DNA of 64,000 nt from Bacteroidales bacterium (GTDB taxonomy: Bacteria > Bacteroidota > Bacteroidia > Bacteroidales > UBA12077). Below, piece by piece: positions 1 through 64,000 of this stretch. How positions within the stretch are numbered: the stretch's first letter is position 1; every line of letters starts with the position of its first letter. The notes under the pieces were generated by a model. It was not told where the DNA came from. It saw only the letters and a program-made list of their open reading frames with translations, and did no database searches. The DNA lies in assembly GCA_019038645.1 (NCBI GenBank), contig JAHOYT010000011.1, positions 63,909 to 127,908 of the forward strand. The letters run 5' to 3'. The position numbers and the translations under genes were made by a program.

Positions 1-204
1 TCACAGAGTAGAGTTGTAGTGTCTGTATCACCTTCTAACGAAGATCATTTTATTGATTACATGATCGAAAAGAAAATACCGTTTTCGGCTCTGGGTCATG
101 TTACAAAATCAGAATTAAGAATTGATGATAATTCGTATGGTTTTATAAACGACATTAAAAAACTGTATGATAGTGCATTGGAAAAACACCTGAAAGAAGA
201 TTAA
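1..204 (+). CDS. 3' end of an upstream CDS cut by the window edge (possibly AIR-synthase-related / PurM-PurL superfamily C-terminus)
   Basis: Frame +1 is open from base 1 (SQSRVVVSVSPSNEDHF...) to the stop at 202-204. Too short for a firm family call. Confidence 0.3.
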   Translation, partial: SQSRVVVSVSPSNEDHFIDYMIEKKIPFSALGHVTKSELRIDDNSYGFINDIKKLYDSALEKHLKED

Positions 205-215
205 TCTGCTTATTT

Positions 216-938
216 GTGATAACACCATATAAAGATAATAAGTCGGGCAAAAAGGAGCAGGTAGCTCAAATGTTCAATAATATTGCCCGGCGTTACGATT
301 TCCTAAATCATTTTCTTTCGTTAGGAATTGACAAAATCTGGAGGAAAAAGGCAATCAGATGCTTGAATGGCATTTCTCCAAATCCCGTAATTCTTGATGT
401 TGCTTCCGGAACGGGAGATCTGGCTATTGCTGCTTTAAAGCTTAATCCTAAAAAAATAATAGGTATTGATATTTCAGAACAAATGCTGAATGTCGGGATT
501 AAAAAAATCAGAACAAGAGGTTATCAGGATGTTATTGAACTTAAAACAGGCGATTCTGAGAATCTGGAATTTAGCAATGATTTATTCGATGGTATTACAG
601 TTGCTTTTGGAGTAAGGAATTTTGAAAATCTGAATAAAGGAGTATCTGAAATGTATCGTGTTTTAAAACCTGGTGGCAAAACAGTGATCCTGGAATTTTC
701 AAAGCCACGGGTATTTCCTGTTAAACAGATTTATAATTTTTATTTTAAGGTAATCCTGCCTGTGTTAGGTAAAATTATTTCCAAAGATACTTCTGCATAT
801 ACTTATTTACCGGAATCAGTAAATCAATTTCCCAAACGTGAATTATTTATTAAAGAACTGGAAAAAGTTGGCTTTAAAGATTGTACTTTTAAGTCATTAA
901 GTTTTGGAATTGCATGTATTTACAGTGCAATAAAATAA
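216..938 (+). CDS. ubiE: Demethylmenaquinone/ubiquinone C-methyltransferase (UbiE/MenG)
   Basis: N-terminal KKEQVAQMFNNIARRYDFLNHFLSLGIDKIWRKK is the classic UbiE signature. SAM-binding motif ILDVASGTGDLA is present. GTG start. Confidence 0.9.
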   Translation: MITPYKDNKSGKKEQVAQMFNNIARRYDFLNHFLSLGIDKIWRKKAIRCLNGISPNPVILDVASGTGDLAIAALKLNPKKIIGIDISEQMLNVGIKKIRTRGYQDVIELKTGDSENLEFSNDLFDGITVAFGVRNFENLNKGVSEMYRVLKPGGKTVILEFSKPRVFPVKQIYNFYFKVILPVLGKIISKDTSAYTYLPESVNQFPKRELFIKELEKVGFKDCTFKSLSFGIACIYSAIK

Positions 939-1001
939 AAGATGTTCATCATTAAATAATATATGAAATAAAATGTCGTTTTTTAAATCTAAAATGCAGT
1001 T

Positions 1002-1712
1002 TTGAAGAAAATATTATCCATAATTTTAATTCTGATAGCCTGGATTAATGTTTCGGCGCAAAAGGAAATTGTATTGAATTACCAGAATGTAGATAATAAA
1101 AAAATTCATTTTGGATTCACAATCGGTTTCAATACAATGGATTTTAAGATAACCCGGTCAATGAATACATTTGGGGCCGATTCAGCAATTTTACTTCCCG
1201 AAATTAACGACCTTGTGCCAGGTTTTCATGTCGGTATTGTTTCTAATCTTAGACTTAATAAGCATCTGGATTTTAGATTTTTACCAGGAATAGCTTTGGG
1301 TCAGCGCAAAATATTATTTTATGATAATAATCAAAATGTAGTTTCAGAAATGAAAATTGAATCGACATTTATTGATTTACCCTTAACATTTAAATACAAA
1401 TCTACAAGAATTGCAAATACAAGACCATATGTAATTGGAGGAGTAAATGTCAGAAACGATATGGCAAGAAACAAGGAGTTTAACGAGGATGAAGAAATTT
1501 ATATTAAATTAAAGCCTTTTGATGTTTATTATGAGATGGGAGCTGGTTTGGATTTTTATCTGGCTTATTTTAAGTTTTCAATTGAAATAAAATATTCAGT
1601 GGGTATTTTAAACGTAGTATCTTCAGATCCGGCAGATGATTATCCGCAATATACAAATTCTATAGATAAGCTAAATTCGAGAATGTTTATGATATCACTT
1701 CATTTTGAATAA
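1002..1712 (+). CDS. porT: PorT-family outer-membrane beta-barrel protein
   Basis: Signal peptide (MKKILSIILILIAWINVSAQ), alternating beta-strand pattern and C-terminal aromatic residue (..SLHFE). Lies immediately downstream of ubiE, as I recall for Bacteroidota porT. TTG start. Confidence 0.6.
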   Translation: MKKILSIILILIAWINVSAQKEIVLNYQNVDNKKIHFGFTIGFNTMDFKITRSMNTFGADSAILLPEINDLVPGFHVGIVSNLRLNKHLDFRFLPGIALGQRKILFYDNNQNVVSEMKIESTFIDLPLTFKYKSTRIANTRPYVIGGVNVRNDMARNKEFNEDEEIYIKLKPFDVYYEMGAGLDFYLAYFKFSIEIKYSVGILNVVSSDPADDYPQYTNSIDKLNSRMFMISLHFE

Positions 1713-1717
1713 GAAAT

Positions 1718-2485
1718 TCAAAATCTTCTTCTGAACTCTGAACAAACAATAGCTGTCGCAGTTGAAATATTAAGTGATTCTGAAGTTTTTATATTTTCAG
1801 GAAAATTTGGAATAAAAAGCTTTGTATTAATAAAAGTTCTCAGATATTCAGATATTCCATGCGATTCACTTCCCATAATAATAAACCCATTTTTACTAAG
1901 TTGCTCATTATATATATTGTTTCCATCAAGAAGAGTTCCAAAAATTTTGAAGTTTTCTGATTGTTTAAATTTGGGTAGAAATTCTGTAAGATCCACGTAA
2001 TGAATTTTCACTCTAAATATTGCACCCATTGATGCTTGCACTACTTTAGGATTATATACATCAACACTGTCGTTCGAGCAAAAAATGTTTTTAATTCCAA
2101 ACCAATCTGCTATTCGAATTATTGTGCCAAGATTCCCGGGATCGTTTATAGTGTCAAGAATTAAACTTAGTTCATTTTGTATTTCATTTTGATTATAGCT
2201 TAATTCAGGTTGAGCTGCAATAGCAAATACCTTATTTGGTGTCGATAGTGAGCTTATCTTTTTTAATTCAGTTTCTGATATTTCAGTAATTTCAACCTCT
2301 GATTTTAAACGATTTGCATTTTTTTCAATCCAATCTTTTGTAGAAAGGATGTCAGTAATTTGAAAATCTGAATTTAAAAGTTCATCAACAAGTTTTTCCC
2401 CTTCGGCAAAAAAACACTGATGAAGTTCTCTGTATTTCTTTTTTTTAATGGAATTTATGAATTTAGTTTTATTTTTGCTGAGCAT
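1718..2485 (-). CDS. TrmH/SpoU-family RNA 2'-O-methyltransferase (RlmB-like)
   Basis: SpoU motifs: DPGNLGTIIRIADWFG, IIMGSESHGIS, LNISTATAIVCSEF. The track ORF extends to 2704, but the ATG at 2485 (MLSKNKTKF...) gives a normal 255-aa protein. Confidence 0.8.
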   Translation of the reverse strand: MLSKNKTKFINSIKKKKYRELHQCFFAEGEKLVDELLNSDFQITDILSTKDWIEKNANRLKSEVEITEISETELKKISSLSTPNKVFAIAAQPELSYNQNEIQNELSLILDTINDPGNLGTIIRIADWFGIKNIFCSNDSVDVYNPKVVQASMGAIFRVKIHYVDLTEFLPKFKQSENFKIFGTLLDGNNIYNEQLSKNGFIIMGSESHGISEYLRTFINTKLFIPNFPENIKTSESLNISTATAIVCSEFRRRF

Positions 2486-2540
2486 ATTCCTTAATTTATT
2501 CAATAATTTAATTATTGAATGTAAATATATAAATAAAGAG

Positions 2541-4895
2541 TTGAAATTATCAGGGTTGTTATATAAATCAAAATTATATCGTTTAACGCTATTGGTTATT
2601 TTTATAAGCTTGGTTGTTTCTTCATGTAGTCCCGTAAAATATGTTTCTGATGATGAATACTTACTTGACAGGTACAGAATTAAAGTTAAAGAAGGAAAAA
2701 TCAAAACAGAAGAACTTAAAAGTTATGTAAGGCAAAAACCAAATAAAAGAATTCTGGGAATCAGATTTCATTTGTGGCTTTACAATTTATCAGCGAAAAA
2801 TAATAATAAAGAAAAGGGCTTAAATAACTGGCTAAGAACTATTGGTGAAAAACCTGTAATTTATGACAGTTATTTAATGAAAAAATCGACTGGTCATTTA
2901 AAAACATATTTTGATAACAAAGGTTATTATAATTCTATTGTTGATGATACTATCCAGTTTAGAAGAAAACGAGTGCGGGTCCTTTATAAAGTTTATATAA
3001 ATGAGCCTTTTAAAATCAGAAATGTAAGATATCAATGTAATGATACCTGTTTAATACCCAAAATTTTACCGGATACAATAAACTCCTATATAAAACCGGG
3101 CGAAAACTTTGATCTTGATCTCCTTGAAAGTGAAAGAAAAAGAGTCGAATCAGAAATGAAAAATAAGGGTTATTATAACTTCAATAAGGAATTTATTCAT
3201 TTTCAGGCCGATAGTTCTGCAAAAACACGGGATGTTGAACTAAAGATGATTATTAATGAGTTTCAGGAAAAAGGTCCCGACAACACCGTTATTACTACAA
3301 ATCATAAGAAATATATAATTAACAAAGTTAGTTTTTTTACAAATTTTGATCAGAAAGAAGCATTAGAGCAACGCGAGGATTATTATAAGGATCTTGATAC
3401 AATCTACCTTGAAGGAGTATATTTTATTACCAGGGGTGATGATAAACTTAATACCAGGGTTATTTTACAATCGAATTTTATTCAGGAAGGTGAAACATAT
3501 TCGCTTTTTAATACAAATAAAACATATAAACATTTAAATTCCTTAAGGCTTTTTAAAATAATTAATATTCAGTTTAATGAGGTTGATTCTCTCGTAAATG
3601 ATAGTCTTAATATAGGCTATATTAATTGTAATATTCAGTTAACCAAATATCTTTTACAGTCATATACAATTGAACTTCAGGGAACCAACTCATACGGTAA
3701 TATTGGTGTCGGAGGAAATTTTTTGTATCAGCACCGAAGTTTGTTTGGTGGCGCCGAAATCACAGATTTTAGAATTAATGGAGCCATTGAAGCTCTCGAT
3801 ACATCCTTAATTGAATTTAGCCGGATTAATAATGCTATTGAGTTAGGAGGAAATATAACGGTTTCAATTCCGAAATTTATGTTACCTGTTTTTAAGGCAG
3901 AAAAATTCAGTAAAAAATATAGCCCGAAAACTCAGATATCAGTTGGGTATAATTATCAGGACAGATTGGAATATAAAAGATCTGTTGCAAATATGTCATA
4001 TGGATATATTTGGGACGGAAACCGATATTTAAAGCATTCTTTTAAATTACTTGAACTAAATGCTGTTAATCTTCCGTATGCAACAACTGATTTTAAAAAT
4101 TATATAGATTCAACATATTTAAAAAGCAGTTACGATAATCATCTTGTATCTGTTATTAACTACAATTTAATTTTTAATAATCAAGACATTAGGAAGAATG
4201 CCGATTTTTATTTTTTCAGATTAAATGCAGAAATTTCAGGAAATATCCTTTCCGGAATTAGCGAATTAACAAATGCATCAAAAAATGAAGAAGGTAAATA
4301 CCTGACATTTGGGATTCCCTTTTCACAATATGCAAAATCTGATCTTGATTTCAGGTATTATAATATTATTAATAAATCCAACAGTGTTATTTTAAGACTT
4401 TTTGGGGGTATTGGAATTCCTTATGGGAATTCATCATCATTGCCTTTTGAAAAAATGTATTTTTCCGGAGGAGCAAACAGTATACGGGCATGGAGTGTAA
4501 GAAATGTTGGCCCCGGCTCTTATTCCGGAGGCTCCAAAACAAGATTTCCAAATCAAACAGGTGATATTAAACTTGAAGCGAACCTGGAATACAGATTTAA
4601 AATGTTCTGGTTAATTGAAGGAGCTCTTTTTATTGATGCAGGCAATGTATGGAATCTGAATTCAGACGAATTTGAAGGAGGATTATTCAGAAAAAATGAG
4701 TTCTATAAAGAATTTGCAATTGGTTCAGGAGTTGGTACACGTTTTGATTTTTCTTTTTTTATTTTCAGACTTGATATGGGGATCAAACTCAGAGATCCGG
4801 CTTTCCCGGAAAATGAACGATGGGTTTTTGGTAACAGAAGCCTGAACTGGCAGGATGATTTTACCATTAATATAGGTATTGGCTATCCGTTCTGA
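2541..4895 (+). CDS. BamA/TamA-family (surface antigen D15) outer-membrane protein
   Basis: Large C-terminal beta-barrel with the motif FSGGANSIRAW and ending in an aromatic residue (IGIGYPF). The track start at 2448 overlaps the divergent methyltransferase. A TTG at 2541 gives a lipoprotein-like signal (KLSGLLYKSKLYRLTLLVIFISLVVSSC). The start is uncertain. Confidence 0.75.
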   Translation: MKLSGLLYKSKLYRLTLLVIFISLVVSSCSPVKYVSDDEYLLDRYRIKVKEGKIKTEELKSYVRQKPNKRILGIRFHLWLYNLSAKNNNKEKGLNNWLRTIGEKPVIYDSYLMKKSTGHLKTYFDNKGYYNSIVDDTIQFRRKRVRVLYKVYINEPFKIRNVRYQCNDTCLIPKILPDTINSYIKPGENFDLDLLESERKRVESEMKNKGYYNFNKEFIHFQADSSAKTRDVELKMIINEFQEKGPDNTVITTNHKKYIINKVSFFTNFDQKEALEQREDYYKDLDTIYLEGVYFITRGDDKLNTRVILQSNFIQEGETYSLFNTNKTYKHLNSLRLFKIINIQFNEVDSLVNDSLNIGYINCNIQLTKYLLQSYTIELQGTNSYGNIGVGGNFLYQHRSLFGGAEITDFRINGAIEALDTSLIEFSRINNAIELGGNITVSIPKFMLPVFKAEKFSKKYSPKTQISVGYNYQDRLEYKRSVANMSYGYIWDGNRYLKHSFKLLELNAVNLPYATTDFKNYIDSTYLKSSYDNHLVSVINYNLIFNNQDIRKNADFYFFRLNAEISGNILSGISELTNASKNEEGKYLTFGIPFSQYAKSDLDFRYYNIINKSNSVILRLFGGIGIPYGNSSSLPFEKMYFSGGANSIRAWSVRNVGPGSYSGGSKTRFPNQTGDIKLEANLEYRFKMFWLIEGALFIDAGNVWNLNSDEFEGGLFRKNEFYKEFAIGSGVGTRFDFSFFIFRLDMGIKLRDPAFPENERWVFGNRSLNWQDDFTINIGIGYPF

Positions 4896-4976
4896 TTCAA
4901 TATATTTATTACTTATTAACTAAATTCAATTTATTTCTTAAATTTGTATGCGTTTAATCATTTAATTGAAAAGCAT

Positions 4977-6035
4977 ATGTCATACAACAAAATAGTTGAA
5001 TTATTAGGAGATAAAGCAGATTTTCTGTTGAATCATAAAAGCCAAACTGTTGATAAAAGTTTGATTCATTTACCCGGACCTGATTATATTGATCGTGTAT
5101 TTTATCATACAAACAGAACTCCGCAGGTTTTGAACTCATTACAGCAAATGTTTAATACCGGTAGGTTGGCTGGAACAGGTTTCCTTTCTATTCTTCCTGT
5201 TGATCAGGGTATTGAGCACACAGCCGGATCATCATTTGCTCCCAATCCTATTTATTTTGATCCGGAAAATATAATTAAGCTTGCTATCGAAGGTGGATGC
5301 AATGCAGTTGCTTCTACGTTTGGTGTTTTGGCTTCGGTTTCAAGAAAATATGCTCATAAAATACCATTTATGGTTAAAATTAATCATAATGAGTTAATGA
5401 CATATCCAAACAAATTTGATCAGATAATGTATGGTACTGTTGAAGAAGCCTGGAACCTGGGTGCAAAAGCAGTTGGTGCAACAATATATTTTGGTTCAGA
5501 TGAATCAAACAGACAATTGATTGAAGTGGCAGAAGCCTTCGAAAGAGCACATGAATTAGGAATGACAACAGTATTATGGTGTTACACCCGGAATTCAGGA
5601 TTTAAAAAAGATGGAGTTGATTATCACACAGCAGCTGATTTATCAAGTCAGGCAAATCATTTAGGTGTAACAATTCAGGCTGATATTATTAAGCAAAAAT
5701 TACCAACTAATAATGGTGGTTTTAAAGCAATAAATTTTGCCAAAACGCATGATAAGGTTTATAGTGAACTAACAACTGAACATCCAATCGATTTAACAAG
5801 ATATCAAATAATAAATAATTATATGGGCAGATTCGGATTAATTAATTCTGGTGGAGCATCGTCCGGAGCATCAGATTTAGCCGATGCTGTTGAAACTGCC
5901 GTAGTTAATAAAAGAGCGGGCGGCATGGGTCTGATTTCTGGCCGAAAAGCATTTCAACGTCCAATGAACGAAGGTGTTGAGTTGCTTAACTCAATTCAGG
6001 ATGTGTATCTTGAAAAGAAAATTGAAGTAGCGTAA
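4977..6035 (+). CDS. fbaB: Class I fructose-bisphosphate aldolase (FbaB/DhnA type)
   Basis: Near-colinear with my recollection of E. coli FbaB: [64 protein letters not shown] at 4977. Confidence 0.9.
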
Positions 6036-6172
6036 ATAATATACTTAAATTATATATATAATTAAGGCAGTGATAATTTTCTCTGTCTTTTTTATTTTCG
6101 TTTAAACTATATTTTGCAAATCAAGTCAATTTTCGTAAAATTGTTCGTTTTTGAATTTTAACACAATATAAC

Positions 6173-7540
6173 ATGGCAAATATTAATTTTACAAAAAGAG
6201 ATAGCTTTGGAAGTAAATTTGGAATTATTGCTGCTACCGCAGGTTCTGCTGTTGGTTTAGGTAATATATGGAGATTCCCTTACGTCGCGGGTGAAAATGG
6301 AGGTGGCGCCTTTGTGTTAATCTATCTTGGATTTGTATTCATGATTGGAGTTCCGGTAATGTTATCGGAGTTTACCATTGGACGTAGAGCTAAACAAAAT
6401 GCTTTTGGCTCATTTAAAACTTTAGCTCCCGGGAAACCATGGTATCTTGTTGGCTTAATGGGGATAGTTGCAGCATTTCTTATATTGGCATTTTATAGTA
6501 CTATTGCAGGATGGACACTAGAATATATTCTTCAATCTCTTACAAATAGTTTTAGTGGAAAAAACTCCGCAGAATTAAAGCAAAGTTTTGAAACATTTCA
6601 ATCAGGCACATTTAGACCTATTCTATGGCAAATAATATTTATGGGTTTAACTGGTTGGATTGTATTTTCAGGTATTAAGAATGGAATTGAAAAATATACA
6701 AAAATACTTATGCCACTATTGTTTGCTTTAATAGTTGTAATGTGTATTAGAGCAGTAACATTACCGGGTGCAATGAAAGGGTTAGAGTTTCTGTTTAAAC
6801 CCGATTTCTCTAAAATAACATGGGGTGTTGTTTTAGAAGCATTAGGTCAGGCAGCATTTTCTCTAAGTATTGGTATGGGTACATTAATAACTTATGGTTC
6901 TTATTTTAATAAAAACACGAACTTAGCAACTACTGCAGTGCAAGTATCAATGGCTGATACATTTATTGCAATTTTAGCTGGTGTAATGATTTTTCCTGCT
7001 GTTTTTGCGTTTAATTTAAAACCCGACGAAGGTTTTGGACTTGTATTTATTGTATTGCCTAATATTTTTGAACAGATGGCCGGAGGTTATATCTTTTCAA
7101 TAATCTTTTTTATACTTCTTGCAGTTGCAGCCTTAACATCAACTATTTCTGTTCTTGAAGTAGTAGTCGCTTATTTTGTCGAAGAGTTAAAAATATCAAG
7201 GAAAAAAGCAACCGTAATTGGCTCTGTAGCAATTAGTGCACTTGGAATACTTTGTACTTTGTCTTTTGGTAATTTAGGCGATCTTAAAATATTCAACAGA
7301 ACAATATTCGGAGTATTTAATGATTTAACTGCTAATATTTTTCTTCCTGTAGGAGCATTCTTGATTGTAATATTTTTAGGATGGTTTTTGGGTAAAAAAA
7401 TTATTACTGACGAATTATCAAATGAAGGAACATTAAGAATTAAATTATTAGGTGTATTTCTGTTTATTATTAAATTTATTGCACCAATAGCAATTGCTTT
7501 AGTATTTTTAAATAGTGTTGGTATAGTAAATTTTAGTTGA
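6173..7540 (+). CDS. Sodium-dependent transporter, SNF/NSS family
   Basis: GLGNIWRFPY motif near the N-terminus and about 11-12 hydrophobic helices. Confidence 0.9.
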   Translation: MANINFTKRDSFGSKFGIIAATAGSAVGLGNIWRFPYVAGENGGGAFVLIYLGFVFMIGVPVMLSEFTIGRRAKQNAFGSFKTLAPGKPWYLVGLMGIVAAFLILAFYSTIAGWTLEYILQSLTNSFSGKNSAELKQSFETFQSGTFRPILWQIIFMGLTGWIVFSGIKNGIEKYTKILMPLLFALIVVMCIRAVTLPGAMKGLEFLFKPDFSKITWGVVLEALGQAAFSLSIGMGTLITYGSYFNKNTNLATTAVQVSMADTFIAILAGVMIFPAVFAFNLKPDEGFGLVFIVLPNIFEQMAGGYIFSIIFFILLAVAALTSTISVLEVVVAYFVEELKISRKKATVIGSVAISALGILCTLSFGNLGDLKIFNRTIFGVFNDLTANIFLPVGAFLIVIFLGWFLGKKIITDELSNEGTLRIKLLGVFLFIIKFIAPIAIALVFLNSVGIVNFS

Positions 7541-7548
7541 TTTAATAA

Positions 7549-8463
7549 ATGATTAAAAAGCGATTTAAAGAATATTTTACATTTACAAAGAAGGAGCGCA
7601 ATGGTCTGTTTGTGCTCCTTATTATTTTATTTGTATTAATTCTTGTAAAGATTTATCAAAGTAATAAATCTTATGGCGAGGTAGTGTTATTTGATAGTGA
7701 TTTTCAAAAAGACATTAAAAAATTCGAAGAATCCTTAATTCCTAAAACAACAACTGAAAAAAAGAATCAGATTTCATCAGTAAATCAGGATGATTTTAAA
7801 AAAGACAAATGGTTTGTACCTGAAATATTATTCGATTTTGATCCTAATCAGGTATCGAAAAAAGAATTAAAAGAGTTGGGGTTCTCAGATAAACAAGCCA
7901 AAACATTAATGAATTATAGAGAAAAAGGAGGTTTATTCTTCACAAAGAATGATCTTTTAAAAATTTATGGAATTGGGAAAGAACAGTTTGGGATTCTTGA
8001 ACCATATATAATATTTGAAGTGAAAAATAAGGCTGAAGACTATATCCCAAAAATTTCTAAAAAAGAATTAATTGAGATTAATTCTGCTTCAAAAGAAGAT
8101 TTAATGAAAATAACTGGAATTGGAAGCTCCTACGCTGACAGAATAATTAAATACAAAAATTTACTTGGTGGATATTATGAAAAAAATCAAATATTAGAAG
8201 TTTATGGCATGGACTCAATAAGATATTTAGGACTTGTTCAGGAGGTTTTAATTGATACTAATCTAATCAATAAACTAAATTTAAATGAAGCAGATTTTAT
8301 AACTTTATTACGACATCCATATTTAAATAAATATCAAACAGAAGCTATTTTAAAATATAAAAATATAGTTGGTGATTTTACAGAATTTGAACAAATACAC
8401 GAGAACAATCTCTTAACTAAACGGGAGTTTGTAAAAATAAAACCCTATTTAAAACTTAATTAG
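7549..8463 (+). CDS. Helix-hairpin-helix (ComEA-like) domain protein with N-terminal membrane anchor
   Basis: One TM helix, then repeated HhH-like segments (ELKELGFSDKQAKTLMNYREKGG; LMKITGIGSSYADRIIKYK). Confidence 0.6.
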   Translation: MIKKRFKEYFTFTKKERNGLFVLLIILFVLILVKIYQSNKSYGEVVLFDSDFQKDIKKFEESLIPKTTTEKKNQISSVNQDDFKKDKWFVPEILFDFDPNQVSKKELKELGFSDKQAKTLMNYREKGGLFFTKNDLLKIYGIGKEQFGILEPYIIFEVKNKAEDYIPKISKKELIEINSASKEDLMKITGIGSSYADRIIKYKNLLGGYYEKNQILEVYGMDSIRYLGLVQEVLIDTNLINKLNLNEADFITLLRHPYLNKYQTEAILKYKNIVGDFTEFEQIHENNLLTKREFVKIKPYLKLN

Positions 8464-8637
8464 TAATATATTATTGACAATTGAAAAAATAATTTGTATA
8501 TTTATTTATTAAGATGTGAACATTTATCGCATTGATTTGTAATATAATAGAGTTGTAGTAATTATTAAATTGATATCCAGAATAAATTTTTATTTTATTT
8601 TTTATACATTATTTTTGAAAAGTGCATTTTAAATTAA

Positions 8638-8645
8638 TATTTTTG
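8638..8645 (+). promoter_or_regulatory. Candidate Bacteroidota -7 promoter element (TAnnTTTG) for rpsU
   Basis: TATTTTTG about 30 nt upstream of the rpsU ATG. Confidence 0.35.
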
Positions 8646-8674
8646 CGGCTCAATTAAAAAAACAGGAATTAATT

Positions 8675-8866
8675 ATGATAGTAGTACCATTAAAAGAAGG
8701 TGAAAATATCGAGAGAGCTTTGAAGAAGTTCAAAAGAAAGTTTGAAAAAACAGGAGTTGTTAAAGAACTTAGAGAAAGACAAGCTTTTATCAAACCATCT
8801 GTTAAGAATAGAGAGCAAAGAAAAAAAGCTATCTATATACAACAAATACAGCGGGAAGAGGAGTAG
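8675..8866 (+). CDS. rpsU: 30S ribosomal protein S21
   Basis: ENIERALKKFKRKFEKTGVVKELRERQAFIKPS, size 63 aa. Confidence 0.92.
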   Translation: MIVVPLKEGENIERALKKFKRKFEKTGVVKELRERQAFIKPSVKNREQRKKAIYIQQIQREEE

Positions 8867-8934
8867 CAAATATAGGGGAAGTATACTGCATCCAATTGGT
8901 GTTTGAATTACTTTTTAATTTTAATTAACCCTAT

Positions 8935-9819
8935 ATGTACAAGAATCTGTTTCTAAAATATTTACAATACGAAAAGCGATTTTCAGCAAACACGATAAAA
9001 TCATATAAAATTGATATGAAGCAGTTTGCTGATTTTATCATTACAGATTTTGATAAAGCTGATATTCAATCGGTAAATGATAAAATGATAAGGGCCTGGA
9101 TTGTAAGCCTGATGGAAAAAGATTTATCTTCAATATCTGTTAACAGAAAAATATCTACATTAAAAACATTTTATAAGTTCATGATAAGGGAGGGATATAT
9201 AAAATCCAACCCGATGGATAAAATAACTTCTCCTAAAGCATCGAAAAAGTTACCTTTATTTGTAGAAGAAAATCAGATAAGCAATTTATTGGATGATTAT
9301 TCATTTGGAGATGATTTTTCAGGAATACGCAATAAAACAATTATCGAAATGTTTTATAATACAGGAATGCGGTTGTCTGAATTAACCAACCTGAAAAATG
9401 AAAATGTAGACTTGTACAACAATACAATAAAAGTTTTAGGCAAAAGAAATAAAGAAAGAATAATTCCCGTTCATACATCTTTTGTAAAATCAGCAAAAAA
9501 ATACATTCAATTACGTGATCAGGAATTTGTTAATCTTTCTCATGATTGTTTTTTTGTTACAGATAAGGGAAACAAATTGTATGAAAAATTTGTATACAGA
9601 GTAGTGAATAAATACTTAAGCCTGGTAACCACAATAGAAAAAAAGAGTCCGCATATTCTACGACATACTTTTGCAACACATTTGTTAAATCGCGGTGCAG
9701 ATCTGAACGCAATAAAGGAATTGCTTGGGCATGCAAATCTTTCTGCTACACAGGTTTATACTCACAACACATTTAAGAAATTAAAAACTATTTATAAACA
9801 AGCTCATCCCAGAGCATAA
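8935..9819 (+). CDS. xerC: Tyrosine recombinase XerC/XerD family
   Basis: C-terminal catalytic region GMRLSEL ... HILRHTFATHLL ... LLGHANLSATQVYTH (R-H-R-Y). Sits in the conserved rpsU-xer-hpf arrangement. Confidence 0.85.
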   Translation: MYKNLFLKYLQYEKRFSANTIKSYKIDMKQFADFIITDFDKADIQSVNDKMIRAWIVSLMEKDLSSISVNRKISTLKTFYKFMIREGYIKSNPMDKITSPKASKKLPLFVEENQISNLLDDYSFGDDFSGIRNKTIIEMFYNTGMRLSELTNLKNENVDLYNNTIKVLGKRNKERIIPVHTSFVKSAKKYIQLRDQEFVNLSHDCFFVTDKGNKLYEKFVYRVVNKYLSLVTTIEKKSPHILRHTFATHLLNRGADLNAIKELLGHANLSATQVYTHNTFKKLKTIYKQAHPRA

Positions 9820-9836
9820 AAAACGGAGGAGTTACT

Positions 9837-10136
9837 ATGGACATTAAAATTCATTCAATTCACTTTGACGCAGACAAAAAACTACTTGACTTTATTAATA
9901 ACAAAGTGAAAAAGCTAATCCAGTTTTATGATAATATTATAGGAGTAGAAGTCTTTTTACGTTTAGAAAAAGATCAGGGTACAGAAAATAAGTTGGCAGA
10001 AATAAGACTGGATATACCAGGGAGTGATATTTTCGCTAAGAAAAAAAGCAAAAGTTTTGAAGAATCTGTTGATAATTCTATTGATGCAATTAAAAGACAA
10101 ATAACCAAACATAAAGAAAAACAAAGAGGTGTTTAA
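9837..10136 (+). CDS. hpf: Ribosome hibernation promoting factor / RaiA (S30AE family)
   Basis: 99 aa, with the typical IHSIHFDADKKLLDFINNKVKKL ... ESVDNSIDAIKRQITKHKEK pattern. Confidence 0.85.
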   Translation: MDIKIHSIHFDADKKLLDFINNKVKKLIQFYDNIIGVEVFLRLEKDQGTENKLAEIRLDIPGSDIFAKKKSKSFEESVDNSIDAIKRQITKHKEKQRGV

Positions 10137-10196
10137 TTATTTTTATAAAAACATGAAAATAGCACTGTTTTTTTTGTGTTTATTATAAAATATTCT

Positions 10197-10204
10197 TACA
10201 TTTG
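10197..10204 (+). promoter_or_regulatory. Candidate TAnnTTTG promoter element for the tRNA-tuf cluster
   Basis: TACATTTG 49 nt upstream of tRNA-Thr, with a TTG about 20 nt further upstream. Confidence 0.4.
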
Positions 10205-10252
10205 CGAACCGATTTTGGAAAGTTATTTCTAAAATCGGCGTTCTTTTATAGT

Positions 10253-10326
10253 GCCGATGTAGCTCAGTTGGTCAGAGCAGCTGATTTGTAATCAGCAGGT
10301 CGGGGGTTCGAATCCCTCCATCGGCT
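10253..10326 (+). tRNA. tRNA-Thr (anticodon UGU)
   Basis: Cloverleaf read by eye: acceptor GCCGATG/CATCGGC, anticodon stem GCTGA/TCAGC with loop TTTGTAA, T-loop GGTTCGAATCC. Confidence 0.9.
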
Positions 10327-10344
10327 CGTTGTATTTAAATTATT

Positions 10345-10427
10345 GGGGAGATACCAAAGTGGCCAACTGGGGCAGACTGTAACTCTGCTGGCGTACGCCT
10401 TCGTAGGTTCGAATCCTGCTCTCCCCA
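10345..10427 (+). tRNA. tRNA-Tyr (anticodon GUA), long variable arm
   Basis: Acceptor GGGGAGA/TCTCCCC, anticodon loop CTGTAAC, long variable arm, T-loop GGTTCGAATCC. Confidence 0.9.
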
Positions 10428-10501
10428 CTAAGATTTTTGAGTGTGAGTTTTAATGTTAGCGTGAAAATACATACGCCAAAATAAAAACAAACACCCAATT
10501 T

Positions 10502-10574
10502 GCGGGAGTAGCTCAGTTGGTAGAGCATTAGCCTTCCAAGCTAAGGGTCGCGGATTCGAGTTCCGTCTCCCGCT
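10502..10574 (+). tRNA. tRNA-Gly (anticodon UCC)
   Basis: Acceptor GCGGGAG/CTCCCGC, anticodon stem TTAGC/GCTAA with loop CTTCCAA, T-loop GATTCGAGTTC. Confidence 0.9.
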
Positions 10575-10583
10575 CAAATCCTT

Positions 10584-10655
<72 letters not shown>

Positions 10656-10716
10656 CGAAGTTGAAAAGTTATTATATTATTATTATAAATTATCTAATTA
10701 TCTAACATTTAGAGTT

Positions 10717-11904
10717 ATGGCTAAAGAAAAATTTGATAGGTCCAAAGCACACGTTAATATCGGTACTATTGGACACGTTGATCATGGTAAAACAACTCTT
10801 ACTGCTGCTATTACTATGGTTTTAGCTAAAAAGGGTTTGTCTGAAATAAGAGATTTTGATTCTATAGACAATGCCCCTGAAGAAAAAGAAAGAGGTATTA
10901 CTATTAACTCAGCACACGTTGAATACACAACAGAAACGCGTCACTATGCACATGTAGATTGTCCGGGTCACGCTGATTATGTTAAGAATATGGTTACTGG
11001 TGCTGCTCAGATGGATGGTGCTATTATTGTAGTTGCAGGTACTGATGGACCAATGCCTCAAACAAGAGAACACATCCTGTTAGCACGTCAGGTAAACGTA
11101 CCTCACCTAGTAGTTTTCATAAATAAAGTTGACTTAGTAGACGACCCAGAATTATTAGAATTAGTTGAAATGGAGATACGTGAACTATTAAGTTTTTATG
11201 ACTTTGATGGTGATAATGTTCCTGTAATTCATGGATCGGCATTAGGTGCATTAAACGGTGAATCTGAATGGGAAGATAAAGTAATGGAACTTATGAATGC
11301 TGTTGATAGCTATATTCCAATACCTCCTCGTGATATGGAAAAACCAATGTTAATGCCTGTTGAGGATGTATTCTCTATTACAGGTCGTGGTACAGTTGCT
11401 ACTGGTAGAATTGAAACTGGTGTTGTAAATACTGGCGACGAATTAGCTATGATTGGTTTAGGTGCTGAAGGTCGTAAGACTGTTTGTACTGGTGTTGAAA
11501 TGTTCCGTAAGATTCTTGATAGAGGTGAAGCTGGCGATAACGTTGGTTTATTGCTTCGTGGTGTTGATAAGAATGAAATCAAAAGAGGAATGGTTCTTGC
11601 TAAGCCAGGTTCAATTAAGCCACATACTAAGTTTAAAGCTGAGGTTTATATCCTGAAAAAAGAAGAAGGTGGACGTCATACTCCATTCCATAATAAGTAT
11701 CGTCCCCAGTTCTATGTTAGAACTCTGGATGTAACTGGTGAAATTTATTTGCCGGAAGGAACAGAAATGGTAATGCCAGGTGATAACGTAAGTATTACTG
11801 TTGAGTTAATCATTCCTGTTGCTATTAACCAGGGATTACGTTTTGCTATTCGTGAAGGTGGTAGAACTGTTGGAGCTGGTCAGGTTACTGAATTAATTGA
11901 CTAA
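10717..11904 (+). CDS. tuf: Elongation factor Tu
   Basis: [18 protein letters not shown] and NKVD GTPase motifs; 395 aa. Confidence 0.98.
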
Positions 11905-11935
11905 ATTCATAACATATATTTATATTAAGGATAAT

Positions 11936-11958
11936 TCGGAGATTCCGAATCTCCTTTT
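11936..11958 (+). terminator. Stem-loop plus T-run after tuf
   Basis: GGAGATT-CCG-AATCTCC followed by TTTTAT. Confidence 0.5.
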
Positions 11959-11962
11959 ATAG

Positions 11963-12035
11963 ACGGGCGTAGCTCAGCTGGTAGAGCAGTGGTCTCCAAA
12001 ACCAAAGGTCGTGAGTTCGAATCTTACCTCCCGTG
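11963..12035 (+). tRNA. tRNA-Trp (anticodon CCA)
   Basis: TAGCTCAGCTGGTAGAGC D-arm, anticodon loop CTCCAAA, T-loop AGTTCGAATCT. One acceptor-stem mismatch. Confidence 0.85.
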
Positions 12036-12051
12036 CAAATTAAATTGAATC

Positions 12052-12243
12052 ATGAAAATTAAATTATACTTTCAGGAAGCATTTAACGAACTAATATACA
12101 AAGTATCCTGGCCAACATGGTCCGATTTACAAAGTAGTGCATTAGTTGTTATGGTTGCTTCACTAATCATTGCATTAATAATATTTGCAATGGATTATAG
12201 TTTCCAGAATTTAATGGACTTAATTTACAGTATGTTTTATTAA
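12052..12243 (+). CDS. secE: Preprotein translocase subunit SecE
   Basis: 63 aa with a single C-terminal TM helix. Conserved position between tRNA-Trp and nusG. Confidence 0.85.
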   Translation: MKIKLYFQEAFNELIYKVSWPTWSDLQSSALVVMVASLIIALIIFAMDYSFQNLMDLIYSMFY

Positions 12244-12252
12244 TCACAGAAA

Positions 12253-12804
12253 GTGAAAATGGTTGAAGTTGATAAGAAGTGGTATGTTCTCCGTGCTATT
12301 GGTGGAAAAGAAAAGCGGGTGAAGGAATACATAGAGAGCGAAATTTCACGACTCAATAAACAGGAGTACATTTCTCAGGTATTAATTCCAACTGAAAAAG
12401 TTTATCAGATCAGAAATGGGAAAAAAATTAGTAAAGAACGAAGTTTTTTCCCTGGTTACATTCTGATCGAAGCTATTTTAGTCGGAGAAATAACACATAT
12501 CCTGAAAAATATACCTAATGTGATAGGCTTCCTTGAGTCAGAAGGCGATAGACCAACACCTCTTCGTCAGTCAGAAGTTAACAGAATACTTGGTAAAGTA
12601 GACGAGTTAGCCGAGAGTGATGAAGAAATCAATGTTCCTTTTTATGTTGGTGAAACAGTGAAAGTTGTCGATGGACCATTTAATAGTTTTAATGGTATTA
12701 TCGAAGAAGTAAATGATGAGAAGAAAAAACTTAAGGTAATGGTTAAGATTTTCGGTAGAAAAACTCCATTGGAATTAAGTTTTATGCAGGTTGAAAAAGA
12801 ATAA
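12253..12804 (+). CDS. nusG: Transcription termination/antitermination factor NusG
   Basis: KWYVLRAIGGKEKRV (NGN domain) and C-terminal KOW (GETVKVVDGPFNSFNGIIEEV). GTG at 12253 or ATG at 12259. Confidence 0.95.
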   Translation: MKMVEVDKKWYVLRAIGGKEKRVKEYIESEISRLNKQEYISQVLIPTEKVYQIRNGKKISKERSFFPGYILIEAILVGEITHILKNIPNVIGFLESEGDRPTPLRQSEVNRILGKVDELAESDEEINVPFYVGETVKVVDGPFNSFNGIIEEVNDEKKKLKVMVKIFGRKTPLELSFMQVEKE

Positions 12805-12825
12805 TTAAAAGAACAAATTTATATT

Positions 12826-13269
12826 ATGGCTAAAGAAGTTGCTGGATTAATAAAATTGCAAATTCGGGGTGGCGCAGCAAATCCATCTCCACCTGTAGGA
12901 CCTGCTTTAGGTGCTAAAGGTGTTAATATTATGGAGTTTTGTAAACAGTTTAATGCTCGTACTCAGGACAGAGCCGGAAAGGTTATTCCTGTGATCATTA
13001 CTGTTTATTCTGACAAGTCTTTCGATTTTGTTACAAAAACACCTCCTGTAGCTGTTCAATTATTGGAAACGGCAAAAATTAAATCCGGATCAGCTGAATC
13101 AAACAGAGAAAAAGTTGCTTCTGTTTCTTGGGATCAGGTGAAAACAATTGCAGAAGAAAAAATGCAGGATTTAAATGCCTTTACTGTTGAGTCAGCTATG
13201 AAGATGGTTGCTGGTACAGCCAGAAGTATGGGAATAACCGTAAAAGGAAAATTCCCAGGTAATAAATAA
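12826..13269 (+). CDS. rplK: 50S ribosomal protein L11
   Basis: [21 protein letters not shown] motif. Confidence 0.97.
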
Positions 13270-13291
13270 CCTAAATATCTCGAAAGAAGTT

Positions 13292-13981
13292 ATGACAAAA
13301 CTCACTAAAAATAAGAAAATTGCACTTGAAAAGATTGAACAGGATAAATTGTATACCCTGGAAGATGCTGCAAGTCTTGTTAAAGATATTTCTTTAACAA
13401 AATTTGATGCCTCCGTAGATCTTAATGTGCGATTAGGAATTGACCCGAGAAAATCCAATCAAATGGTCAGAGGTGTTGTTACTTTACCACACGGTACAGG
13501 TAAAACATTTAAAGTTTTGGCTTTATGTACTCCTGAAAAGGAAGAAGAAGCTAAAGCTGCTGGTGCTGATTACGTCGGATTGGACGAGTATATAGAAAAG
13601 ATTAAGAAAGGATGGACAGATGTTGATGTTATCATAACAATGCCTCCTGTAATGGCAAAAGTTGGACAACTAGGACGTATTTTAGGACCCAGAGGATTAA
13701 TGCCTAACCCAAAAACCGGTACTGTTACTATGGAAGTAGGAAAAGCAGTAGAAGAGGTTAAAAAGGGTAAAATCGATTTTAAAGTTGATAAATATGGTAT
13801 TATTCATTCAGCTGTTGGTAAGGTATCATTTGAACCTAATAAATTAGTTGATAATATTCGTGAATTTTTTGCAATGGTAAATAAATTAAAGCCTACTGCA
13901 ACAAAAGGAACCTATATTGCAAGTGTATACCTTTCAAGCACAATGAGTCCTGGATTAAAAATAGATCCAAAATCTATTTAA
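13292..13981 (+). CDS. rplA: 50S ribosomal protein L1
   Basis: Size, position and the motif [17 protein letters not shown]. Confidence 0.97.
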
Positions 13982-14001
13982 AAAGAGAAAAATTATTAAT
14001 T

Positions 14002-14523
14002 ATGAAACGCGAAGAGAAAGATATCATAGTTAACAACCTGGTTGATCAGCTTAAAGGTTCACCTCATTTTTATCTTACTGATGCAAGCGAGCTAAATGCA
14101 GAAGCGACTAGCTTATTAAGAAGAAAATGTTTTGCGAGTGAGATTAAAATGATTGTTGTTAAGAATACCCTTTTAAAAAGAGCATTAGAACTTACTGATT
14201 ACAAAGTTGATGAGTTATATGATGTTTTAAAGGGAGCTACATCGATAATGTTTACTCAAACCGGTAATGGCCCGGCTAAATTGATTAAAGAATTTCGTGA
14301 GAAATTTGAAAAACCATTAATTAAAGCTGCTTATGTAGAAGAGTCAGTTTATATTGGTGATGATCAGTTAGAAGCATTAGTAAATGTTAAATCTAAAGAA
14401 GAATTACTTGGTGATTTAATTGCATTGTTGCAATCACCTGTTAAAAAAGTAATATCTCAATTAAAATCAGGAAATAATATCCTGGCTGGTGTTATTGAAA
14501 CACTTTCAGACAAAAAAGAATAA
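14002..14523 (+). CDS. rplJ: 50S ribosomal protein L10
   Basis: Conserved position between rplA and rplL; 173 aa; typical L10 N-terminus. Confidence 0.93.
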   Translation: MKREEKDIIVNNLVDQLKGSPHFYLTDASELNAEATSLLRRKCFASEIKMIVVKNTLLKRALELTDYKVDELYDVLKGATSIMFTQTGNGPAKLIKEFREKFEKPLIKAAYVEESVYIGDDQLEALVNVKSKEELLGDLIALLQSPVKKVISQLKSGNNILAGVIETLSDKKE

Positions 14524-14563
14524 GTAAAAAAATAATTAAAATTAATTTTAAAAATAAAGAAAA

Positions 14564-14941
14564 ATGGCAGATTTAAAAGCGTTTGCAGAACAATTGGTTA
14601 ATTTAACTGTAAAAGAGGTAAATGAATTAGCAGACATATTAAAAGAAGAATATGGTATTGAGCCTGCAGCTGCAGCTGTTGCAGTAGCTGGTCCTGCAGC
14701 TGGCGGAGAAGCTGGTGGAGAAGCTGAAAAAACTGAATTTGATGTGGTTTTAAAAGCACCGGGTGGAGCTAAATTACAAATCGTTAAGCTTGTTAAAGAA
14801 TTAACTGGTTTAGGATTAAAAGAAGCTAAAGAAGTTGTTGATAGCGCACCAAAAGCAATTAAAGAAGGCGTTTCAAAAGAGGAAGCAGATTCACTTAAAC
14901 AACAATTAGAAGAAGCAGGAGCAGAAGTTGAACTTAAATAG
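14564..14941 (+). CDS. rplL: 50S ribosomal protein L7/L12
   Basis: Ala-rich hinge ([20 protein letters not shown]) followed by [21 protein letters not shown]. Confidence 0.97.
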
Positions 14942-14967
14942 GATTGATCTAACATACTAGCTTACAG

Positions 14968-15005
14968 GGTTTGGAATCTCATTCAATGGGATTCTAAGCC
15001 TTTTT
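14968..15005 (+). terminator. rplL-rpoB intergenic attenuator hairpin
   Basis: About 13-bp stem with G-U pairs (GGTTTGGAATCTC / GGGATTCTAAGCC) followed by TTTTT. Confidence 0.6.
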
Positions 15006-15045
15006 ATTATCTTAAGTGTTTGAGTTCAATTAATTTTATAAGTCA

Positions 15046-18000
15046 ATGGCTTCAAATATATTAAACAAAAGAATTAGTTTCGCTTCAGCAAAAAATCAGT
15101 TGGAATATCCTGATTTTCTTGAAGTGCAGTTAAAATCCTTTCAGGATTTTTTTCAACAGCATTCCACAACGGATGATCGAAAAAATGAAGGGTTGTATCA
15201 GGTTTTTAGTGATAATTTCCCTATTACTGATACAAGAAATAATTTTATCCTTGAATTTTTAGATTATTTCATCGATCCACCAAGATATTCGATCAAGGAA
15301 TGTGTTGAAAGAGGATTAACTTTTAGCGTACCGCTAAAAGCTAAACTTAAATTGTATTGTACTGATCCGGAACACGAGGATTTCGATACAGTTATCCAGG
15401 ATGTTTATCTTGGAACAGTTCCGTATATGACCAATAGGGGAACCTTTGTTATTAATGGTGCAGAACGTGTTATTGTATCTCAGTTACACCGTTCTCCGGG
15501 CGTTTTCTTTGGACAGAGTTTACACGCAAACGGAACAAAATTATATTCAGCAAGAATTATTCCTTTCCGTGGTTCATGGATCGAATTTGCTACTGACATA
15601 AACAGTGTTATGTATGCTTATATTGATCGTAAAAAGAAATTACCGGTAACAACACTTTTAAGGGCGATTGGATATGAGAGTGATAAAGACATTCTTGAAA
15701 TATTCGATTTAGCTGATGAAATAAAAGTTTCGAAATCAGGATTAAAAAAGTACGTCGGACGAAAACTTGCAGCTCGTGTTTTAAAATCATGGGTTGAAGA
15801 TTTTGTTGATGAGGATACGGGTGAGGTTGTTTCTATTGAAAGAAACGAAGTAATAATTGATCGTGAGACAGTAATTGAAAATGAACACGTTGATCAGATT
15901 GTTGATTCAGGTTCTAAAACAATTTTACTTCACAAAGAAGATCAGAACCTTACTGATTTTGCCATAATCTATAATACATTACAAAAAGATCCTTGTAATT
16001 CAGAAAAAGAAGCTGTATTGCATATATACAGACAATTGCGTAACTCTGAGCCACCTGATGAGGCTACTGCACGTGATGTAATTGACAAATTGTTTTTCTC
16101 AGATAAAAGATATGATCTTGGTGATGTAGGAAGATACAGGTTAAACAAAAAACTTAATCTGGAAACTGCAATTGATATTAAAGTCCTTACAAAAGATGAT
16201 ATAATTCAGATCATTAAATATTTGATTGAGTTAATAAACTCAAAAACCGATGTTGATGATATTGACCATCTAAGTAACCGAAGAGTTCGTACCGTTGGTG
16301 AACAATTGTCAAATCAGTTTGGTGTTGGTTTAGCACGAATGGCAAGAACAATTCGTGAAAGAATGAATGTAAGGGATAATGAGGTTTTTACACCAATAGA
16401 TCTGATAAACTCTAAAACATTATCATCAGTAATTAACTCATTTTTTGGTACAAACCAACTATCTCAGTTTATGGATCAGACAAATCCGTTAGGTGAGATA
16501 ACTCATAAAAGACGAATGTCTGCATTGGGTCCTGGTGGTTTGTCAAGAGAAAGAGCTGGTTTTGAGGTTCGTGATGTTCATTATACACATTACGGTAGGT
16601 TATGCCCTATTGAAACTCCTGAAGGCCCGAATATTGGACTTATTTCTTCGCTATGTGTATTTGCGAAAATTAATAAATTAGGATTTATAGAAACTCCTTA
16701 TAGAAAAGTAACAGAAGGAAAAGTTGGTTTAGCTGATGATTCTGTAACATTTCTAAGTGCAGAAGAGGAAGAGGGTATTATTATCGCTCAGGCAAATGCC
16801 CCAATTGATGATGAAGGTAAATTCATAAATCAAAGAGTAAAAACACGATTAGATGCTGATTATCCTTTAGCTACTCCTGAGGAAATAGTATTAATGGATG
16901 TAGCACCTAATCAGATTGCTTCTATTGCAGCATCTCTTATTCCGTTCCTTGAACATGATGATGCAAACCGTGCTTTGATGGGATCTAATATGATGCGTCA
17001 GGCAGTTCCGTTATTACAGCCTGAGGCTCCAATAGTAGGTACAGGTCTGGAAGAACATGTTATCAAAGATGCAAGAATTCAAATAGTTGCTGAAGCTAAA
17101 GGTGTTGTTGAGTATGTTGACGCTGAAGAAATAGTTATCAGATACGAAAGAAGCGAGGAGGATAAATTTGTAAGTTTCGATGATGATATTAAACGATATG
17201 AATTACCAAAATTTGCAAAAACAAATCAGAATACATGTGTTAATCTGAAACCAATTGTAAGAAAAGGACAAGAGGTTATAAAAGGACAAATTTTAACCGA
17301 GGGATATGGAACAGAAAAAGGCGAACTGGCTTTAGGAAGAAATCTTAAAGTTGCTTTTATGCCTTGGAAAGGTTACAATTTTGAGGATGCGATTGTTATT
17401 TCAGAGAATGTTGTTAAAGATGATGTATTTACTTCAATCCATATTGATGAATACTTACTTGAAGTAAGAGATACAAAACGTGGACTGGAAGAGTTAACAG
17501 CAGATATACCAAATGTTAGTGAAGAAGCAACAAAAGATCTTGACGAAAATGGTCTTATAAGAATTGGTGCTCATGTTAAACCCGGAGATATTTTAATTGG
17601 TAAAATTACTCCAAAAGGAGAGTCAGATCCTTCTCCGGAAGAAAAACTTTTGCGGGCAATATTTGGTGATAAAGCCGGAGATGTTAAGGATGCTTCTTTA
17701 AAAGCGTCTCCATCATTAAGGGGTGTTGTTATCGATAAGATATTATTCTCAAGAGCAATTAAAGATAAAAAATCAAAAAATAGCGATAAGATTGAAATTG
17801 AGGCTATTGATAAAGAATTTGGTTTAAAAGTTGACCAGTTAACACAAAAATTAATTGATAAATTATTCATTCTGGTTAATGGTAAAACTTCTCAGGGAGT
17901 AAAAGATTTCTATAACGTTGATGTAATTCCGAAAGGAATCAAGTTTACTATAAAGATGTTACAGGAAATTGATTATATGAATGTTAATCCTGGGAAATGG

Positions 18001-18858
18001 ACAACAGATAAATCAAAGAATGAAATAATTAAGAAATTGTTACATAATTATATTATAAGACGTAAAGAAACTGATTCTCATTTAAAACGTAAAAAATATA
18101 ATGTAACAATTGGAGATGAACTACCAACTGGTATTATTCAAATGGCAAAAGTATATATTGCCAAAAAACGAAAAGTTAAGGTTGGTGATAAGATGGCAGG
18201 TAGACACGGAAATAAAGGTATTGTTGCCAGAATTGTTCGCGTTGAGGATATGCCTTTCTTAGAGGATGGAACGCCAGTTGATATTGTTTTGAATCCACTG
18301 GGTGTGCCTTCAAGAATGAACCTTGGACAGATTTACGAATCGGTTCTTGGCTGGGCAGGTAAAAAGCTTGGTGTAAAGTTTGCAACACCAATTTTTGATG
18401 GAGCAACACTCGAACAAATTACCGAATATACTGAAAAAGCAGGATTGCCTGCATATGGTAAATCATTTTTATATGATGGCGGAACAGGTGAGAAATTTCA
18501 TCAACCGGCAACAGTTGGGGTTATTTATATGCTTAAACTAGGTCATATGGTTGAAGATAAAATGCACGCCCGTTCAATTGGACCATACTCCCTTATTACG
18601 CAGCAGCCTCTTGGAGGTAAAGCTCAGTTTGGAGGTCAGCGTTTTGGTGAAATGGAGGTATGGGCACTTGAAGCATTCGGTGCATCAAATATTCTTCAGG
18701 AAATACTTACCGTTAAGTCAGATGATGTTAATGGTAGAGCCAGAGCTTATGAAGCTATAGTTAAAGGAGAGCCAATGCCAATGCCTGGTATACCTGAATC
18801 GCTTAATGTTTTGTTACATGAGTTAAGAGGTTTAGGATTAAGTGTGAATCTTGACTAA
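15046..18858 (+). CDS. rpoB: DNA-directed RNA polymerase subunit beta
   Basis: 1270 aa, with [25 protein letters not shown] and [13 protein letters not shown] motifs. Confidence 0.99.
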
Positions 18859-18869
18859 CTAATAAATAC

Positions 18870-18895
18870 AGGATGTTGGGTAGCCCCAGCATCCT
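18870..18895 (+). other. rpoB-rpoC intercistronic stem-loop
   Basis: AGGATGTTGGG-TAGC-CCCAGCATCCT (11 bp, one G-U). No T-run follows. Confidence 0.5.
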
Positions 18896-18934
18896 CTACG
18901 ATTTTAATATTTACATACATTTAATTTATATCAT

Positions 18935-21900
18935 ATGTCATTCAGAAGAGATAATAAGGTAAAGAATAATTTTACAAAAATCTCTATAGGTTTAGCTTCT
19001 CCTGAAGAAATATTGGAAAGCTCCAGTGGGGAGGTATTAAAGCCTGAGACTATAAATTACAGAACATACAAACCTGAACGTGATGGTTTGTTCTGTGAAA
19101 GGATATTTGGTCCTGTTAAAGATTATGAATGTCATTGCGGTAAATACAAACGAATCAGATATAAAGGAATCGTTTGCGACCGTTGTGGAGTTGAGGTAAC
19201 AGAAAAAAAAGTGCGTAGGGAAAGAATGGGTCATATCTCTTTAGTTGTTCCTGTTGCTCATATTTGGTACTTTAAATCATTACCAAATAAAATAGGATAC
19301 CTTCTTGGTCTTCCTACAAAAAAATTAGATTCAATAATTTATTATGAAAGATATGTTGTAATTAATCCTGGTGTTAAAGCTGAAGATGATGTTAATTACC
19401 TCGATTTCTTAACTGAAGAAGAATATCTTGATATATTAGAATCCTTACCAAAGGAAAATCAATATTTGGATGATTCAGATCCAAATAAATTCATTGCAGA
19501 TATGGGAGCTGATGCTCTGTATAAATTACTTGAAAGAATAGATCTGGATGAATTATCATATTCGCTTCGTCATAAAGCTAATACTGAGACATCTCAGCAA
19601 CGTAAAAACGAAGCACTAAAAAGATTAAAAGTAGTTGAGGCGTTCAGAGCTTCAAAAAGCGTTAACAGACCGGAGTGGATGGTTGTTAAAGTTGTTCCTG
19701 TTATTCCACCTGAGTTGAGGCCTTTAGTTCCTCTTGATGGTGGTCGCTTTGCAACTTCTGATTTAAATGATTTGTACAGAAGAGTTATTATCAGAAACAA
19801 CAGATTGAAACGCTTAATTGAAATTAAAGCTCCTGAAGTTATTTTACGTAACGAAAAAAGGATGCTACAGGAAGCTGTTGATTCTTTATTCGATAACTCT
19901 AGAAAATCAAATGCTGTTAAAACGGATTCAAACAGACCTTTAAAATCATTAAGTGATAGTTTAAAAGGTAAGCAGGGACGATTTCGTCAAAACCTACTTG
20001 GTAAACGTGTTGATTATTCTGCTCGTTCGGTTATTGTTGTTGGGCCAGAATTACATTTACATGAATGTGGTTTACCAAAAGATATGGCTGCTGAACTTTA
20101 CAAACCTTTTATTATCAGAAAACTTATTGAAAGAGGTATTGTAAAAACTGTTAAATCAGCTAAGAAGATTGTCGATCGTAAAGATCCTGTTGTTTGGGAT
20201 ATCCTGGAAAATATTCTTAAAGGACATCCGGTTATGCTTAACCGTGCTCCGACATTACACCGTTTAGGTATTCAATCATTTCAGCCTAAGTTAATCGAAG
20301 GTAAAGCTATTCAGTTGCATCCTTTGGTTTGTACTGCATTTAATGCTGACTTTGATGGTGATCAGATGGCTGTTCATTTACCTCTTGGAAATCCGGCAAT
20401 ACTTGAAGCTCAAATGTTAATGCTTGCTTCACATAATATATTAAACCCTGCGAATGGAGCACCTATTACTGTCCCTTCACAGGATATGGTATTGGGATTA
20501 TACTACATTACAAAACAAAGGGATGGAGTTAAAGGCGAAGGATTAACATTTTACTCCCCTGAGGAAGTTACAATAGCTTATAATGAAGGAGCTGTTGCTC
20601 TACATGCAAGTATTAAGGTTAAGTTGCACGATTTAGTTGACGGAGAATATGTTAACCACATGATTGAAACAACTGTTGGACGAGTTTTATTTAATCAGTT
20701 TGTTCCAAAAGAAGCAGGATATATCAATCAATTATTAACAAAGAAATCTTTAAGGGATATTATTGGTGATGTTCTTAAAAAGACTGGTACCGATGTAACA
20801 GCAAAGTTCCTTGATGAAATAAAAAATCTTGGATATCAGATGGCATTCAGGGGTGGATTATCATTTAATCTTGACGATGTTATTATACCAAAAGAGAAAG
20901 TGGATCTGGTTAAGGATGGTTATGATCAGGTTGAAGAGGTGTTGACTAATTATAATATGGGTTTCATTACAAATAATGAACGTTATAATCAGATTATCGA
21001 TATCTGGACACATATTAATGCTAAGTTAACACAAACCTTAATGAATAACCTTTCAAAGGATAATCAGGGATTCAATTCTGTTTATATGATGCTTGATTCA
21101 GGTGCAAGGGGATCTAAAGAACAGATTCGTCAGCTTTCAGGAATGAGGGGACTTATGGCTAAACCTCAAAAATCAGGAACAACCGGTTCTGAAATTATTG
21201 AAAACCCGATTCTTTCGAACTTTAAGGAAGGATTATCTGTTCTTGAATATTTTATATCTACTCACGGTGCTCGTAAAGGTTTGGCAGATACAGCTTTGAA
21301 AACGGCTGATGCAGGTTATTTAACACGTCGTTTGGTTGATGTTTCTCAGGATGTTATTATAACGGAAGAAGATTGTGGAACATTACGAGGGTTGGCTGCA
21401 ACCGCAATTAAGAAAAACGAAGAGGTCGTAGAAACTTTGTTCGAAAGAATATTAGGTAGAACTACTGTTCATAATGTATACAATCCTTTAGACGGAGAAC
21501 TTATAATTGGTGCTGGTGAAGAAATAACTGAAGAAATTGGAAGAAAAATAGAGGAATCACCTATTGAGCAGGTTGAAATCAGATCAGTATTAACTTGTGA
21601 ATCTAAAAATGGTGTTTGTACAAAATGTTACGGCAGAAATTTAGCAACAGGTAGAATGGTTCAGAAAGGTGAAGCTGTAGGTGTAATAGCCGCTCAGTCA
21701 ATTGGAGAACCTGGTACACAGCTTACATTAAGAACTTTCCACGTTGGTGGTACTGCTTCAAATATTGCAACTGATTCTAGTGTAATTTCAAAATATGATG
21801 GAACTGTGGAGATTGAAGAATTAAGAACAGTTCAGAAAGTTGAAGAGGACGGTAAAAAAGTAAATATTGTAATTGGTCGTCTTGCTGAAATGCGTATCGT

Positions 21901-23194
21901 TGATAAAAATACTGGTATTGCTTTGTCGACAAATACTATTCCTTATGGTTCAAAACTATATATTAAACACGGACAAGAAGTTAAAAAAGATACTGTTATA
22001 TGTGAATGGGATCCTTATAATGCTCTTATAATATCAGAGGCATCAGGTAATTTAATATTTGATAGTGTTATTGAAGGAGTTACGTTTAAGGAAGAGTCAG
22101 ATGAACAAACCGGATTCAGAGAAAAAGTTATTATAGAAACCAGAGATAAGAAAAAGAACCCGAATGCTAAATTAGTAGGTAAGGATGGTGAGATAATTAA
22201 AACTTACAACTTACCAGTTGGCGCACATTTAAATATTGATGATGGACAAGAAGTTAAGCCTGGTCAGATTCTGGCTAAGATTCCAAGAGCAGTTGGTAAA
22301 TCTGGTGATATTACAGGTGGTTTGCCGCGTGTAACTGAATTGTTTGAAGCAAGAAATCCATCTAACCCTGCAGTTGTATCTGAAATTGACGGAGAAGTTG
22401 CATTTGGTAAAATTAAGCGTGGTAACAGAGAGATTATAGTTACTTCCAGAACAGGTGAAATTAAGAAATATCTTGTTTCATTATCAAAACAAATTCTTGT
22501 TCAGGAAAACGATTATGTAAGAGCGGGAATTCCATTGTCTGATGGTGCAATTACACCTTCTGATATACTAGCTATTAAAGGGCCTACAATGGTTCAGGAA
22601 TATATTGTAAATGAAGTACAGGAAGTATACCGATTACAGGGTGTAAAAATCAACGACAAACATTTTGAGGTTATTGTACGTCAGATGATGCGTAAGGTTG
22701 TTATTGAAGATCCGGGTGACACTAAATTCCTTGAGAAACAAGTTGTTGATAAATGGGTATTTATGAACGAGAATGACTGGATTTACGATAAAAAAGTTAT
22801 TGCTGATCCTGGAGATTCTCAGACTTTTAGTGCTGGTCAGATTGTTACAGCCAGAAAACTCAGAGATGAAAATTCCGTTTTAAAGCGTAAAGACCTGAAA
22901 TTAATTGAAGCCAGAGATGCAGTTCCCGCAACTTCAAGTCAGGTATTACAGGGTATTACAAAAGCGGCTCTTCAAACAAAGAGTTTTATGTCTGCAGCTT
23001 CGTTCCAGGAAACAACAAAAGTTTTAAATGAAGCGGCAATTAATGGAAAAGTTGACGGTCTTGAAGGATTAAAAGAGAACGTTATTGTTGGACACAAAAT
23101 TCCGGCTGGAACAGGATTACGTGACTATGAGAAAATAATTGTAGGTTCCCGCGAGGAATATGACAATTTAATGTCTGCAAAAGAAATTGATTAA
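18935..23194 (+). CDS. rpoC: DNA-directed RNA polymerase subunit beta'
   Basis: 1419 aa. Zn-finger [23 protein letters not shown] and catalytic [12 protein letters not shown]. Confidence 0.99.
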
Positions 23195-23213
23195 TGCAGT
23201 AAAATAGAATATC

Positions 23214-23537
23214 ATGGAAGACGAAAAAAAACAAAAAAAAGGACAAATAAATATTGATCTGAAAGAAGAAGTTGCTCAGGGAATTTATTCAAATCTGGCA
23301 GTTATTACTCATTCAAGCTCTGAATTTGTTTTAGATTTTGTTAGAGTTATGCCTGGTATACCAAAGGCTGAAGTAAAATCCAGAATAATATTGACTCCGG
23401 AACATGCAAAACGTTTTTTAAATGCATTACAGGATAATGTTGAGAAATATGAAAAAATGCATGGTCCCATTAGAAAATCCGAAGGAGGAGGACCTATGAT
23501 GCCAATGAATTTTGGAGGACCTACAGCACAAGCTTAA
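23214..23537 (+). CDS. DUF3467-like small protein
   Basis: 107 aa containing GIYSNLAVITHSSSEFVLDF. A small gene directly after rpoC is a recurrent Bacteroidota arrangement, from memory. Confidence 0.6.
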   Translation: MEDEKKQKKGQINIDLKEEVAQGIYSNLAVITHSSSEFVLDFVRVMPGIPKAEVKSRIILTPEHAKRFLNALQDNVEKYEKMHGPIRKSEGGGPMMPMNFGGPTAQA

Positions 23538-23554
23538 GATAATTTATAATAATG

Positions 23555-23584
23555 AAAAGGTGAATCAATTGATTCACCTTTTTT
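23555..23584. terminator. Bidirectional terminator between the DUF3467-like gene and the Nramp gene
   Basis: Perfect 28-bp palindrome AAAAGGTGAATCAATTGATTCACCTTTT. Confidence 0.8.
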
Positions 23585-23585
23585 G

Positions 23586-24845
23586 TTATAACAAAAATAA
23601 TTTCCAAACAATATAGTAAATACCAAATCCGGTTAAAATAATTAGTCCAATCCAGGACAGAATTTTTAACCACATCCCTGGTTGATTTTCCAGGGGCATA
23701 TTATTGCTTGTAACAACTTTCAGGTTTAAATATCCTAAAATAGGTGCAGTAAGGAATGATAATGTAGTAGCTAAATCAACCTGAAAACTCATTCCTTTCA
23801 GGAAAAACGTTATTATTATCATTGTTCCGGTTAATAATATTCCCAGCCAAAACCACGATAGCCAATTCCAATTGTCATTATCATTTTTCTTCAAATTAGG
23901 AATCAGTAATTCTGTTGCAGGTTTTAAAACTCTTGGATAAGCATCCAAACAGGTTAACGTAGTACTCGACATAGTTGCCAGAGCCGCTATAGCGATAAAA
24001 ATATATGACCATGAACCAAGGCTAGAGGTAAATAAACTGATAAGCTGCCCGGCAAATGTGGTCCCGCTATTTGAAAAACTTTCACCAGAACCATACATTA
24101 CAAGAGCACCAAGCGATAAAAACCCCAGAGATAAAATTGCTGTTCCAATATAACCAACATTAAAATCAAATAACGATTCTTTTACTGTGGGAATATGTTT
24201 TCCTTCTTTACGCTTGGCAATTGACCAAAACGAATGCCATACCGATATATCAATAGCAGAAGGCATCCAGCCGGCAATTGCTATCAGCAATGCAATGTCG
24301 CTAAATTCCCAGTTAAAATTTCTTATATATTCAGGATTTGGGTTGAATCCTTTAGTAAAAGCAGATACAACTGCTATAATTGTTGATATTGCCAAAAGGA
24401 TAATAATAAATTTTATTACCTTATCCAGTAAAGAATATTTGCCAATTGAAACTATTAATGTTGCAATTCCTAAAATAATGATTGTCCATGTAACAGTACT
24501 AAAAGCCCCCGGAAATACAGTTGAAAACAAACCAGCTGTAACAACTGTAATTGCTGCCTGTAAAGTGAACATGGTTGTAATAGTCAGTATCAGATATAAT
24601 ATTAGCGCACCTTTTCCTAATCGCTTATAACCATGTAATAAACTTTCTCCCGTTGACGAGGCATATCTTGGTCCAAATTCAAAAAATGGATATTTAAATA
24701 AATTTATTAATAAAATAAGTATTACTAACTGGAACCCATAAATGGCTCCGGCCCTTGTTGACTGAACTAAATGTGAAACTCCGATAGCAGCACCTGCCCA
24801 CAATAAACCGGGCCCTAAGGACCTAAGTAAATTTCTGAATCTCAT
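23586..24845 (-). CDS. Nramp-family divalent metal cation transporter
   Basis: About 11 TM helices. N-terminal GPGLLWAGAAIGVSHLVQSTRAG resembles the Nramp/MntH-like family. Confidence 0.75.
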   Translation of the reverse strand: MRFRNLLRSLGPGLLWAGAAIGVSHLVQSTRAGAIYGFQLVILILLINLFKYPFFEFGPRYASSTGESLLHGYKRLGKGALILYLILTITTMFTLQAAITVVTAGLFSTVFPGAFSTVTWTIIILGIATLIVSIGKYSLLDKVIKFIIILLAISTIIAVVSAFTKGFNPNPEYIRNFNWEFSDIALLIAIAGWMPSAIDISVWHSFWSIAKRKEGKHIPTVKESLFDFNVGYIGTAILSLGFLSLGALVMYGSGESFSNSGTTFAGQLISLFTSSLGSWSYIFIAIAALATMSSTTLTCLDAYPRVLKPATELLIPNLKKNDNDNWNWLSWFWLGILLTGTMIIITFFLKGMSFQVDLATTLSFLTAPILGYLNLKVVTSNNMPLENQPGMWLKILSWIGLIILTGFGIYYIVWKLFLL

Positions 24846-25329
24846 TTATGTCAGTTTATGGATAATACAAATTTTAAGACACGTTAAAAATATTATAAAA
24901 AGACTTATTATTATTGATCCGGTAACAATAATTTTGTTCAACATATTTTTGAAAACATGTAAATGTTATGCTGTCTTTTATTAAAAGCCATTTTAAATTA
25001 ATGACTTATTATTCATTAATATTGATTTGTTTACCCGTCTTTTTTAGAATGATTCCAAAAAACATATCGCTGACGAATTATAAGATTTTAATATGTAGAT
25101 ATTTATATAATAATAGTAAGTTCGGTTTCTTGTTTTGTACGACACTTATTTTTATATTTGCCCACTTGTAAATAAACAGTATTTTAGACTAAATACAGAT
25201 TTTAAATTTGTATTTGTTTTAAAAGTTTGTTTTATAAAAGTTTATATCAAATATAAATACTTAATTTTTTCGAACCGAAATTATTAAGTATAAAAAAAGA
25301 TTTAAATTATTAACTTAAATAGAGATTAA

Positions 25330-26079
25330 ATGAAAATTCTAATTTGCTTAAGTAATGTTCCGGATACTACTACAAAAGCTAAGTTTGTGAATGATAATAC
25401 AGCTTTTGATACCACCGGAGTACAATGGATTATTAATCCCTGGGATGAACTTGCATTAACCAGAGCTCTGGAACTTAAATCTGATGCAGCAAGCTCCATT
25501 GAAAATATTACTGTTATAACAGTTGGAGGACAAGATGCTGAACCCACAATGAGAAAAGCTTTAGCAATTGGTGCTGACGATGCTGTAAGAATTGATGCTG
25601 AGCCAAAAGATGCATATTTTGTAGCAGCACAAATTGCAGAATACATAAAAAGCAACCCTTTCGATTTGATTTTTAGTGGAATTGAATCTGCCGATTATAA
25701 CGGATCAGCAGCAGGTGGAATGTTAGCAGAGTTTTTAAATATTCCTTCTGTTTCTGCAGGATCATCAGTAAATATTGAAAACGGACAAATAAAAATTACA
25801 AGAGATATTGATGGTGGAACTGAAGATGTTACACCTGAATTACCTGTTGTGGCAATTGTACAAAAAGGTATCGCAAAAGAACCTATGATTGCAGCAATGC
25901 GTGGTATTATGATGGCACGTAAAAAGCCTCTTAATGTTGTAGCGCCGGTTGAGGTTGAAGCATTAACAGAGATTGTTAATTTTGAAATGCCACAACCTAA
26001 GCCAGCATGTAAAATGATTGAACCTGAGAATGTAAAAGAATTAGTAAATCTGCTTCAGAACGAAGCTAAAGTGATCTAA
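25330..26079 (+). CDS. etfB: Electron transfer flavoprotein beta subunit
   Basis: MKILICLSNVPDTTTK..., INPWDELALTRALELK, 249 aa. Confidence 0.93.
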   Translation: MKILICLSNVPDTTTKAKFVNDNTAFDTTGVQWIINPWDELALTRALELKSDAASSIENITVITVGGQDAEPTMRKALAIGADDAVRIDAEPKDAYFVAAQIAEYIKSNPFDLIFSGIESADYNGSAAGGMLAEFLNIPSVSAGSSVNIENGQIKITRDIDGGTEDVTPELPVVAIVQKGIAKEPMIAAMRGIMMARKKPLNVVAPVEVEALTEIVNFEMPQPKPACKMIEPENVKELVNLLQNEAKVI

Positions 26080-26156
26080 TTTCAGGGAAATCACCAGCCT
26101 GCTGGGGTATGGCAGGTTATTAATAAATCAAATTAAGAATTTAATAAAATTAAGAT

Positions 26157-27122
26157 ATGTCAGTATTAGTATTTACAGAAAATTGGGACGGAAAATTCAA
26201 GAAAATGTCTTTTGAATTAGTTTCCTATGCAAGTAAAATTGCTGAAATGTTAAATATCCAAACTGTAGCCCTTTCAATTGGCGATGTTCAGGAAAATGAG
26301 CTTAAAAAACTTGGTAATTATGCAGCAGATAAAATAATATCTGTAAACCATGATAAATTACAGAATTTAGACAATCAGGCTTATACTTCAGTTATTGCTG
26401 AAATAGCTGAGAAAGAAGGAGCAAAAGTTGTTATAATTGCTCAGAATAATATGGGTAAAGCATTAGCTCCAAGATTATCAGTGAAATTAAAAGCTGGTTT
26501 AGGTGCAGGTGTTAGTAAATTACCATCAAGTGTTGAACCGTTTACTATTTTCAAAAAAGTATATTCAGGTAAAGCGTATTCAAACCTTGTAATAAAGTCT
26601 GATATTAAGATTCTTACTTTAGCTCAGAACTCGTTTGAATTTGAAGAAAATGATAAATCTCCTGCTATTGAAAACTTTGAGCCTGCATTAGGTGATGATT
26701 TATTCAAAACATCTGTTTCAAATGTTCAGAAACAAACAGGTAAAATATTGCTTAACGATGCTGATGTTGTTGTTTCAGGTGGTCGCGGAATGAAATCAGG
26801 TGATCAGTGGGCACCAATTGAGGAATTGGCAGAGTTATTAGGTGCTGCTACAGCTTGTTCGCGTCCTGTTTCTGATGAAGGCTGGAGACCTCATGATGAG
26901 CATACCGGACAAACAGGTAAAATTATTGCTCCTAACTTGTATATCGCAGCTGGAATTTCTGGTGCAATACAACACCTTGCAGGTATAAGTTCATCTAAAT
27001 GTATTGTTGCAATCAATACAGATAAGGATGCTCCAATTTTTGAAGCTGCTGATTATGGTATAGTAGGTGATGTAGCAAAGGTACTACCGGATTTTATTCA
27101 GGCAGTTAAGGAAATAAAGTAA
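26157..27122 (+). CDS. etfA: Electron transfer flavoprotein alpha subunit
   Basis: FAD-binding C-terminal region VVSGGRG ... GQTGKIIAPNLYIAAGISGAIQHLAG. Confidence 0.93.
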   Translation: MSVLVFTENWDGKFKKMSFELVSYASKIAEMLNIQTVALSIGDVQENELKKLGNYAADKIISVNHDKLQNLDNQAYTSVIAEIAEKEGAKVVIIAQNNMGKALAPRLSVKLKAGLGAGVSKLPSSVEPFTIFKKVYSGKAYSNLVIKSDIKILTLAQNSFEFEENDKSPAIENFEPALGDDLFKTSVSNVQKQTGKILLNDADVVVSGGRGMKSGDQWAPIEELAELLGAATACSRPVSDEGWRPHDEHTGQTGKIIAPNLYIAAGISGAIQHLAGISSSKCIVAINTDKDAPIFEAADYGIVGDVAKVLPDFIQAVKEIK

Positions 27123-27142
27123 TTAACGTTAAAGAATATTTG

Positions 27143-27187
27143 CAAAGACAAAAGTTTATTTAGCAATATCTTTTGTCTTTGTCATTT
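27143..27187 (+). terminator. Stem-loop after etfA
   Basis: CAAAGACAAAAG ... CTTTTGTCTTTG (12-bp stem, 15-nt loop) then TCATTTT. Confidence 0.5.
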
Positions 27188-27335
27188 TGTAAAAGTGGGA
27201 TTTGTGATAAATGCCAAATAATATGTGCTCATAGAAATCAATAAATTATTTTCAATTATTTGATTTGTTACTATAAATTTTTATTTTGGCATCCGCATTT
27301 TAAAAAAGTAAATTTTACTTTATAAAAGTTAGACG

Positions 27336-28661
27336 ATGATAAATAGTATAATATTTATTTTATTATGGGTTGGGGCGATAGCTTTCTTTACATGGAATGT
27401 TAAAAAGATTTCAAGAAATATTAAGCTTGGCAGAGATATCGATCGTAAGGGTAACAAGAAAAAAAGATGGAGTCTTGTTTTAAAAGTTGCAGTTGGCCAG
27501 TCAAAAATAATGAGATTACCAATATCAGGAATATTACACATTTTTGTATATGCCGGATTTATTCTTGTTAATATCGAAATGCTGGAAGTAATGGTAGATG
27601 GTATTGCCGGAACACACAGAGCTTTATCCTTTTTCGGATTTTTATACCCCATTGCTATTAGTGCTTTTGAGTTTTTTGCTTTACTGGTAATAATAGGTTG
27701 TCTGATATTTCTGGTAAGAAGAAATGTGTTAAGAGTAAACAGATTTTGGAAACCAGAAATGAAATGGTGGCCACGTTTAGATGCAAACCTTATATTATTA
27801 ACAGAGGTTATTTTAATGACATCAATATTCTTTATGAATGCTTCTGATGTTATATTACAAAGCAGAGGTTTCGAACATTACCACAAGGTTGGTTCATTCT
27901 TTTTAAGCTCGGTTTTTATTCCGATGTTAACAAATCTTCCTTCAGAAACACTTGTTTTTATTGAAAGACTTTGTTGGTGGTTACATATTGTAGGTATAAT
28001 GATATTCTTAAACTACATACCTTATTCGAAGCACTTTCATGTATTTCTTTCTTTTATAAATGTATTCCATTCAAAACTGGAGCCGGTTGGGAAATTAGCT
28101 AATATGCCATCAATTACAACAGAAGTGAAAAGCATGTTAACAGGTGAAGAACCGCCATTGGATGAGAATGCAGAAGATGTTGCATTTGGGGCACAGGATG
28201 TAAAACAACTAACATGGAAACATTTAATGGATTCATATACATGTACTGAGTGCGGTCGCTGTACAAGAGTGTGTCCTGCTAATATTACTGGTAAAATACT
28301 TTCTCCACGTAAATTAATTATGGATACTCGTGACAGATTAGAACTTACCGGGAAAAATATTGATAAGAAAGGAGATGATTATTCAGATGATAAAACATTA
28401 TTTGATTACATATCTGCTGAAGAATTATGGGCTTGTACAACTTGTAATGCATGTACAAATGCCTGTCCTGTAAATATAGATCAGGTATCGTTAATTCTTG
28501 AGTTGAGAAGATATATTGTAATGGAACAGGCAGCAGCTCCTGGAGAGCTAAATGCTATTTTTAATAATATTGAAAACAATGGCGCTCCATGGCAATTCTC
28601 GCAGGATGATCGTATGCTTTGGGCGGATGAGCTTTATATTAATGAAAAAAGTGATCAGTAA
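27336..28661 (+). CDS. Membrane-bound (Fe-S)-binding oxidoreductase: N-terminal NarI/DsrM-like membrane domain plus a 2x[4Fe-4S] ferredoxin domain (EtfD-like, part 1)
   Basis: About 5 TM helices with conserved His residues (ILHIFVYAGF, WWLHIVG, SKHFHVF), then CTECGRCTRVCP and CTTCNACTNACP cluster motifs. Confidence 0.75.
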   Translation: MINSIIFILLWVGAIAFFTWNVKKISRNIKLGRDIDRKGNKKKRWSLVLKVAVGQSKIMRLPISGILHIFVYAGFILVNIEMLEVMVDGIAGTHRALSFFGFLYPIAISAFEFFALLVIIGCLIFLVRRNVLRVNRFWKPEMKWWPRLDANLILLTEVILMTSIFFMNASDVILQSRGFEHYHKVGSFFLSSVFIPMLTNLPSETLVFIERLCWWLHIVGIMIFLNYIPYSKHFHVFLSFINVFHSKLEPVGKLANMPSITTEVKSMLTGEEPPLDENAEDVAFGAQDVKQLTWKHLMDSYTCTECGRCTRVCPANITGKILSPRKLIMDTRDRLELTGKNIDKKGDDYSDDKTLFDYISAEELWACTTCNACTNACPVNIDQVSLILELRRYIVMEQAAAPGELNAIFNNIENNGAPWQFSQDDRMLWADELYINEKSDQ

Positions 28662-28787
28662 GTTTTGAATAATACATAATGATTTTTAAATAGAAATTAA
28701 AGAGTAAAGTTCAATGTTTAAGTTTAAAGTTCAAAAATAAATACTAAAACTTTAAACTCGTAACTAAAAACTTTCAACTATAATATA
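28662..28787. repeat. Intercistronic heptamer-periodic repeat element (AACTNNN)n with an imperfect complementary arm
   Basis: GTTTAAGTTTAAAGTTCAAAA ... AAAACTTTAAACTCGTAACTAAAAACTTTCAAC. Shares the exact 12-mer AACTTTAAACTC (28748-28759) with 61621-61632. Confidence 0.55.
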
Positions 28788-29588
28788 ATGACAGAAGGTA
28801 AACAAAAAATCAAAGTTCCTGTAATGGCTGATCTTTTTGCTAAAGGCGAAAAGCCGGAGTATTTACTTTGGGTAGGTAGCGCAGGGGCATTCGATGATAG
28901 ATATAAAAAAGTAACACGTGCATTTGTTAAGATTCTGACTCATCTGAATATAAGTTATGCAGTTTTAGGTGTTGAGGAATCATCGAGTGGTGATGTTGCA
29001 CGTCGTGCAGGTAATGAAATGCTATTTCAGATGCAGGCAATGACTAATATAGAGATCATGAATTCTTACGAAGTAAAAAAGATAATTACTTGTGATCCAC
29101 ATGCATTCAATACATTTAAGAATGAATATCCCGATTATGATGGAAATTATGAAGTAATGCATCATACACAATTTCTATATAAGTTAATTTCAGAAGGGAA
29201 ACTTAATATTAAAAGTGATTTATTTAAGAATAAAACAATCACTTATCATGATCCGTGTTATCTGGGGCGCGCAAATGGTGAATACGATGCTCCAAGAGAA
29301 GTTATGACTACAGTTCCGTCAAAAAAAGTTGAAATGAAACGAAATAAAAGTAATGCTTTGTGTTGTGGTGCAGGTGGTGGACAAATGTTTAAGGAAGCTG
29401 AAAAAGGCGATAAAGAAATTTTTATTGAAAGAACCGAAGATTTATTGGAAACCGGTGCTGACATTATCGTAACAGCGTGTCCGTATTGCATGGTAATGAT
29501 GACAGATGGATTAAAATACAAAAACAAAGAAGAAGAAATAAAAAATTACGATATTGCAGAACTAATAGAACAATCTTTAGAATTATAA
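28788..29588 (+). CDS. Cysteine-rich CCG-domain (HdrD/GlpC-like) Fe-S protein (EtfD-like, part 2)
   Basis: Two CCG-type regions: CDPH ... DPCYLGR ... CCGAGGG ... ACPYC. Confidence 0.75.
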   Translation: MTEGKQKIKVPVMADLFAKGEKPEYLLWVGSAGAFDDRYKKVTRAFVKILTHLNISYAVLGVEESSSGDVARRAGNEMLFQMQAMTNIEIMNSYEVKKIITCDPHAFNTFKNEYPDYDGNYEVMHHTQFLYKLISEGKLNIKSDLFKNKTITYHDPCYLGRANGEYDAPREVMTTVPSKKVEMKRNKSNALCCGAGGGQMFKEAEKGDKEIFIERTEDLLETGADIIVTACPYCMVMMTDGLKYKNKEEEIKNYDIAELIEQSLEL

Positions 29589-29605
29589 ATTAAAACTAAA
29601 ATAAA

Positions 29606-31387
29606 ATGGAAAAAGATTTAACCATAAAAGGTGGTGAATTTTTATTGAAGAAGACTGAAGCCAATGATATTTTTATACCTGAAGAATTTGATGAAGAACA
29701 ACAGATGATCGCACAAACATGTGACGATTTTCTTGAAACTGAAGTTTTTCCAATTCTTGACAGAATTGATTCTCAGGAAGAAGGTTTAATGAGAAGTATA
29801 GTTGAAAAAGCAGGAGAGTTAGGCCTGTTAGGGGTTTCTATACCTGAAGAATACGACGGTTTCGGACAATCATTTGTTACATCGATGCTTTCCAGTGAAA
29901 GAATGGGAGCTGGTAATTCATTTGCTGTTGCTTTTTCAGCACATACCGGAATTGGCTCTTTACCAATAGCGTATTACGGAAACCACGAGCAAAAACAAAA
30001 ATATCTGACAAAACTTGCAACAGGTGAATGGGCTGGTGCTTATTGTTTAACTGAGCCGGGAGCAGGTTCTGATGCCAACTCTGGTAAAACAAAAGCAGTG
30101 CTTTCTGAAGATGGGAAACATTATATTTTAAACGGACAAAAAATGTGGATCACTAATGGTGGTTTTGCAGATGTTCAGACTGTATTTGCTAAGATTGATA
30201 ATGATAGAGTACTTAGTGCATTTATTGTTGAAAGAGAATGGGATGGCGTTGTTTTAAACCCTGAAGAAAAAAAGATGGGTATTAAAGGATCATCTACCAG
30301 ACAAATATTCTATAACGATGTAAAAGTTCCTGTTGAAAACTTATTAGGTAAACGTGGCGAAGGATTCAGAATTGCATTAAATATTTTGCACATGGGACGT
30401 ATCAAATTAGGAGGAAACGTTCTTGGTGCTGCTAAAAGAGCTGTTGATCAATCTGTTAATTATGCAAATGAGCGTAAGCAGTTTGGTACTTTAATAGCTA
30501 ATTTCGGAGCAATTAAACATAAATTAGCCCAACAAGTAATTAAAACTTTTACAACAGAATCTGCTGTTTACAGAGTAAGTAAGGATATTGATGATGCTAT
30601 TGAAATATATAAAACAAAAGAAGGATGTGATTACGGCAGAGCTGTTATGGATGCCTTCGGTCAATATGGTGCTGAAGCTGCTATAATGAAAGTGTTTGGT
30701 TCTGAAGCATTAGATTATATTGCTGATGAAAATGTTCAAATAATGGGTGGAATGGGATTTTCTGCTGAAATGCCAGCCGATAGAGGATACCGAGATTCCC
30801 GTATTAATCGTATTTTCGAAGGTACAAACGAAATTAATCGTATTCTGCTTGCTGATACTATTATTAAACGTGGGCAAAAAGGAACAATACCATTATTCGA
30901 AAAAGCAAAAGAAATTGTTGCAGGATTAGATAATTTAACTAATTCATATGAAACAAAAGGATATTTTGAAGATAAATCATTCTTTGTGGAAAACTTCAAA
31001 AATATTGCTTTAATGTTAATGGAAGTTGCTGTAAATAAATTTGATCGTAAATTGGTTCATGAACAGGAAGTTCTTAATAGTATTTCTGATATTCTTATGA
31101 GCGTTTATGTTGCGGAATCAACTATGTTACGCGTTCAGAAGTTGGAATCTGTTAAATCAGAGGATTTTAACTTATACAAAGATATGCTTGATGTATATGT
31201 ATTCGAATCTGCTTCTTTAATTCATAAGCATGCATTGGATGCTATTCATTCAATCGAAGACGACAAGCTAACTGAAAAATTGATTAAAGGAACTCAGATT
31301 TATACTAATGTTCCTGGTATTAATGTTAAAGATGCACGAAGAAGAATAGCTGATAAATTAATCGGGGAAAACAAATACTGTTTCTAA
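29606..31387 (+). CDS. Long-form acyl-CoA dehydrogenase (593 aa, with C-terminal extension)
   Basis: CLTEPGAGSDA, WITNGG and GGMGFSAEMPADRGYRDSRINRIFEGTNEINR motifs. Confidence 0.9.
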   Translation: MEKDLTIKGGEFLLKKTEANDIFIPEEFDEEQQMIAQTCDDFLETEVFPILDRIDSQEEGLMRSIVEKAGELGLLGVSIPEEYDGFGQSFVTSMLSSERMGAGNSFAVAFSAHTGIGSLPIAYYGNHEQKQKYLTKLATGEWAGAYCLTEPGAGSDANSGKTKAVLSEDGKHYILNGQKMWITNGGFADVQTVFAKIDNDRVLSAFIVEREWDGVVLNPEEKKMGIKGSSTRQIFYNDVKVPVENLLGKRGEGFRIALNILHMGRIKLGGNVLGAAKRAVDQSVNYANERKQFGTLIANFGAIKHKLAQQVIKTFTTESAVYRVSKDIDDAIEIYKTKEGCDYGRAVMDAFGQYGAEAAIMKVFGSEALDYIADENVQIMGGMGFSAEMPADRGYRDSRINRIFEGTNEINRILLADTIIKRGQKGTIPLFEKAKEIVAGLDNLTNSYETKGYFEDKSFFVENFKNIALMLMEVAVNKFDRKLVHEQEVLNSISDILMSVYVAESTMLRVQKLESVKSEDFNLYKDMLDVYVFESASLIHKHALDAIHSIEDDKLTEKLIKGTQIYTNVPGINVKDARRRIADKLIGENKYCF

Positions 31388-31410
31388 GTATTGCTCTTTA
31401 TAATATTATA

Positions 31411-31442
31411 AGCCTCTTTTCGAAAGATCAGGGGCTTTTTTT
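31411..31442 (+). terminator. Rho-independent terminator after the acyl-CoA dehydrogenase gene
   Basis: AGCCTCT...AGGGGCT hairpin followed by a T7 run. Confidence 0.65.
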
Positions 31443-31506
31443 ATTTTATTAGCGGTTTGAAAGCTTAATATTTTCAATTAAATTTACTGATATTAAAATT
31501 GAAAAG

Positions 31507-32307
31507 ATGAGTTTGAATAGTGATTTTGAAAATGGAATTGTAATTCTTGGAGCAGGTAATGTTGCAACTCATTTGTCTTTAGCTTTAAAGAAAGCAGGAT
31601 TTCCGATTAAATGTATTTATAGCAAAACAATTGATGCCGCTAAAGAATTAGCGTTAAAGGTCGACTCTCATTATACTAATGAAATAAATCAAATCCCTGT
31701 CGAAGCTGATATATATATCATAGCTGTTAAAGACGAGATTATAGAGGAGATTGTAAAGAATATAAAATTACAATACGGGATAATAGTTCATACAGCAGGG
31801 AGTATTTCAATGAATGTTTTTGAAAACCGGTTTAAAAATTACGGAGTGTTTTATCCGGTACAGACATTTTCAAAATCAAGAGAGATTGATTTTTCAAATA
31901 TTCCGGTTTGTATCGAAGCGAGTAATAAATTATTAGAAAACAAACTTTTTAATCTTGCAAAATGCCTTAGTAAAAGTGTCCATTTAATTGATTCCGAAAA
32001 AAGGAAGATGCTACACTTGGCGGCTGTTTTTGCATGTAATTTTGCAAATCACATGTATTCGGCTGCTACAGAAATATTAAATCAATCAGGAATCTCTTTT
32101 GATTTACTAAAACCATTAATTGAGGAAACAGCTCAAAAAGCAATCGATAGTGATCCAGCTAAAGCTCAAACAGGACCAGCTGTAAGAAATGATCTAAATG
32201 TTATTAATAAACATTTAGAAATGTTAAAAAGCAATCCTGAATTAGGGAAAATATATAAATTTGTAAGTGAAAGTATTTATAAGTTAAGTCAACAAAACGA
32301 TAAGTAA
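31507..32307 (+). CDS. Rossmann-fold NAD(P)-binding protein with DUF2520-like C-terminus
   Basis: N-terminal IVILGAGNVATHLSLAL dinucleotide fold. The family name is from memory. Confidence 0.55.
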   Translation: MSLNSDFENGIVILGAGNVATHLSLALKKAGFPIKCIYSKTIDAAKELALKVDSHYTNEINQIPVEADIYIIAVKDEIIEEIVKNIKLQYGIIVHTAGSISMNVFENRFKNYGVFYPVQTFSKSREIDFSNIPVCIEASNKLLENKLFNLAKCLSKSVHLIDSEKRKMLHLAAVFACNFANHMYSAATEILNQSGISFDLLKPLIEETAQKAIDSDPAKAQTGPAVRNDLNVINKHLEMLKSNPELGKIYKFVSESIYKLSQQNDK

Positions 32308-32313
32308 ATTAAA

Positions 32314-32820
32314 ATGGCAAATTTTAAAGAAGATCTTCAGAATATAAAAGCATTTGTATTTGATGTCGATGGTGTTTTTACCGATGGGCAAATTTATTTA
32401 GATCCAAGTGGTGAATTCGTGCGTTCAGTTAATATGAAAGATGGATATGCTGTAAATTATGCATTAAAACAAGGATATATAATTGGAATTATTTCGGGAG
32501 GGAATTCGGAAGCAACACAAAAACGTTTTAAATATCTTGGAATAACTGATATATATATGAATTCGAGAGATAAAGTAAATGATTTTGAGGATTTTTATTA
32601 TAAATACGGATTAAAACCCGAAGAAATTCTTTATATGGGAGATGATTTGCCCGATTATGAAGTAATGCAAATAGCAGGATTACCCACTTGTCCATCTGAT
32701 GCAGCTGAAGAAATCAAAGCTATTTCGAAATATATATCAACATTTAATGGTGGCAGGGGATGTGTACGGGATGTAATTGAACAAGTGTTACGATTACAGG
32801 GGAAATGGAAAAAGTTTTAA
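32314..32820 (+). CDS. kdsC: KDO 8-phosphate phosphatase (HAD-IIIA, KdsC)
   Basis: FVFDVDGVFTDG motif I, size 168 aa, GDDLPD motif. Confidence 0.85.
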   Translation: MANFKEDLQNIKAFVFDVDGVFTDGQIYLDPSGEFVRSVNMKDGYAVNYALKQGYIIGIISGGNSEATQKRFKYLGITDIYMNSRDKVNDFEDFYYKYGLKPEEILYMGDDLPDYEVMQIAGLPTCPSDAAEEIKAISKYISTFNGGRGCVRDVIEQVLRLQGKWKKF

Positions 32821-32846
32821 TTAAATCAATAACCGGAGGTTAATAG

Positions 32847-33797
32847 ATGATCAACTTTTTACGTCTTATTCGTTACAAGAACTTATTAATTATTGTTCTT
32901 ACGCAATATTTAATGCGTTGGAGTATTATAAAACCCATACTCGGGGTTTATGAATTTAAGTTACAATTTTCTGAGTTAAATTTCTTTTTTCTGGTAATGG
33001 CAACAGTTTTTATTACTGCCGCCGGATACGTAATTAATGATTATTTCGATACTAAAACAGATATGGTGAACAGACCGGAAACTGTAATTGTGGGTAAATT
33101 AATGAACCGAAGATGGGCTATTTTATTACACGTTCTTTTTAATTCAATTGGAATTGGTTTGGGTACATATATTTCTTTTTATATAGGAATACCCGTGCTA
33201 TCGCTGGTTTTTGTTTTAATTACAGGAATTTTGTGGTTTTATTCGACTACTTATAAACGTCAGTTTCTAATTGGGAATATAATTGTTGCATTTCTAACCG
33301 CAGTTGTTCCTTTAATGGTTATTCTTTTTGAAATTCCCTTATTGAAAAATGAATATGGTCTGTTATTAAAAGAGTTGAGGTCAGATTTTACACATATAAT
33401 ATTATGGGTTAGTGCTTTTGCATTATTTGCATTTCTGTTAACAATGATCAGAGAAATAATTAAAGACGTAGAAGATTACGAAGGTGATAGTGCTTATGGC
33501 AGAAAAACAATGCCGATTGTTTTGGGAGTACTGAATTCAAAAATAATAATTATTACTTTTTTATTAACTACACTATTTTCAATTGTTTATATTTATTTAA
33601 GGTTTTTGAATGATTTGGTAACACTTATTTATTTTGGTGTATTTCTGATCATTCCTTTGCTTTACCTTTTATATAAAATTATTGTTGCGGACGATAAAAA
33701 AGATTACCATACTGCAAGTAATTTGTCTAAAGTAATTATGCTTGCAGGTATTTTCTATGCTTTGGTCGCAAATTATATTATTATTCAGAATTTTTAA
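32847..33797 (+). CDS. UbiA-family prenyltransferase
   Basis: NDYFDTKTD (NDxxDxxxD) and DVEDYEGD Asp-rich motifs; about 8-9 TM helices. Confidence 0.85.
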   Translation: MINFLRLIRYKNLLIIVLTQYLMRWSIIKPILGVYEFKLQFSELNFFFLVMATVFITAAGYVINDYFDTKTDMVNRPETVIVGKLMNRRWAILLHVLFNSIGIGLGTYISFYIGIPVLSLVFVLITGILWFYSTTYKRQFLIGNIIVAFLTAVVPLMVILFEIPLLKNEYGLLLKELRSDFTHIILWVSAFALFAFLLTMIREIIKDVEDYEGDSAYGRKTMPIVLGVLNSKIIIITFLLTTLFSIVYIYLRFLNDLVTLIYFGVFLIIPLLYLLYKIIVADDKKDYHTASNLSKVIMLAGIFYALVANYIIIQNF

Positions 33798-33809
33798 AAT
33801 TAATTTTTT

Positions 33810-34403
33810 ATGTTTATTCCGAACATTGACGATTATAACATCATTTTAGCTTCGCAGTCTCCGCGAAGGCACTATTTGTTAAAAGAAATTGGGCTCGAAT
33901 TTGAAATTAAGCTAAAGGAATTCGTTGATGAAGATTATCCTGAAAATCTAAAAAAAGAAGAAATCCCTCTTTTTATTGCTAAAAAGAAAGCAAATGTTTT
34001 CGATAATGATCTGTCTGAACATGATATTTTGATAACAGCAGACACTATTGTGTGGCTAAACGACAAGGTTATACAAAAGCCAGTTGATCAGGAAGATGCT
34101 CTAAGAATATTAAAAGAACTTTCGGGTAAATGTCACCAGGTTTATACAGGAGTTTGCATAAAATCGGCGGTAAAAGAAATTTCATTTACTTCCTGTACCG
34201 ATGTTTATTTTAAAAAATTAACATACCCCGAAATAGATTATTACATTAAGCACTTTCAGCCATTAGATAAGGCAGGCGCGTATGGCATTCAGGAATGGAT
34301 TGGTTATATTGGAGTAGAAAAGATTAATGGTTCCTTTTTTAATGTTATGGGATTGCCTGTGCAGAAGTTATACTCGGAATTAGACGATTTTATTAATAGT
34401 TAA
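33810..34403 (+). CDS. maf: Maf-like nucleoside triphosphate pyrophosphatase
   Basis: ILASQSPRR, TADTIV and KAGAYGIQE motifs. Confidence 0.9.
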   Translation: MFIPNIDDYNIILASQSPRRHYLLKEIGLEFEIKLKEFVDEDYPENLKKEEIPLFIAKKKANVFDNDLSEHDILITADTIVWLNDKVIQKPVDQEDALRILKELSGKCHQVYTGVCIKSAVKEISFTSCTDVYFKKLTYPEIDYYIKHFQPLDKAGAYGIQEWIGYIGVEKINGSFFNVMGLPVQKLYSELDDFINS

Positions 34404-34415
34404 TCAGAATTAAAT

Positions 34416-36551
34416 ATGAAAAAGTTTTTTGTGATAGTCGTTATCACTTTGTCAGTAATTACTTTTAGAGCAAGCGCTGATGAAGGAATGTGGATTCCTT
34501 TGTTAATAGAGAAATATAATATTGATGATATGCAGGCTAAAGGTTTTAAACTTACTGCAGAAGATATTTATAGTATAAATAATGCATGTTTGATAGATGC
34601 AGTAGTTTTGTTTGGCAGAGGCTGTACAGGTGAATTAATTTCTGATCAGGGGCTTCTATTAACGAATCATCATTGTGGTTATGGGGCAATTCAAAAACAT
34701 AGTTCTGTTGAACTTGATTATCTTACCGATGGGTTTTGGGCTATGAATAATGAGCAGGAATTACCAAACCCTGATTTAACTGTAAAATTCCTTAAACGTA
34801 TTGCTGATGTAACAGATATTGTTTTAGCTGATATTGGCGAAAATTTATTAGAGAATGAACGAGCGTATTCTATTGAAGAGAATATAAAAAAAATCGAAAA
34901 TAATATAAGTGGCGGGGAATACATTAATAGTATTGAATCTTTTTTTTATGGAAATCAATATTATTTGTTTGTATACGAAGAATTTAAAGATGTGCGTTTA
35001 GTAGGTGCACCTCCGTCTGCTATCGGGAAATTTGGTGGCGATACCGACAATTGGATGTGGCCACGACATACAGGAGATTTTTCAGTTTTCAGAATTTATG
35101 CTGATAAAGACAATAGTCCGGCAGAATATGCTATTGATAATGTACCTTATAAACCCAAAAAATATTTATCGGTTTCTTTAAAAGGTATAAACGAGGGTGA
35201 TTTTACATTGGTTTTGGGATATCCCGGTAGTACAAAAGAGTATATCATATCCGACGCCATTAAACAGATTAAAGAAATTCGTAATCCCAAATGCATCGAA
35301 TTACGGAATAAGAGACTTGAAATAATGAACAAATACATGGATACGAATGATACAATTCGTATTAAATATGCTGGTAAAAATGCCAGAGTAAGTAATTCAT
35401 GGAAAAGATGGAAAGGAGAGATTGTTGGACTTGAAAGGTTAAATGCCATTGAAACCAAAAGCAAACTCGAAAAAAAATTTAATAAATGGGCAACCGGAAA
35501 TGAATATGCAAATGTAATTCCTGAATTAGAAAGTATTTACGAAAGAATGGAGAAATATACAATTGCATATGATTATTATAAAGAGTCAATAATGGCTATT
35601 GAAATAATTCGTTTTGCAGAGAAGTTTAAAGAATTAATAGAAATAGCATCTTTTTCTGAAATTGATAGTCTGACACTGGAAATTAAAATTCAGGAATTAG
35701 AAAAACAATCTGAAGCTTTTTATAAAGATTATGTTGAATTTATCGATAAAGAAATTTTTTACGAACTCCTTCCAATGTATTTTAATAATGTTGCCCCGGA
35801 ATTTCATCCGGAAATAATTGATGTGGGGTTTGAAGGCGATTATATGAAGTTTATTGAAAGCCTTTTCATAAATTCGATTTTTACCCAGGAAGATGAAATA
35901 GATAAAATATTAATATCAGGATCAGCAGAAAGTATTCAACAGCTGGTTAACGATCCTGTTTATAAGTTTCTTGACAGATTCGGTAAAGTGTACAGTGAGA
36001 AAATCTTACCTTATTACGATTCTTTAAATGCTCAAACCAATATACTGTACAGAAAATACATTAAAGGCCTGAGTAAAATGCAAAATGACAACATTTTATA
36101 TCCTGATGCAAATTTAACAATGCGTGTATCCTATGGTGAAATAAAAGGTTCGCAACCGAAGGATGGTGTAAAATATGTGTATTATACAACGCTCGATGGA
36201 GTTATGGAAAAGGATAATCCGGATATTTACGATTATGATGTTCCTGATAAACTAAAGGAATTGTTCGAATCAAAAGATTATGGTATTTATGAAGTTAATG
36301 GTACTGTTCCTGTATGTTTTATTGCTACAAATCATACTACAGGAGGGAATTCTGGTAGCCCGGTTTTAGATGCAGAAGGAAATTTGATCGGGATAAATTT
36401 TGATCGTGTATGGGAAGGAATAATGAGTGATATGGTATTTGATCCTGAACAAAGTAGAAATATATCACTTGATATCCGATACATACTGTTTATTATTGAT
36501 AAATATGCAGGCGCAAAATACCTGATTGATGAAATGAACATCATAAAATAA
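34416..36551 (+). CDS. S46-family dipeptidyl-peptidase (DPP7/DPP11-like)
   Basis: Signal peptide then DEGMWIP, TNHHCGY (His) and GGNSGSPVLD (Ser). 711 aa. Confidence 0.9.
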   Translation: MKKFFVIVVITLSVITFRASADEGMWIPLLIEKYNIDDMQAKGFKLTAEDIYSINNACLIDAVVLFGRGCTGELISDQGLLLTNHHCGYGAIQKHSSVELDYLTDGFWAMNNEQELPNPDLTVKFLKRIADVTDIVLADIGENLLENERAYSIEENIKKIENNISGGEYINSIESFFYGNQYYLFVYEEFKDVRLVGAPPSAIGKFGGDTDNWMWPRHTGDFSVFRIYADKDNSPAEYAIDNVPYKPKKYLSVSLKGINEGDFTLVLGYPGSTKEYIISDAIKQIKEIRNPKCIELRNKRLEIMNKYMDTNDTIRIKYAGKNARVSNSWKRWKGEIVGLERLNAIETKSKLEKKFNKWATGNEYANVIPELESIYERMEKYTIAYDYYKESIMAIEIIRFAEKFKELIEIASFSEIDSLTLEIKIQELEKQSEAFYKDYVEFIDKEIFYELLPMYFNNVAPEFHPEIIDVGFEGDYMKFIESLFINSIFTQEDEIDKILISGSAESIQQLVNDPVYKFLDRFGKVYSEKILPYYDSLNAQTNILYRKYIKGLSKMQNDNILYPDANLTMRVSYGEIKGSQPKDGVKYVYYTTLDGVMEKDNPDIYDYDVPDKLKELFESKDYGIYEVNGTVPVCFIATNHTTGGNSGSPVLDAEGNLIGINFDRVWEGIMSDMVFDPEQSRNISLDIRYILFIIDKYAGAKYLIDEMNIIK

Positions 36552-36729
36552 TACAACATTTTATTTGAATGTAAGGATTCTCTTAAAAAATTCTGCAAAT
36601 TAATCTGTTCGTGTAAATAAGAATTTGAGTATTTAAAAATTGAAACACAGCTTTCAGTCCTATATGTTTGTCAACACATAAATTCCTATAATTCTTAAAA
36701 TCAGAATATTGAATACAGGCAAAAATCAA

Positions 36730-36749
36730 AGTATGACTATTGTCATACT
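36730..36749. promoter_or_regulatory. Palindromic candidate operator upstream of the [FeFe]-hydrogenase operon
   Basis: AGTATGAC-TATT-GTCATACT. TGTCAT recurs twice more within the next 90 nt. Confidence 0.25.
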
Positions 36750-36882
36750 TCTGTCTAAGAAATGTCATGTTCTTTTGCATCTATGAATTCTATTTTTATT
36801 TCCTAAAATAGATGCTTTGAAAGTAATTCAGTGTCATGAAAATGATGCAGTTATAAAAATAATTAAATAAAACTATATCAAA

Positions 36883-37350
36883 ATGCCAGAAATTAAAGAA
36901 TTAGTTACGGGTTTAGCTGACAAACATGGAAGAACAAGAGAAAGCTTGCTTCCGATTTTGCAAGGTATTATTACTGAGGAAAGATTCATTTCAGATGATG
37001 CATTGACAGAGGTCGCAAGAGAGTTGGACATATCTGCCGCACTTGTTTATGGTACTGCAACATTCTATTCGTTCCTTGATACAAAGCCCCGCGGGAAATT
37101 TGTAATTCGTATTTGCAGAACAATTACATGCGATATGAAAGGGAAAAAGCAAATTATTAATACCCTGGAAGATCTACTTAAAATCAGGGTTGGTGAAACA
37201 ACAAAAGATAAGAATTTTACTCTTTTAGAGACTAACTGCCTTGGTTGGTGTCATAAAGGTCCGGCAATGCTTATTAATGATGATGTGTTCACTGAACTTA
37301 CTGAGGATAAAATTACCGAAATAATCCGTGATTATATGAGAAATATTTAA
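36883..37350 (+). CDS. [FeFe]-hydrogenase NuoE-like [2Fe-2S] subunit (HydC/HndA-like)
   Basis: Thioredoxin-like 2Fe-2S pattern C(RTITC)...C(LGWC); 155 aa; first gene of the hydrogenase operon. Confidence 0.85.
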   Translation: MPEIKELVTGLADKHGRTRESLLPILQGIITEERFISDDALTEVARELDISAALVYGTATFYSFLDTKPRGKFVIRICRTITCDMKGKKQIINTLEDLLKIRVGETTKDKNFTLLETNCLGWCHKGPAMLINDDVFTELTEDKITEIIRDYMRNI

Positions 37351-37379
37351 TTATCAATTTGTTAAAGGAGATTATAATT

Positions 37380-38543
37380 ATGCCAGATAAAAAATTAAAA
37401 AGAGTAGACATTATTTTTAACGAAGATTGTAACTGTAATGAAGTACTCACGAATAGTCTGAAGAAATCGAAAGATGAAATCCTTAAAGAGATTTTAGATT
37501 CAGGATTAAGAGGCCGTGGTGGAGCAGGTTTTCCTACAGGATTAAAATGGAAATTTGCTTCTCAGGAAGCTGAGAAAGAAAAATATGTTGTTTGTAACGC
37601 CGATGAAGGTGAGCCTGGAACATTTAAAGATCGTGAAATTTTAACAAGAGTTCCATTAAAGGTATTCGGAGGTATGGCTATTTGTGCTAAAGTTATTGGT
37701 GCAAAACAAGGTTACGTATATTTAAGGGGTGAGTACCAATTCTTAAAAGCCGATTTAGAAAAATCTTTGGAAGAGTTTCATGCTGTTCTGAAGGATATAG
37801 GGTTTGATTTTCAGATTAAAATTACCATGGGTGCAGGAGCTTATATTTGTGGCGAAGAAAGCGCTTTATTTGAATCAATGGAAGGTAACCGGGGTGAACC
37901 AAGAAATAAACCACCTTACCCAACAGTTTCAGGTTTTAGAAATAAACCAACTGTTATCAATAATGTAGAAACTCTTGTCGATTCATTTATGATTTGCAGA
38001 ATTGGGTCACAAAAGTTTATGGAGCTGGGAACTACTGACTCAAGAGGTTCAAAGCTATTCTCAATCTCAGGAGATACACCAATAGCAGGAATATATGAAT
38101 TGGAGTTAGGTATGGCATTAGAAGATTTCGTTGAGGAGTTTGGTGATGGCGATACTAAAGCTGTTCAGGTTGGTGGTGCATCAGGTTTTTGTGTACCAAG
38201 AAAAAAATTCAAAGAAACTATTATTGGATTTGAAGGTGTTCCAACAGGAGGTTCTATGATGCTTTTCAATAGCTCCAGATCAATGTATAACGTATTAAAG
38301 AATTATGTTGAATTTTTTGAAGAAGAATCTTGTGGTCAATGTACTCCTTGCCGTGTAGGTTGCCAACAACTTAAAAAGGGAATTGAAGCTATTAAGAAAG
38401 GCGAAAAATCAGCTTCTTATCTTAAAACATTACAAAAACTGGCAGAAACAATGAAAGTTAGTTCTAAATGTGGTTTAGGTCAGTCAGTTGCTAATTCATT
38501 TTCTTCAATTGTTGACAACTTTAAAGAAGAAATGATTTACTAA
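37380..38543 (+). CDS. [FeFe]-hydrogenase NuoF-like NAD(H)/FMN subunit (HydB-like, minimal form)
   Basis: GRGGAGFPTGLKW (FMN), GAGAYICGEESAL, ESCGQCTPCRVG (N3 cluster). ATG at 37380 follows AAGGAG. No N- or C-terminal ferredoxin domains. Confidence 0.88.
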   Translation: MPDKKLKRVDIIFNEDCNCNEVLTNSLKKSKDEILKEILDSGLRGRGGAGFPTGLKWKFASQEAEKEKYVVCNADEGEPGTFKDREILTRVPLKVFGGMAICAKVIGAKQGYVYLRGEYQFLKADLEKSLEEFHAVLKDIGFDFQIKITMGAGAYICGEESALFESMEGNRGEPRNKPPYPTVSGFRNKPTVINNVETLVDSFMICRIGSQKFMELGTTDSRGSKLFSISGDTPIAGIYELELGMALEDFVEEFGDGDTKAVQVGGASGFCVPRKKFKETIIGFEGVPTGGSMMLFNSSRSMYNVLKNYVEFFEEESCGQCTPCRVGCQQLKKGIEAIKKGEKSASYLKTLQKLAETMKVSSKCGLGQSVANSFSSIVDNFKEEMIY

Positions 38544-38582
38544 AGAAATTATTGTAATAAAAATAAAATTAAGAATAAAAAC

Positions 38583-40373
38583 ATGGCTAATACTGTAAAT
38601 ATAAAAATAGACGGAATCGATGTAAGTGTTGAGGCTGGTAAAACTGTTCTTGATGCTGCAAAGAAATTAAATATACATATTCCAACTCTTTGTTATCACG
38701 AAGATTTATGTGTAGCCGGAAATTGCAGAGTATGCGTAGTTGAACAGGAAGGTGTTAACAACCTTGTTGCTTCATGTGCAATACCTGCTCAGAAAGGAAT
38801 GGTTATTCATACAAATTCACATAAAGTAAGAAACGCACGTAGACACGTAGTTGAATTATTGCTTTCAGAACATAATGCTGATTGTACAAAGTGTTATAAA
38901 AATACAAAATGTGAATTACAGGATCTGGCAAGCGAAATGGTAATCAATGAGCATATGTTTATGGATCTTGTACCTGATAAGAACTATACAACAGACAAGC
39001 AGTCACCTTCAATTATTAAAGATGATAGCAAATGTATTCGTTGTCAACGTTGTGTTAGAACTTGTCATGATTTGCAGCATGTAAGTGCATTGGGAGTCGC
39101 TTACAAAGGCGATCATATGAAGATTTCTACTTTCTTCGAACATCCTATGTATGAAGTGGTTTGTACTAATTGCGGTCAGTGTGTAAACCGTTGTCCAACA
39201 GGAGCATTAATCGAGAAAAATTACCTTGATGAGGTTTGGGACGCTATTTATGATGAAGATAAACATGTTATAGTGCAAACTGCTCCGGCTACCCGTATTG
39301 CGTTAGGTGAAGATTTGGGTATGGAATCAGGTAGTATTGTAACTGGTAAAATGGCTGCATCTCTAAGGCGTCTGGGCTTTGATTCAGTACTTGACACTGA
39401 CTTTTCTGCAGATTTAACAATCATGGAGGAAGGAACTGAATTACTAACAAGACTTAAAAAAGCATTAGTTGATAAAGATACAAGCGTTAAGTTACCAATG
39501 TTCACTTCTTGCTCACCTGGTTGGGTAAAGTTTTTAGAACATACATATCCTGATTATCTCGATAACCTTTCTACTTGTAAATCTCCCCAGCAAATGTTTG
39601 GTGCACTTGCAAAAACATATTATGCCGAAAAGAAAGGTCTTGACCCCGATAAAATTGTTTGTGTATCTATTATGCCTTGTACTGCTAAGAAATTTGAAGC
39701 TAACAGACCGGAAATGAGAGATAGTGGTTATCAGGATGTTGATATGGGTCTTACAACAAGAGAATTAGCTGTAATGATTAAACAAGCCGGAATTGATTTT
39801 CAGGAACTTCCTGATGAAAAATTCGATAGTTTAATGGGAGAATCATCAGGTGCAGCCGTAATTTTTGGTGCTACAGGTGGTGTTATGGAAGCTGCGCTTC
39901 GTACAGCTTATGAAATTGTAACCGGAAGAGAGGTTCCATTCAAAAACTTAAATATTACTGCTGTACGTGGTATGGAAGGTGTTCGTGAAGCAAATATTAA
40001 GCTCGAAAATGTTTTACCAGCCTGGAGCTTTTTGGAGGGCGTAGAGTTAAAAACAGCTGTTGCTCATGGTTTAACGAATGCGCACCAAATAATGGAAGCT
40101 ATTCATAAAGGCGAAGCAAATTATCACTTTGTCGAGGTAATGGGATGTCCGGGTGGATGTATTGGTGGTGGAGGCCAACCAATTCCTACAACTCCCGAGA
40201 TTCGAAGAAAACGAGCTGAAGCAATTTATCGCGAAGATGAGGGAATGGCTGTACGTAAGTCTCATGAAAATCCTGAAGTTCAGCAAATTTATAGGGAATT
40301 CCTTGGAGAACCTCTCAGTGATAAATCACATTGGTTATTACATACTCATTACGTTAAAAGAAAGAGAGTTTAA
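38583..40373 (+). CDS. hydA: [FeFe]-hydrogenase catalytic subunit (HydA, M3-type)
   Basis: N-terminal 2Fe-2S and F-cluster Cys motifs. H-cluster motifs FTSCSPGW (variant of TSCCPxW), MPCTAKKFE and EVMGCPGGCIGGGGQP. Confidence 0.92.
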   Translation: MANTVNIKIDGIDVSVEAGKTVLDAAKKLNIHIPTLCYHEDLCVAGNCRVCVVEQEGVNNLVASCAIPAQKGMVIHTNSHKVRNARRHVVELLLSEHNADCTKCYKNTKCELQDLASEMVINEHMFMDLVPDKNYTTDKQSPSIIKDDSKCIRCQRCVRTCHDLQHVSALGVAYKGDHMKISTFFEHPMYEVVCTNCGQCVNRCPTGALIEKNYLDEVWDAIYDEDKHVIVQTAPATRIALGEDLGMESGSIVTGKMAASLRRLGFDSVLDTDFSADLTIMEEGTELLTRLKKALVDKDTSVKLPMFTSCSPGWVKFLEHTYPDYLDNLSTCKSPQQMFGALAKTYYAEKKGLDPDKIVCVSIMPCTAKKFEANRPEMRDSGYQDVDMGLTTRELAVMIKQAGIDFQELPDEKFDSLMGESSGAAVIFGATGGVMEAALRTAYEIVTGREVPFKNLNITAVRGMEGVREANIKLENVLPAWSFLEGVELKTAVAHGLTNAHQIMEAIHKGEANYHFVEVMGCPGGCIGGGGQPIPTTPEIRRKRAEAIYREDEGMAVRKSHENPEVQQIYREFLGEPLSDKSHWLLHTHYVKRKRV

Positions 40374-40392
40374 TTATATCTCAATATATTTT

Positions 40393-40421
40393 AAAAGGAT
40401 AGCATTTTGCTATCCTTTTTT
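40393..40421 (+). terminator. Rho-independent terminator after hydA
   Basis: AAAAGGATAGCA-TTT-TGCTATCCTTTT followed by extra Ts. Confidence 0.8.
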
Positions 40422-40642
40422 ATTCAATAAAAGGATTGAAAATGCTGGCTATTATTTGTGGATTGATCAATTTTTGTATCTTTGGTAGCTATAAAATATT
40501 TGATATTAGTTCAGTTCATTTACTACATTTCATTTAATATTTGTGAAACCCCAGAAGAGACTTTCAATTTATTGAAGGAAAAAGAATATTAAGATTTAGG
40601 TTTTTGAACTAATGAAATTATAAATTTAAAAATACTTTAATA

Positions 40643-41023
40643 ATGGAAACAATTTCAATGATTGGTGCAACAATTGTGACACTTGCCTTAATTTCATATT
40701 CCGTTGGTGTTATTGCCGAACAAAAACAAAAGCGGATTATCAAAACAGTTTTGATTTTTATCACACTTGGAATAGTACTCGATGTAACAGCAACCATTTG
40801 TATGATAGTGGGCTCATCAAATACTCCATTTACTTTGCATGGTTTTCTTGGGTATTCCGCTTTAGTTGCTATGCTAATTGACGTGATACTGATCTGGAAA
40901 TTTTATAATAAAAACGGTTCAGGTGCTGATGTGCCGCGATCCTTACATTTATATACTTTAATCGCCTATTTGTGGTGGGTTATTGCTTATATTACCGGAA
41001 GTGCTCTTGTTATGATCAAATAA
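40643..41023 (+). CDS. Small 4-TM membrane protein (possibly HsmA/TIGR03987-like)
   Basis: 126 aa, four hydrophobic helices, His residues inside helices (FTLHGFLGY, SLHLYT). The family name is a weak recollection. Confidence 0.4.
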   Translation: METISMIGATIVTLALISYSVGVIAEQKQKRIIKTVLIFITLGIVLDVTATICMIVGSSNTPFTLHGFLGYSALVAMLIDVILIWKFYNKNGSGADVPRSLHLYTLIAYLWWVIAYITGSALVMIK

Positions 41024-41057
41024 TTTTTGAAATTATCAGGACGCATCATTAGAAGTA

Positions 41058-41071
41058 TTGATAATTATCAA
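41058..41071. promoter_or_regulatory. Perfect FNR/CRP-type box TTGAT-N4-ATCAA upstream of the ImcH-like gene
   Basis: TTGATAATTATCAA, centred about 90 nt upstream of the ATG at 41155. Confidence 0.55.
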
Positions 41072-41154
41072 TGCACTAAAAATTAGCATGTTGTAAATTG
41101 GTTTTAATTAGCAATATTCGTAACTTGAAAGTATAATTATACAAACTTTCGGTT

Positions 41155-42657
41155 ATGAAATTACCTCGATCATATTATAATTTGCTATCCTTTATTGGTA
41201 CTACAATAGCAGGAATAAGCCTGTTCATGATTCTTTATCTTTTTGCTGTTTCTTTCTTTTTTGAAAGAACCAGCTCCTATTTAGGGTTATTCATTTATAT
41301 TATTGTACCTGTTTTTATGGTATTTGGCCTTATCTTAATCCCCCTGGGGATGTCAATCGAGATAAGAAAAAGAAAAAAGAAAGGCAAAGAATATCTTCAA
41401 AAAGCGTGGCCTGTAATTGACCTGAATATTTCCAGGTATCGTAATGCTATTATCATATTCTCAATTGGCTCATTATTCTTTCTTTTTTTAACTGGAGTTG
41501 GTAGTTATGAGGCATTTCACTATACAGAATCAGTCGAATTTTGCGGTAAATTGTGCCATGAAGTTATGGAACCTGAGTATGTAGCTTACCAAAATTCATC
41601 ACATTCACGGGTAGCTTGTGTTGATTGTCATGTTGGTTCCGGTGCAGATTGGTATATGAGATCAAAACTATCTGGTTTAAGACAGGTGTATGCCGTGTTA
41701 ACCGATAATTTTTCCCGCCCTATTGAAACTCCGGTAAAAGATTTAAGGCCGGCCAGAGAAACATGTGAAGAATGCCACTGGCCTCTGAAGTTCTATGAAA
41801 GGCGATTAAGACATTCTAAGCATTATTTAACCGACAGTCTGAATACAGAATTGAACATTAGTATGCAAATGAAAATTGGTCCAACTCATAGTGCTCTTGG
41901 TCTGACTGAAGGTATTCACTGGCACATAAATCCTGATGTGAAAATCGAGTATATATCAAGAAATGATGACAGGGAAAATATACCATGGGTAAAATATACA
42001 AATCTTGCCGATAAAACAGTAACAATTTATGAAGATATCAGGGAGCCTTTGAAGCAAGTGAATATCGAATCGTCTGTTACCAGAGAAATGGATTGTATTG
42101 ACTGTCACAACAGACCATCACATCATTATTTAACACCACAGGAATTTGTTGACAATGCTATTGCTTCGGGAGTTATTCCTCAGGATTTACCTTTTATTAA
42201 GAAAATTGCAATGGATTTATTTATTGAACCTTTTGAGAGAAGTGATACTGCTCTTGTTGTAATAGAAAATCATATAAATGAATTTTATAAGAGTTACAAT
42301 TCATTGAATAAAGAGCTTCTTACTAACAAAATAGACAATGCAATAAATGGATTGCAAGAAGGTTTTAGTACGAATATTTTTCCCGAAATGGGAGTTAGCT
42401 GGGATGAATATCCAGATCATATAGGACACAAGACATATAACGGTTGCTTTAGATGTCATAGTGACAATCATGTTAGTAAAGAGGGTCAAACAATAAGTAA
42501 AGATTGTAATCTTTGTCATACCATTGTAATGCAGGGAAGAGTAGGAGAAGAATCAATAGCTTTTGTTAATGATTCTTTGGAATTTATACATCCTGTAGAT
42601 ATAGAAGGTGTTTGGAAAGAAGAACTATGTATGGAGTGCCACAGGTACTTATATTAA
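41155..42657 (+). CDS. Inner-membrane multihaem cytochrome c with NapC/NirT-like region (ImcH-like), 7 haem motifs
   Basis: Three N-terminal TM helices. Motifs: CGKLCH (CxxxCH), CVDCH, CEECH, CIDCH, CFRCH, CNLCH, CMECH. The NapC/NirT-like context FCGKLCHEVMEPEYVAYQNSSHSRVACVDCHVG is present. Confidence 0.75.
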   Translation: MKLPRSYYNLLSFIGTTIAGISLFMILYLFAVSFFFERTSSYLGLFIYIIVPVFMVFGLILIPLGMSIEIRKRKKKGKEYLQKAWPVIDLNISRYRNAIIIFSIGSLFFLFLTGVGSYEAFHYTESVEFCGKLCHEVMEPEYVAYQNSSHSRVACVDCHVGSGADWYMRSKLSGLRQVYAVLTDNFSRPIETPVKDLRPARETCEECHWPLKFYERRLRHSKHYLTDSLNTELNISMQMKIGPTHSALGLTEGIHWHINPDVKIEYISRNDDRENIPWVKYTNLADKTVTIYEDIREPLKQVNIESSVTREMDCIDCHNRPSHHYLTPQEFVDNAIASGVIPQDLPFIKKIAMDLFIEPFERSDTALVVIENHINEFYKSYNSLNKELLTNKIDNAINGLQEGFSTNIFPEMGVSWDEYPDHIGHKTYNGCFRCHSDNHVSKEGQTISKDCNLCHTIVMQGRVGEESIAFVNDSLEFIHPVDIEGVWKEELCMECHRYLY

Positions 42658-42683
42658 TTCATACCAGCTTATTAGTACACAAG

Positions 42684-42720
42684 AAAAACTCCTCAGTTCT
42701 GAATATACTGAGGAGTTTTT
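42684..42720. terminator. Bidirectional terminator between the ImcH-like gene and the tetrahaem gene
   Basis: AAAAACTCCTCAG ... CTGAGGAGTTTTT (13-bp stem flanked by A and T runs). Confidence 0.8.
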
Positions 42721-42739
42721 ATATAATTTGTAATGAGAT

Positions 42740-43261
42740 TTATTGTGTTAAAGGGTTTGGATGAGCGATTTTTGCTACAGCCTCTTCATAATTGAATTCT
42801 TTATAAGTAGGACTCTCTTCATTATGACATGTTACACAAACAGCTTCTACAGGTAAAATCAGGCCATTATCTAAACTCTTTTGCTGATCTTTCATAACAG
42901 ACATAGACTTATATTTACTTCCTGGTCCATGGCATGATTCACATGAAACACCTTCTTTGGCAGTAATTGTTAACATTAGATCTTCGCTGGCTGCATGATA
43001 AGTTGAGTGACACTTTAAACATTTTGGATCATTTTGTGGATCATCTGAGAATTTTTTTGATTCTTCGCTTGCCAATGTTTCATATGCTTTTGCATGAAGT
43101 TTACTTTTCCATGTGTCGTATTGTTTACCTTTTGCCTCTTTATTATGGCACATTTTACATTTCGCAGCACCAATATATTCATAATCTTGTGCCTTTGACA
43201 GACTAACTACAAGAAAAACAGAACAGGCAATTAATAATAATTTTTTTAAATTCATAATCAT
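42740..43261 (-). CDS. Periplasmic tetrahaem cytochrome c (c554-like family)
   Basis: Signal peptide plus CKMCH, CLKCH, CESCH (in GVSCESCHGPGS) and CVTCH. Confidence 0.8.
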   Translation of the reverse strand: MIMNLKKLLLIACSVFLVVSLSKAQDYEYIGAAKCKMCHNKEAKGKQYDTWKSKLHAKAYETLASEESKKFSDDPQNDPKCLKCHSTYHAASEDLMLTITAKEGVSCESCHGPGSKYKSMSVMKDQQKSLDNGLILPVEAVCVTCHNEESPTYKEFNYEEAVAKIAHPNPLTQ

Positions 43262-43473
43262 TTCCTTTCATTTATAAATTAATAATTCGCTATTTTTTTG
43301 TTTTATTAAGTCATTCTTTAATCCAAAAATAGCACTTTTAAATTATTACACAAATTAAAATGCCATTTACTTATCTTATTATTGTCTTTTAAATAAATAT
43401 GAATACATGCATCTATGTATATAATTGCTAGTTAAATATAAAATAAAAAATTGGATGACAGTTATTTAATAAT

Positions 43474-43506
43474 AAAAATTCTCATGTAAATTACATGAGA
43501 ATTTTT
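43474..43506 (-). terminator. Terminator after the cytochrome b gene, separating it from the tetrahaem gene
   Basis: AAAAATTCTCATGTAA-A-TTACATGAGAATTTTT palindrome. Confidence 0.7.
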
Positions 43507-43536
43507 AATTATAATTAAAAATTAATTGCAAGTTTT

Positions 43537-44157
43537 TTATTCCGCTTCATGGTATCCTGTTATGATACTTTTAAAGTTTTTTAGAGGATGCTTACCGATA
43601 GTAATTACGTATAAATGAATTATTAAAAAAATCAGGATAAAAAATCCTGCAATCGAATGGAAGAAAGTAGTTAATCTAATTCCACTCATATCATAGAATT
43701 TTTCAATAATCATTTCAGGAAATAATAATGCAACACCTGTAATTATAACCACAGGAACTAACAGATACATTGTCCCAAAGTAAGATACCTTTTGTAGTGG
43801 GTTAAACTTTTCTTCCTCAGAAATATGAAATGGTTTTGGTTCTCCTTTCAAATATCCAAAAACATAATATTTTCCTTGTTTATATAATCTGTCAATTAAA
43901 CCTTTTAATTTAAGTTTATAATGCTTATTATTTCCGGTAAGAATACCTGCAATGAAAAAGAAAGAATAACTTATTATAATAACAACACCAATAAAATTAT
44001 GCAAAGAAACAGCAGAATTAAATCTTATTAATGGAGATTCTAAATTTGTAAATTGCATACTAATACCTGTAATACCTAAAAGTATTATGCTAATGGCATT
44101 AATTACATGCCATATTCTTAACCAAACAGGATAAAGATATAATCTATTATTGCTCAT
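43537..44157 (-). CDS. Dihaem b-type cytochrome membrane subunit (FdnI/HydC/PhsC-like)
   Basis: 206 aa, 4 TM helices with conserved His residues (RIWHVINA, SLHNFIG, FFHSIAG, IIHLYV). Starts 2 nt after the upstream 7-haem gene. Confidence 0.75.
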   Translation of the reverse strand: MSNNRLYLYPVWLRIWHVINAISIILLGITGISMQFTNLESPLIRFNSAVSLHNFIGVVIIISYSFFFIAGILTGNNKHYKLKLKGLIDRLYKQGKYYVFGYLKGEPKPFHISEEEKFNPLQKVSYFGTMYLLVPVVIITGVALLFPEMIIEKFYDMSGIRLTTFFHSIAGFFILIFLIIHLYVITIGKHPLKNFKSIITGYHEAE

Positions 44158-44158
44158 T

Positions 44159-45085
44159 TTATTTACGTTTAATAATTCTTAAAAATGTATGTAAAAATAT
44201 TCCAGATAATGTAAGGCCAAAAATAATTAAACTAATTAAATTGACATAACTATTTCTATTTGCCCCAATCATATACGCATCATTAAGAATAAATGAATTA
44301 TAAAAGTTAAATTCTGCACGATCTTCTTTTGATTGATGTTTATATAGCTTGTCACGTAAGGATGAATTTGATGAATGACATTCAACGCAATTACGTACAG
44401 CCTGTTCTTTTGGAACAATATGGTGAACCGCATCAGCAGTGTCTGTAACTGCAGTATGACATTCTATGCAACGGACTCTTGAAAAATGTAAAGCCTGATT
44501 TGGTAGCCAATCGTGGGTAGCAATCAATTGAGGATTTTCGTGGGTAGTATATATCTGATATTTATCAACATCATTATGACAGTTTAAACACCTGTTGTTA
44601 TTATATTGAACCAGTTCAGCCATATCAGACTTCACTAATTTATTTGAATGAGGATCATGGCACAACTCACAATTAAAAACATCACCAAAAGCTTCCATAT
44701 GAACGCTTTTTTTCACTTCCGAAGCAATTACCTCAAAAGCATGGCAATCCACACACGTCAGTTTTGGTTCAATTTTTAATTCACAATTATGAGGATAGGT
44801 GTTATACTCCTCGGAATGACAATCTGAACACGCAAGTGCGCTATGTTCTCCATGAAGATAACTAATTGAATCTATAACTAAATAAGGATTCATTAATTTA
44901 CGTTCAGTCAGTTCTGTATTTTCATTATAAAATGAATAATATTTGTGCCCATGGCATTTAAGACAAGTACTATTTGATTCAGGCATTTCAAGTATTTCCT
45001 CATTTTCCTGAGCTTGAACAATAAAATGAAAAGAAAAGAGAAATAAACTGATAATAATCAACTTCGTTGGTAAAACAATTTTCAT
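44159..45085 (-). CDS. Heptahaem cytochrome c with C-terminal membrane anchor
   Basis: Signal peptide. CLKCH, CSDCH, CVDCH, CELCH, CLNCH, CIECH, CVECH. C-terminal TM helix (LISLIIFGLTLSGIFLHTFL). Confidence 0.8.
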   Translation of the reverse strand: MKIVLPTKLIIISLFLFSFHFIVQAQENEEILEMPESNSTCLKCHGHKYYSFYNENTELTERKLMNPYLVIDSISYLHGEHSALACSDCHSEEYNTYPHNCELKIEPKLTCVDCHAFEVIASEVKKSVHMEAFGDVFNCELCHDPHSNKLVKSDMAELVQYNNNRCLNCHNDVDKYQIYTTHENPQLIATHDWLPNQALHFSRVRCIECHTAVTDTADAVHHIVPKEQAVRNCVECHSSNSSLRDKLYKHQSKEDRAEFNFYNSFILNDAYMIGANRNSYVNLISLIIFGLTLSGIFLHTFLRIIKRK

Positions 45086-45317
45086 TTTTAGAATAGATTA
45101 TTTAGGGTTTAAAAAATAAATAATTATTATGTTTTGAATATTTGAAAAAGGATTTTTCAAAATTTATAATTTTACTGATACGCAATTAAATCATTTATTA
45201 TTAATTGACAAAAGATTTGCCTATAAATATTTTAACAAAAAATAACAAACTATAATTTTTATTAGATTTTTCATTGATATTTAGCAGTCATCATGTCAGT
45301 CTAATTAGTGTATAACA

Positions 45318-45332
45318 TTGATATATATACAA
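45318..45332. promoter_or_regulatory. Degenerate FNR-like box in the divergent promoter region of the 7-haem/cyt b operon and the 19-haem gene
   Basis: TTGATATATATACAA. It equals the 51579 box with one extra A. About 80 nt upstream of the ATG at 45408. Confidence 0.3.
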
Positions 45333-45407
45333 ATAATTAGATAGATAAAATTTGATGATTTAACCAAATTAAGATATATTTACTTATATATTCTAATTTT
45401 TAGACAT

Positions 45408-48194
45408 ATGATTTTCAATCAATTTATTCCAAAAAGAAGCATTTGTTTATTTTCAGTTTTATTTTTTTTACAAATATCATTTACATATAGCCAGTCTGAT
45501 GAAGACTGTTTGACGTGCCATGAAGATACTGAACTAACGTCAGAAAAAAATGGAACTACAAAATCAATGTATGTCGATGGGACTATTTTAAAATATTCAG
45601 TTCATAAATCTGTTTCCTGTGCTTCATGTCATAAAGATGCTGATGTAAATGATTTTCCACATGATGAAAATTTAAGTAAAGTTAATTGTGGTGAATGCCA
45701 TGTAAATGCAGATGATAACTTTTATAAAGGGATTCATGGTCTGGCATTGAAATTAGATGAACCACATGCACCTACTTGTAAAGAATGTCATGGTGAGCAT
45801 TTAATATTACATCAGTCAAATCCAAAGTCTTTAACTTATAAAATGAATATCCCGGTTTTATGCGGTAAATGTCATAAAGAAGGAGCTCCTGTTGCGCGTG
45901 CTTATAAAATTACACAACATAATATACTGGATAATTATAGTCAGAGTATTCATGGATTAGGATTATTTAACAGAGGGCTAATTGTTACTGCAACCTGTAA
46001 CAACTGCCATGGTAACCATTTAATTTTATCACATACCAGTCCAAATTCTACTATTTCTGTTAATAATATTGCTGAAACATGTATGCAATGTCATGCCCGA
46101 ATCGAAGATGTTCATACTAAGGTTATAAAAGGTGAATTGTGGGAAGAATCTCCCGGAGCAATTCCAGCTTGTACTAACTGTCATCCTCCTCATAAGATTA
46201 ATACTCAGAACATTATGGCAACCATGTCAGACAAGTCTTGTTTACGTTGTCATAGCGATGATGACATTCACAAGATTGTTGATGGGGAAAAAATATCATT
46301 AAAAGTTGACAGAGCAGATCTGGATAGTTATGAACATAAAAATATAACATGTGTAAAATGTCATACTGATGTTTCACCATATTTAGAAAGACCATGTGAA
46401 ACCGCCATGGATGTAGATTGTGATAATTGCCATGCGGAAGTATCAAGCATATATTTTGCCAGCGGACATGGACAGGCATATTTCAGAAAAGATGAAAATG
46501 CCCCATATTGCACTGATTGTCATGGAAGCCACAAAGTAAGGTCCAGATATGATGAAGAAGCACAGACATACAGAACAAATATACCAAGCCTATGTGGTGA
46601 GTGCCATCAAAAAGATAATAAGGCAATTGAAGGTAAGGGATTAAAAGAACTTGATGCTTATTTGGATTATTCATCAAGCGTGCATGGTAAAAGTCTGGAA
46701 GAAAAAGGATTAACAATAAGTGCTGTTTGTATCGACTGCCATTCAACCCATAATATGCTAAAAGAATCTGATGAAAACTCGTCAGTTCATCCAAAAAATC
46801 TTCCTTCAACATGTGCAAAATGCCACAAACCAATATCTGACGAATATTTAGCAAGCGAACATTCAATTGAACATAATGATCCTGATAAAAAATTCCCGAC
46901 TTGCGCTAACTGTCATTCCGCACATGTTATTTCAAATATAGATCAGGATGAGTTTATGACAGAGATAACTCATCAATGTGGTTCTTGTCATGAAGATTTA
47001 TCGGAAACGTATTTAGATACGTATCATGGTAAGGCTTATCAGTTAGGTTATTTAGAAACTGCAAGATGTTCTGATTGCCATGGAGCTCATAAAATTTTAG
47101 ATGTGAATAATCCTGATTCCGAAGTTGGGATTCATAATATTGTTGCAACCTGTCAAAAATGCCATCCTGATGCAAACGAGAGATTTACAGGCTATTTAAC
47201 ACACGCAACTCATAACGATAAAAGTAAATATCCGGCACTATATTATGCTTTTTGGGCAATGACATTTTTACTTGTTGGTGTTTTTGGATTTTACGGAATT
47301 CATACTCTTTTATGGATTCCAAGGTCTATAATAGAGAGAAGAAAGGAAAAACATGTAAAACCAGAAGGGAAAATAAAATATATCAGGCGATTTGAATATA
47401 GTCAAAGAATCACACACCTTTTTGTAATTATGAGCTTTATTCTCCTTGCAATTACCGGGATGATAATAAAATTTGCACATATGGATTGGGCAAAATTTTT
47501 AGTAAAAGCAATTGGTGGTGCTTATAATGCAAGTATAATTCACAGGTTTGGTGCTGTAATAACGTTTGGTTACTTCGCTTATCATCTTTATTCCCTGATC
47601 AAATTAAAGATTAAACGAAAAAAATCATTTAGGAAATTCATTTTTGGCAGTAATTCATTAATGTTTAATATGCAGGATTGGAGAGATTTGTGGGCAACAT
47701 TAAAATGGTTTGTAGGGAAAAGTCCACGTCCAAATTACGGAAGATGGACATATTGGGAAAAATTTGACTATATGGCTGTTTTTTGGGGAGTAGCTGTTAT
47801 TGGATTTTCCGGATTAATGTTATGGTTTCCTGAGTTTTTCTCAAAGGCGTTACCAGGATGGGTTATTAATGTAGTTCAGATTATTCATAGTGATGAAGCT
47901 TTACTGGCAACAGGTTTTATCTTTACGGTTCACTTTTTTCATACTCATTTCCGCCCTGAAGCTTTTCCAATGGATACTGTTATTTTTACAGGACTTGTTC
48001 CGTTAGAAAATTTTAAAAAGGAAAGACCAAAAGAATATAATGAACTTGTGGAATCTGGTCGTTTGGAAGAACTTGTAGTTGAAAAAGAAATTACAAAATG
48101 GAAATTAAAACTTGTTAAAGCATTTGGATTCTTTTTCGTAGGAATTGGAATTACGTTGGTTATTCTTATAATATATTCTTTACTATCCGGGTAA
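45408..48194 (+). CDS. 19-haem cytochrome c fused to a C-terminal dihaem cytochrome b membrane domain (CbcL-like architecture)
   Basis: 19 CxxCH motifs counted in residues 34-585. Then about 5 TM helices with FdnI/PhsC-like His pattern (RITHLFVI, IIHRFGA, IIHSDEA, TVHFFHTH). Confidence 0.8.
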   Translation: MIFNQFIPKRSICLFSVLFFLQISFTYSQSDEDCLTCHEDTELTSEKNGTTKSMYVDGTILKYSVHKSVSCASCHKDADVNDFPHDENLSKVNCGECHVNADDNFYKGIHGLALKLDEPHAPTCKECHGEHLILHQSNPKSLTYKMNIPVLCGKCHKEGAPVARAYKITQHNILDNYSQSIHGLGLFNRGLIVTATCNNCHGNHLILSHTSPNSTISVNNIAETCMQCHARIEDVHTKVIKGELWEESPGAIPACTNCHPPHKINTQNIMATMSDKSCLRCHSDDDIHKIVDGEKISLKVDRADLDSYEHKNITCVKCHTDVSPYLERPCETAMDVDCDNCHAEVSSIYFASGHGQAYFRKDENAPYCTDCHGSHKVRSRYDEEAQTYRTNIPSLCGECHQKDNKAIEGKGLKELDAYLDYSSSVHGKSLEEKGLTISAVCIDCHSTHNMLKESDENSSVHPKNLPSTCAKCHKPISDEYLASEHSIEHNDPDKKFPTCANCHSAHVISNIDQDEFMTEITHQCGSCHEDLSETYLDTYHGKAYQLGYLETARCSDCHGAHKILDVNNPDSEVGIHNIVATCQKCHPDANERFTGYLTHATHNDKSKYPALYYAFWAMTFLLVGVFGFYGIHTLLWIPRSIIERRKEKHVKPEGKIKYIRRFEYSQRITHLFVIMSFILLAITGMIIKFAHMDWAKFLVKAIGGAYNASIIHRFGAVITFGYFAYHLYSLIKLKIKRKKSFRKFIFGSNSLMFNMQDWRDLWATLKWFVGKSPRPNYGRWTYWEKFDYMAVFWGVAVIGFSGLMLWFPEFFSKALPGWVINVVQIIHSDEALLATGFIFTVHFFHTHFRPEAFPMDTVIFTGLVPLENFKKERPKEYNELVESGRLEELVVEKEITKWKLKLVKAFGFFFVGIGITLVILIIYSLLSG

Positions 48195-48222
48195 TAATTT
48201 TTGTTCGATACTATCTAGACAA

Positions 48223-48256
48223 AAGAACCATCGGTGTACAAACACCGATGGTTCTT
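48223..48256. terminator. Bidirectional terminator between the 19-haem gene and the beta-barrel gene
   Basis: AAGAACCATCGGTGT-ACAA-ACACCGATGGTTCTT (15-bp perfect stem). Confidence 0.85.
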
Positions 48257-48286
48257 ATTTTAAACAATTAAACTATATTGATTCTT

Positions 48287-49153
48287 TTATTGGAATCTCA
48301 CAATAATATTAAACCCTAGTAATATTCCTTCGCTATCAAATTTGTTTGTATTCATTACATAATTCTTTTGTGCCATAATTCCCTGGTAATTTGTGGCAAA
48401 AACTTGAAAAGCATGTGTTGGAGTACTGATTTCTAATCCAAAAGCAATTCCTGGCTGAATTTCATAAGAATAATCCCGAACAGAATTGATATTTATTGGT
48501 TGATGATATTCGAACATAGCTGACATTGTACCCGTAAATTTATATCGGCCACCAACCATTACTCCGGATTTATTATTCTGATAAACACTGTCGACAGCGT
48601 TAAAATGCGAATAACTTGGGGCTAATTGTACCGATAATGCGTCGGTAAATTTTCGGGAAACAATAATTTGAGTAAAGTATGAGAAGCGATCAGTGAATTC
48701 ATAATTACCACCAAAAAATTGATCCTCTCTGGTATCAACTGTTACATTAGCATGAACTGATAATGAAACAGGCATGCTGCCGGATCTTGTTTGTTGCAGA
48801 ATTGCGTATTTACCATTAAGATCCTGGAACTTATTAGCTTTTTCTGTTCCAATTCCAATGGTTAATTTGTCGGTAATTCCGTATTGTAAACCCATTCTTA
48901 TATTTGATGCAGCATAGATTCCAAACAAATCAGTAAATCCATTATCCATTCCACCAAAACGGTGATGTATAATTAGTTCCAGTGATTTCGCAGTAGAACC
49001 TATAATTGTTTGACTTTCAATTAAGGTTGATGCTTCCCAGGGCATATAAACAGGTTTTTCTACTTTTTTTTCAGTTTCTTCCTGCGCAAATGCAATAGTG
49101 CTGGTTGCAGCAATTAATAATGTAATGAAAAATTTGAAAGTGTATTTCTTCAT
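48287..49153 (-). CDS. Small outer-membrane beta-barrel protein (resembles DUF5777-type)
   Basis: Signal peptide (..STIAFAQEE), alternating amphipathic strands, C-terminal FNIIVRFQ. 35 nt downstream of the monohaem lipoprotein gene. Confidence 0.65.
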   Translation of the reverse strand: MKKYTFKFFITLLIAATSTIAFAQEETEKKVEKPVYMPWEASTLIESQTIIGSTAKSLELIIHHRFGGMDNGFTDLFGIYAASNIRMGLQYGITDKLTIGIGTEKANKFQDLNGKYAILQQTRSGSMPVSLSVHANVTVDTREDQFFGGNYEFTDRFSYFTQIIVSRKFTDALSVQLAPSYSHFNAVDSVYQNNKSGVMVGGRYKFTGTMSAMFEYHQPININSVRDYSYEIQPGIAFGLEISTPTHAFQVFATNYQGIMAQKNYVMNTNKFDSEGILLGFNIIVRFQ

Positions 49154-49188
49154 GATTTTAAATATTTATTTACAATACTTTAATTTTA

Positions 49189-49542
49189 TTAGTTGTCTAA
49201 AGCTCCTTCTTGTATCCATTTAAGAAGATAAGCGCTTTCTTCTGGTGTAAATGGATTACTACCATGTCCTTCATTTACTTTAATATAAATTTCACTTGAT
49301 GCAGGCTCATCAGTGTTAATGTAACCTCCATCCATTAAATTGGTATATTCATTTCCGTCAGTTAAAACCGGCTTAACGTTTGCATGACAGCTGGCACATT
49401 TTTGTTCAAAAATAGGTTTTATATGTTCTGTAAAGCTAAGTCCATCAGGTACCTCAAAAACCAAAGGTTCAATTACATTATATTCACATGATGAAGTACA
49501 GATTAAAATTAATCCTAAAATAAATAATAAACTTTTTTTCAT
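49189..49542 (-). CDS. Monohaem c-type cytochrome lipoprotein (PSCyt1-like domain), paralogue 1
   Basis: Lipobox ICTSSC, single CASCH, C-terminal LLKWIQEGA. Confidence 0.7.
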   Translation of the reverse strand: MKKSLLFILGLILICTSSCEYNVIEPLVFEVPDGLSFTEHIKPIFEQKCASCHANVKPVLTDGNEYTNLMDGGYINTDEPASSEIYIKVNEGHGSNPFTPEESAYLLKWIQEGALDN

Positions 49543-49855
49543 TTTCGTATCCTTTTCTTTATTTAAAAAAGCTGTTTAGTTCACTTAAACAACTTCTTAG
49601 GCAATATTAATATATTTTTTATATTAAAACAATGTAGCTGTTTAATGCCATTTAATTATATGACGAGTTACTACTTTAATTATGATTTTGATCAGTTATA
49701 AGGTAGCCATTTTATATTAAATTAATTCTTGTTAATAATTATTTAGTAAACTCAAGTATTTGTTTTTTAGAATTTTATGTACGAAATGAAAATAACCCGT
49801 TACAATAATTAATAATATGATAAAGAATAGGAAACTATATTTTAAAATGATTTTG

Positions 49856-50242
49856 TTAGTTGTTTTCAGCCCCTTCTTCTATCCATTTAAGAAGATAAGC
49901 TAATTCTAAAGGAGTATATGGATTACTACCCGGATGACCTAAATAGACTTTAACAAATAATTCACTTGATTCAGGATCGTTAGTATTAATGTAACCACCA
50001 TTAATTAAATTATCATATGCGCTACCGGTGATTAAAACAGGATTGGTTATAGAATGACAGGATATACATTTATCCTGAAAAACAGGTTCAATTTGTGCAG
50101 AAAAACTAATAGGGTCTGCAGGATCGTCAGGGTCATCAGGTAGCTCAGGTAACTCCCTTACAATTGGTTCAACTATCTTGTATTCACACGAAGTAATAAA
50201 GATAAAAACTAATCCTAAAATAATTAATAGACTCTTTTTCAT
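49856..50242 (-). CDS. Monohaem c-type cytochrome lipoprotein, paralogue 2 (Pro/Asp-rich linker)
   Basis: Lipobox FITSC, PELPDDPDDPADP linker, single CISCH, C-terminal LLKWIEEGA. Clearly paralogous to 49189-49542. Confidence 0.7.
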   Translation of the reverse strand: MKKSLLIILGLVFIFITSCEYKIVEPIVRELPELPDDPDDPADPISFSAQIEPVFQDKCISCHSITNPVLITGSAYDNLINGGYINTNDPESSELFVKVYLGHPGSNPYTPLELAYLLKWIEEGAENN

Positions 50243-50262
50243 TCTGGTATCTTTTAAAAATA

Positions 50263-50294
50263 AAGAAGTTGCTTAGATAACTAAGCAACTTCTT
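50263..50294 (-). terminator. Hairpin between the hexahaem gene and monohaem paralogue 2 (terminator or attenuator)
   Basis: AAGAAGTTGCTTAG-ATAA-CTAAGCAACTTCTT (14 bp). A T-rich tract follows on the minus strand. A degenerate copy lies at about 49566-49600, upstream of paralogue 1. Confidence 0.6.
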
Positions 50295-50311
50295 AAATAG
50301 GTTCAGTTTTT

Positions 50312-51433
50312 TTATAATGTTGCAGCTAATGTAATAGTGTTATCTAATAAAGTGATAATGTAATCCGGGTTGTGAATTCCAAGACTCTGATCTTCTGCAA
50401 TAATTAAATAGTTAAATACACATCTTCCTAGATCTGCAGCAACAGGATTGTCGCTATATCCACCATATCCTGCGCCCATTGCATGATATCCTACAGTGTC
50501 TATGGTCTCTACATGTTCTCCTAAAGTTTCGTTCCATACTGTTTCAGTTTCGGTGTCAGGATCCAAACCTCCTAATAATGCTAATGTTCTTCCTAAGCTA
50601 GTTAATTTGCCTTCAACCTCATCCTGAATTGCTTCAAGTTTATCTTCAATGTCACTATGGCAAGTAGTACAAGCAGACTCATCCAAAGCTAATGTGTGGT
50701 TACCTTCGTTCATGTGGCAAGTAATACAATCATGACTGAATGATGCTGATGGATCGAATGCTCCTGTTGGGTATCCGGTACCTACTTCAACTCCTCCTTG
50801 AGAATTTAATATATTTCCTTGTGGTCCATGGTGTGGTCCCCAATAATGAGATAAAGGTACATCAGCTGTAGAAGTAGCACTTGGTGCGCCTGTAGGATTA
50901 CGTGATTGGTGACACTGTACACACATGTTAACATCGTCCATATCTTCAAATTCACCTGAAGCAACATCTGTATTATCAATACCTAAAATTGTTTCAGTTA
51001 CCTGATCTGTAAAAGTTAATCCCCAGTCTGTTGCATCATTGGCTGTATGAATAGGGTGGCAAGCTTTACAACTAATTGCAGATTGATCAGTTAGGGCTAA
51101 ATCAAAAATTTCATCAGCAGAAGTAAAATCCATACGAGCTAAAAATCCTTCAGTACTGTGACATCCTGAACAGTCTCCACTTCGGGAAAAATATGTTCCT
51201 AATGAATGAGCAGATTCGTTGAATTGATCAACTTTAACATCATATTCGGTACCTTCATTATGGCAAGCCATACAAACAGCAGTACCATCACCACCGGTAG
51301 CCCCATCGACGCCGTCGACTCCGGCAATACCGTCAGTACCATCAATACCATCAATACCTGCAGGTCCTTCACAAGACATGAAGATTGCTCCAAAAAGGAA
51401 CAAAATACTTAATAATTTAATTAAATTTTTCAT
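50312..51433 (-). CDS. Hexahaem cytochrome c lipoprotein with N-terminal collagen-like Gly-X-Y repeat
   Basis: Lipobox FMSC. GPAGIDGIDGTDGIAGVDGVDGATGGDGT (9 G-X-Y triplets). CMACH, CSGCH, CKACH, CVQCH, CITCH, CTTCH. Confidence 0.8.
   Translation of the reverse strand: MKNLIKLLSILFLFGAIFMSCEGPAGIDGIDGTDGIAGVDGVDGATGGDGTAVCMACHNEGTEYDVKVDQFNESAHSLGTYFSRSGDCSGCHSTEGFLARMDFTSADEIFDLALTDQSAISCKACHPIHTANDATDWGLTFTDQVTETILGIDNTDVASGEFEDMDDVNMCVQCHQSRNPTGAPSATSTADVPLSHYWGPHHGPQGNILNSQGGVEVGTGYPTGAFDPSASFSHDCITCHMNEGNHTLALDESACTTCHSDIEDKLEAIQDEVEGKLTSLGRTLALLGGLDPDTETETVWNETLGEHVETIDTVGYHAMGAGYGGYSDNPVAADLGRCVFNYLIIAEDQSLGIHNPDYIITLLDNTITLAATL
51281..51367 (-). repeat. Coding triplet repeat for the collagen-like G-X-Y tract of the hexahaem lipoprotein
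   Basis: Residues 23-51 of the CDS. This DNA repetitiveness also generates the spurious ORFs 51199-51393(-) and 51206-51412(+). Confidence 0.8.
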
Positions 51434-51517
51434 AGAGTATTTAAGTTTTGATTGAGTTTATAATTCTTTTGCCAATGTAGTTATACTTCTATATATTTGC
51501 TATTTCTTAGCATTGAT

Positions 51518-51533
51518 TGTTATTTAAATAACA
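51518..51533. promoter_or_regulatory. 16-bp perfect palindrome flanked by direct TTGATT repeats
   Basis: TGTTATTTAAATAACA, with TTGATT at 51513-51518 and 51535-51540. Lies in the divergent region between the hexahaem operon and the Crp/Fnr gene. Confidence 0.3.
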
Positions 51534-51578
51534 GTTGATTATAATCGATCTTTAGAACATTTAACATCAATTTACGTA

Positions 51579-51592
51579 TTGATATATATCAA
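51579..51592. promoter_or_regulatory. Perfect FNR/CRP-type box TTGAT-N4-ATCAA
   Basis: TTGATATATATCAA, centred about 62 nt upstream of the Crp/Fnr ATG (51648) and about 152 nt from the hexahaem gene start (51433). Confidence 0.55.
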
Positions 51593-51647
51593 TAAAGAAA
51601 TTAAGATTTGTATATCTTATTATGTACTTTTCAAAACTCAAAAATTA

Positions 51648-52343
51648 ATGATGGATTTAAATGCTAAGATATCGTGCAAAAATTGTAAACACGGCTGGGG
51701 AAATTTTAAAAATTTAACCGCTAAAGAACTTGAAATAGTAAATGAAAACAGATTTCAGGCTAATTTTCAGGCCGGGGAAATAATTTTTAAACAAGGCTCT
51801 CCTGTATCAAATGCAGTTTTTTTAATAAATGGAATGGCAAAAATATATATAGAGGGTTTTGATAAGAAAAGAATGATGGTGGGTATTGCTAAACCAAAGG
51901 CTTTAATTGCCGGACCGGGTACTTTTGTTGATGATAGACATCATTATTCTGTTGCTGCATTAACTGATGTTACAGCATGTTTTATTAAAATGGATGTTCT
52001 TAAGGATTTTGTGAATACTAATGGTAAATTTGCCGAAGGATGGTTGCGGGATATAAGTCAAAAAGCATTAGGAACGTTTTATAAATTTTTAAGTCACACG
52101 CAAAAAAAAATGCATGGTCGTTTGGCCGAGACATTATTGTATTTAGCTGATGAGGTTCACAATTCAGATGATTTTACGATGCTTTTATCAAGGCAAGAAT
52201 TAGGCGAATTGTCCGGAATGGCTAAAGAAAGTGTTGTTCGGATATTGAAAGATTTAGCACAAGATAATATTATAGAAGATAAATGTCCCCATATTAAAAT
52301 CCTGAATAGGAAAAAGCTTCAAATGATTTCAAATATGGGTTAA
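51648..52343 (+). CDS. Crp/Fnr-family transcriptional regulator
   Basis: cNMP-binding-like beta-roll (FQAGEIIFKQGSPVSNAVFLINGMAKIY) and C-terminal HTH (SRQELGELSGMAKESVVRILKDL). N-terminal CKNC. ATG at 51648. Confidence 0.85.
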   Translation: MMDLNAKISCKNCKHGWGNFKNLTAKELEIVNENRFQANFQAGEIIFKQGSPVSNAVFLINGMAKIYIEGFDKKRMMVGIAKPKALIAGPGTFVDDRHHYSVAALTDVTACFIKMDVLKDFVNTNGKFAEGWLRDISQKALGTFYKFLSHTQKKMHGRLAETLLYLADEVHNSDDFTMLLSRQELGELSGMAKESVVRILKDLAQDNIIEDKCPHIKILNRKKLQMISNMG

Positions 52344-52349
52344 TATGTA

Positions 52350-55300
52350 ATGTATAAAATAAAAATTAAGTTTATGAAAAAGAAAAGTATCTTTCTGTTT
52401 ACTCCTTGGTTTATGGGAGTTTTGTTTATAGTGTTTGCGATGTCAATGGCTTTTGCAACATTTTATGAAAACGATTTTGGTGCAGTTGCGGCCAAAACAT
52501 TAGTTTATAACACTAAATGGTTTGAATTGTTAATGCTTTTAATGGTAATTAATCTTACCGGACAGGTATTTCAGTTTAAGTTATACAAAAGAAAGAAACT
52601 TACTATTTTACTATTTCACGCCGCCTTTGTTTTAATGATAATTGGTGCCGGAATTACACGTTATTTTGGGTTTGAAGGCGTTGTTCATATTCGTGAAAAT
52701 GATTCTCAAAATATTTGTACTTCAACAGATCAGTATTTGCAATTTAATGTTAGTAATTTAGACGGAAATGTTCTTTTTTCCGATTCAAAGAAATTATCTA
52801 TAACATCTGTAAAACAAGAAAAATATCATCAAGATGTAAAAATAGATGATGTAGATTATTCATTAAAATTTACTAACTATTTGACTAATGCAGTAGAGTC
52901 GATAGTTAATGTTGAAAATGGAGAACCTATGGTTTCTGTTTTAATATCAAGAGGAATGATGGGACGACAAACTATATTTTTGAAAAAAGGTGAAATTAAA
53001 AATGTGGGTGGAATTATGTTTGGTTTTGGCGAAGATGATTCTGTTGATGTGAGAATTACTATTCAGGATGATGCATTCAAAATACAATCGGAATATCCCA
53101 TTAGCGAAATAAGCATGATGTCGCAAAAAGCAACTATTCATGAACAAGGTGAAGCCATTCCGTTTGAAACTATGAAAATTTACCAGGTTAAAGGTTTATC
53201 TATTGTAGCTGAAGTGTTAAGCAAAAGTGGGGTTGTTAAAGTGGTAAATGCAGATTCCAAAACAAATACAACAAATAAAAGTGCTTTGGTTTTTGAATTG
53301 GTTCACGGAAATAAATTAACTGAATTAATTCTATTGAGAGCGCCGGGAATAAATAATACTACTAGATTTATTAATGGGGAGCATTCTATTGAGGTAAGCT
53401 ATAGTTCATTAGAAGTAGAATTACCGTTTAGCTTAAAGTTGGAAGATTTTATACTGGAAAGATATCCTGGTTCAAGTAGCCCTTCATCCTATAAGAGTGA
53501 TGTTGTATTAATAGATGAAAAGGAGGGTGTAAATATGCCTTATTCTATTTATATGAATCATATATTAAAATATAAGGGTTGGAGATTTTATCAATCGTCA
53601 TACGATCAGGATGAAAGAGGAACAATTTTATCTGTGAACAGAGATTTTGCAGGAATGTTTGTTACATATGTCGGATATTTTATATTATTCTTATTTATGG
53701 TACTATCATTGATTAATAAAAATTCAGCTTTTCGAACAGTTACTAAAAACTTTTTTAGATCAACTTCAGGTAAAGTAGTCAGTTTATTATTTTTATTTCT
53801 AAGTTCTTCATTACTGGCAAGTTCTCAAAATCAGAAATTAGTAGTACCCAAATCTCTTTCCAATGAGTTTGGAAAAGTATTAGTTCAGAATCAGAAAGGA
53901 AGAACTGAACCTATTTACGCTTTAAGCAACGATATTTTAAGAAAAGTAACCAAAGAAACAGAATTCGACGGGTATTCACCAATGCAGGTGTTTTTAGGAT
54001 TCTATTTTGATTTTCATAACTGGCAAAAGGTTCCGTTAATTAAAATTTCTAATGTTGATGTAAAAAAAGCAATTGGTATTAATGGAGATTATGCTGCATT
54101 TTCAGATATTGTTGATTTGCAGGAAAATAGTTATAAATTAAAACAATATGTGGATGCTGCTTATGCAAAGCCATCAGGAGCCAGAAATAAGTTTGATAAG
54201 GAAATTATTAAAGTAGATGAGCGCTTGAATATTTGCTTCATGATTTACTCAGGTGAGTTCATGAAAATATTACCGGTTAAAGATCATTCAATGAAATGGC
54301 ATTCACCAAAAGATGCTTATACATTTGTTGCAAACGCTGATGATTCACTGTACTTAAGAAATATTGTTGGTTTATTTGCTCAGGGAGTTGATATAGCGAA
54401 TACCTCTGGTGATTATACTCAGGCTAATGAAACTTTAAAATCAATAATTAATTATCAGAGAAATTTTGCGCAATATGAATTGCCGGATACAAGAAAGGTA
54501 AATGCGGAAATACTCTATTATAAATCCAAAATTTATGATAAACTTTTCCCTTTTTATGCTTCTATTGGATTGCTTCTTTTATTTATTCTGCTTTATGGAA
54601 TAATATCTCAGAACAAAAATCTTGGACTAATAATTAAAATTTTTACAGGACTTCTTATTGTAGGTTTTGTTTTTCATACAATGGGATTGACTATTCGATG
54701 GTATGTTTCGGGCCATGCACCAATGAGTAATGGTTATGAATCAATGATTTTTATTTCCTGGGTAACTATATTGGCCGGATTCTTTTTTGGTAAGCGATCT
54801 TCATTTGTTTTGGCTGCAACATCTGTTTTAGGTGGTTTTACACTTATGGTAGCACATTTAAGTTTTATGGATCCACAAATAACAAATCTGGTTCCGGTGT
54901 TGCAATCTTATTGGTTAACAATTCACGTTTCTGTTATTACAGGTAGCTACGGATTCTTAGGTTTAGGTGCTATAATAGGAATTATTGTACTAATTCTTTA
55001 TTCAATGATCTCGGAAAGTAATAAAGCAAATATATTATCAACAATAGAAGAGCTAACAATTATTAATTACAAAGCATTGACTATTGGCTTATATCTTCTT
55101 ACTATCGGAACTTTTCTGGGAGCTATTTGGGCTAATGAATCATGGGGCAGATATTGGGGTTGGGATCCAAAAGAAACATGGTCGTTGATTACAATTATTG
55201 TTTATAGTTTTGTTATTCACTCCAGAATGATAAAGGAATTAAAAGGATTTTATGCTTTTAATGTAATTTCATTATTTGCATTCTCTTCTGTGTTAATGAC

Positions 55301-55463
55301 CTATTTCGGTGTGAATTATTATTTGTCAGGATTACACTCATATGCGGGTGGAGATCCTGTGCCTGTACCTAAGTTTGTTTATGTAAGTATTTTCCTATTA
55401 GTTTCACTATCGATATTGGCTTACCAGAGATACAGGAAAATTTTATTAACAAATACAAAATAG
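52350..55463 (+). CDS. ccsBA: Fused system II cytochrome c synthase CcsBA (ResB + CcsA)
   Basis: N-terminal ResB-like TM and periplasmic domain. C-terminal CcsA with WWD motif WGRYWGWDPKETWS and conserved His. 1037 aa. Alternative start at 52374. Confidence 0.88.
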   Translation: MYKIKIKFMKKKSIFLFTPWFMGVLFIVFAMSMAFATFYENDFGAVAAKTLVYNTKWFELLMLLMVINLTGQVFQFKLYKRKKLTILLFHAAFVLMIIGAGITRYFGFEGVVHIRENDSQNICTSTDQYLQFNVSNLDGNVLFSDSKKLSITSVKQEKYHQDVKIDDVDYSLKFTNYLTNAVESIVNVENGEPMVSVLISRGMMGRQTIFLKKGEIKNVGGIMFGFGEDDSVDVRITIQDDAFKIQSEYPISEISMMSQKATIHEQGEAIPFETMKIYQVKGLSIVAEVLSKSGVVKVVNADSKTNTTNKSALVFELVHGNKLTELILLRAPGINNTTRFINGEHSIEVSYSSLEVELPFSLKLEDFILERYPGSSSPSSYKSDVVLIDEKEGVNMPYSIYMNHILKYKGWRFYQSSYDQDERGTILSVNRDFAGMFVTYVGYFILFLFMVLSLINKNSAFRTVTKNFFRSTSGKVVSLLFLFLSSSLLASSQNQKLVVPKSLSNEFGKVLVQNQKGRTEPIYALSNDILRKVTKETEFDGYSPMQVFLGFYFDFHNWQKVPLIKISNVDVKKAIGINGDYAAFSDIVDLQENSYKLKQYVDAAYAKPSGARNKFDKEIIKVDERLNICFMIYSGEFMKILPVKDHSMKWHSPKDAYTFVANADDSLYLRNIVGLFAQGVDIANTSGDYTQANETLKSIINYQRNFAQYELPDTRKVNAEILYYKSKIYDKLFPFYASIGLLLLFILLYGIISQNKNLGLIIKIFTGLLIVGFVFHTMGLTIRWYVSGHAPMSNGYESMIFISWVTILAGFFFGKRSSFVLAATSVLGGFTLMVAHLSFMDPQITNLVPVLQSYWLTIHVSVITGSYGFLGLGAIIGIIVLILYSMISESNKANILSTIEELTIINYKALTIGLYLLTIGTFLGAIWANESWGRYWGWDPKETWSLITIIVYSFVIHSRMIKELKGFYAFNVISLFAFSSVLMTYFGVNYYLSGLHSYAGGDPVPVPKFVYVSIFLLVSLSILAYQRYRKILLTNTK

Positions 55464-55527
55464 GAAAATTACAAAGCTATTAATCTATTGAATATCAGAT
55501 AAGCATTATTTTATATATGATATTGTA

Positions 55528-55726
55528 AAGAGGGTGTCCAAAAAGTAGTAGAACTGTCATTGCTCACTTCGCTCGTGAGAGAAGTTCCCTTGATTATGCC
55601 TGACTTCCTTCGGCAGTTAAACCGGCAGGCAGGAAAGGGAATCTCTTATTAGACAGTAATACAGGTTAATATGAGATCTCCAATCGAGTTGGAGATGACA
55701 AATAGTGATTTTTTGGACACCCTCTT
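55528..55726. repeat. 199-bp intergenic element bounded by a perfect 17-bp inverted repeat, with internal hairpins (MITE-like element or structured RNA)
   Basis: AAGAGGGTGTCCAAAAA (55528-55544) and its exact reverse complement (55710-55726). Internal stems CTCAC..GTGAG and ATCTCCAA-TCGAG-TTGGAGAT. GC-rich core CGGCAGTTAAACCGGCAGGCAGG. Confidence 0.6.
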
Positions 55727-55825
55727 GCTTTTAAACAATTAAGAAGTAATAATAGATATAATTTTGCCTGGTTAGTTTGTAAATGAAATGCTTATTAAAT
55801 ATTTGGCAAACAAAATAATACAAAA

Positions 55826-56521
55826 TTAACCTGTTTCACTTATTCTTTTTAAACGGTTGTAATCAATTATTTTGAGTTTCTTCCCTTCAATTTCAATTAA
55901 TTTATCTTCTTTAAACTTTTTTAGCATTCTTATAACAGTTTCTGCACTCATCGTCGATAATTCCGCAATATCTTTGCGTGACAATACCAAATCAAACTCT
56001 CTTTCTTTAAAAACTCTGTCAGACAAACACAAAATAATATCAGCTAATCTTCCGTATGATTGTTTGTGAGTAAGACAAAAAAAGCGACTATTAATTTGAA
56101 CACTTTTTGCACTTAAGATATCAATAATGCTTTTTGCAAAGCCAGAATTCTTATTTAGTAATTTTCTGAAAGCTACAACATTAATTTGATTTACTATAGT
56201 ATCCACATAAGCCATTGCTGAATATTGAAAAGTAGTATATTCTTCATTAACTGAAGTTAGTCCAAGCATGCTTCCTTCGGGAATCATTTTTAAAACTAAA
56301 GAATTAATCCCGTCATCAATATAAACTTTAATCAACCCACTCTCAACAGACATGATGTGTGATGCATAACTCCCTTGTTTGCATATAATCTCTCCCTTTT
56401 TGTATTTTATCTTTACTGTATTCTCATCCAGAAATTTCGTTTCTTTTTTATTCAATTTATCAAAACATATACAGGGATCTAAACTTATAGTACAACCCGA
56501 ATATTGAATTTCCTTCGCCAT
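55826..56521 (-). CDS. Crp/Fnr-family transcriptional regulator (Cys-rich N-terminus)
   Basis: N-terminal C10/C17/C19 (GCTISLDPCIC), cNMP-like beta-roll, C-terminal HTH (SRKDIAELSTMSAETVIRMLKKF). Confidence 0.85.
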   Translation of the reverse strand: MAKEIQYSGCTISLDPCICFDKLNKKETKFLDENTVKIKYKKGEIICKQGSYASHIMSVESGLIKVYIDDGINSLVLKMIPEGSMLGLTSVNEEYTTFQYSAMAYVDTIVNQINVVAFRKLLNKNSGFAKSIIDILSAKSVQINSRFFCLTHKQSYGRLADIILCLSDRVFKEREFDLVLSRKDIAELSTMSAETVIRMLKKFKEDKLIEIEGKKLKIIDYNRLKRISETG

Positions 56522-56559
56522 ATCTTAATATTATCGTTTGAATTGCAAATATACACAAA

Positions 56560-56579
56560 TCAGTTTTAAAACTGATTCA
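56560..56579. promoter_or_regulatory. Perfect 20-bp palindrome in the divergent regulator / decahaem promoter region
   Basis: AATCAGTTTTAAAACTGATT, between the Crp/Fnr gene (start 56521) and the decahaem gene (start 56712). Confidence 0.4.
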
Positions 56580-56711
56580 CATCATGTATAAAAATGCATC
56601 GAATCATATTTTTTTATTGCGCATGGCTACCCCAAAAACTTTGCCAGTTCTGGGGAAACGCTCATCTTTATACTCAAATAAAAAAGTCTTTTATATTATA
56701 ATATTAATAAC

Positions 56712-58067
56712 ATGAAAAACAAATTCGCCAAACCAGGTTTTTTGATTTTAATAGCAGTTTTAATTGGAATAAACTACAGTTGTTCTAATAAAACAATTGA
56801 GGTATTTGAAGAAAAAATGACTGTTGCATCCTGTGAAGGATGTCATATTAACTATGCACATTTACAGGAAATATATACACCTGATACTGCTGCTCCGGCA
56901 GGAGGTTGCGGTGGAGAAGCTCCTCATTATGAGCCTTATGATAGAGTTTACATGGGAGGTGCGGGTTACGCTGATTTTAAAAAAACAGTACATTATAACA
57001 TGGGCTGTATTGCCTGTCATAACGGAACTGATAACACATCAGATAAAGATGTAGCTCATTCCGGCGATTTTATTTCTCATCCTTCGCTGTATTATGAAGA
57101 AAAATGCGGTGATTGTCATGACGAAATCACTAATAACTATGTGACAAGTATTCATAACGGAACAGGCCAAAAAAGAGCAGTTACGATGCGAAGCGGTTTA
57201 AGTGGTGCTGAAGAATTTGATCTGTTACCTGAACATCAAATTGAAGGTTATAATGCTAATTGTGCTACTTGCCATGGTACTTGCGGAAATTGTCACGTTT
57301 CCCGACCTGCAATTGCTGGTGGTGGTCTTTCAAATGGCCATGCTTTTACTAAAACTCCTGATATGGTAGACATTTGTATTAGTTGCCATACATCAAGAGG
57401 CGGGCATGCCTATTTAGGTGTAGCAATAGGAACTGTGCCTGATGCACACTTAACAAATAATGGATATGATTGTATGGATTGTCATACCGGTGCAGAATTA
57501 CATGGCGATGGAAATCCGGTAGATCAAAGATATGCATATAGTGAATTACCTACATGTGATAAATGCCATACTGATATTGCAACTGAAAACGATTACCATT
57601 CTATGCATTATGATGATTTCAATTGCCAGGTTTGTCACTCGCAGGATTATAATAATTGTGGTAGTTGCCATGTACATGGTGATGGAGCACGTGTTCCATC
57701 GTATTTAGGATTTAAAATTGGGGTTAACCCGATTCCTGATATTAAAACTGATTTCAACTTTGTATTATTGAGAAGAACTTTGGCTGCACCTGATAATTGG
57801 AAAGAATATGGAGTTGAAAGTTATGCCAACTTTGATGTTTTACCAACATATAATTATACCTCACCGCATAATATTTTAAGATGGACAACCAGAACCCAGG
57901 TTGATGGATCTGATTGTACAACAAGCTGCCATATCAGAGATGAGGATGGAGTATTAATCAATAAGGAATTATACTTATTTCAGGAGGATTTAGTAGAAGA
58001 CTGGGAATTAAGCGCAACAACTGGAATTACGGTTGATGGGAAATTACCTGGAACATGGACAAAATAA
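56712..58067 (+). CDS. Decahaem (10 CxxCH + 1 CxxxCH) cytochrome c lipoprotein
   Basis: Lipobox NYSC. CEGCH, CIACH, CGDCH, CATCH, CGNCH, CISCH, CMDCH, CDKCH, CQVCH, CGSCH, plus CTTSCH. Confidence 0.8.
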   Translation: MKNKFAKPGFLILIAVLIGINYSCSNKTIEVFEEKMTVASCEGCHINYAHLQEIYTPDTAAPAGGCGGEAPHYEPYDRVYMGGAGYADFKKTVHYNMGCIACHNGTDNTSDKDVAHSGDFISHPSLYYEEKCGDCHDEITNNYVTSIHNGTGQKRAVTMRSGLSGAEEFDLLPEHQIEGYNANCATCHGTCGNCHVSRPAIAGGGLSNGHAFTKTPDMVDICISCHTSRGGHAYLGVAIGTVPDAHLTNNGYDCMDCHTGAELHGDGNPVDQRYAYSELPTCDKCHTDIATENDYHSMHYDDFNCQVCHSQDYNNCGSCHVHGDGARVPSYLGFKIGVNPIPDIKTDFNFVLLRRTLAAPDNWKEYGVESYANFDVLPTYNYTSPHNILRWTTRTQVDGSDCTTSCHIRDEDGVLINKELYLFQEDLVEDWELSATTGITVDGKLPGTWTK

Positions 58068-58113
58068 ATAAATTAATCAATAAATATGTTTTACAAAAAT
58101 TAAAATTATTATT

Positions 58114-59079
58114 ATGAAAAACACAAAAATTTTATTATTAAGTATTTTATCAGCTTTTTTATTCTTTGCATCTTGTGATGACGATGATCCGGTAGTAAAT
58201 GAATCTGAAGTTCTTGTTGAATATCTTGAAACAACAGGAGGAACAGTAGTTAATACTTTCCCTGTTATGATTAAAACATCAGATGTAAATACGGGAAATT
58301 TAACTGAAGCGGATCAATATGTTATTGATATCAGATCTGCCACAGATTATGCAACAGGACACATTGAAGGAGCTGTTAATGTTGCAGCTGGAGAAGTCCT
58401 TGCACATTATGAAGCAAATAACCTGGAAAGTTATACAACTGTTGCTATTGCTTGCTATAGTGGCCAATCTGCAGGATGGGTAAACGGACTGTTATACACA
58501 ATGGGTTACACGAATACAAAAGACATGAAATGGGGAATGTGTGGTTGGAATGAAACAACTTCCGGATCATGGACATCTAATATTGGTAATAATTATGCTT
58601 CTGCTTTAGTTACTGATGTTACTGCAAAAGCTGAAGAAGGAAGTCTTCCAAAATTAAGCACAGGGGTAACTGATGCTGAAGATATTTTAAGAGCAAGAGT
58701 TGAGGCTGTTTTTGCTGAAGGCTTTAGTGAAGCTGCAGTTTCGGCTTCTACTGTTTTTACTACACCAGACGATTATTATATTGTTAATTACTGGAGCGAA
58801 GATCATTACAGCTGGGGTCATATCCCGGGAGCAATTCAATATAGTCCGGGAGCTACTTTAACTTCAGATACTTTCCTTAAGACTCTTCCAACTGACAAGC
58901 CTATTGCAGTTTATTGCTATACTGGTCAGACATCAGCTCACGTTGCTGCTTATTTACGAGTTTTAGGATATGACGCAAAATCAGTTAAATTTGGTGTTAA
59001 TGGAATGTCTTATGATGCTATGCCAGGAACTAAGTTTATAGAAGAGACTGATGTTCATGATTATGAATTAGTTCAATAA
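58114..59079 (+). CDS. Tandem-rhodanese-domain lipoprotein
   Basis: Lipobox FFASC. Two rhodanese active-site loops, CYSGQSA and CYTGQTS, each preceded by a GHI(E/P)GA motif. Confidence 0.8.
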   Translation: MKNTKILLLSILSAFLFFASCDDDDPVVNESEVLVEYLETTGGTVVNTFPVMIKTSDVNTGNLTEADQYVIDIRSATDYATGHIEGAVNVAAGEVLAHYEANNLESYTTVAIACYSGQSAGWVNGLLYTMGYTNTKDMKWGMCGWNETTSGSWTSNIGNNYASALVTDVTAKAEEGSLPKLSTGVTDAEDILRARVEAVFAEGFSEAAVSASTVFTTPDDYYIVNYWSEDHYSWGHIPGAIQYSPGATLTSDTFLKTLPTDKPIAVYCYTGQTSAHVAAYLRVLGYDAKSVKFGVNGMSYDAMPGTKFIEETDVHDYELVQ

Positions 59080-59101
59080 TAATATTGAAAATACTATTAT
59101 G

Positions 59102-59134
59102 AAAAGAGATTGCACATTTGCAATCTCTTTTTTT
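59102..59134 (+). terminator. Rho-independent terminator after the rhodanese gene
   Basis: AAAAGAGATTGCA-CATT-TGCAATCTCTTTT plus a T-run. Confidence 0.8.
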
Positions 59135-59180
59135 AGTATTAACTATTTATAATAACAAATAATTTTTGAGCTTCAATATT

Positions 59181-59894
59181 CTATAAACCTAAAAACTCTA
59201 TACTTATTCCGCAAAGAAATATGGTTGCTCCGGCAATGGCATGCATATATCTTTCCATATTTAATTTTGGCAAAAATTTAAATCCATATAATGATGTTGT
59301 TACCACAAGCATCATTGTTCCAACAGTAGCAGTACTGAAAATAACAGTAACCATAATTATATCCAAAACATTGTTTTGAGCAGCCGGGTAAAGCAGAACC
59401 GGGATGAATGGTTCACACGGACCAAATATGAAAATTGTAAACAGAACCCAGGGTGTTAATTCCTTAATGCTTTTTTTTTCGTGAACATGTGAATGTTCTT
59501 TGAAATGTGAATGTTTATGAATATGAACTTTGCCATTGGCATGTGCGTGTTCATGTGAATGTTCTTTTTGTTTGTAAGCCTTACGTAATCCCCAGATAAA
59601 ATAAACCAAACCAAATGCGATCATCAGCCAGGCAGCAACAGAGCCGCGTGTAGCTTCAATGGGAGTGAGTTTATTCACGGCAATTCCCAGTAAAACACCA
59701 ATAAAACCAATTAAAATAGAACTAGCAACATGACCAATACCACAAATAAAAGTAATAAGGTTTGTTTTCCACATGGACCATTTACGCGCCCTGGACATTA
59801 CAATAAATGGAATATAATGATCAGGCCCCAAAAGGGTATGAAAAAATCCTATTGAGGCTGCTGTTAGGTAAAGGATGCTTGAATCTATTTGCAT
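59181..59894 (-). CDS. Ni/Co transporter-like membrane protein with His-rich loop (NicO/RcnA-like)
   Basis: 6 TM helices. Central loop KEHSHEHAHANGKVHIHKHSHFKEHSHVHEKK. N-terminal FFHTLLGPDH motif. Confidence 0.55.
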   Translation of the reverse strand: MQIDSSILYLTAASIGFFHTLLGPDHYIPFIVMSRARKWSMWKTNLITFICGIGHVASSILIGFIGVLLGIAVNKLTPIEATRGSVAAWLMIAFGLVYFIWGLRKAYKQKEHSHEHAHANGKVHIHKHSHFKEHSHVHEKKSIKELTPWVLFTIFIFGPCEPFIPVLLYPAAQNNVLDIIMVTVIFSTATVGTMMLVVTTSLYGFKFLPKLNMERYMHAIAGATIFLCGISIEFLGL

Positions 59895-59904
59895 GTTTAC
59901 GGTT

Positions 59905-60042
59905 TAAATTCCAAATTACAAAGAGCAACTTTCAAACCCGCCTGCCGGACGGGCAGGTAAAAACCAAAAATCAATTTTTAAAACAGATTTGTATTAAGTT
60001 ACTTTATGGTTTTGAGTTTTTGATATTGAGGTTTGGAATTTA
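59905..60042. repeat. 138-bp intergenic element bounded by an 11-bp inverted repeat, with a GC-rich central hairpin
   Basis: TAAATTCCAAA (59905-59915) and TTTGGAATTTA (60032-60042). Internal CCTGCC-GGACG-GGCAGG hairpin. Confidence 0.45.
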
Positions 60043-60074
60043 TTTGTTTATTGTGATTTGATATTTGTTATTTC

Positions 60075-60482
60075 TTACAGATACTTTTTATCTTCTTCGG
60101 GAACGTCAAAATATTGTTTGTAATGATTAGCATCAGGGCCAATTTGCTCAATGCTTTTATCACTGATTTTATAGGTGCATTTTTCACCTGCTAAACTTGA
60201 AAAATATACTTCGAAATGTTCATCTCCATCTTTCATGTGAATTTTAACAAGGTGAGGATTTTCTTCACGGTTTAATGTTGCATGACAGATTGGACATGAG
60301 AATACGTATTCTTCTCCTTCATGAATCTGAAAAGTAGGGTGAGTAGTAATTGCATAATCGCCAATTTCAGAGTTCAGAAAGACTAAACCCTTTTCGTTCT
60401 TTTTTGATTTTGCTGATAACAATATGGAGTTTGTTACTCGTAATTGTCCCTTGCAAATCGGACAGAAATAATCTTTTGCCAT
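60075..60482 (-). CDS. Hypothetical protein with two CPIC (CxxC) knuckles
   Basis: FCPICKG at residues 6-12 and SCPICHA at residues 62-68; 135 aa; 12 nt downstream of the hydrogenase maturation protease gene. Confidence 0.5.
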   Translation of the reverse strand: MAKDYFCPICKGQLRVTNSILLSAKSKKNEKGLVFLNSEIGDYAITTHPTFQIHEGEEYVFSCPICHATLNREENPHLVKIHMKDGDEHFEVYFSSLAGEKCTYKISDKSIEQIGPDANHYKQYFDVPEEDKKYL

Positions 60483-60494
60483 AGTATTCGGGTT

Positions 60495-60941
60495 TTAATG
60501 GTTTATAATATTTAAAATATTGCATGCTGTTTCCATTACAATTTCCGAAATTTCTTCACCAAAATCAATATTTTTTGGTTGAATACCTAAAATAAATACC
60601 GGCATTTTAAATAATTCTGATATTCTTTTTAGTGAAATATTATGTGTATTTAAAGTAAAATCTTTTACTTTTTCAGCAGGGAGTAATTCGTAATATCCCG
60701 CTTGTTTGCCAAACTCAACACAGTCAACAAGTATAAGAACATCAGGACTTAATGAATTTATTTTACCAATATAATTTTCGATACTAATTTCAACGCTTAA
60801 CTTTTGAATTGATGATGAATCCTTTATATTATCACAAATATAAACACCTATTCCATCATCACTTTTTAAAACATTTCCAATCCCAACAAAGAGTTTCTTT
60901 TTATCCGGTTGTGTTATTAAACTGTTTAAGTTTTCAATCAC
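60495..60941 (-). CDS. [NiFe]-hydrogenase maturation endopeptidase (HycI/HybD family)
   Basis: FVGIGNVLKSDDGIG N-terminal motif and a later VDC.. region. 148 aa. 4-nt overlap with the upstream 4Fe-4S gene. Confidence 0.75.
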   Translation of the reverse strand: MIENLNSLITQPDKKKLFVGIGNVLKSDDGIGVYICDNIKDSSSIQKLSVEISIENYIGKINSLSPDVLILVDCVEFGKQAGYYELLPAEKVKDFTLNTHNISLKRISELFKMPVFILGIQPKNIDFGEEISEIVMETACNILNIINH

Positions 60942-61552
60942 TCAAAAGTGTATTTAATTAAAACTTCTCTTAAGCAATTCGGACATAGAACATTAAACAT
61001 ATCCTTCCTTTTTAGTCCGTCTCTGATATCAGATTCAATATCGGATTTAGAAGCTAAACGCAGTTTTTCGTTAAGTAAATTTAAATTCTGAATTGAGGCA
61101 AAAGCTTTTGGTCCGAGCTTTTTATGCATATATTGAAGATGATCTTTTGTTGTAACTACAGCACTACAATTTTTGCAAATTATCAGTTCTTTTTCCTGAT
61201 ACTCCACATTATTTGTCCTGTCGAAAACGGCAATGTCGAATATTTCATCAGATAGTTTTACACCTTTTTGTGTAATGCAGTGATCCTGACATTGTCCACA
61301 GAAAATACATTTTCCATAATCGCGCCTGATGGTACGAATTCCTTTTACTTTATCATCTTCGAATGTAATTGCCAATGGAGGACAAACATTTGCACAAGTT
61401 TCACATCCCACACAATTATTATCATCAACCACAGGTTTGCCTCTGAAATTTTCGAAAGGAGTATGTGGTTCCTTTGGGAACTTTGTTGTGTAAGCTGGTG
61501 AAAACAATGACACCAACGCTTCTTTTACTTCTCTTATTTTAGGATATCTCAT
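60938..61552 (-). CDS. 2x[4Fe-4S] ferredoxin-type subunit (NuoI/HycF/MbhN-like) with Cys-rich C-terminal extension
   Basis: CVGCETCANVCP and CIFCGQCQDHC, plus C-terminal CKNC ... CPNC. Confidence 0.75.
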   Translation of the reverse strand: MRYPKIREVKEALVSLFSPAYTTKFPKEPHTPFENFRGKPVVDDNNCVGCETCANVCPPLAITFEDDKVKGIRTIRRDYGKCIFCGQCQDHCITQKGVKLSDEIFDIAVFDRTNNVEYQEKELIICKNCSAVVTTKDHLQYMHKKLGPKAFASIQNLNLLNEKLRLASKSDIESDIRDGLKRKDMFNVLCPNCLREVLIKYTFE

Positions 61553-61640
61553 TTTAGTTCAAAGTTTTGAGTTTTGAGTTTTGAGTTTCGAGTTTAGCGT
61601 TTCGAGTCATAATAACTCTGAACTTTAAACTCTGAACTTT
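61553..61640. repeat. Intercistronic heptamer tandem repeat with complementary arm, between mnhG and the 4Fe-4S gene
   Basis: GTTTTGA x3, then GTTTCGA, GTTTAGC, GTTTCGA (61564-61605). Followed by AACTCTG AACTTTA AACTCTG AACTTTT. Confidence 0.6.
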
Positions 61641-61967
61641 TTAACTTTTAATTACATCTTTATAATCATCTTTTACACTTTTATCGCCTAATTTAATCCC
61701 GAATATATAAGCTCCCTTAACAAGAGCATGTGCTGCTACAGTAGCGCTTAAAAATAACAATGGTAGAGCTATTAAGGCTCTGACACCTGCTCCGGCAAAA
61801 CCGCAAAAAAACAAAACCCCTAATAGTATACTGCATGTTCCAAGTGTAACACACTTTGTTGCTGATTGTAACCGGTTGTAAACATCTGGTAGACGTATTA
61901 AACCTATGCAACCAAAAAGGTTAAATAGTATACCTACACATATTAATATGAAGCCTATTATTTCCAT
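61641..61967 (-). CDS. Mrp-type cation/proton antiporter subunit G (MnhG/MbhC-like)
   Basis: IGLIRLPDVYNRLQSATKCVTLG signature; 3 TM helices. Confidence 0.8.
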   Translation of the reverse strand: MEIIGFILICVGILFNLFGCIGLIRLPDVYNRLQSATKCVTLGTCSILLGVLFFCGFAGAGVRALIALPLLFLSATVAAHALVKGAYIFGIKLGDKSVKDDYKDVIKS

Positions 61968-61968
61968 G

Positions 61969-62235
61969 TTATTCGTTTAATTTCTTGCCACTTAAATATT
62001 TAGCTAAGGTTAAAGTTCCAATAAAACTTAAAATAATCCATGCAATACCAATATCAAGTATATATGATCTTTTGGTTGTGATGGTTAATATGGCGCATAT
62101 TCCAACCACCAGAATTCCGAAGATATCTATTCCAACCATCCTGTCGGCAATTGATGGCCCACGAATTATTCTATAAAGGCAGAAAACGCATAATGCAATT
62201 TGCACATAAAGTAATATGTTCAGATAATCTATCAT
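61969..62235 (-). CDS. Mrp-type antiporter subunit F (MnhF/MbhB-like)
   Basis: RIIRGPSIADRMVGID signature; 88 aa; 3 TM helices. Confidence 0.8.
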   Translation of the reverse strand: MIDYLNILLYVQIALCVFCLYRIIRGPSIADRMVGIDIFGILVVGICAILTITTKRSYILDIGIAWIILSFIGTLTLAKYLSGKKLNE

Positions 62236-62717
62236 TCGAATATTTTTTTAATATATTTTTCAAATCTTCCTGATACTTTATCACTATATTCTTCAGGATC
62301 ATCAGTGCTAATATAAATCCAGTGAACATAAATATAATCGTCGATAATATCGACAGTAATTGTTCCTGGCGTCATTGTTATGGAGTTAGCTAAAGTTGTT
62401 TTTGCAATATCTGTTTTTAAATCAGTTTTTATTTTAACAATTCCAGGTTTTATTGGCATGGCTGGATGCAAAACTCTGTACGCAACTTCTATATTCGCTT
62501 TTAAACATTCCCAGATGAATATTATTAAATATACAATAAACCAAAAATACCTTTGTGGCTGAAGAAACTTATAAATACTGGTTACAAAGAATTTTCCGAA
62601 AAGAATAGTTGTAGCGAGTGCCGCTACAATTCCAACAATGATATTGGATGTTGTTAAACTGAAGGTTAATAACAACCAGAATATAAGCGAGATTATGAAT
62701 AGTGCAATATATTTCAT
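62232..62717 (-). CDS. Mrp-type antiporter subunit E (MnhE/MbhA-like)
   Basis: 161 aa, 2-3 N-terminal TM helices, motif ANSITMTPGT. Position upstream of the F and G subunits. Confidence 0.75.
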   Translation of the reverse strand: MKYIALFIISLIFWLLLTFSLTTSNIIVGIVAALATTILFGKFFVTSIYKFLQPQRYFWFIVYLIIFIWECLKANIEVAYRVLHPAMPIKPGIVKIKTDLKTDIAKTTLANSITMTPGTITVDIIDDYIYVHWIYISTDDPEEYSDKVSGRFEKYIKKIFE

Positions 62718-62718
62718 G

Positions 62719-64000
62719 TTAATACTTTATTACCAGGTTAAGATATTCATCTAAATTGATTAAAGAGTTTACCGCCTGATCAAAAACTACTTCACGAACA
62801 CTCGGTATTGCCAAAACACTTAATCCAAGACACAGGATTACAAGAATGATCATGGAAAAACTCATGGTAAAAGGTACTTCTTTAATATCCCTGAAATTTT
62901 TGTTTTTTCCATAGAAAACAGATTTCTGGAATTTTAAAAAATATGCAAGAGTTATAATACTTACCATTACTGCAAGAAATGCCAATAAGTAAAATTTGGC
63001 CTGAACAGCAGCTATAATAATAATTAACTTACTAAAGAACCCGTTAAATGGTGGAATCCCGGATATTGACATGGATGCACCCAGCGAGGAAGTTGATGTA
63101 ATTGGCATATTTTCAGCCAAACCACCCAACTGGTTCATATCCCGTGTGTTTGTTCTGTATTCAATTGCTCCGGCATTAAGGAATAATAATCCTTTAAATA
63201 CTGAGTGGTTTACCATGTGAAATAAACTTCCGGAAATTGCTAAAACAGCAACACCTTCTTTTCCACCTTTGGATAATACCATCATTCCTATTCCAAATCC
63301 AAGAATAATATAACCTATTTGACTGATACTTGAGTAGGCGAGGAGTCGTTTTATATCCCACTGATTTATTGCTAATACCGATCCAATAATCATTGAAAGT
63401 GTTCCCAAAACTGTAATAACAACAGCAATCTCATATGTAAACTCGAACATGTTAAAGAATAATCGAATTAATACATAAACCCCTATTGCTTTAATCAGAA
63501 CGCCCGAAAGCATTGCCGATACAGGCGATGGTGCTGATGAGTGTGCATCGGGTAACCAGGCATGGAAAGGAATTATTGCTGCTTTTAATCCGAATCCGGT
63601 TATTAATAGTATTTGTGTAAATGTTAAGAAAACAGAATCATCATGAGTTTGAAGTACATCGGAAATATCAGCAATATTTAAAGTTTTTGTTTGCCAGTAT
63701 AACAACGCTATGCTAAATAATATCAGGAAAGATGCAATATTTCCCAGAACCTGATATTTAAATGATGCTTCCAGTTCATTTTTACCCACACCAAAAGCTA
63801 CTAAGGCATAGGATGCAATTACCGAAATTTCGAGGAAGACAAACATATTGAAAAGATCGCCACTTAAAACAACACCATTCATACCGGCAATCATTAAACA
63901 AAACAGAGCGTAAAAATTATTTTCGGATGTGTATTTACTTATATAAGAAATTGAATAAAATGCTACCAAGAATCCAATGATACTGATAATGCATAAAATT
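62719..64000 (-). CDS. Mrp subunit D / NuoM-NuoN-like proton-conducting membrane subunit (5' end outside window)
   Basis: Proton_antipo_M-like motifs: FHAWLPDAHSSAPSPVSAMLSGVL, LLAYSSISQIGY. The frame stays open to the window edge. Confidence 0.8.
   Translation of the reverse strand, partial: ILCIISIIGFLVAFYSISYISKYTSENNFYALFCLMIAGMNGVVLSGDLFNMFVFLEISVIASYALVAFGVGKNELEASFKYQVLGNIASFLILFSIALLYWQTKTLNIADISDVLQTHDDSVFLTFTQILLITGFGLKAAIIPFHAWLPDAHSSAPSPVSAMLSGVLIKAIGVYVLIRLFFNMFEFTYEIAVVITVLGTLSMIIGSVLAINQWDIKRLLAYSSISQIGYIILGFGIGMMVLSKGGKEGVAVLAISGSLFHMVNHSVFKGLLFLNAGAIEYRTNTRDMNQLGGLAENMPITSTSSLGASMSISGIPPFNGFFSKLIIIIAAVQAKFYLLAFLAVMVSIITLAYFLKFQKSVFYGKNKNFRDIKEVPFTMSFSMIILVILCLGLSVLAIPSVREVVFDQAVNSLINLDEYLNLVIKY

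Follow-up and report, generated by a model that had tools for sequence, protein, structure and literature searches.

A collagen-like Gly-X-Y tract conserved between the lipobox and the haem domain in a family of hexahaem cytochromes

A hexahaem lipoprotein from a marine-sediment Bacteroidales bacterium carries, between its lipobox and its haem domain, an uninterrupted collagen-like tract of Gly-X-Y triplets. Comparison of homologous sequences indicates that this tract is a conserved feature of the family and that its glycine periodicity is under selection. On balance, we lean toward the interpretation that the tract is a selected collagen-type stalk: a lipid-anchored, triple-helical rod bearing the haem domain.

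The gene for this protein lies on the minus strand at positions 50312 to 51433 of the 64,000-nucleotide stretch of DNA that we analysed (hereafter, the window) and encodes 373 amino acids, with the stop codon at 50312-50314. The N-terminus of the product reads MKNLIKLLSILFLFGAIFMSC-E, followed by the ten triplets GPA GID GID GTD GIA GVD GVD GAT GGD GTA and then by V-CMACH. Residues 1 to 21 (51371-51433, minus strand), ending in AIFMS-C21, make up a putative signal peptide and lipobox with a positively charged n-region, a hydrophobic h-region, and a small residue at position -1; Cys21, which does not vary among 52 aligned homologues, is predicted to become the lipid-bearing residue at the start of the mature protein. 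Among sequencing data, the locus was found in DNA metagenomes only (marine sediment and cold seep), and a search for RNA runs documenting its expression found none.

The tract occupies residues 23 to 52 (51278-51367, minus strand), with glycine at every third residue without interruption. A sequence-only reading of the window, which left out that the gene is on the minus strand, had described nine triplets at 51281-51367, immediately after the lipobox cysteine of a six-haem protein. The tract near this cysteine is real and we also count six CxxCH motifs, but there are ten triplets, the range given earlier ending within the tenth; the tract does adjoin the cysteine, except that a single residue, Glu22, separates Cys21 from the first glycine. 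The ten triplets contain six Asp residues, all at Y, no basic residue, and one Pro, which is atypical for the family; counting Glu22 as well, the net charge comes to about -7 for each chain and about -21 for a trimer. Given the family's glycine background of 9.4%, the expected number of chance occurrences of ten in-register glycines anywhere in 373 residues is ~2e-8, which excludes a chance origin. Across the six reading frames of the 64-kb window, no other genuine Gly-X-Y run reaches five triplets. The Pfam Collagen model (PF01391) scores the protein at 16.7 bits, below its gathering threshold of 27.2 bits, and searches of PDB sequences with the tract returned collagen chains only, as weak matches. 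AlphaFold2 modelled the tract with a pLDDT of ~50-60 in a monomer run, which is uninformative for a triple helix. Inside the tract, Tandem Repeats Finder detected a 9-bp repeat of 3.8 copies (51325-51358, minus strand), a likely substrate for in-register gain and loss of triplets; an 18-bp in-frame indel distinguishes the window from 83%-identical relatives (loci L005 and L006).

Tract statistics were collected from 220 lipobox-bearing homologues, 211 of which (96%) have a tract, of 3 to 16 triplets with a median of 8, and the tract is kept down to ~30% identity and across five phyla. Glycine occupies 1,750 of the 1,764 in-register positions in these 211 proteins (99.2%), and only 8 of 3,106 X and Y positions (0.3% versus the 9.4% background); X and Y are otherwise highly variable. 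The sequence-only reading was to be abandoned if orthologues were without the tract or had a broken register; the homologues do not refute it on these grounds. The preferences at X and Y are those of collagen throughout the family, with an imino acid enriched at X and Gly nearly absent from both positions: Pro makes up 29% of X and 4.6% of Y, and Asp 2.4% of X and 38% of Y. Two flavours of tract, Pro-rich/Asp-poor and Asp-rich, are equally common and anticorrelated (r = -0.53). The first two triplets, chiefly G-P-A or G-P-E, are the least acidic. Family-wide, a triplet contains 0.5 acidic and 0.05 basic residues, so that no help is to be expected from interchain salt bridges.

The placement of the tract is as regular as its composition. 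It accounts for a median of 89% of the residues from the lipidated Cys to the first haem Cys, and both junctions are fixed across the family: the start as C-E-G or C-[TV]-K-E-G, the end 1 or 4 residues ahead of the haem Cys. Length differs by whole triplets only, with 6, 7, 8, or 10 triplets at 83-88% identity, which bears out the earlier expectation that triplet number varies between close relatives; the shortest tracts, of 3-4 triplets, occur in some lineages, e.g., Saccharicrinis. When the haem domain alone served as the query, tract-bearing proteins were still the majority of matches. Homologues with longer tracts have precomputed PF01391 matches (e.g., P0029, P0056, P0067, and P0424). In the monoderm Chloroflexota and Actinomycetota, family members have classical GPAGPQGEPG tracts. 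No other Gly-X-Y tail was found in the neighbouring cytochromes, the whole window, or ~1 Mb of related loci, where the only additional matches were antisense frames of the same hexahaem gene.

The hexahaem domain spans residues 53 to 373 (50315-51277, minus strand), is supported by CxxCH motifs, AlphaFold2, and profile and fold searches, and has a C-terminal helical bundle. The six CxxCH motifs, at residues 54, 88, 122, 171, 236, and 255 (51260-51274, 51158-51172, 51056-51070, 50909-50923, 50714-50728, and 50657-50671, minus strand), and five more histidines (His76, His129, His201, His246, and His354) are invariant in the alignment; six candidate distal histidines are conserved. The AlphaFold2 model (pLDDT 85.5) contains helices at 262-286, 333-348, and 356-371. 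By sequence profile, the nearest solved structure in the PDB is OcwA (6i5b, E = 2.5e-16), followed by 6qvm, NrfA, ONR, and HAO; OcwA is also the nearest fold found by Foldseek (probability 1.00). Motifs, histidines, profile, and modelled fold all point to membership among the NrfA/OcwA-type multihaem cytochromes. Because no CxxCK motif is present (all six sites are CxxCH) and six candidate distal histidines are conserved, we classify the protein as an electron-transfer relative and not as a nitrite reductase. OcwA of Thermincola potens (6I5B) and OmhA of Carboxydothermus ferrireducens (6QVM) share its NrfA-type haem packing and C-terminal helical bundle, and OmhA is wall-anchored, as are some relatives of the hexahaem family. 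There are also differences: identity is only ~15% (TMq 0.46), the window protein has 6 haems versus 9 or 11 in OcwA and OmhA, and OcwA, an outer cell-wall nonahaem cytochrome, has neither a lipid anchor nor a Gly-X-Y tract. Both OcwA and OmhA are terminal reductases at the cell surface, and OcwA is a monomer or weak dimer (PMC6703420).

In Bacteroidota, the hexahaem gene heads a conserved cassette. The order hexahaem gene, monohaem lipoprotein gene, DUF5777 outer-membrane beta-barrel gene is found in the window and recurs at 59 of 84 related loci. The second gene (49856-50242, minus strand; identified by open reading frame, Pfam, and motif count) encodes a monohaem lipoprotein of 128 aa, a homologue of which immediately follows the hexahaem gene at most related loci; in the window, it is followed by a tandem duplicate of 117 aa (49189-49542, minus strand; open reading frame and motif count). 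The third gene (48287-49153, minus strand) encodes the DUF5777 barrel of 288 aa (PF19089, E = 5e-72), whose AlphaFold2 model has 12 strands (pLDDT 87) and is closest in fold to NanC, FapF, and OmpG. Separate genes, often overlapping at related loci, encode the monohaem lipoprotein and the barrel. Against PDB sequences, the barrel had no match and the monohaem protein no significant one (best E = 0.54). The cassette adjoins genes of the quinol-dehydrogenase type. A Crp/Fnr-family regulator, recognised by Pfam, is encoded divergently (51648-52343, plus strand); its probable start, ATG at 51648, gives 231 aa, which is also the length of the Crp/Fnr homologues adjoining related loci. The shared promoter region contains a perfect FNR/CRP-type palindrome, TTGATATATATCAA (51579-51592), a putative regulator site, and a one-mismatch copy at 51535-51548; only two perfect copies exist in the 64 kb, each upstream of cytochrome genes, the other being at 41058-41071; both have the form TTGAT-N4-ATCAA. 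The cassette is probably under Fnr/Crp control. Beyond the regulator lies a gene for a fused ResB/CcsB (CcsBA) protein of system-II cytochrome c maturation (52350-55463, plus strand; PF05140, PF01578, and NCBIfam TIGR03144), which also neighbours a related locus (L001).

In sister lineages, the place of the tract is taken by a single SLH motif, by a linker rich in Thr and Pro, or by a short acidic linker. Because the tract is exchanged for other anchor or spacer modules, the shared role is anchoring and spacing. In ~27 close relatives, exactly one SLH motif replaces the lipobox and tract. Functional SLH domains are three-motif assemblies, and the single-SLH protein OmpM makes one from three chains (PMC10628300); by analogy, the single-SLH relatives lend indirect support to threefold assembly. 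At one locus (L087), a second single-SLH protein adjoins the first, so such an assembly could be heteromeric. Several Actinomycetota relatives have Thr/Pro/Ala-rich linkers, unable to trimerise, at the tract position, from which it follows that the haem domain does not require a trimerising N-terminus. Tract-less Bacteroidota homologues start with C-S-K-D-E or C-S-K-D-D, a full match to the Bacteroidota surface-export signal, i.e., K-(D/E)2, Q-A-(D/E)2, or S-D-D-D-D within ~5 residues after the lipidated Cys (PMC5080379). The common tract-bearing variant C-[TV]-K-E-G-P matches this signal in part, and the window protein, which starts C-E-G-P-A-G-I-D and whose first acidic residues are Glu at +2 and Asp at +8, does not have it in canonical form. 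The starts of the tract-less homologues and the relationship to the surface reductases OcwA and OmhA fit a location on the Bacteroidota cell surface, which we regard as probable. Further relatives of the family are fused to LRR or TSP3 repeats.

We propose that, after cleavage by signal peptidase II, the hexahaem protein would be held in the membrane by acylated Cys21, and that residues 23 to 52 would form an extended rod, most likely a triple helix of three intertwined chains; at collagen's rise per residue of 0.286 nm, the rod would be ~8-9 nm long. It would keep the hexahaem domain at a distance from the membrane. Haem 1 (Cys54) starts two residues past the last triplet, so a triple helix would gather three haem-1 groups round its axis, and three six-haem chains might be coupled into one 18-haem unit. 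The haem domain would act as an OcwA/NrfA-type electron-transfer module, and the protein could terminate an anaerobic extracytoplasmic route of electron transfer on its outward side, where it would probably lie on the cell surface and serve a presumed physiological acceptor. Two roles had been suggested for the tract from the window sequence: projecting the haems from the membrane and trimerising them into units of 18. The first is the better supported, since sister lineages swap the tract for other anchor or spacer modules; triple-helix trimerisation is plausible, and we offer the 18-haem unit as a hypothesis. On the one hand, the collagen-type position preferences and the single-SLH relatives speak for trimerisation. 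On the other hand, the tract is short, has a charge of about -7 and only one Pro, OcwA is a monomer or weak dimer, and some relatives have non-oligomerising linkers. Hydroxyproline-free triple helices of ~10 triplets or fewer are marginal in the absence of nucleation by a neighbouring domain, and Asp at Y is among the less favourable guests in collagen host-guest data.

The same facts may be read as a monomeric, single-chain, polyproline-II-like, strongly anionic tether that spaces the haem domain from the membrane without any triple helix, perhaps assisted by repulsion from the anionic lipid or LPS surface, its periodicity being upheld by slippage of the 9-bp repeat and by a bias towards chains that are extended and non-sticky. 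This is a possibility that we take seriously without expecting it to prove correct. In sister lineages, plainly disordered linkers, either acidic or rich in Thr, Pro, and Ala, take the place of the tract at about its length, so that spacing is what all have in common; the tract itself has few triplets (only 3-4 in some cases), a negative net charge, and no basic residues; its tandem repeat and varying triplet number indicate active slippage; and OcwA is not a trimer. However, glycine at every third position is not something that a monomeric spacer requires, and such a spacer gives no reason for the exclusion of Gly from X and Y (0.3% versus 9.4%) or for the preference for Pro at X and Asp at Y. 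Nor can slippage yield such purity of register at ~30% identity, where the X and Y residues and the codons differ, and lineages with truly disordered linkers show no periodicity.

Acidity near the lipidated Cys could also mean that the main role of the tract is in sorting or assembly, as a signal that directs the lipoprotein to the surface, the repeat being just one means of providing the acidic residues. Published export signals consist of acidic residues at +3 to +5 (PMC5080379), tract-less homologues carry C-S-K-D-E-N-E-D-E or C-G-N-D-D-D-D-D-D, the window protein has Glu at +2, and Asp closes half of the triplets; yet about five residues suffice for such a signal, whereas the tract has 9-48, acidity is lowest in the first two triplets, and Gly periodicity has no part in the known signal. 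Moreover, Chloroflexota and Actinomycetota have no outer membrane, yet conserve the tract to the same degree, in a form that is Pro-rich and not acidic. Its presence in these monoderm phyla means that it is not a Bacteroidota-specific sorting signal, and we rejected the Bacteroidota export signal as the sole explanation; a mainly sorting role seems to us very improbable. We also think it quite unlikely that the tract is a metal-binding acidic rod, whose regular G-x-D-G-x-D array would bind Ca2+, Mg2+, Fe, or Mn ions or mineral surfaces and so either stabilise the stalk or attach the cytochrome to its solid substrate. Such a rod would suit the Asp at 38% of Y positions family-wide and at 6 of 10 in the window, the near absence of basic residues, a source sediment that is marine and rich in divalent cations, and a gene context that suggests mineral or extracellular electron transfer. 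Nevertheless, the Pro-rich/Asp-poor flavour is as common as the Asp-rich one and anticorrelated with it, so metal binding is not the shared function, and no metal-binding family was matched. Known calcium-binding repeats (the RTX nonapeptide and TSP3) have periods unlike three residues; repeats of this type were rejected because the tract has a period of 3 residues versus at least 9 and no such family was matched. An intramolecular polyglycine-II or antifreeze-type bundle was rejected because each tract is one continuous series of triplets (3-16 of them) and lacks turn segments.

The collagen-type stalk that we favour has parallels in bacterial collagen-like proteins. Streptococcus Scl1/Scl2 and Bacillus BclA (PF01391) likewise have unbroken Gly-X-Y repeats without hydroxyproline, Pro at X, a globular non-collagen domain at one end, and a strain-variable number of triplets. 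Their collagen domains are far longer (tens of triplets) and charge-balanced, whereas the hexahaem tract comprises 3-16 triplets, is strongly acidic, falls below the Pfam threshold in the window, and sits at a lipidated N-terminus with a redox protein as its head. C1q, collectins, and ColQ-tailed acetylcholinesterase follow the same logic, with functional heads whose distance and valency are set by a triple-helical stalk, and the N-terminus of the C1q B chain (C-T-G-P-P-A-I-P-G-I-P-G) aligns with C-E-G-P-A-G-I-D-G-I-D-G of the window protein. These proteins, however, come from eukaryotes, are hydroxylated and knotted by disulfides, lack a membrane lipid anchor and redox cofactors, and beyond the Gly periodicity are unrelated in sequence to the hexahaem protein. 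An N-terminal anchor (SLH or lipid) followed by a threefold rod of set length is also seen in OmpM/SlpA, with its single-SLH coiled-coil stalk, and in Braun's lipoprotein Lpp; those rods are alpha-helical coiled coils tying the outer membrane to peptidoglycan, whereas the hexahaem rod would be a collagen helix bearing an electron-transfer domain.

As for the cassette, the Shewanella MtrCAB system and the Geobacter OmaB-OmbB-OmcB and Ext systems likewise bring together an outer-membrane barrel and two cytochromes, one of them a multihaem lipoprotein, beside inner-membrane quinol dehydrogenases. The genes for barrel, periplasm-facing cytochrome, and lipoprotein cytochrome are adjacent here, as in a porin-cytochrome conduit, but the barrel width does not fit: some 20 or more strands around a multihaem would be expected, and the DUF5777 barrel has 12 predicted strands and a partner with one haem. 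MtrB is a 26-strand barrel sheathing a decahaem, and the DUF5777 barrel is far too narrow for such a sheath. If the hexahaem cassette is a conduit, its design, judged from the model, differs from that of MtrCAB/Pcc, with which it has no sequence relationship beyond generic multihaem motifs; we know of no collagen stalk in MtrCAB/Pcc systems. Cyc2, a monohaem cytochrome c fused to an outer-membrane barrel, carries electrons across the membrane; the cassette, whose monohaem and barrel genes are separate, may resemble it.

The family is present in at least 587 species-level genomes of Bacteroidota, Chlorobiota, Neomarinimicrobiota, Chloroflexota, and Actinomycetota, with 613 homologues in one search and 768 representative clusters at 50% identity; its cultured carriers include Gaoshiqia (G. 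hydrogeniformans Z1-71), Mangrovibacterium (M. lignilyticum BM_7), Ancylomarina (sp. DW003), Maribellus, and Saccharicrinis. Database names for its proteins are "hypothetical" or "collagen-like", and Pfam and NCBIfam hold no dedicated model for it, only generic multihaem models and the sub-threshold Collagen match. The sequence-only reading knew of no cytochrome built in this way; consistent with this, a full-text literature search (collagen with multihaem, c-type cytochrome, or CXXCH) found no description of a collagen-tailed cytochrome and surfaced one unrelated paper. Full-text searches likewise found nothing on DUF5777, the literature on Bacteroidetes and extracellular electron transfer nothing on the hexahaem family, and a paper on NrfA/OcwA evolution made no mention of hexahaem, collagen, or lipoprotein forms.

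More speculatively, these proteins might be a widespread, hitherto undescribed class of lipid-anchored multihaem cytochromes that form 18-haem trimers via a minimal triple helix, on stalks of ~3-14 nm. In Bacteroidota and Chlorobiota, they could be the outward terminal of a new three-part outer-membrane conduit with the monohaem lipoprotein and the 12-strand DUF5777 barrel (with invariant His64 and His247), unlike Mtr/Pcc, and in the monoderm Chloroflexota and Actinomycetota they could reach through the cell wall; we advance this composite picture only tentatively. To our knowledge, extracellular electron transfer is known almost wholly from Shewanella, Geobacter, and a few Firmicutes. The family, which is large and belongs to a conserved cassette with probable Fnr regulation, is a concrete candidate for electron exchange with minerals or partner cells in the abundant sediment Bacteroidota, Ignavibacteria/Chlorobiota, Marinimicrobia, Anaerolineae, and Thermoleophilia. 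The Pro-rich and Asp-rich flavours of the tract provide a natural experiment on minimal triple-helix stability, and the stalk could serve as a compact, genetically tunable spacer and trimeriser for electroactive surfaces. If our interpretation is correct, the stalk would be the first collagen-type module on a redox protein and among the shortest natural collagen domains.

The hexahaem lipoprotein is encoded on the minus strand (50312-51433, 373 aa), and its translated N-terminus, MKNLIKLLSILFLFGAIFMSC, is a typical predicted signal peptide, with a positive n-region, a hydrophobic core, and a small residue preceding Cys21. The mature protein runs Cys21, Glu22, GPA GID GID GTD GIA GVD GVD GAT GGD GTA, and V-CMACH; translation thus gives a run of ten Gly-X-Y triplets without interruption (aa 23-52, nt 51278-51367, minus strand), with all six CxxCH motifs C-terminal to them (aa 54, 88, 122, 171, 236, and 255). 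The Gly-X-Y tract on a hexahaem cytochrome described by the sequence-only reading is confirmed, its register unbroken as stated, although the count is ten triplets rather than nine. In a six-frame scan of the 64-kb window (G+C 32.7%), no other real Gly-X-Y run reaches five triplets, and the expected chance occurrence of such a Gly run is ~2e-8 per protein of this size (background Gly 9.4%). The tract DNA contains a 9-bp tandem repeat.

A whole-protein search returned 613 homologues, and among the 120 matches listed, which reach down to 31% identity, 119 carry at least three triplets between the lipobox Cys and the first CxxCH. Tract bias is removed when the haem domain alone (aa 51-373) is used as the query against 1.84 billion representative proteins; among the best 150 of the 768 matches, most full-length members again have the tract. 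When both searches were pooled, at least three triplets were present in 211 of the 220 lipobox-bearing homologues (96%; median 8, maximum 16), the tract made up a median of 89% of residues from the lipid Cys to the first haem Cys, its start junction was fixed (C-E-G or C-[TV]-K-E-G), and 1 or 4 residues separated its end from the haem Cys. Gly occupies 1750 of 1764 register positions (99.2%, counted from the first to the last in-register Gly); loss of the tract or of its register among orthologues, named beforehand as grounds for rejecting the idea, is therefore not what the family displays. At X and Y, Gly is found in 8 of 3106 cases (0.3%), versus 9.4% elsewhere in the same proteins. These positions are otherwise highly variable yet position-specific: Pro makes up 29% of X versus 4.6% of Y, and Asp 2.4% of X versus 38% of Y. 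Repeat number varies, as had been anticipated: relatives with 83-88% identity have 6, 7, or 8 triplets versus 10 in the window, and a clean 18-bp indel separates the window tract from those of two 83%-identical relatives (L005 and L006). Family-wide, two anticorrelated flavours can be seen (r = -0.53): the first, Pro-rich classical collagen (GPAGPQGEPG), occurs chiefly in Terrabacteria and close to the lipid anchor, and the second, Asp-rich (G-[TIVA]-D), chiefly in Bacteroidota and close to the haem domain.

In a 52-sequence alignment, the six CxxCH motifs are invariant, as are five other His residues, and the haem domain has the signature W-G-P-H-H-G-P-Q-G. The best PDB profile matches are OcwA from Thermincola potens (6i5b, E 2.5e-16) and OmhA from Carboxydothermus ferrireducens (6qvm), followed by NrfA, octahaem nitrite reductases, HAO, and MtrC. 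The AF2 model (pLDDT 85.5) has a helical bundle at its C-terminus, and OcwA, a terminal reductase on the cell surface (PMC6703420), is again its best fold match (probability 1.00, TMq 0.46). Because the hexahaem protein contains no CxxCK motif, we take its role to be electron transfer rather than nitrite reduction.

The most informative comparison is the swap of N-terminal modules between lineages. Bacteroidota homologues without the tract begin with C-S-K-D-E-N-E-D-E, C-S-K-D-D-N-E, or C-G-N-D-D-D-D-D-D. These sequences agree with the surface-export signal established by experiment in Bacteroidota, K-(D/E)2 or S-D-D-D-D (PMC5080379), and point to a cell-surface location. In three representatives, exactly one SLH motif replaces the tract. 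A search from one single-SLH protein recovered a Terrabacteria clade with haem domains 48-78% identical to the seed and four kinds of N-terminus: a single SLH motif (~27 members, Thermoleophilia), a lipobox with classical Pro-rich tracts such as GPAGPAGPQGEPGPA (71 members, Chloroflexota and Acidimicrobiia), a lipobox with a Thr/Pro/Ala-rich low-complexity linker (about seven members), and a signal peptide only (a few members). The Thermoleophilia relatives, in which one SLH motif stands where others have lipobox and tract, are P0183, P0202, P0221, and P0391-P0418 (loci L087/L088, 8001-10385). In L087 the genes that come next code for a second single-SLH protein of 145 aa and for a small cytochrome, and together these may form a cytochrome assembly of several proteins, anchored in the wall of a monoderm. 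In P0399-P0408, the lipobox is followed by 30-50 Thr/Pro/Ala-rich residues, and the haem domains are ~62-77% identical to those of the SLH forms; these linkers are a natural control, showing the form of an unconstrained tether at the tract position. Other relatives carry LRR or TSP3 repeat fusions. The SLH, linker, and tract swaps therefore indicate that the N-terminal module is an interchangeable anchor-plus-spacer.

We consider it likely that the tract is a selected, structured collagen-type spacer. Beyond this, we lean slightly towards a full explanation in which three chains would form a homotrimeric triple-helical stalk of ~8.6 nm (30 residues x 0.286 nm) carrying three hexahaem heads, with haem 1 placed two residues beyond the end of the helix. 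Strict Gly periodicity, the barring of Gly from X and Y, and the preference for Pro at X over Y argue for a triple helix, since these are the packing needs of three collagen chains and are not needed by a single-chain linker; lineages that use unconstrained linkers lack the periodicity. The fixed junctions to anchor and haem domain argue the same way, as does the finding that only collagen chains match the tract in the PDB. The single-SLH relatives also hint at threefold assembly, because it takes three motifs to make a functional SLH domain, which OmpM, with a single SLH motif, assembles from three chains (PMC10628300); however, a second single-SLH gene beside P0202, one of these relatives, permits heteromeric SLH assembly.

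The main rival, a monomeric extended anionic tether, is possible but distinctly less probable. The tract is short, with merely 3-4 triplets in some lineages, and strongly acidic: unlike charge-balanced bacterial collagens, tracts of this family are almost without basic residues (per triplet, 0.5 acidic versus 0.05 basic; median net charge -4), and that of the window contains a single Pro and six Asp but lacks basic residues. An isolated helix of such composition would, going by collagen-peptide host-guest data, be poorly stable without cation screening and head-domain nucleation. Further points against a triple helix are that OcwA is a monomer or weak dimer in solution and crystal, not a trimer (PMC6703420), and that relatives with Thr/Pro linkers show that the head has no need of a trimerising tail. 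A monomer AF2 run gave low confidence for the tract, a single-chain model being uninformative on a triple helix. Two minor alternatives are a metal-binding rod and a sorting signal; the latter, as a purely Bacteroidota role, is excluded by conservation of the tract in monoderm phyla.

On the same strand, 3' of the hexahaem gene, lie two tandem monohaem lipoprotein genes (49189-49542 and 49856-50242, minus) and then a DUF5777 gene (48287-49153, minus), whose product is a predicted 12-strand outer-membrane barrel (pLDDT 87) with a predicted fold nearest NanC, FapF, and OmpG. The order hexahaem, monohaem lipoprotein, DUF5777 was found in 59 of 84 related loci. Most related loci have a single monohaem copy; copy 1 in the window has an additional acidic Pro-rich insert, PELPDDPDDPADP, beyond the lipobox. 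In 42 barrel homologues, His64 and His247 are invariant and an I-I-H-H-R-F-G motif is conserved; with invariant His pairs beside cytochrome genes, the barrel may bind haem or metal. A Crp/Fnr regulator gene, which usually adjoins the hexahaem gene in related loci, is divergent from it here and is followed by a fused CcsBA cytochrome-maturation gene. The only two perfect TTGAT-N4-ATCAA palindromes (FNR/CRP-type) in the window lie in the hexahaem-Crp/Fnr intergenic region (51579-51592), 44 bp from a one-mismatch copy (51535-51548), and upstream of a NapC/NirT-like cytochrome gene (41058-41071). The regulator's listed TTG start coincides with base 1 of the palindrome; ATG 51648 is therefore the probable true start (231 aa, the same as in homologues). 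In related loci, modules of quinol-dehydrogenase type lie close by: NapC/NirT, Fer4_11 with NrfD, or a cytochrome b paired with a multihaem protein. Gene content, regulator, and palindromes thus indicate a putative anaerobically regulated, extracytoplasmic electron-transfer system. The locus is similar in gene content to porin-cytochrome clusters; membership in the Mtr/Pcc design is ruled out by a barrel that is far too small and by a partner cytochrome with only one haem.

Eight c-type cytochrome genes, together encoding 54 CxxCH motifs, are clustered in 17 kb of the window (41-58 kb; island at 41155-48194 and 56712-58067). One island member (928 aa) combines 19 CxxCH motifs with a cytochrome b membrane domain (Ni_hydr_CYTB) in a single chain; for a 7-haem member, the cytochrome b is a separate protein. 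The island also encodes a NapC/NirT-like protein with 6 haems, a c554-like tetrahaem protein, and a decahaem lipoprotein. A rhodanese-domain lipoprotein (58114-59079, plus) has the mature N-terminus C-D-D-D-D, closely like the acidic S-D-D-D-D export signal, which suggests a surface-exposed sulfurtransferase beside the island. Just upstream of the island lies an [FeFe]-hydrogenase large subunit gene (38583-40373, plus), whose product has a ferredoxin-like 2Fe-2S/4Fe-4S region at its N-terminus; this fits a host that is strictly anaerobic and fermentative.

In the literature searched, we found no description of a collagen-tailed cytochrome and no mention of DUF5777; RefSeq/GenBank label family members "hypothetical protein" or, automatically, "collagen-like protein". 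We rate the family as a combination of two known kinds, a collagen-like module of the bacterial type and a cytochrome of the OcwA/NrfA type. Relatives were found in at least 587 genomes (one genome per species), the majority of them Bacteroidota (Bacteroidales, Prolixibacteraceae, Marinilabiliales, Salinivirgaceae, Lentimicrobiaceae, Flavobacteriaceae, and Cyclobacteriaceae), with further carriers in Chlorobiota/Ignavibacteria, Neomarinimicrobiota, Chloroflexota, and Acidimicrobiia. At 83% identity, the window's closest relatives come from Bacteroidales/Bacteroidetes MAGs, one of them labelled Guaymas, and the locus is present in marine-sediment and cold-seep metagenomes. Carriers in culture include Gaoshiqia sediminis, G. 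hydrogeniformans, Mangrovibacterium lignilyticum, Ancylomarina sp. DW003, Maribellus sp. YY47, and Saccharicrinis spp. The size of the family, its environmental importance, and the option of testing it in cultured strains make it of fairly high interest.

Follow-up and report, generated by a model that had tools for sequence, protein, structure and literature searches.

A candidate molybdenum-independent sulfane sulfur reductase of Bacteroidota, pairing a multihaem cytochrome of a predicted selenoprotein family with a tandem-rhodanese lipoprotein

The first molecular basis for sulfur and polysulfide reduction without a molybdoenzyme came in 2026 with MccSep of Geobacter, a multihaem selenocysteine enzyme with a His/Cys haem, for which reduction of polysulfide and, to a lesser degree, of selenite has been proven (PMC13510729). 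In Geobacter sulfurreducens (ExtKL, GSU2937-2936) this cytochrome has 5 haems, carries its selenocysteine in a D-G-U-P loop of an Ig-like domain, ligates haem 2 by a second cysteine and is encoded with a rhodanese-family lipoprotein, ExtH, in a cluster that includes a porin. Sud of Wolinella succinogenes, a periplasmic, single-domain soluble dimer of the rhodanese type, feeds sulfane sulfur to the molybdoenzyme PsrABC. OTR, the octahaem tetrathionate reductase of Shewanella (1sp3), acts on sulfur compounds with 8 haems and no Sec/Cys loop, and TsdA and SoxAX, with two or three haems, work oxidatively on sulfur substrates by means of a cysteine at a haem centre. Finally, Dethiobacter alkaliphilus, a sulfur and thiosulfate reducer lacking Psr/Phs and Dsr, encodes DealDRAFT_1917, described as an octahaem protein related to Otr/SirA (PMC10376724).

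Here, we analyse a cassette found in the window, i.e. the whole stretch of 64,000 nucleotides of Bacteroidales DNA under study. We give about an even chance to the reading that it is a molybdenum-independent, extracytoplasmic reductase of sulfane sulfur (polysulfide or S0-derived), with selenite as a possible further substrate. Its genes and the sites within them are the following.

55826-56521, minus strand: Crp/Fnr-family regulator, 231 aa (Pfam cNMP_binding PF00027, HTH_Crp_2 PF13545, Crp PF00325)
56712-58067, plus strand: lipoprotein c-type cytochrome, 451 aa (motif positions, conservation, AlphaFold model)
56907-56909, plus strand: codon TGC for C66 of the cytochrome, in A-G-G-C-G-G-E (codon read, cysteine list)
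57915-57932, plus strand: CTTSCH (CX3CH), probable eleventh haem site of the cytochrome (C402, C406 and H407 invariant in alignments A1-A3)
58114-59079, plus strand: tandem-rhodanese lipoprotein, 321 aa (Pfam Rhodanese PF00581, E 1.7e-23, two stretches)
59101-59132, plus strand: intrinsic terminator at the end of the two-gene operon (14-bp stem, 4-nt loop, T-run)

The three reading frames lie exactly where the sequence-only reading had placed them, and so do the 46 nt between the cytochrome and rhodanese genes and the strong terminator closing the pair. That reading had made its proposal depend on the pair being syntenic elsewhere, and it is. A pattern-limited scan matched at least 418 species-level genomes; in the best 80 of these, all Bacteroidota, the cytochrome gene has the rhodanese gene as its direct neighbour in 77, and the Crp/Fnr gene, divergent from the cytochrome, accompanies the pair in 71. 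No other neighbour recurs in more than 5 of these 80 loci, and a neighbouring CcsBA gene was rejected as a member of the unit on comparing them. The pair is also adjacent in Ignavibacteriota, under a PAS-sigma54 activator, and in other lineages the cytochrome and the tandem rhodanese are fused in one polypeptide (P0286, P0305). Of the 52 selenocysteine-type metagenome loci with enough downstream DNA (see below), 39 have the rhodanese gene downstream; in most of the remaining 13 it is found upstream instead. The features of the cassette exceed chance. Its haem motifs, C66 of the cytochrome, the two rhodanese cysteines and those of the regulator vary little or not at all among dozens of orthologues, and its gene order is kept in about 80 species.

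The rhodanese lipoprotein (lipobox Cys21, followed by DDDD) has the loops read earlier from the sequence, CYSGQSA (C114) and CYTGQTS (C268). It is a tandem PF00581 protein of two domains, each with its catalytic cysteine in a six-residue loop of the GlpE type (CYSGQS and CYTGQT), and in PDB searches 6mxv, another rhodanese of two domains, comes nearest to it. Both cysteines, whose loss among orthologues was to count against the sulfur reading, never vary among 40 aligned orthologues and are kept in the aligned partners of distant relatives too (61/61 and 67/67). Classical TST/MPST enzymes retain only the C-terminal catalytic cysteine, and this is the pattern of the fusions P0286 and P0305. That both domains should be active, as the loops predict, is unusual. 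The likeness to Sud lies in the role proposed here, a rhodanese-type carrier supplying sulfane sulfur to a respiratory reductase, whereas the window carrier is a two-domain lipoprotein with two predicted active sites and a cytochrome as partner; Sud is absent from its PDB sequence matches at E <= 0.01. Surface lipoproteins of Bacteroidota reportedly carry, at +2 to +5 after the lipobox cysteine, a signal made of K-(D/E)2 or an acidic run (ascribed to Lauber and colleagues, 2016). The consensus of 65 rhodanese orthologues after this cysteine is x-K-D-(D/E)-(D/E), with K at +2 in 52, D/E at +3 in 58 and D/E at +4 in 55, so that most of them have a surface-export-like signal, which in the window copy reads C-DDDD. 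The sequence after the lipid cysteine of the cytochrome (Cys24) gives a weak or mixed, ambiguous signal. These export-signal-like sequences hint at a possible surface display in Bacteroidota.

The cytochrome had been called a decahaem protein. The motif count behind this name stands, with exactly 10 CxxCH plus CTTSCH at residues 402-407, but the haem number probably does not. Relatives have CxxCH (CNHCH in the fusions P0286 and P0305) where the window cytochrome has CX3CH, so 11 haems are most likely, and an undecahaem protein is the more probable description. All haem motifs are invariant across the alignment of 103 homologues, the last of them lying in a haem-poor, beta-rich C-terminal part. 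Possible pointers to the active site are that the family has only 9 universal non-motif histidines for 11 haems and that R229 is universal too. Its JGI annotation, 'thiosulfate/3-mercaptopyruvate sulfurtransferase', is a widespread mis-annotation. DealDRAFT_1917, compared by description, is likewise multihaem, encoded with rhodanese genes and mis-annotated, as a thiosulfate sulfurtransferase.

Although the AlphaFold model is confident (pLDDT 83), neither Foldseek nor PDB sequence and profile searches found a solved structure that matches the cytochrome. The top PDB profile match, OTR 1sp3 (E 1.6e-13), is limited to haem-motif stretches of about 100 residues. OTR is a multihaem protein of similar size, but membership in its family, with the OTR fold and a Lys-ligated active-site haem, was rejected on these local matches, there being none in Foldseek at E <= 10 and none in NCBIfam. 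More generally, sequence and fold searches rule out that the cytochrome belongs to the OTR, MccA, NrfA, Mtr or MccSep families, and no family with a defined non-sulfur function matched it in Pfam, NCBIfam, PDB sequence or Foldseek searches, an outcome that the sequence-only reading had named as one that could overturn it. One might still argue that the cytochrome is a periplasmic or extracellular wire carrying electrons to metal oxides or electrodes, to which the rhodanese is merely accessory. Weak matches to Pfam c7/c3 and MtrC-domain models, lipoprotein anchors and the surface-export-like signals are in line with this, as is the identity of the top Foldseek match, MtrA (6r2q_A), which at E 0.15 and TM 0.22/0.34 is not significant. 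Yet, no porin or barrel gene recurs beside the pair in the 80 genome loci, no outer-membrane conduit is linked to it, and membership among MtrA/MtrC-type conduits was rejected. Also foreign to electron wires are a conserved nucleophile of the Sec/Cys kind and a rhodanese that is obligate and in some cases fused. We consider such a wire very improbable.

This nucleophile would be C66, the sole cysteine of the cytochrome beyond the lipobox and the haem motifs, which sits 25 residues past the first of these. Relatives were found on more than 600 metagenome contigs, and in the best 80 of these we scored the aligned position for selenocysteine or cysteine. It is an in-frame TGA (G-x-G-U-G-G) in 70 loci, and upstream of this TGA the frame still encodes a signal peptide and the first CxxCH. 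A hairpin lies 12-15 nt 3' of the UGA, with a mean z of -1.2 versus -0.6 in the cysteine forms. Because C66 aligns with the in-frame TGA and the frame continues upstream of it, we take the cytochromes to be a selenoprotein family, with predicted incorporation of selenocysteine, of which the window holds a cysteine form. An aligned UGA, conserved coding sequence on its flanks and a downstream hairpin are what is expected of such a family with cysteine homologues. The cysteine forms make one clan in the tree (support 100/99), in which the histidines H72 and H232 were gained, and a single predicted switch between selenocysteine and cysteine accounts for the tree. Two relatives have Trp at this position. 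Among cultured organisms, at least Desulfovibrio ferrophilus has a relative which, at the protein level, shows the N-terminal truncation typical of the selenocysteine forms. The sulfur or chalcogen chemistry suggested earlier for the locus gains from both this alignment of C66 with a selenocysteine codon in most relatives and the cytochrome-rhodanese fusions.

We propose that zero-valent sulfur is first bound by the rhodanese lipoprotein, in the form of a persulfide at both of its catalytic cysteines, and then handed to Cys66 (selenocysteine in most relatives), which would lie in a flexible, glycine-rich loop. The resulting Cys-S-S(n) adduct would be reduced by electrons arriving through the chain of 11 haems, probably at a haem without a conserved histidine as distal ligand, and sulfide would be released. 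What the sequences show directly is the anatomy of the genes, the conserved residues, the obligate link to a rhodanese by pairing or fusion, the equivalence of Sec and Cys, and the constant geometry around the operator (see below). The substrate, the reductive direction, the persulfide relay, the signal sensed by the regulator and the choice between periplasm and cell surface are what we infer from these features. MccSep with ExtH is an analogous precedent for the Cys/Sec and haem reductase, fed by a rhodanese, that we propose. Both MccSep and the present family are extracytoplasmic multihaem c-type cytochromes with a catalytic selenocysteine (predicted in the present family), replaced by cysteine in some clades, and both are encoded with a rhodanese-family lipoprotein. 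In contrast to MccSep, the window cytochrome has 11 haem motifs, an N-terminal G-U/C-G-G loop, no second free cysteine and no porin in its cassette. NCBIfam and PDB sequence searches found no similarity to MccSep or to ExtK/L-type models, and MccSep does not appear among the matches in Foldseek or among those by sequence in the PDB, so that the two are set apart by sequence and description. They are not homologous, and sequence therefore lends nothing to the analogy.

The direction of the reaction is not fixed by such an architecture because TsdA and SoxAX, His/Cys-haem enzymes as well, work oxidatively. The cassette could then encode a thiosulfate, sulfide or polysulfide dehydrogenase that oxidises sulfur attached to its Cys/Sec and delivers the electrons through the haems to the respiratory chain. 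TsdA and SoxAX are marked by a catalytic cysteine that lies next to a haem or on it (PMC13510729), and catalysis by a cysteine at a haem centre is what we propose here too, although these enzymes are di- or tri-haem and show no detectable homology to the window cytochrome. Many hosts live at sulfidic interfaces, and at one locus of a Tenuifilaceae (L001) the cytochrome c and NrfD-type modules encoded downstream would fit an oxidative pathway. However, the cassette is not accompanied by Sox or oxidase genes in the 80 genome loci, selenoproteins such as the Sec cytochromes are mostly reductases, and an Fnr-type regulator in fermentative, anaerobic hosts fits an electron sink better than it fits oxidation. 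We regard an oxidative enzyme as unlikely. As for the reductive scheme, the same 80 loci show neither a quinol dehydrogenase nor any other electron donor that would accompany the cassette. The hosts are anaerobes of sediments, cold seeps and sulfidic caves, and in four loci PmpAB/YeeE-type sulfur transporters and an extra rhodanese lie beside the cassette.

L001 also bears on the substrate. Immediately upstream of its cassette are selD, TusA, a Se/S-carrier protein and a cysteine desulfurase, as one might expect if the enzyme reduced chalcogen oxyanions, i.e. selenite or tellurite, for detoxification or for the supply of reduced selenium. The rhodanese would then carry a perselenide or selenotrisulfide, a role in line with the known ability of rhodaneses to carry selenium. 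In NCBIfam, the Geobacter cluster with ExtH takes its name from selenite and tellurite reduction (NF040943 description), and selenite is also reduced by MccSep (PMC13510729). But the selD neighbourhood was seen at one locus, L001, whose annotation lists it, and apart from the regulator no gene is a neighbour of the pair in more than 5 of the 80 genome loci. Moreover, sediments hold little selenite relative to sulfur, and the NCBIfam ExtM model scores only 17.9 bits on the cassette, far under its cut-off of 800. A dedicated oxyanion reductase seems to us an improbable reading of the locus.

The reductase that we favour would be controlled by the divergent regulator, through the following elements.

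56546-56553, minus strand: CAAATATA (TATATTTG on the minus strand), predicted -7-type element (TAnnTTTG) of the regulator promoter (conservation and Bacteroides sigma-ABfr promoter consensus)
56558-56577, strand-neutral: perfect 20-bp palindrome AATCAGTTTTAAAACTGATT (string match, reverse-complement check)
56573-56584, strand-neutral: predicted FNR-type operator TGAT-N4-ATCA, TGATTCACATCA (conserved across intergenic regions)
56640-56670, plus strand: predicted promoter driving the cytochrome and rhodanese genes (-33 TTTG 56640-56643; -7-like ATCTTTA 56664-56670)

A perfect 20-bp palindrome had been noticed between the regulator and the pair. It is indeed there, though 2 nt to the left of the interval first given (56560-56579). 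It consists of an upstream ATCAG half-site and the left half of an FNR-type box, which overlaps its right arm, and the closest relative read (locus L007) has an imperfect copy. In 40 of 72 loci, an ATCA half-site precedes the box by 8-11 nt. The box itself is far more constant, since 67 of 72 distinct intergenic regions contain TGA[TC]-N4-[GA]TCA and 42 contain the strict TGAT-N4-ATCA, for which shuffles lead one to expect 0.6. Hence, the conserved element predicted to be the operator is the FNR-type box and not the palindrome itself. Its distance to the ATG of the regulator is 47-66 nt (median 57). CAAAnnTA is found in 56 of 67 loci, in 48 of those at 33-36 nt from the box centre; its complement TAnnTTTG is the -7 consensus of Bacteroides sigma-ABfr promoters and here probably belongs to the promoter of the regulator. 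On the other side, we infer the operon promoter at 56640-56670 from an ungapped consensus of 36 loci, in which, counted from the middle of the box, tTtg stands at +62 to +65 and cAAtCTTTg at +84 to +92. The box is exactly 92-93 nt from the -7 element of the cytochrome promoter in 42 of 67 loci, and its centre falls at about -41 of the promoter predicted for the regulator itself and about -98 of that predicted for the operon.

The regulator has the cNMP-binding-like beta-roll and C-terminal Crp-type HTH of the Crp/Fnr superfamily. To the cysteines C10, C17 and C19, correctly pointed out earlier, we can add C47, C149 and C165, the six being conserved in 69, 64, 67, 61, 66 and 69 of 69 orthologues, respectively. 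It shares with E. coli FNR the fold, an N-terminal cysteine cluster, the E--xR pattern of the recognition helix (here AETVIRML) and a TGAT-N4-ATCA site around -41 of a promoter. It is not FNR proper, as the NCBIfam Fnr model NF008365 gives 64.9 bits against a cut-off of 228 and the cysteine spacing is CX6CXC, with three further conserved cysteines but none in the C122 region, instead of CX2CX5C plus C122. An Fe-S cluster or a thiol switch is possible, and the regulator, bound to its TGAT-N4-ATCA box, might switch the cassette on under anoxic or sulfur-replete conditions. Fnr-type regulators also sense NO and rhodaneses detoxify cyanide, so one could imagine quite another redox role: defence against thiol or persulfide stress, reduction of peroxide or nitrogen oxides, or cyanide detoxification through the rhodanese. 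Multihaem enzymes are indeed often promiscuous (PMC13510729). But the cytochrome has no likeness to NrfA, HAO or peroxidase folds except for its haem motifs, and such roles leave the strict coupling to a two-site rhodanese unexplained, which gives them only a slight probability.

The cassette indicates a protein family that is distinct from MccSep and much larger but relies on MccSep-like chemistry, in which a nucleophilic Sec or Cys is combined with a chain of haems and with a rhodanese as partner. One might speculate, and we do so with more doubt than confidence, that it represents a second, independently evolved class of Se/Cys-plus-haem chalcogen reductases, fed by a dual-site rhodanese and perhaps surface-displayed in Bacteroidota. 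It would offer an electron sink on S0, polysulfide or selenite to anaerobes, fermentative as well as respiratory, without the molybdenum enzymes Psr/Phs, and in view of how abundant it is in sediment metagenomes, its so far unrecognised part in cryptic sulfur cycling could be substantial. The cytochrome family is widespread. If our reading is true, it would explain sulfidogenesis in organisms without a recognised sulfur reductase, add one more selenoprotein family and correct a widespread sulfurtransferase label, that of the JGI annotation. The switch from selenocysteine to cysteine, together with its two new histidines, offers a natural experiment on how cysteine can replace selenocysteine.

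The cassette consists of a Crp/Fnr-family regulator and, divergent from it, two lipoprotein genes separated by 46 nt: a multihaem cytochrome and a tandem rhodanese. The sequence-only reading had drawn all three reading frames correctly.

Features of the cassette and of its neighbours in the window
51579-52343: second Crp/Fnr gene, preceding the CcsBA gene
52350-55463: 1037-aa CcsBA (fused ResB-CcsA), haem lyase of system II cytochrome c biogenesis
55826-56521, minus strand: Crp/Fnr-family regulator, 231 aa (Pfam cNMP_binding, HTH_Crp_2, Crp)
56573-56584: FNR-type operator box TGATTCACATCA, overlapping the right arm of a 20-bp palindrome
56712-58067, plus strand: cytochrome, 451 aa, lipobox Cys24, ten CxxCH and one CTTSCH (residues 402-407)
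58114-59079, plus strand: rhodanese lipoprotein, 321 aa, Cys21 followed by DDDD, two rhodanese domains (Pfam)
59101-59132: terminator with a 14-bp stem, 3' of the rhodanese gene

The cytochrome had been described as a decahaem protein. Its ten CxxCH motifs are indeed present, but the CX3CH motif most plausibly binds an eleventh haem, because C402, C406 and H407 occur without exception in every cytochrome alignment and because the CTTSCH position is occupied by CxxCH in fusion proteins and in many distant relatives. The protein has a single extra cysteine, C66, in the context A-G-G-C-G-G-E. The active-site loops of the rhodanese protein are CYSGQSA (C114) and CYTGQTS (C268).

Close homologues of the cytochrome number more than 1000, nearly all unnamed or 'hypothetical', and many carry the JGI name 'thiosulfate/3-mercaptopyruvate sulfurtransferase'. 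A scan using one genome per species found a relative in at least 418 genomes, the best 80 of which are all Bacteroidota metagenome-assembled genomes from anoxic habitats (Bacteroidales, Marinilabiliales, Prolixibacteraceae, Lentimicrobiaceae, Salinivirgaceae and Tenuifilaceae). The neighbourhoods of these 80 loci were read by tblastn and ORF clustering. The rhodanese gene is immediately 3' of the cytochrome gene in 77 of them, the remaining loci being cut contigs, and 71 loci have a Crp/Fnr gene with the pair, almost always upstream and divergent. No third neighbour recurred in more than five of the 80 loci, and in four longer contexts the flanks differ around the same three genes. The synteny of the pair, on which its first interpretation depended, extends to Ignavibacteriota (Melioribacteraceae), where a cytochrome 48-53% identical and with all motifs present adjoins the rhodanese gene; the regulator there is a PAS-sigma54 activator. 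More distant lineages have the two partners in one polypeptide: in P0286 (652 aa) and P0305 (715 aa), a tandem rhodanese stands C-terminal to the multihaem domain. Such gene fusions are strong evidence that cytochrome and rhodanese cooperate physically, and may be the source of the JGI misnomer. On one Melioribacteraceae contig (L005:11737-16280), the pair is followed by a second, paralogous tandem rhodanese and then by a multihaem protein of 1163 aa carrying a Por secretion tail, an arrangement suggestive of an extension directed to the cell surface.

In the representative library, the sequences of many remote homologues start abruptly, at the residue aligned with position 71-75 of the window protein. 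Using the truncated proteins as query, we retrieved 80 metagenome loci (the best 80 of more than 600 contigs) and translated them in frame upstream. In 70 of the 80, an in-frame TGA lies within G-x-G-U-G-G-x, in exact alignment with A-G-G-C66-G-G-E, and 5' of it the reading frame runs on through a signal peptide or lipobox and the first CxxCH. GGCGG occupies the site in five loci, and the others are cut off by contig ends. Most selenocysteine (Sec) loci also have a predicted hairpin 12-15 nt 3' of the UGA (mean z of -1.2, versus -0.6 for the same stretch in Cys forms), its register being offset by one codon between the clades. Judged by codon and context, the counterpart of C66 is selenocysteine in most relatives. 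Maximum-likelihood phylogeny places all of the 22 Cys forms together in one clan (support 100/99) among 55 Sec forms; the clan holds the window protein and sequences source-named Bacteroidales and Melioribacteraceae. Hence, a single switch between Sec and Cys would suffice to account for the distribution. The rhodanese gene is 3' of the Sec-form cytochrome in 39 of the 52 loci with enough DNA, and 5' in most others. Both catalytic cysteines, whose conservation was likewise at stake in the sulfur reading, are retained in the Sec-form partners (61/61 and 67/67).

Two relatives nested among the Sec forms, P0412 and P0466, have a tryptophan at this position (G-E-G-W-G-S and L-N-W-A-G); a single substitution separates its codon, if TGG, from TGA. 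Loss of activity or a new role could account for these variants, as could errors of sequencing or assembly. The cultured Desulfovibrio ferrophilus has a truncated relative (P0259/P0491; WP_126378598.1, BBD08475.1) starting just past the aligned Sec position, and is a possible host for experiments on the Sec form.

Among Sec and Cys forms, the universal histidines outside the haem motifs number only nine (H94, H116, H148, H210, H246, H264, H296, H299 and H386). Since these nine candidate distal ligands and the nearly invariant M218 must serve eleven haems, at least one haem probably has neither a conserved His nor a conserved Met as distal ligand. Such a haem may be open, or may be ligated by Cys or Sec. 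R229, three residues past the sixth haem motif, is also universal. Two histidines are instead specific to the Cys clade: H72 (19/22), where Sec forms have Pro, and H232 (21/22), where Sec forms are variable. This pattern is as expected if these histidines activate a thiol that took over from a selenol.

A first AlphaFold run with 43 close homologues (pLDDT 46) was discarded; a second, with 103 sequences including Ignavibacteriota-level diversity, reached a pLDDT of 83 and a pTM of 0.79. Foldseek found no match to this model in the PDB at E <= 0.001: the best one was MtrA (E 0.15, TM 0.22/0.34), and OTR was not among the matches. Queried by itself, the cytochrome sequence matched nothing in the PDB. 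A profile of 32 diverse members gave matches confined to haem-motif-rich stretches, with OTR at the top (1sp3, E 1.6e-13 across ~100 residues), followed by GSU1996, 6qvm (the Carboxydothermus undecahaem S-layer cytochrome), MtrA and OcwA (6i5b). With haem-motif profile matches only and no significant Foldseek match, we excluded the cytochrome from the OTR, MccA, NrfA, OcwA and Mtr families. Nor was it filed under MccSep, the NCBIfam score being far from family level (ExtM, 17.9 bits for a cut-off of 800) and MccSep being among neither the PDB sequence nor the Foldseek matches. Hence, the cytochrome is assigned to none of these groups, and sequence, profile and Foldseek searches placed it in no family of defined non-sulfur function.

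The regulator scores only 64.9 bits with the NCBIfam Fnr model, for which the cut-off is 228. Its cysteines are C10 (present in all 69 orthologues), C17 (64), C19 (67), C47 (61), C149 (66) and C165 (69); their spacing is unlike that of FNR, and an equivalent of C122 is missing. The signal that it senses may be O2, NO or sulfane sulfur. In the recognition helix, AETVIRML, both the Glu and the Arg of the E--SR motif of FNR are retained. The motif TGA[TC]-N4-[GA]TCA is found in 67 of 72 distinct Bacteroidota intergenic regions, and the strict TGAT-N4-ATCA in 42 of the 72, against 0.6 expected in shuffles. The box is always 47-66 nt from the regulator ATG and at a variable distance, 111-264 nt, from that of the cytochrome. 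The 20-bp palindrome reported earlier is real and perfect, but it lies at 56558-56577, 2 nt to the left of the position first assigned (56560-56579). Its left arm is an additional ATCA(G) half-site, which also occurs in 40 of 72 loci, and the 20-mer has an imperfect counterpart in L007, the closest relative read.

Spacing around the box is rigid. In 48 loci, CAAAnnTA is found 33-36 nt from the box centre on the regulator side. On the regulator strand this is TAnnTTTG, the Bacteroidota -7 consensus, and the spacing would therefore place the box near -41 of the predicted regulator promoter. On the cytochrome side, 42 of 67 loci have an A(A/T/C)CTTT(G/A) element whose end lies exactly 92-93 nt away from the box centre, with TTTG ~20 nt ahead of it; the two make up a putative -33/-7 operon promoter, with the box near -98. 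Both promoters are predicted from the Bacteroides consensus. Between the box and the operon -33 element, related loci conserve ATGACAG ~44-50 nt from the box centre, and this region may be a second regulator site. The window equivalent is TGCGCATGGCTAC at 56616-56628. In many loci a lineage-variable palindrome follows ATGACAG, e.g. TTGTTAA-N-TTAACAA, the window equivalent being CCCCA...TGGGG. An Rfam scan of 50000-64000 gave no match, and no RNA-seq runs containing the region were found.

After the lipid cysteine, rhodanese orthologues have x-K-D-(D/E)-(D/E), with Lys at +2 in 52 of 65 and acidic residues at +3 in 58 and at +4 in 55, a pattern resembling the signal by which Bacteroidota lipoproteins are exported to the cell surface. 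DDDD is found in the window copy, and the signal on the cytochrome is weaker and mixed. Surface display of both lipoproteins is possible by these signals; it would require an electron route across the outer membrane, and the cassette encodes none. That the cytochrome serves extracellular electron transfer seems very improbable to us.

The CcsBA and second Crp/Fnr genes were considered as maturation factors specific to the CX3CH haem; this was rejected because neither adjoins the pair in any of 86 loci (tblastn). They belong to the genome's cytochrome island and not to the cassette. Between ccsBA and the regulator lies a GC-richer structured element (55528-55726), bounded by the inverted repeats gagggtgtccaaaaa and tttttggacaccctc and with no Rfam match. 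Beyond the terminator, 59181-61552 (minus strand) encodes a His-rich Ni/Co-transporter-like membrane protein, a zinc-ribbon protein, a HycI-type hydrogenase maturation protease and a 2x[4Fe-4S] protein; Mrp-like subunits then follow. This region resembles the end of a membrane-bound [NiFe]-hydrogenase locus.

Other genomes differ in their flanks. Four loci, among them L074 (6733-8569), have a pair of half-size YeeE/PmpAB-type sulfur transporters (PF04143) and one extra rhodanese of a single domain, convergent to the cassette, a context that gives modest support to the sulfur reading. In a Tenuifilaceae locus (L001:4232-8981), genes for a cysteine desulfurase, TusA, a Se/S-carrier protein (PF11823), a SelD-like AIRS/AIRS_C protein and NTP_transf_3 are directly 5' of the cassette. 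A role in selenium assimilation was rejected, since among the loci read this selD/TusA/Se-carrier neighbourhood is found in L001 only.

The closest functional precedent is MccSep of Geobacter, a periplasmic pentahaem selenoprotein using Sec and a haem-ligating Cys to reduce polysulfide and, less well, selenite; its gene cluster also encodes the rhodanese lipoprotein ExtH (PMC13510729). The shared logic is the combination of Sec/Cys, haems and a rhodanese lipoprotein, whereas the 11-haem scaffold of the window family is unrelated and its link with the rhodanese is much tighter, sometimes covalent. Selenite or tellurite might be what the cassette reduces, but we hold this to be unlikely. As the logic of MccSep is repeated here, we propose a mechanism in four steps, by analogy the most likely one. 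Sulfane sulfur would be loaded on the rhodanese as a persulfide and handed to C66 (or Sec), the haem chain would reduce the sulfur adduct, and sulfide would be released. An oxidative, TsdA-like role of the cytochrome is improbable in our judgement. Two further points lend the mechanism modest support. Sulfidic sediments, seeps and caves are the habitats of the hosts, and in Dethiobacter, which reduces sulfur but lacks Psr and Dsr, a similarly mis-annotated multihaem protein is encoded beside rhodanese genes (PMC10376724).

The hedged sulfur or chalcogen role first suggested for the pair thus holds up on synteny, cysteine conservation and family membership, and gains two strong new supports, one in the fusions and one in the Sec/Cys site. 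No description of an 11-haem Sec/Cys cytochrome family turned up in literature searches. Sec/Cys-haem chalcogen reductases with rhodanese partners are a kind known only since 2026, to which the window family adds a variant.
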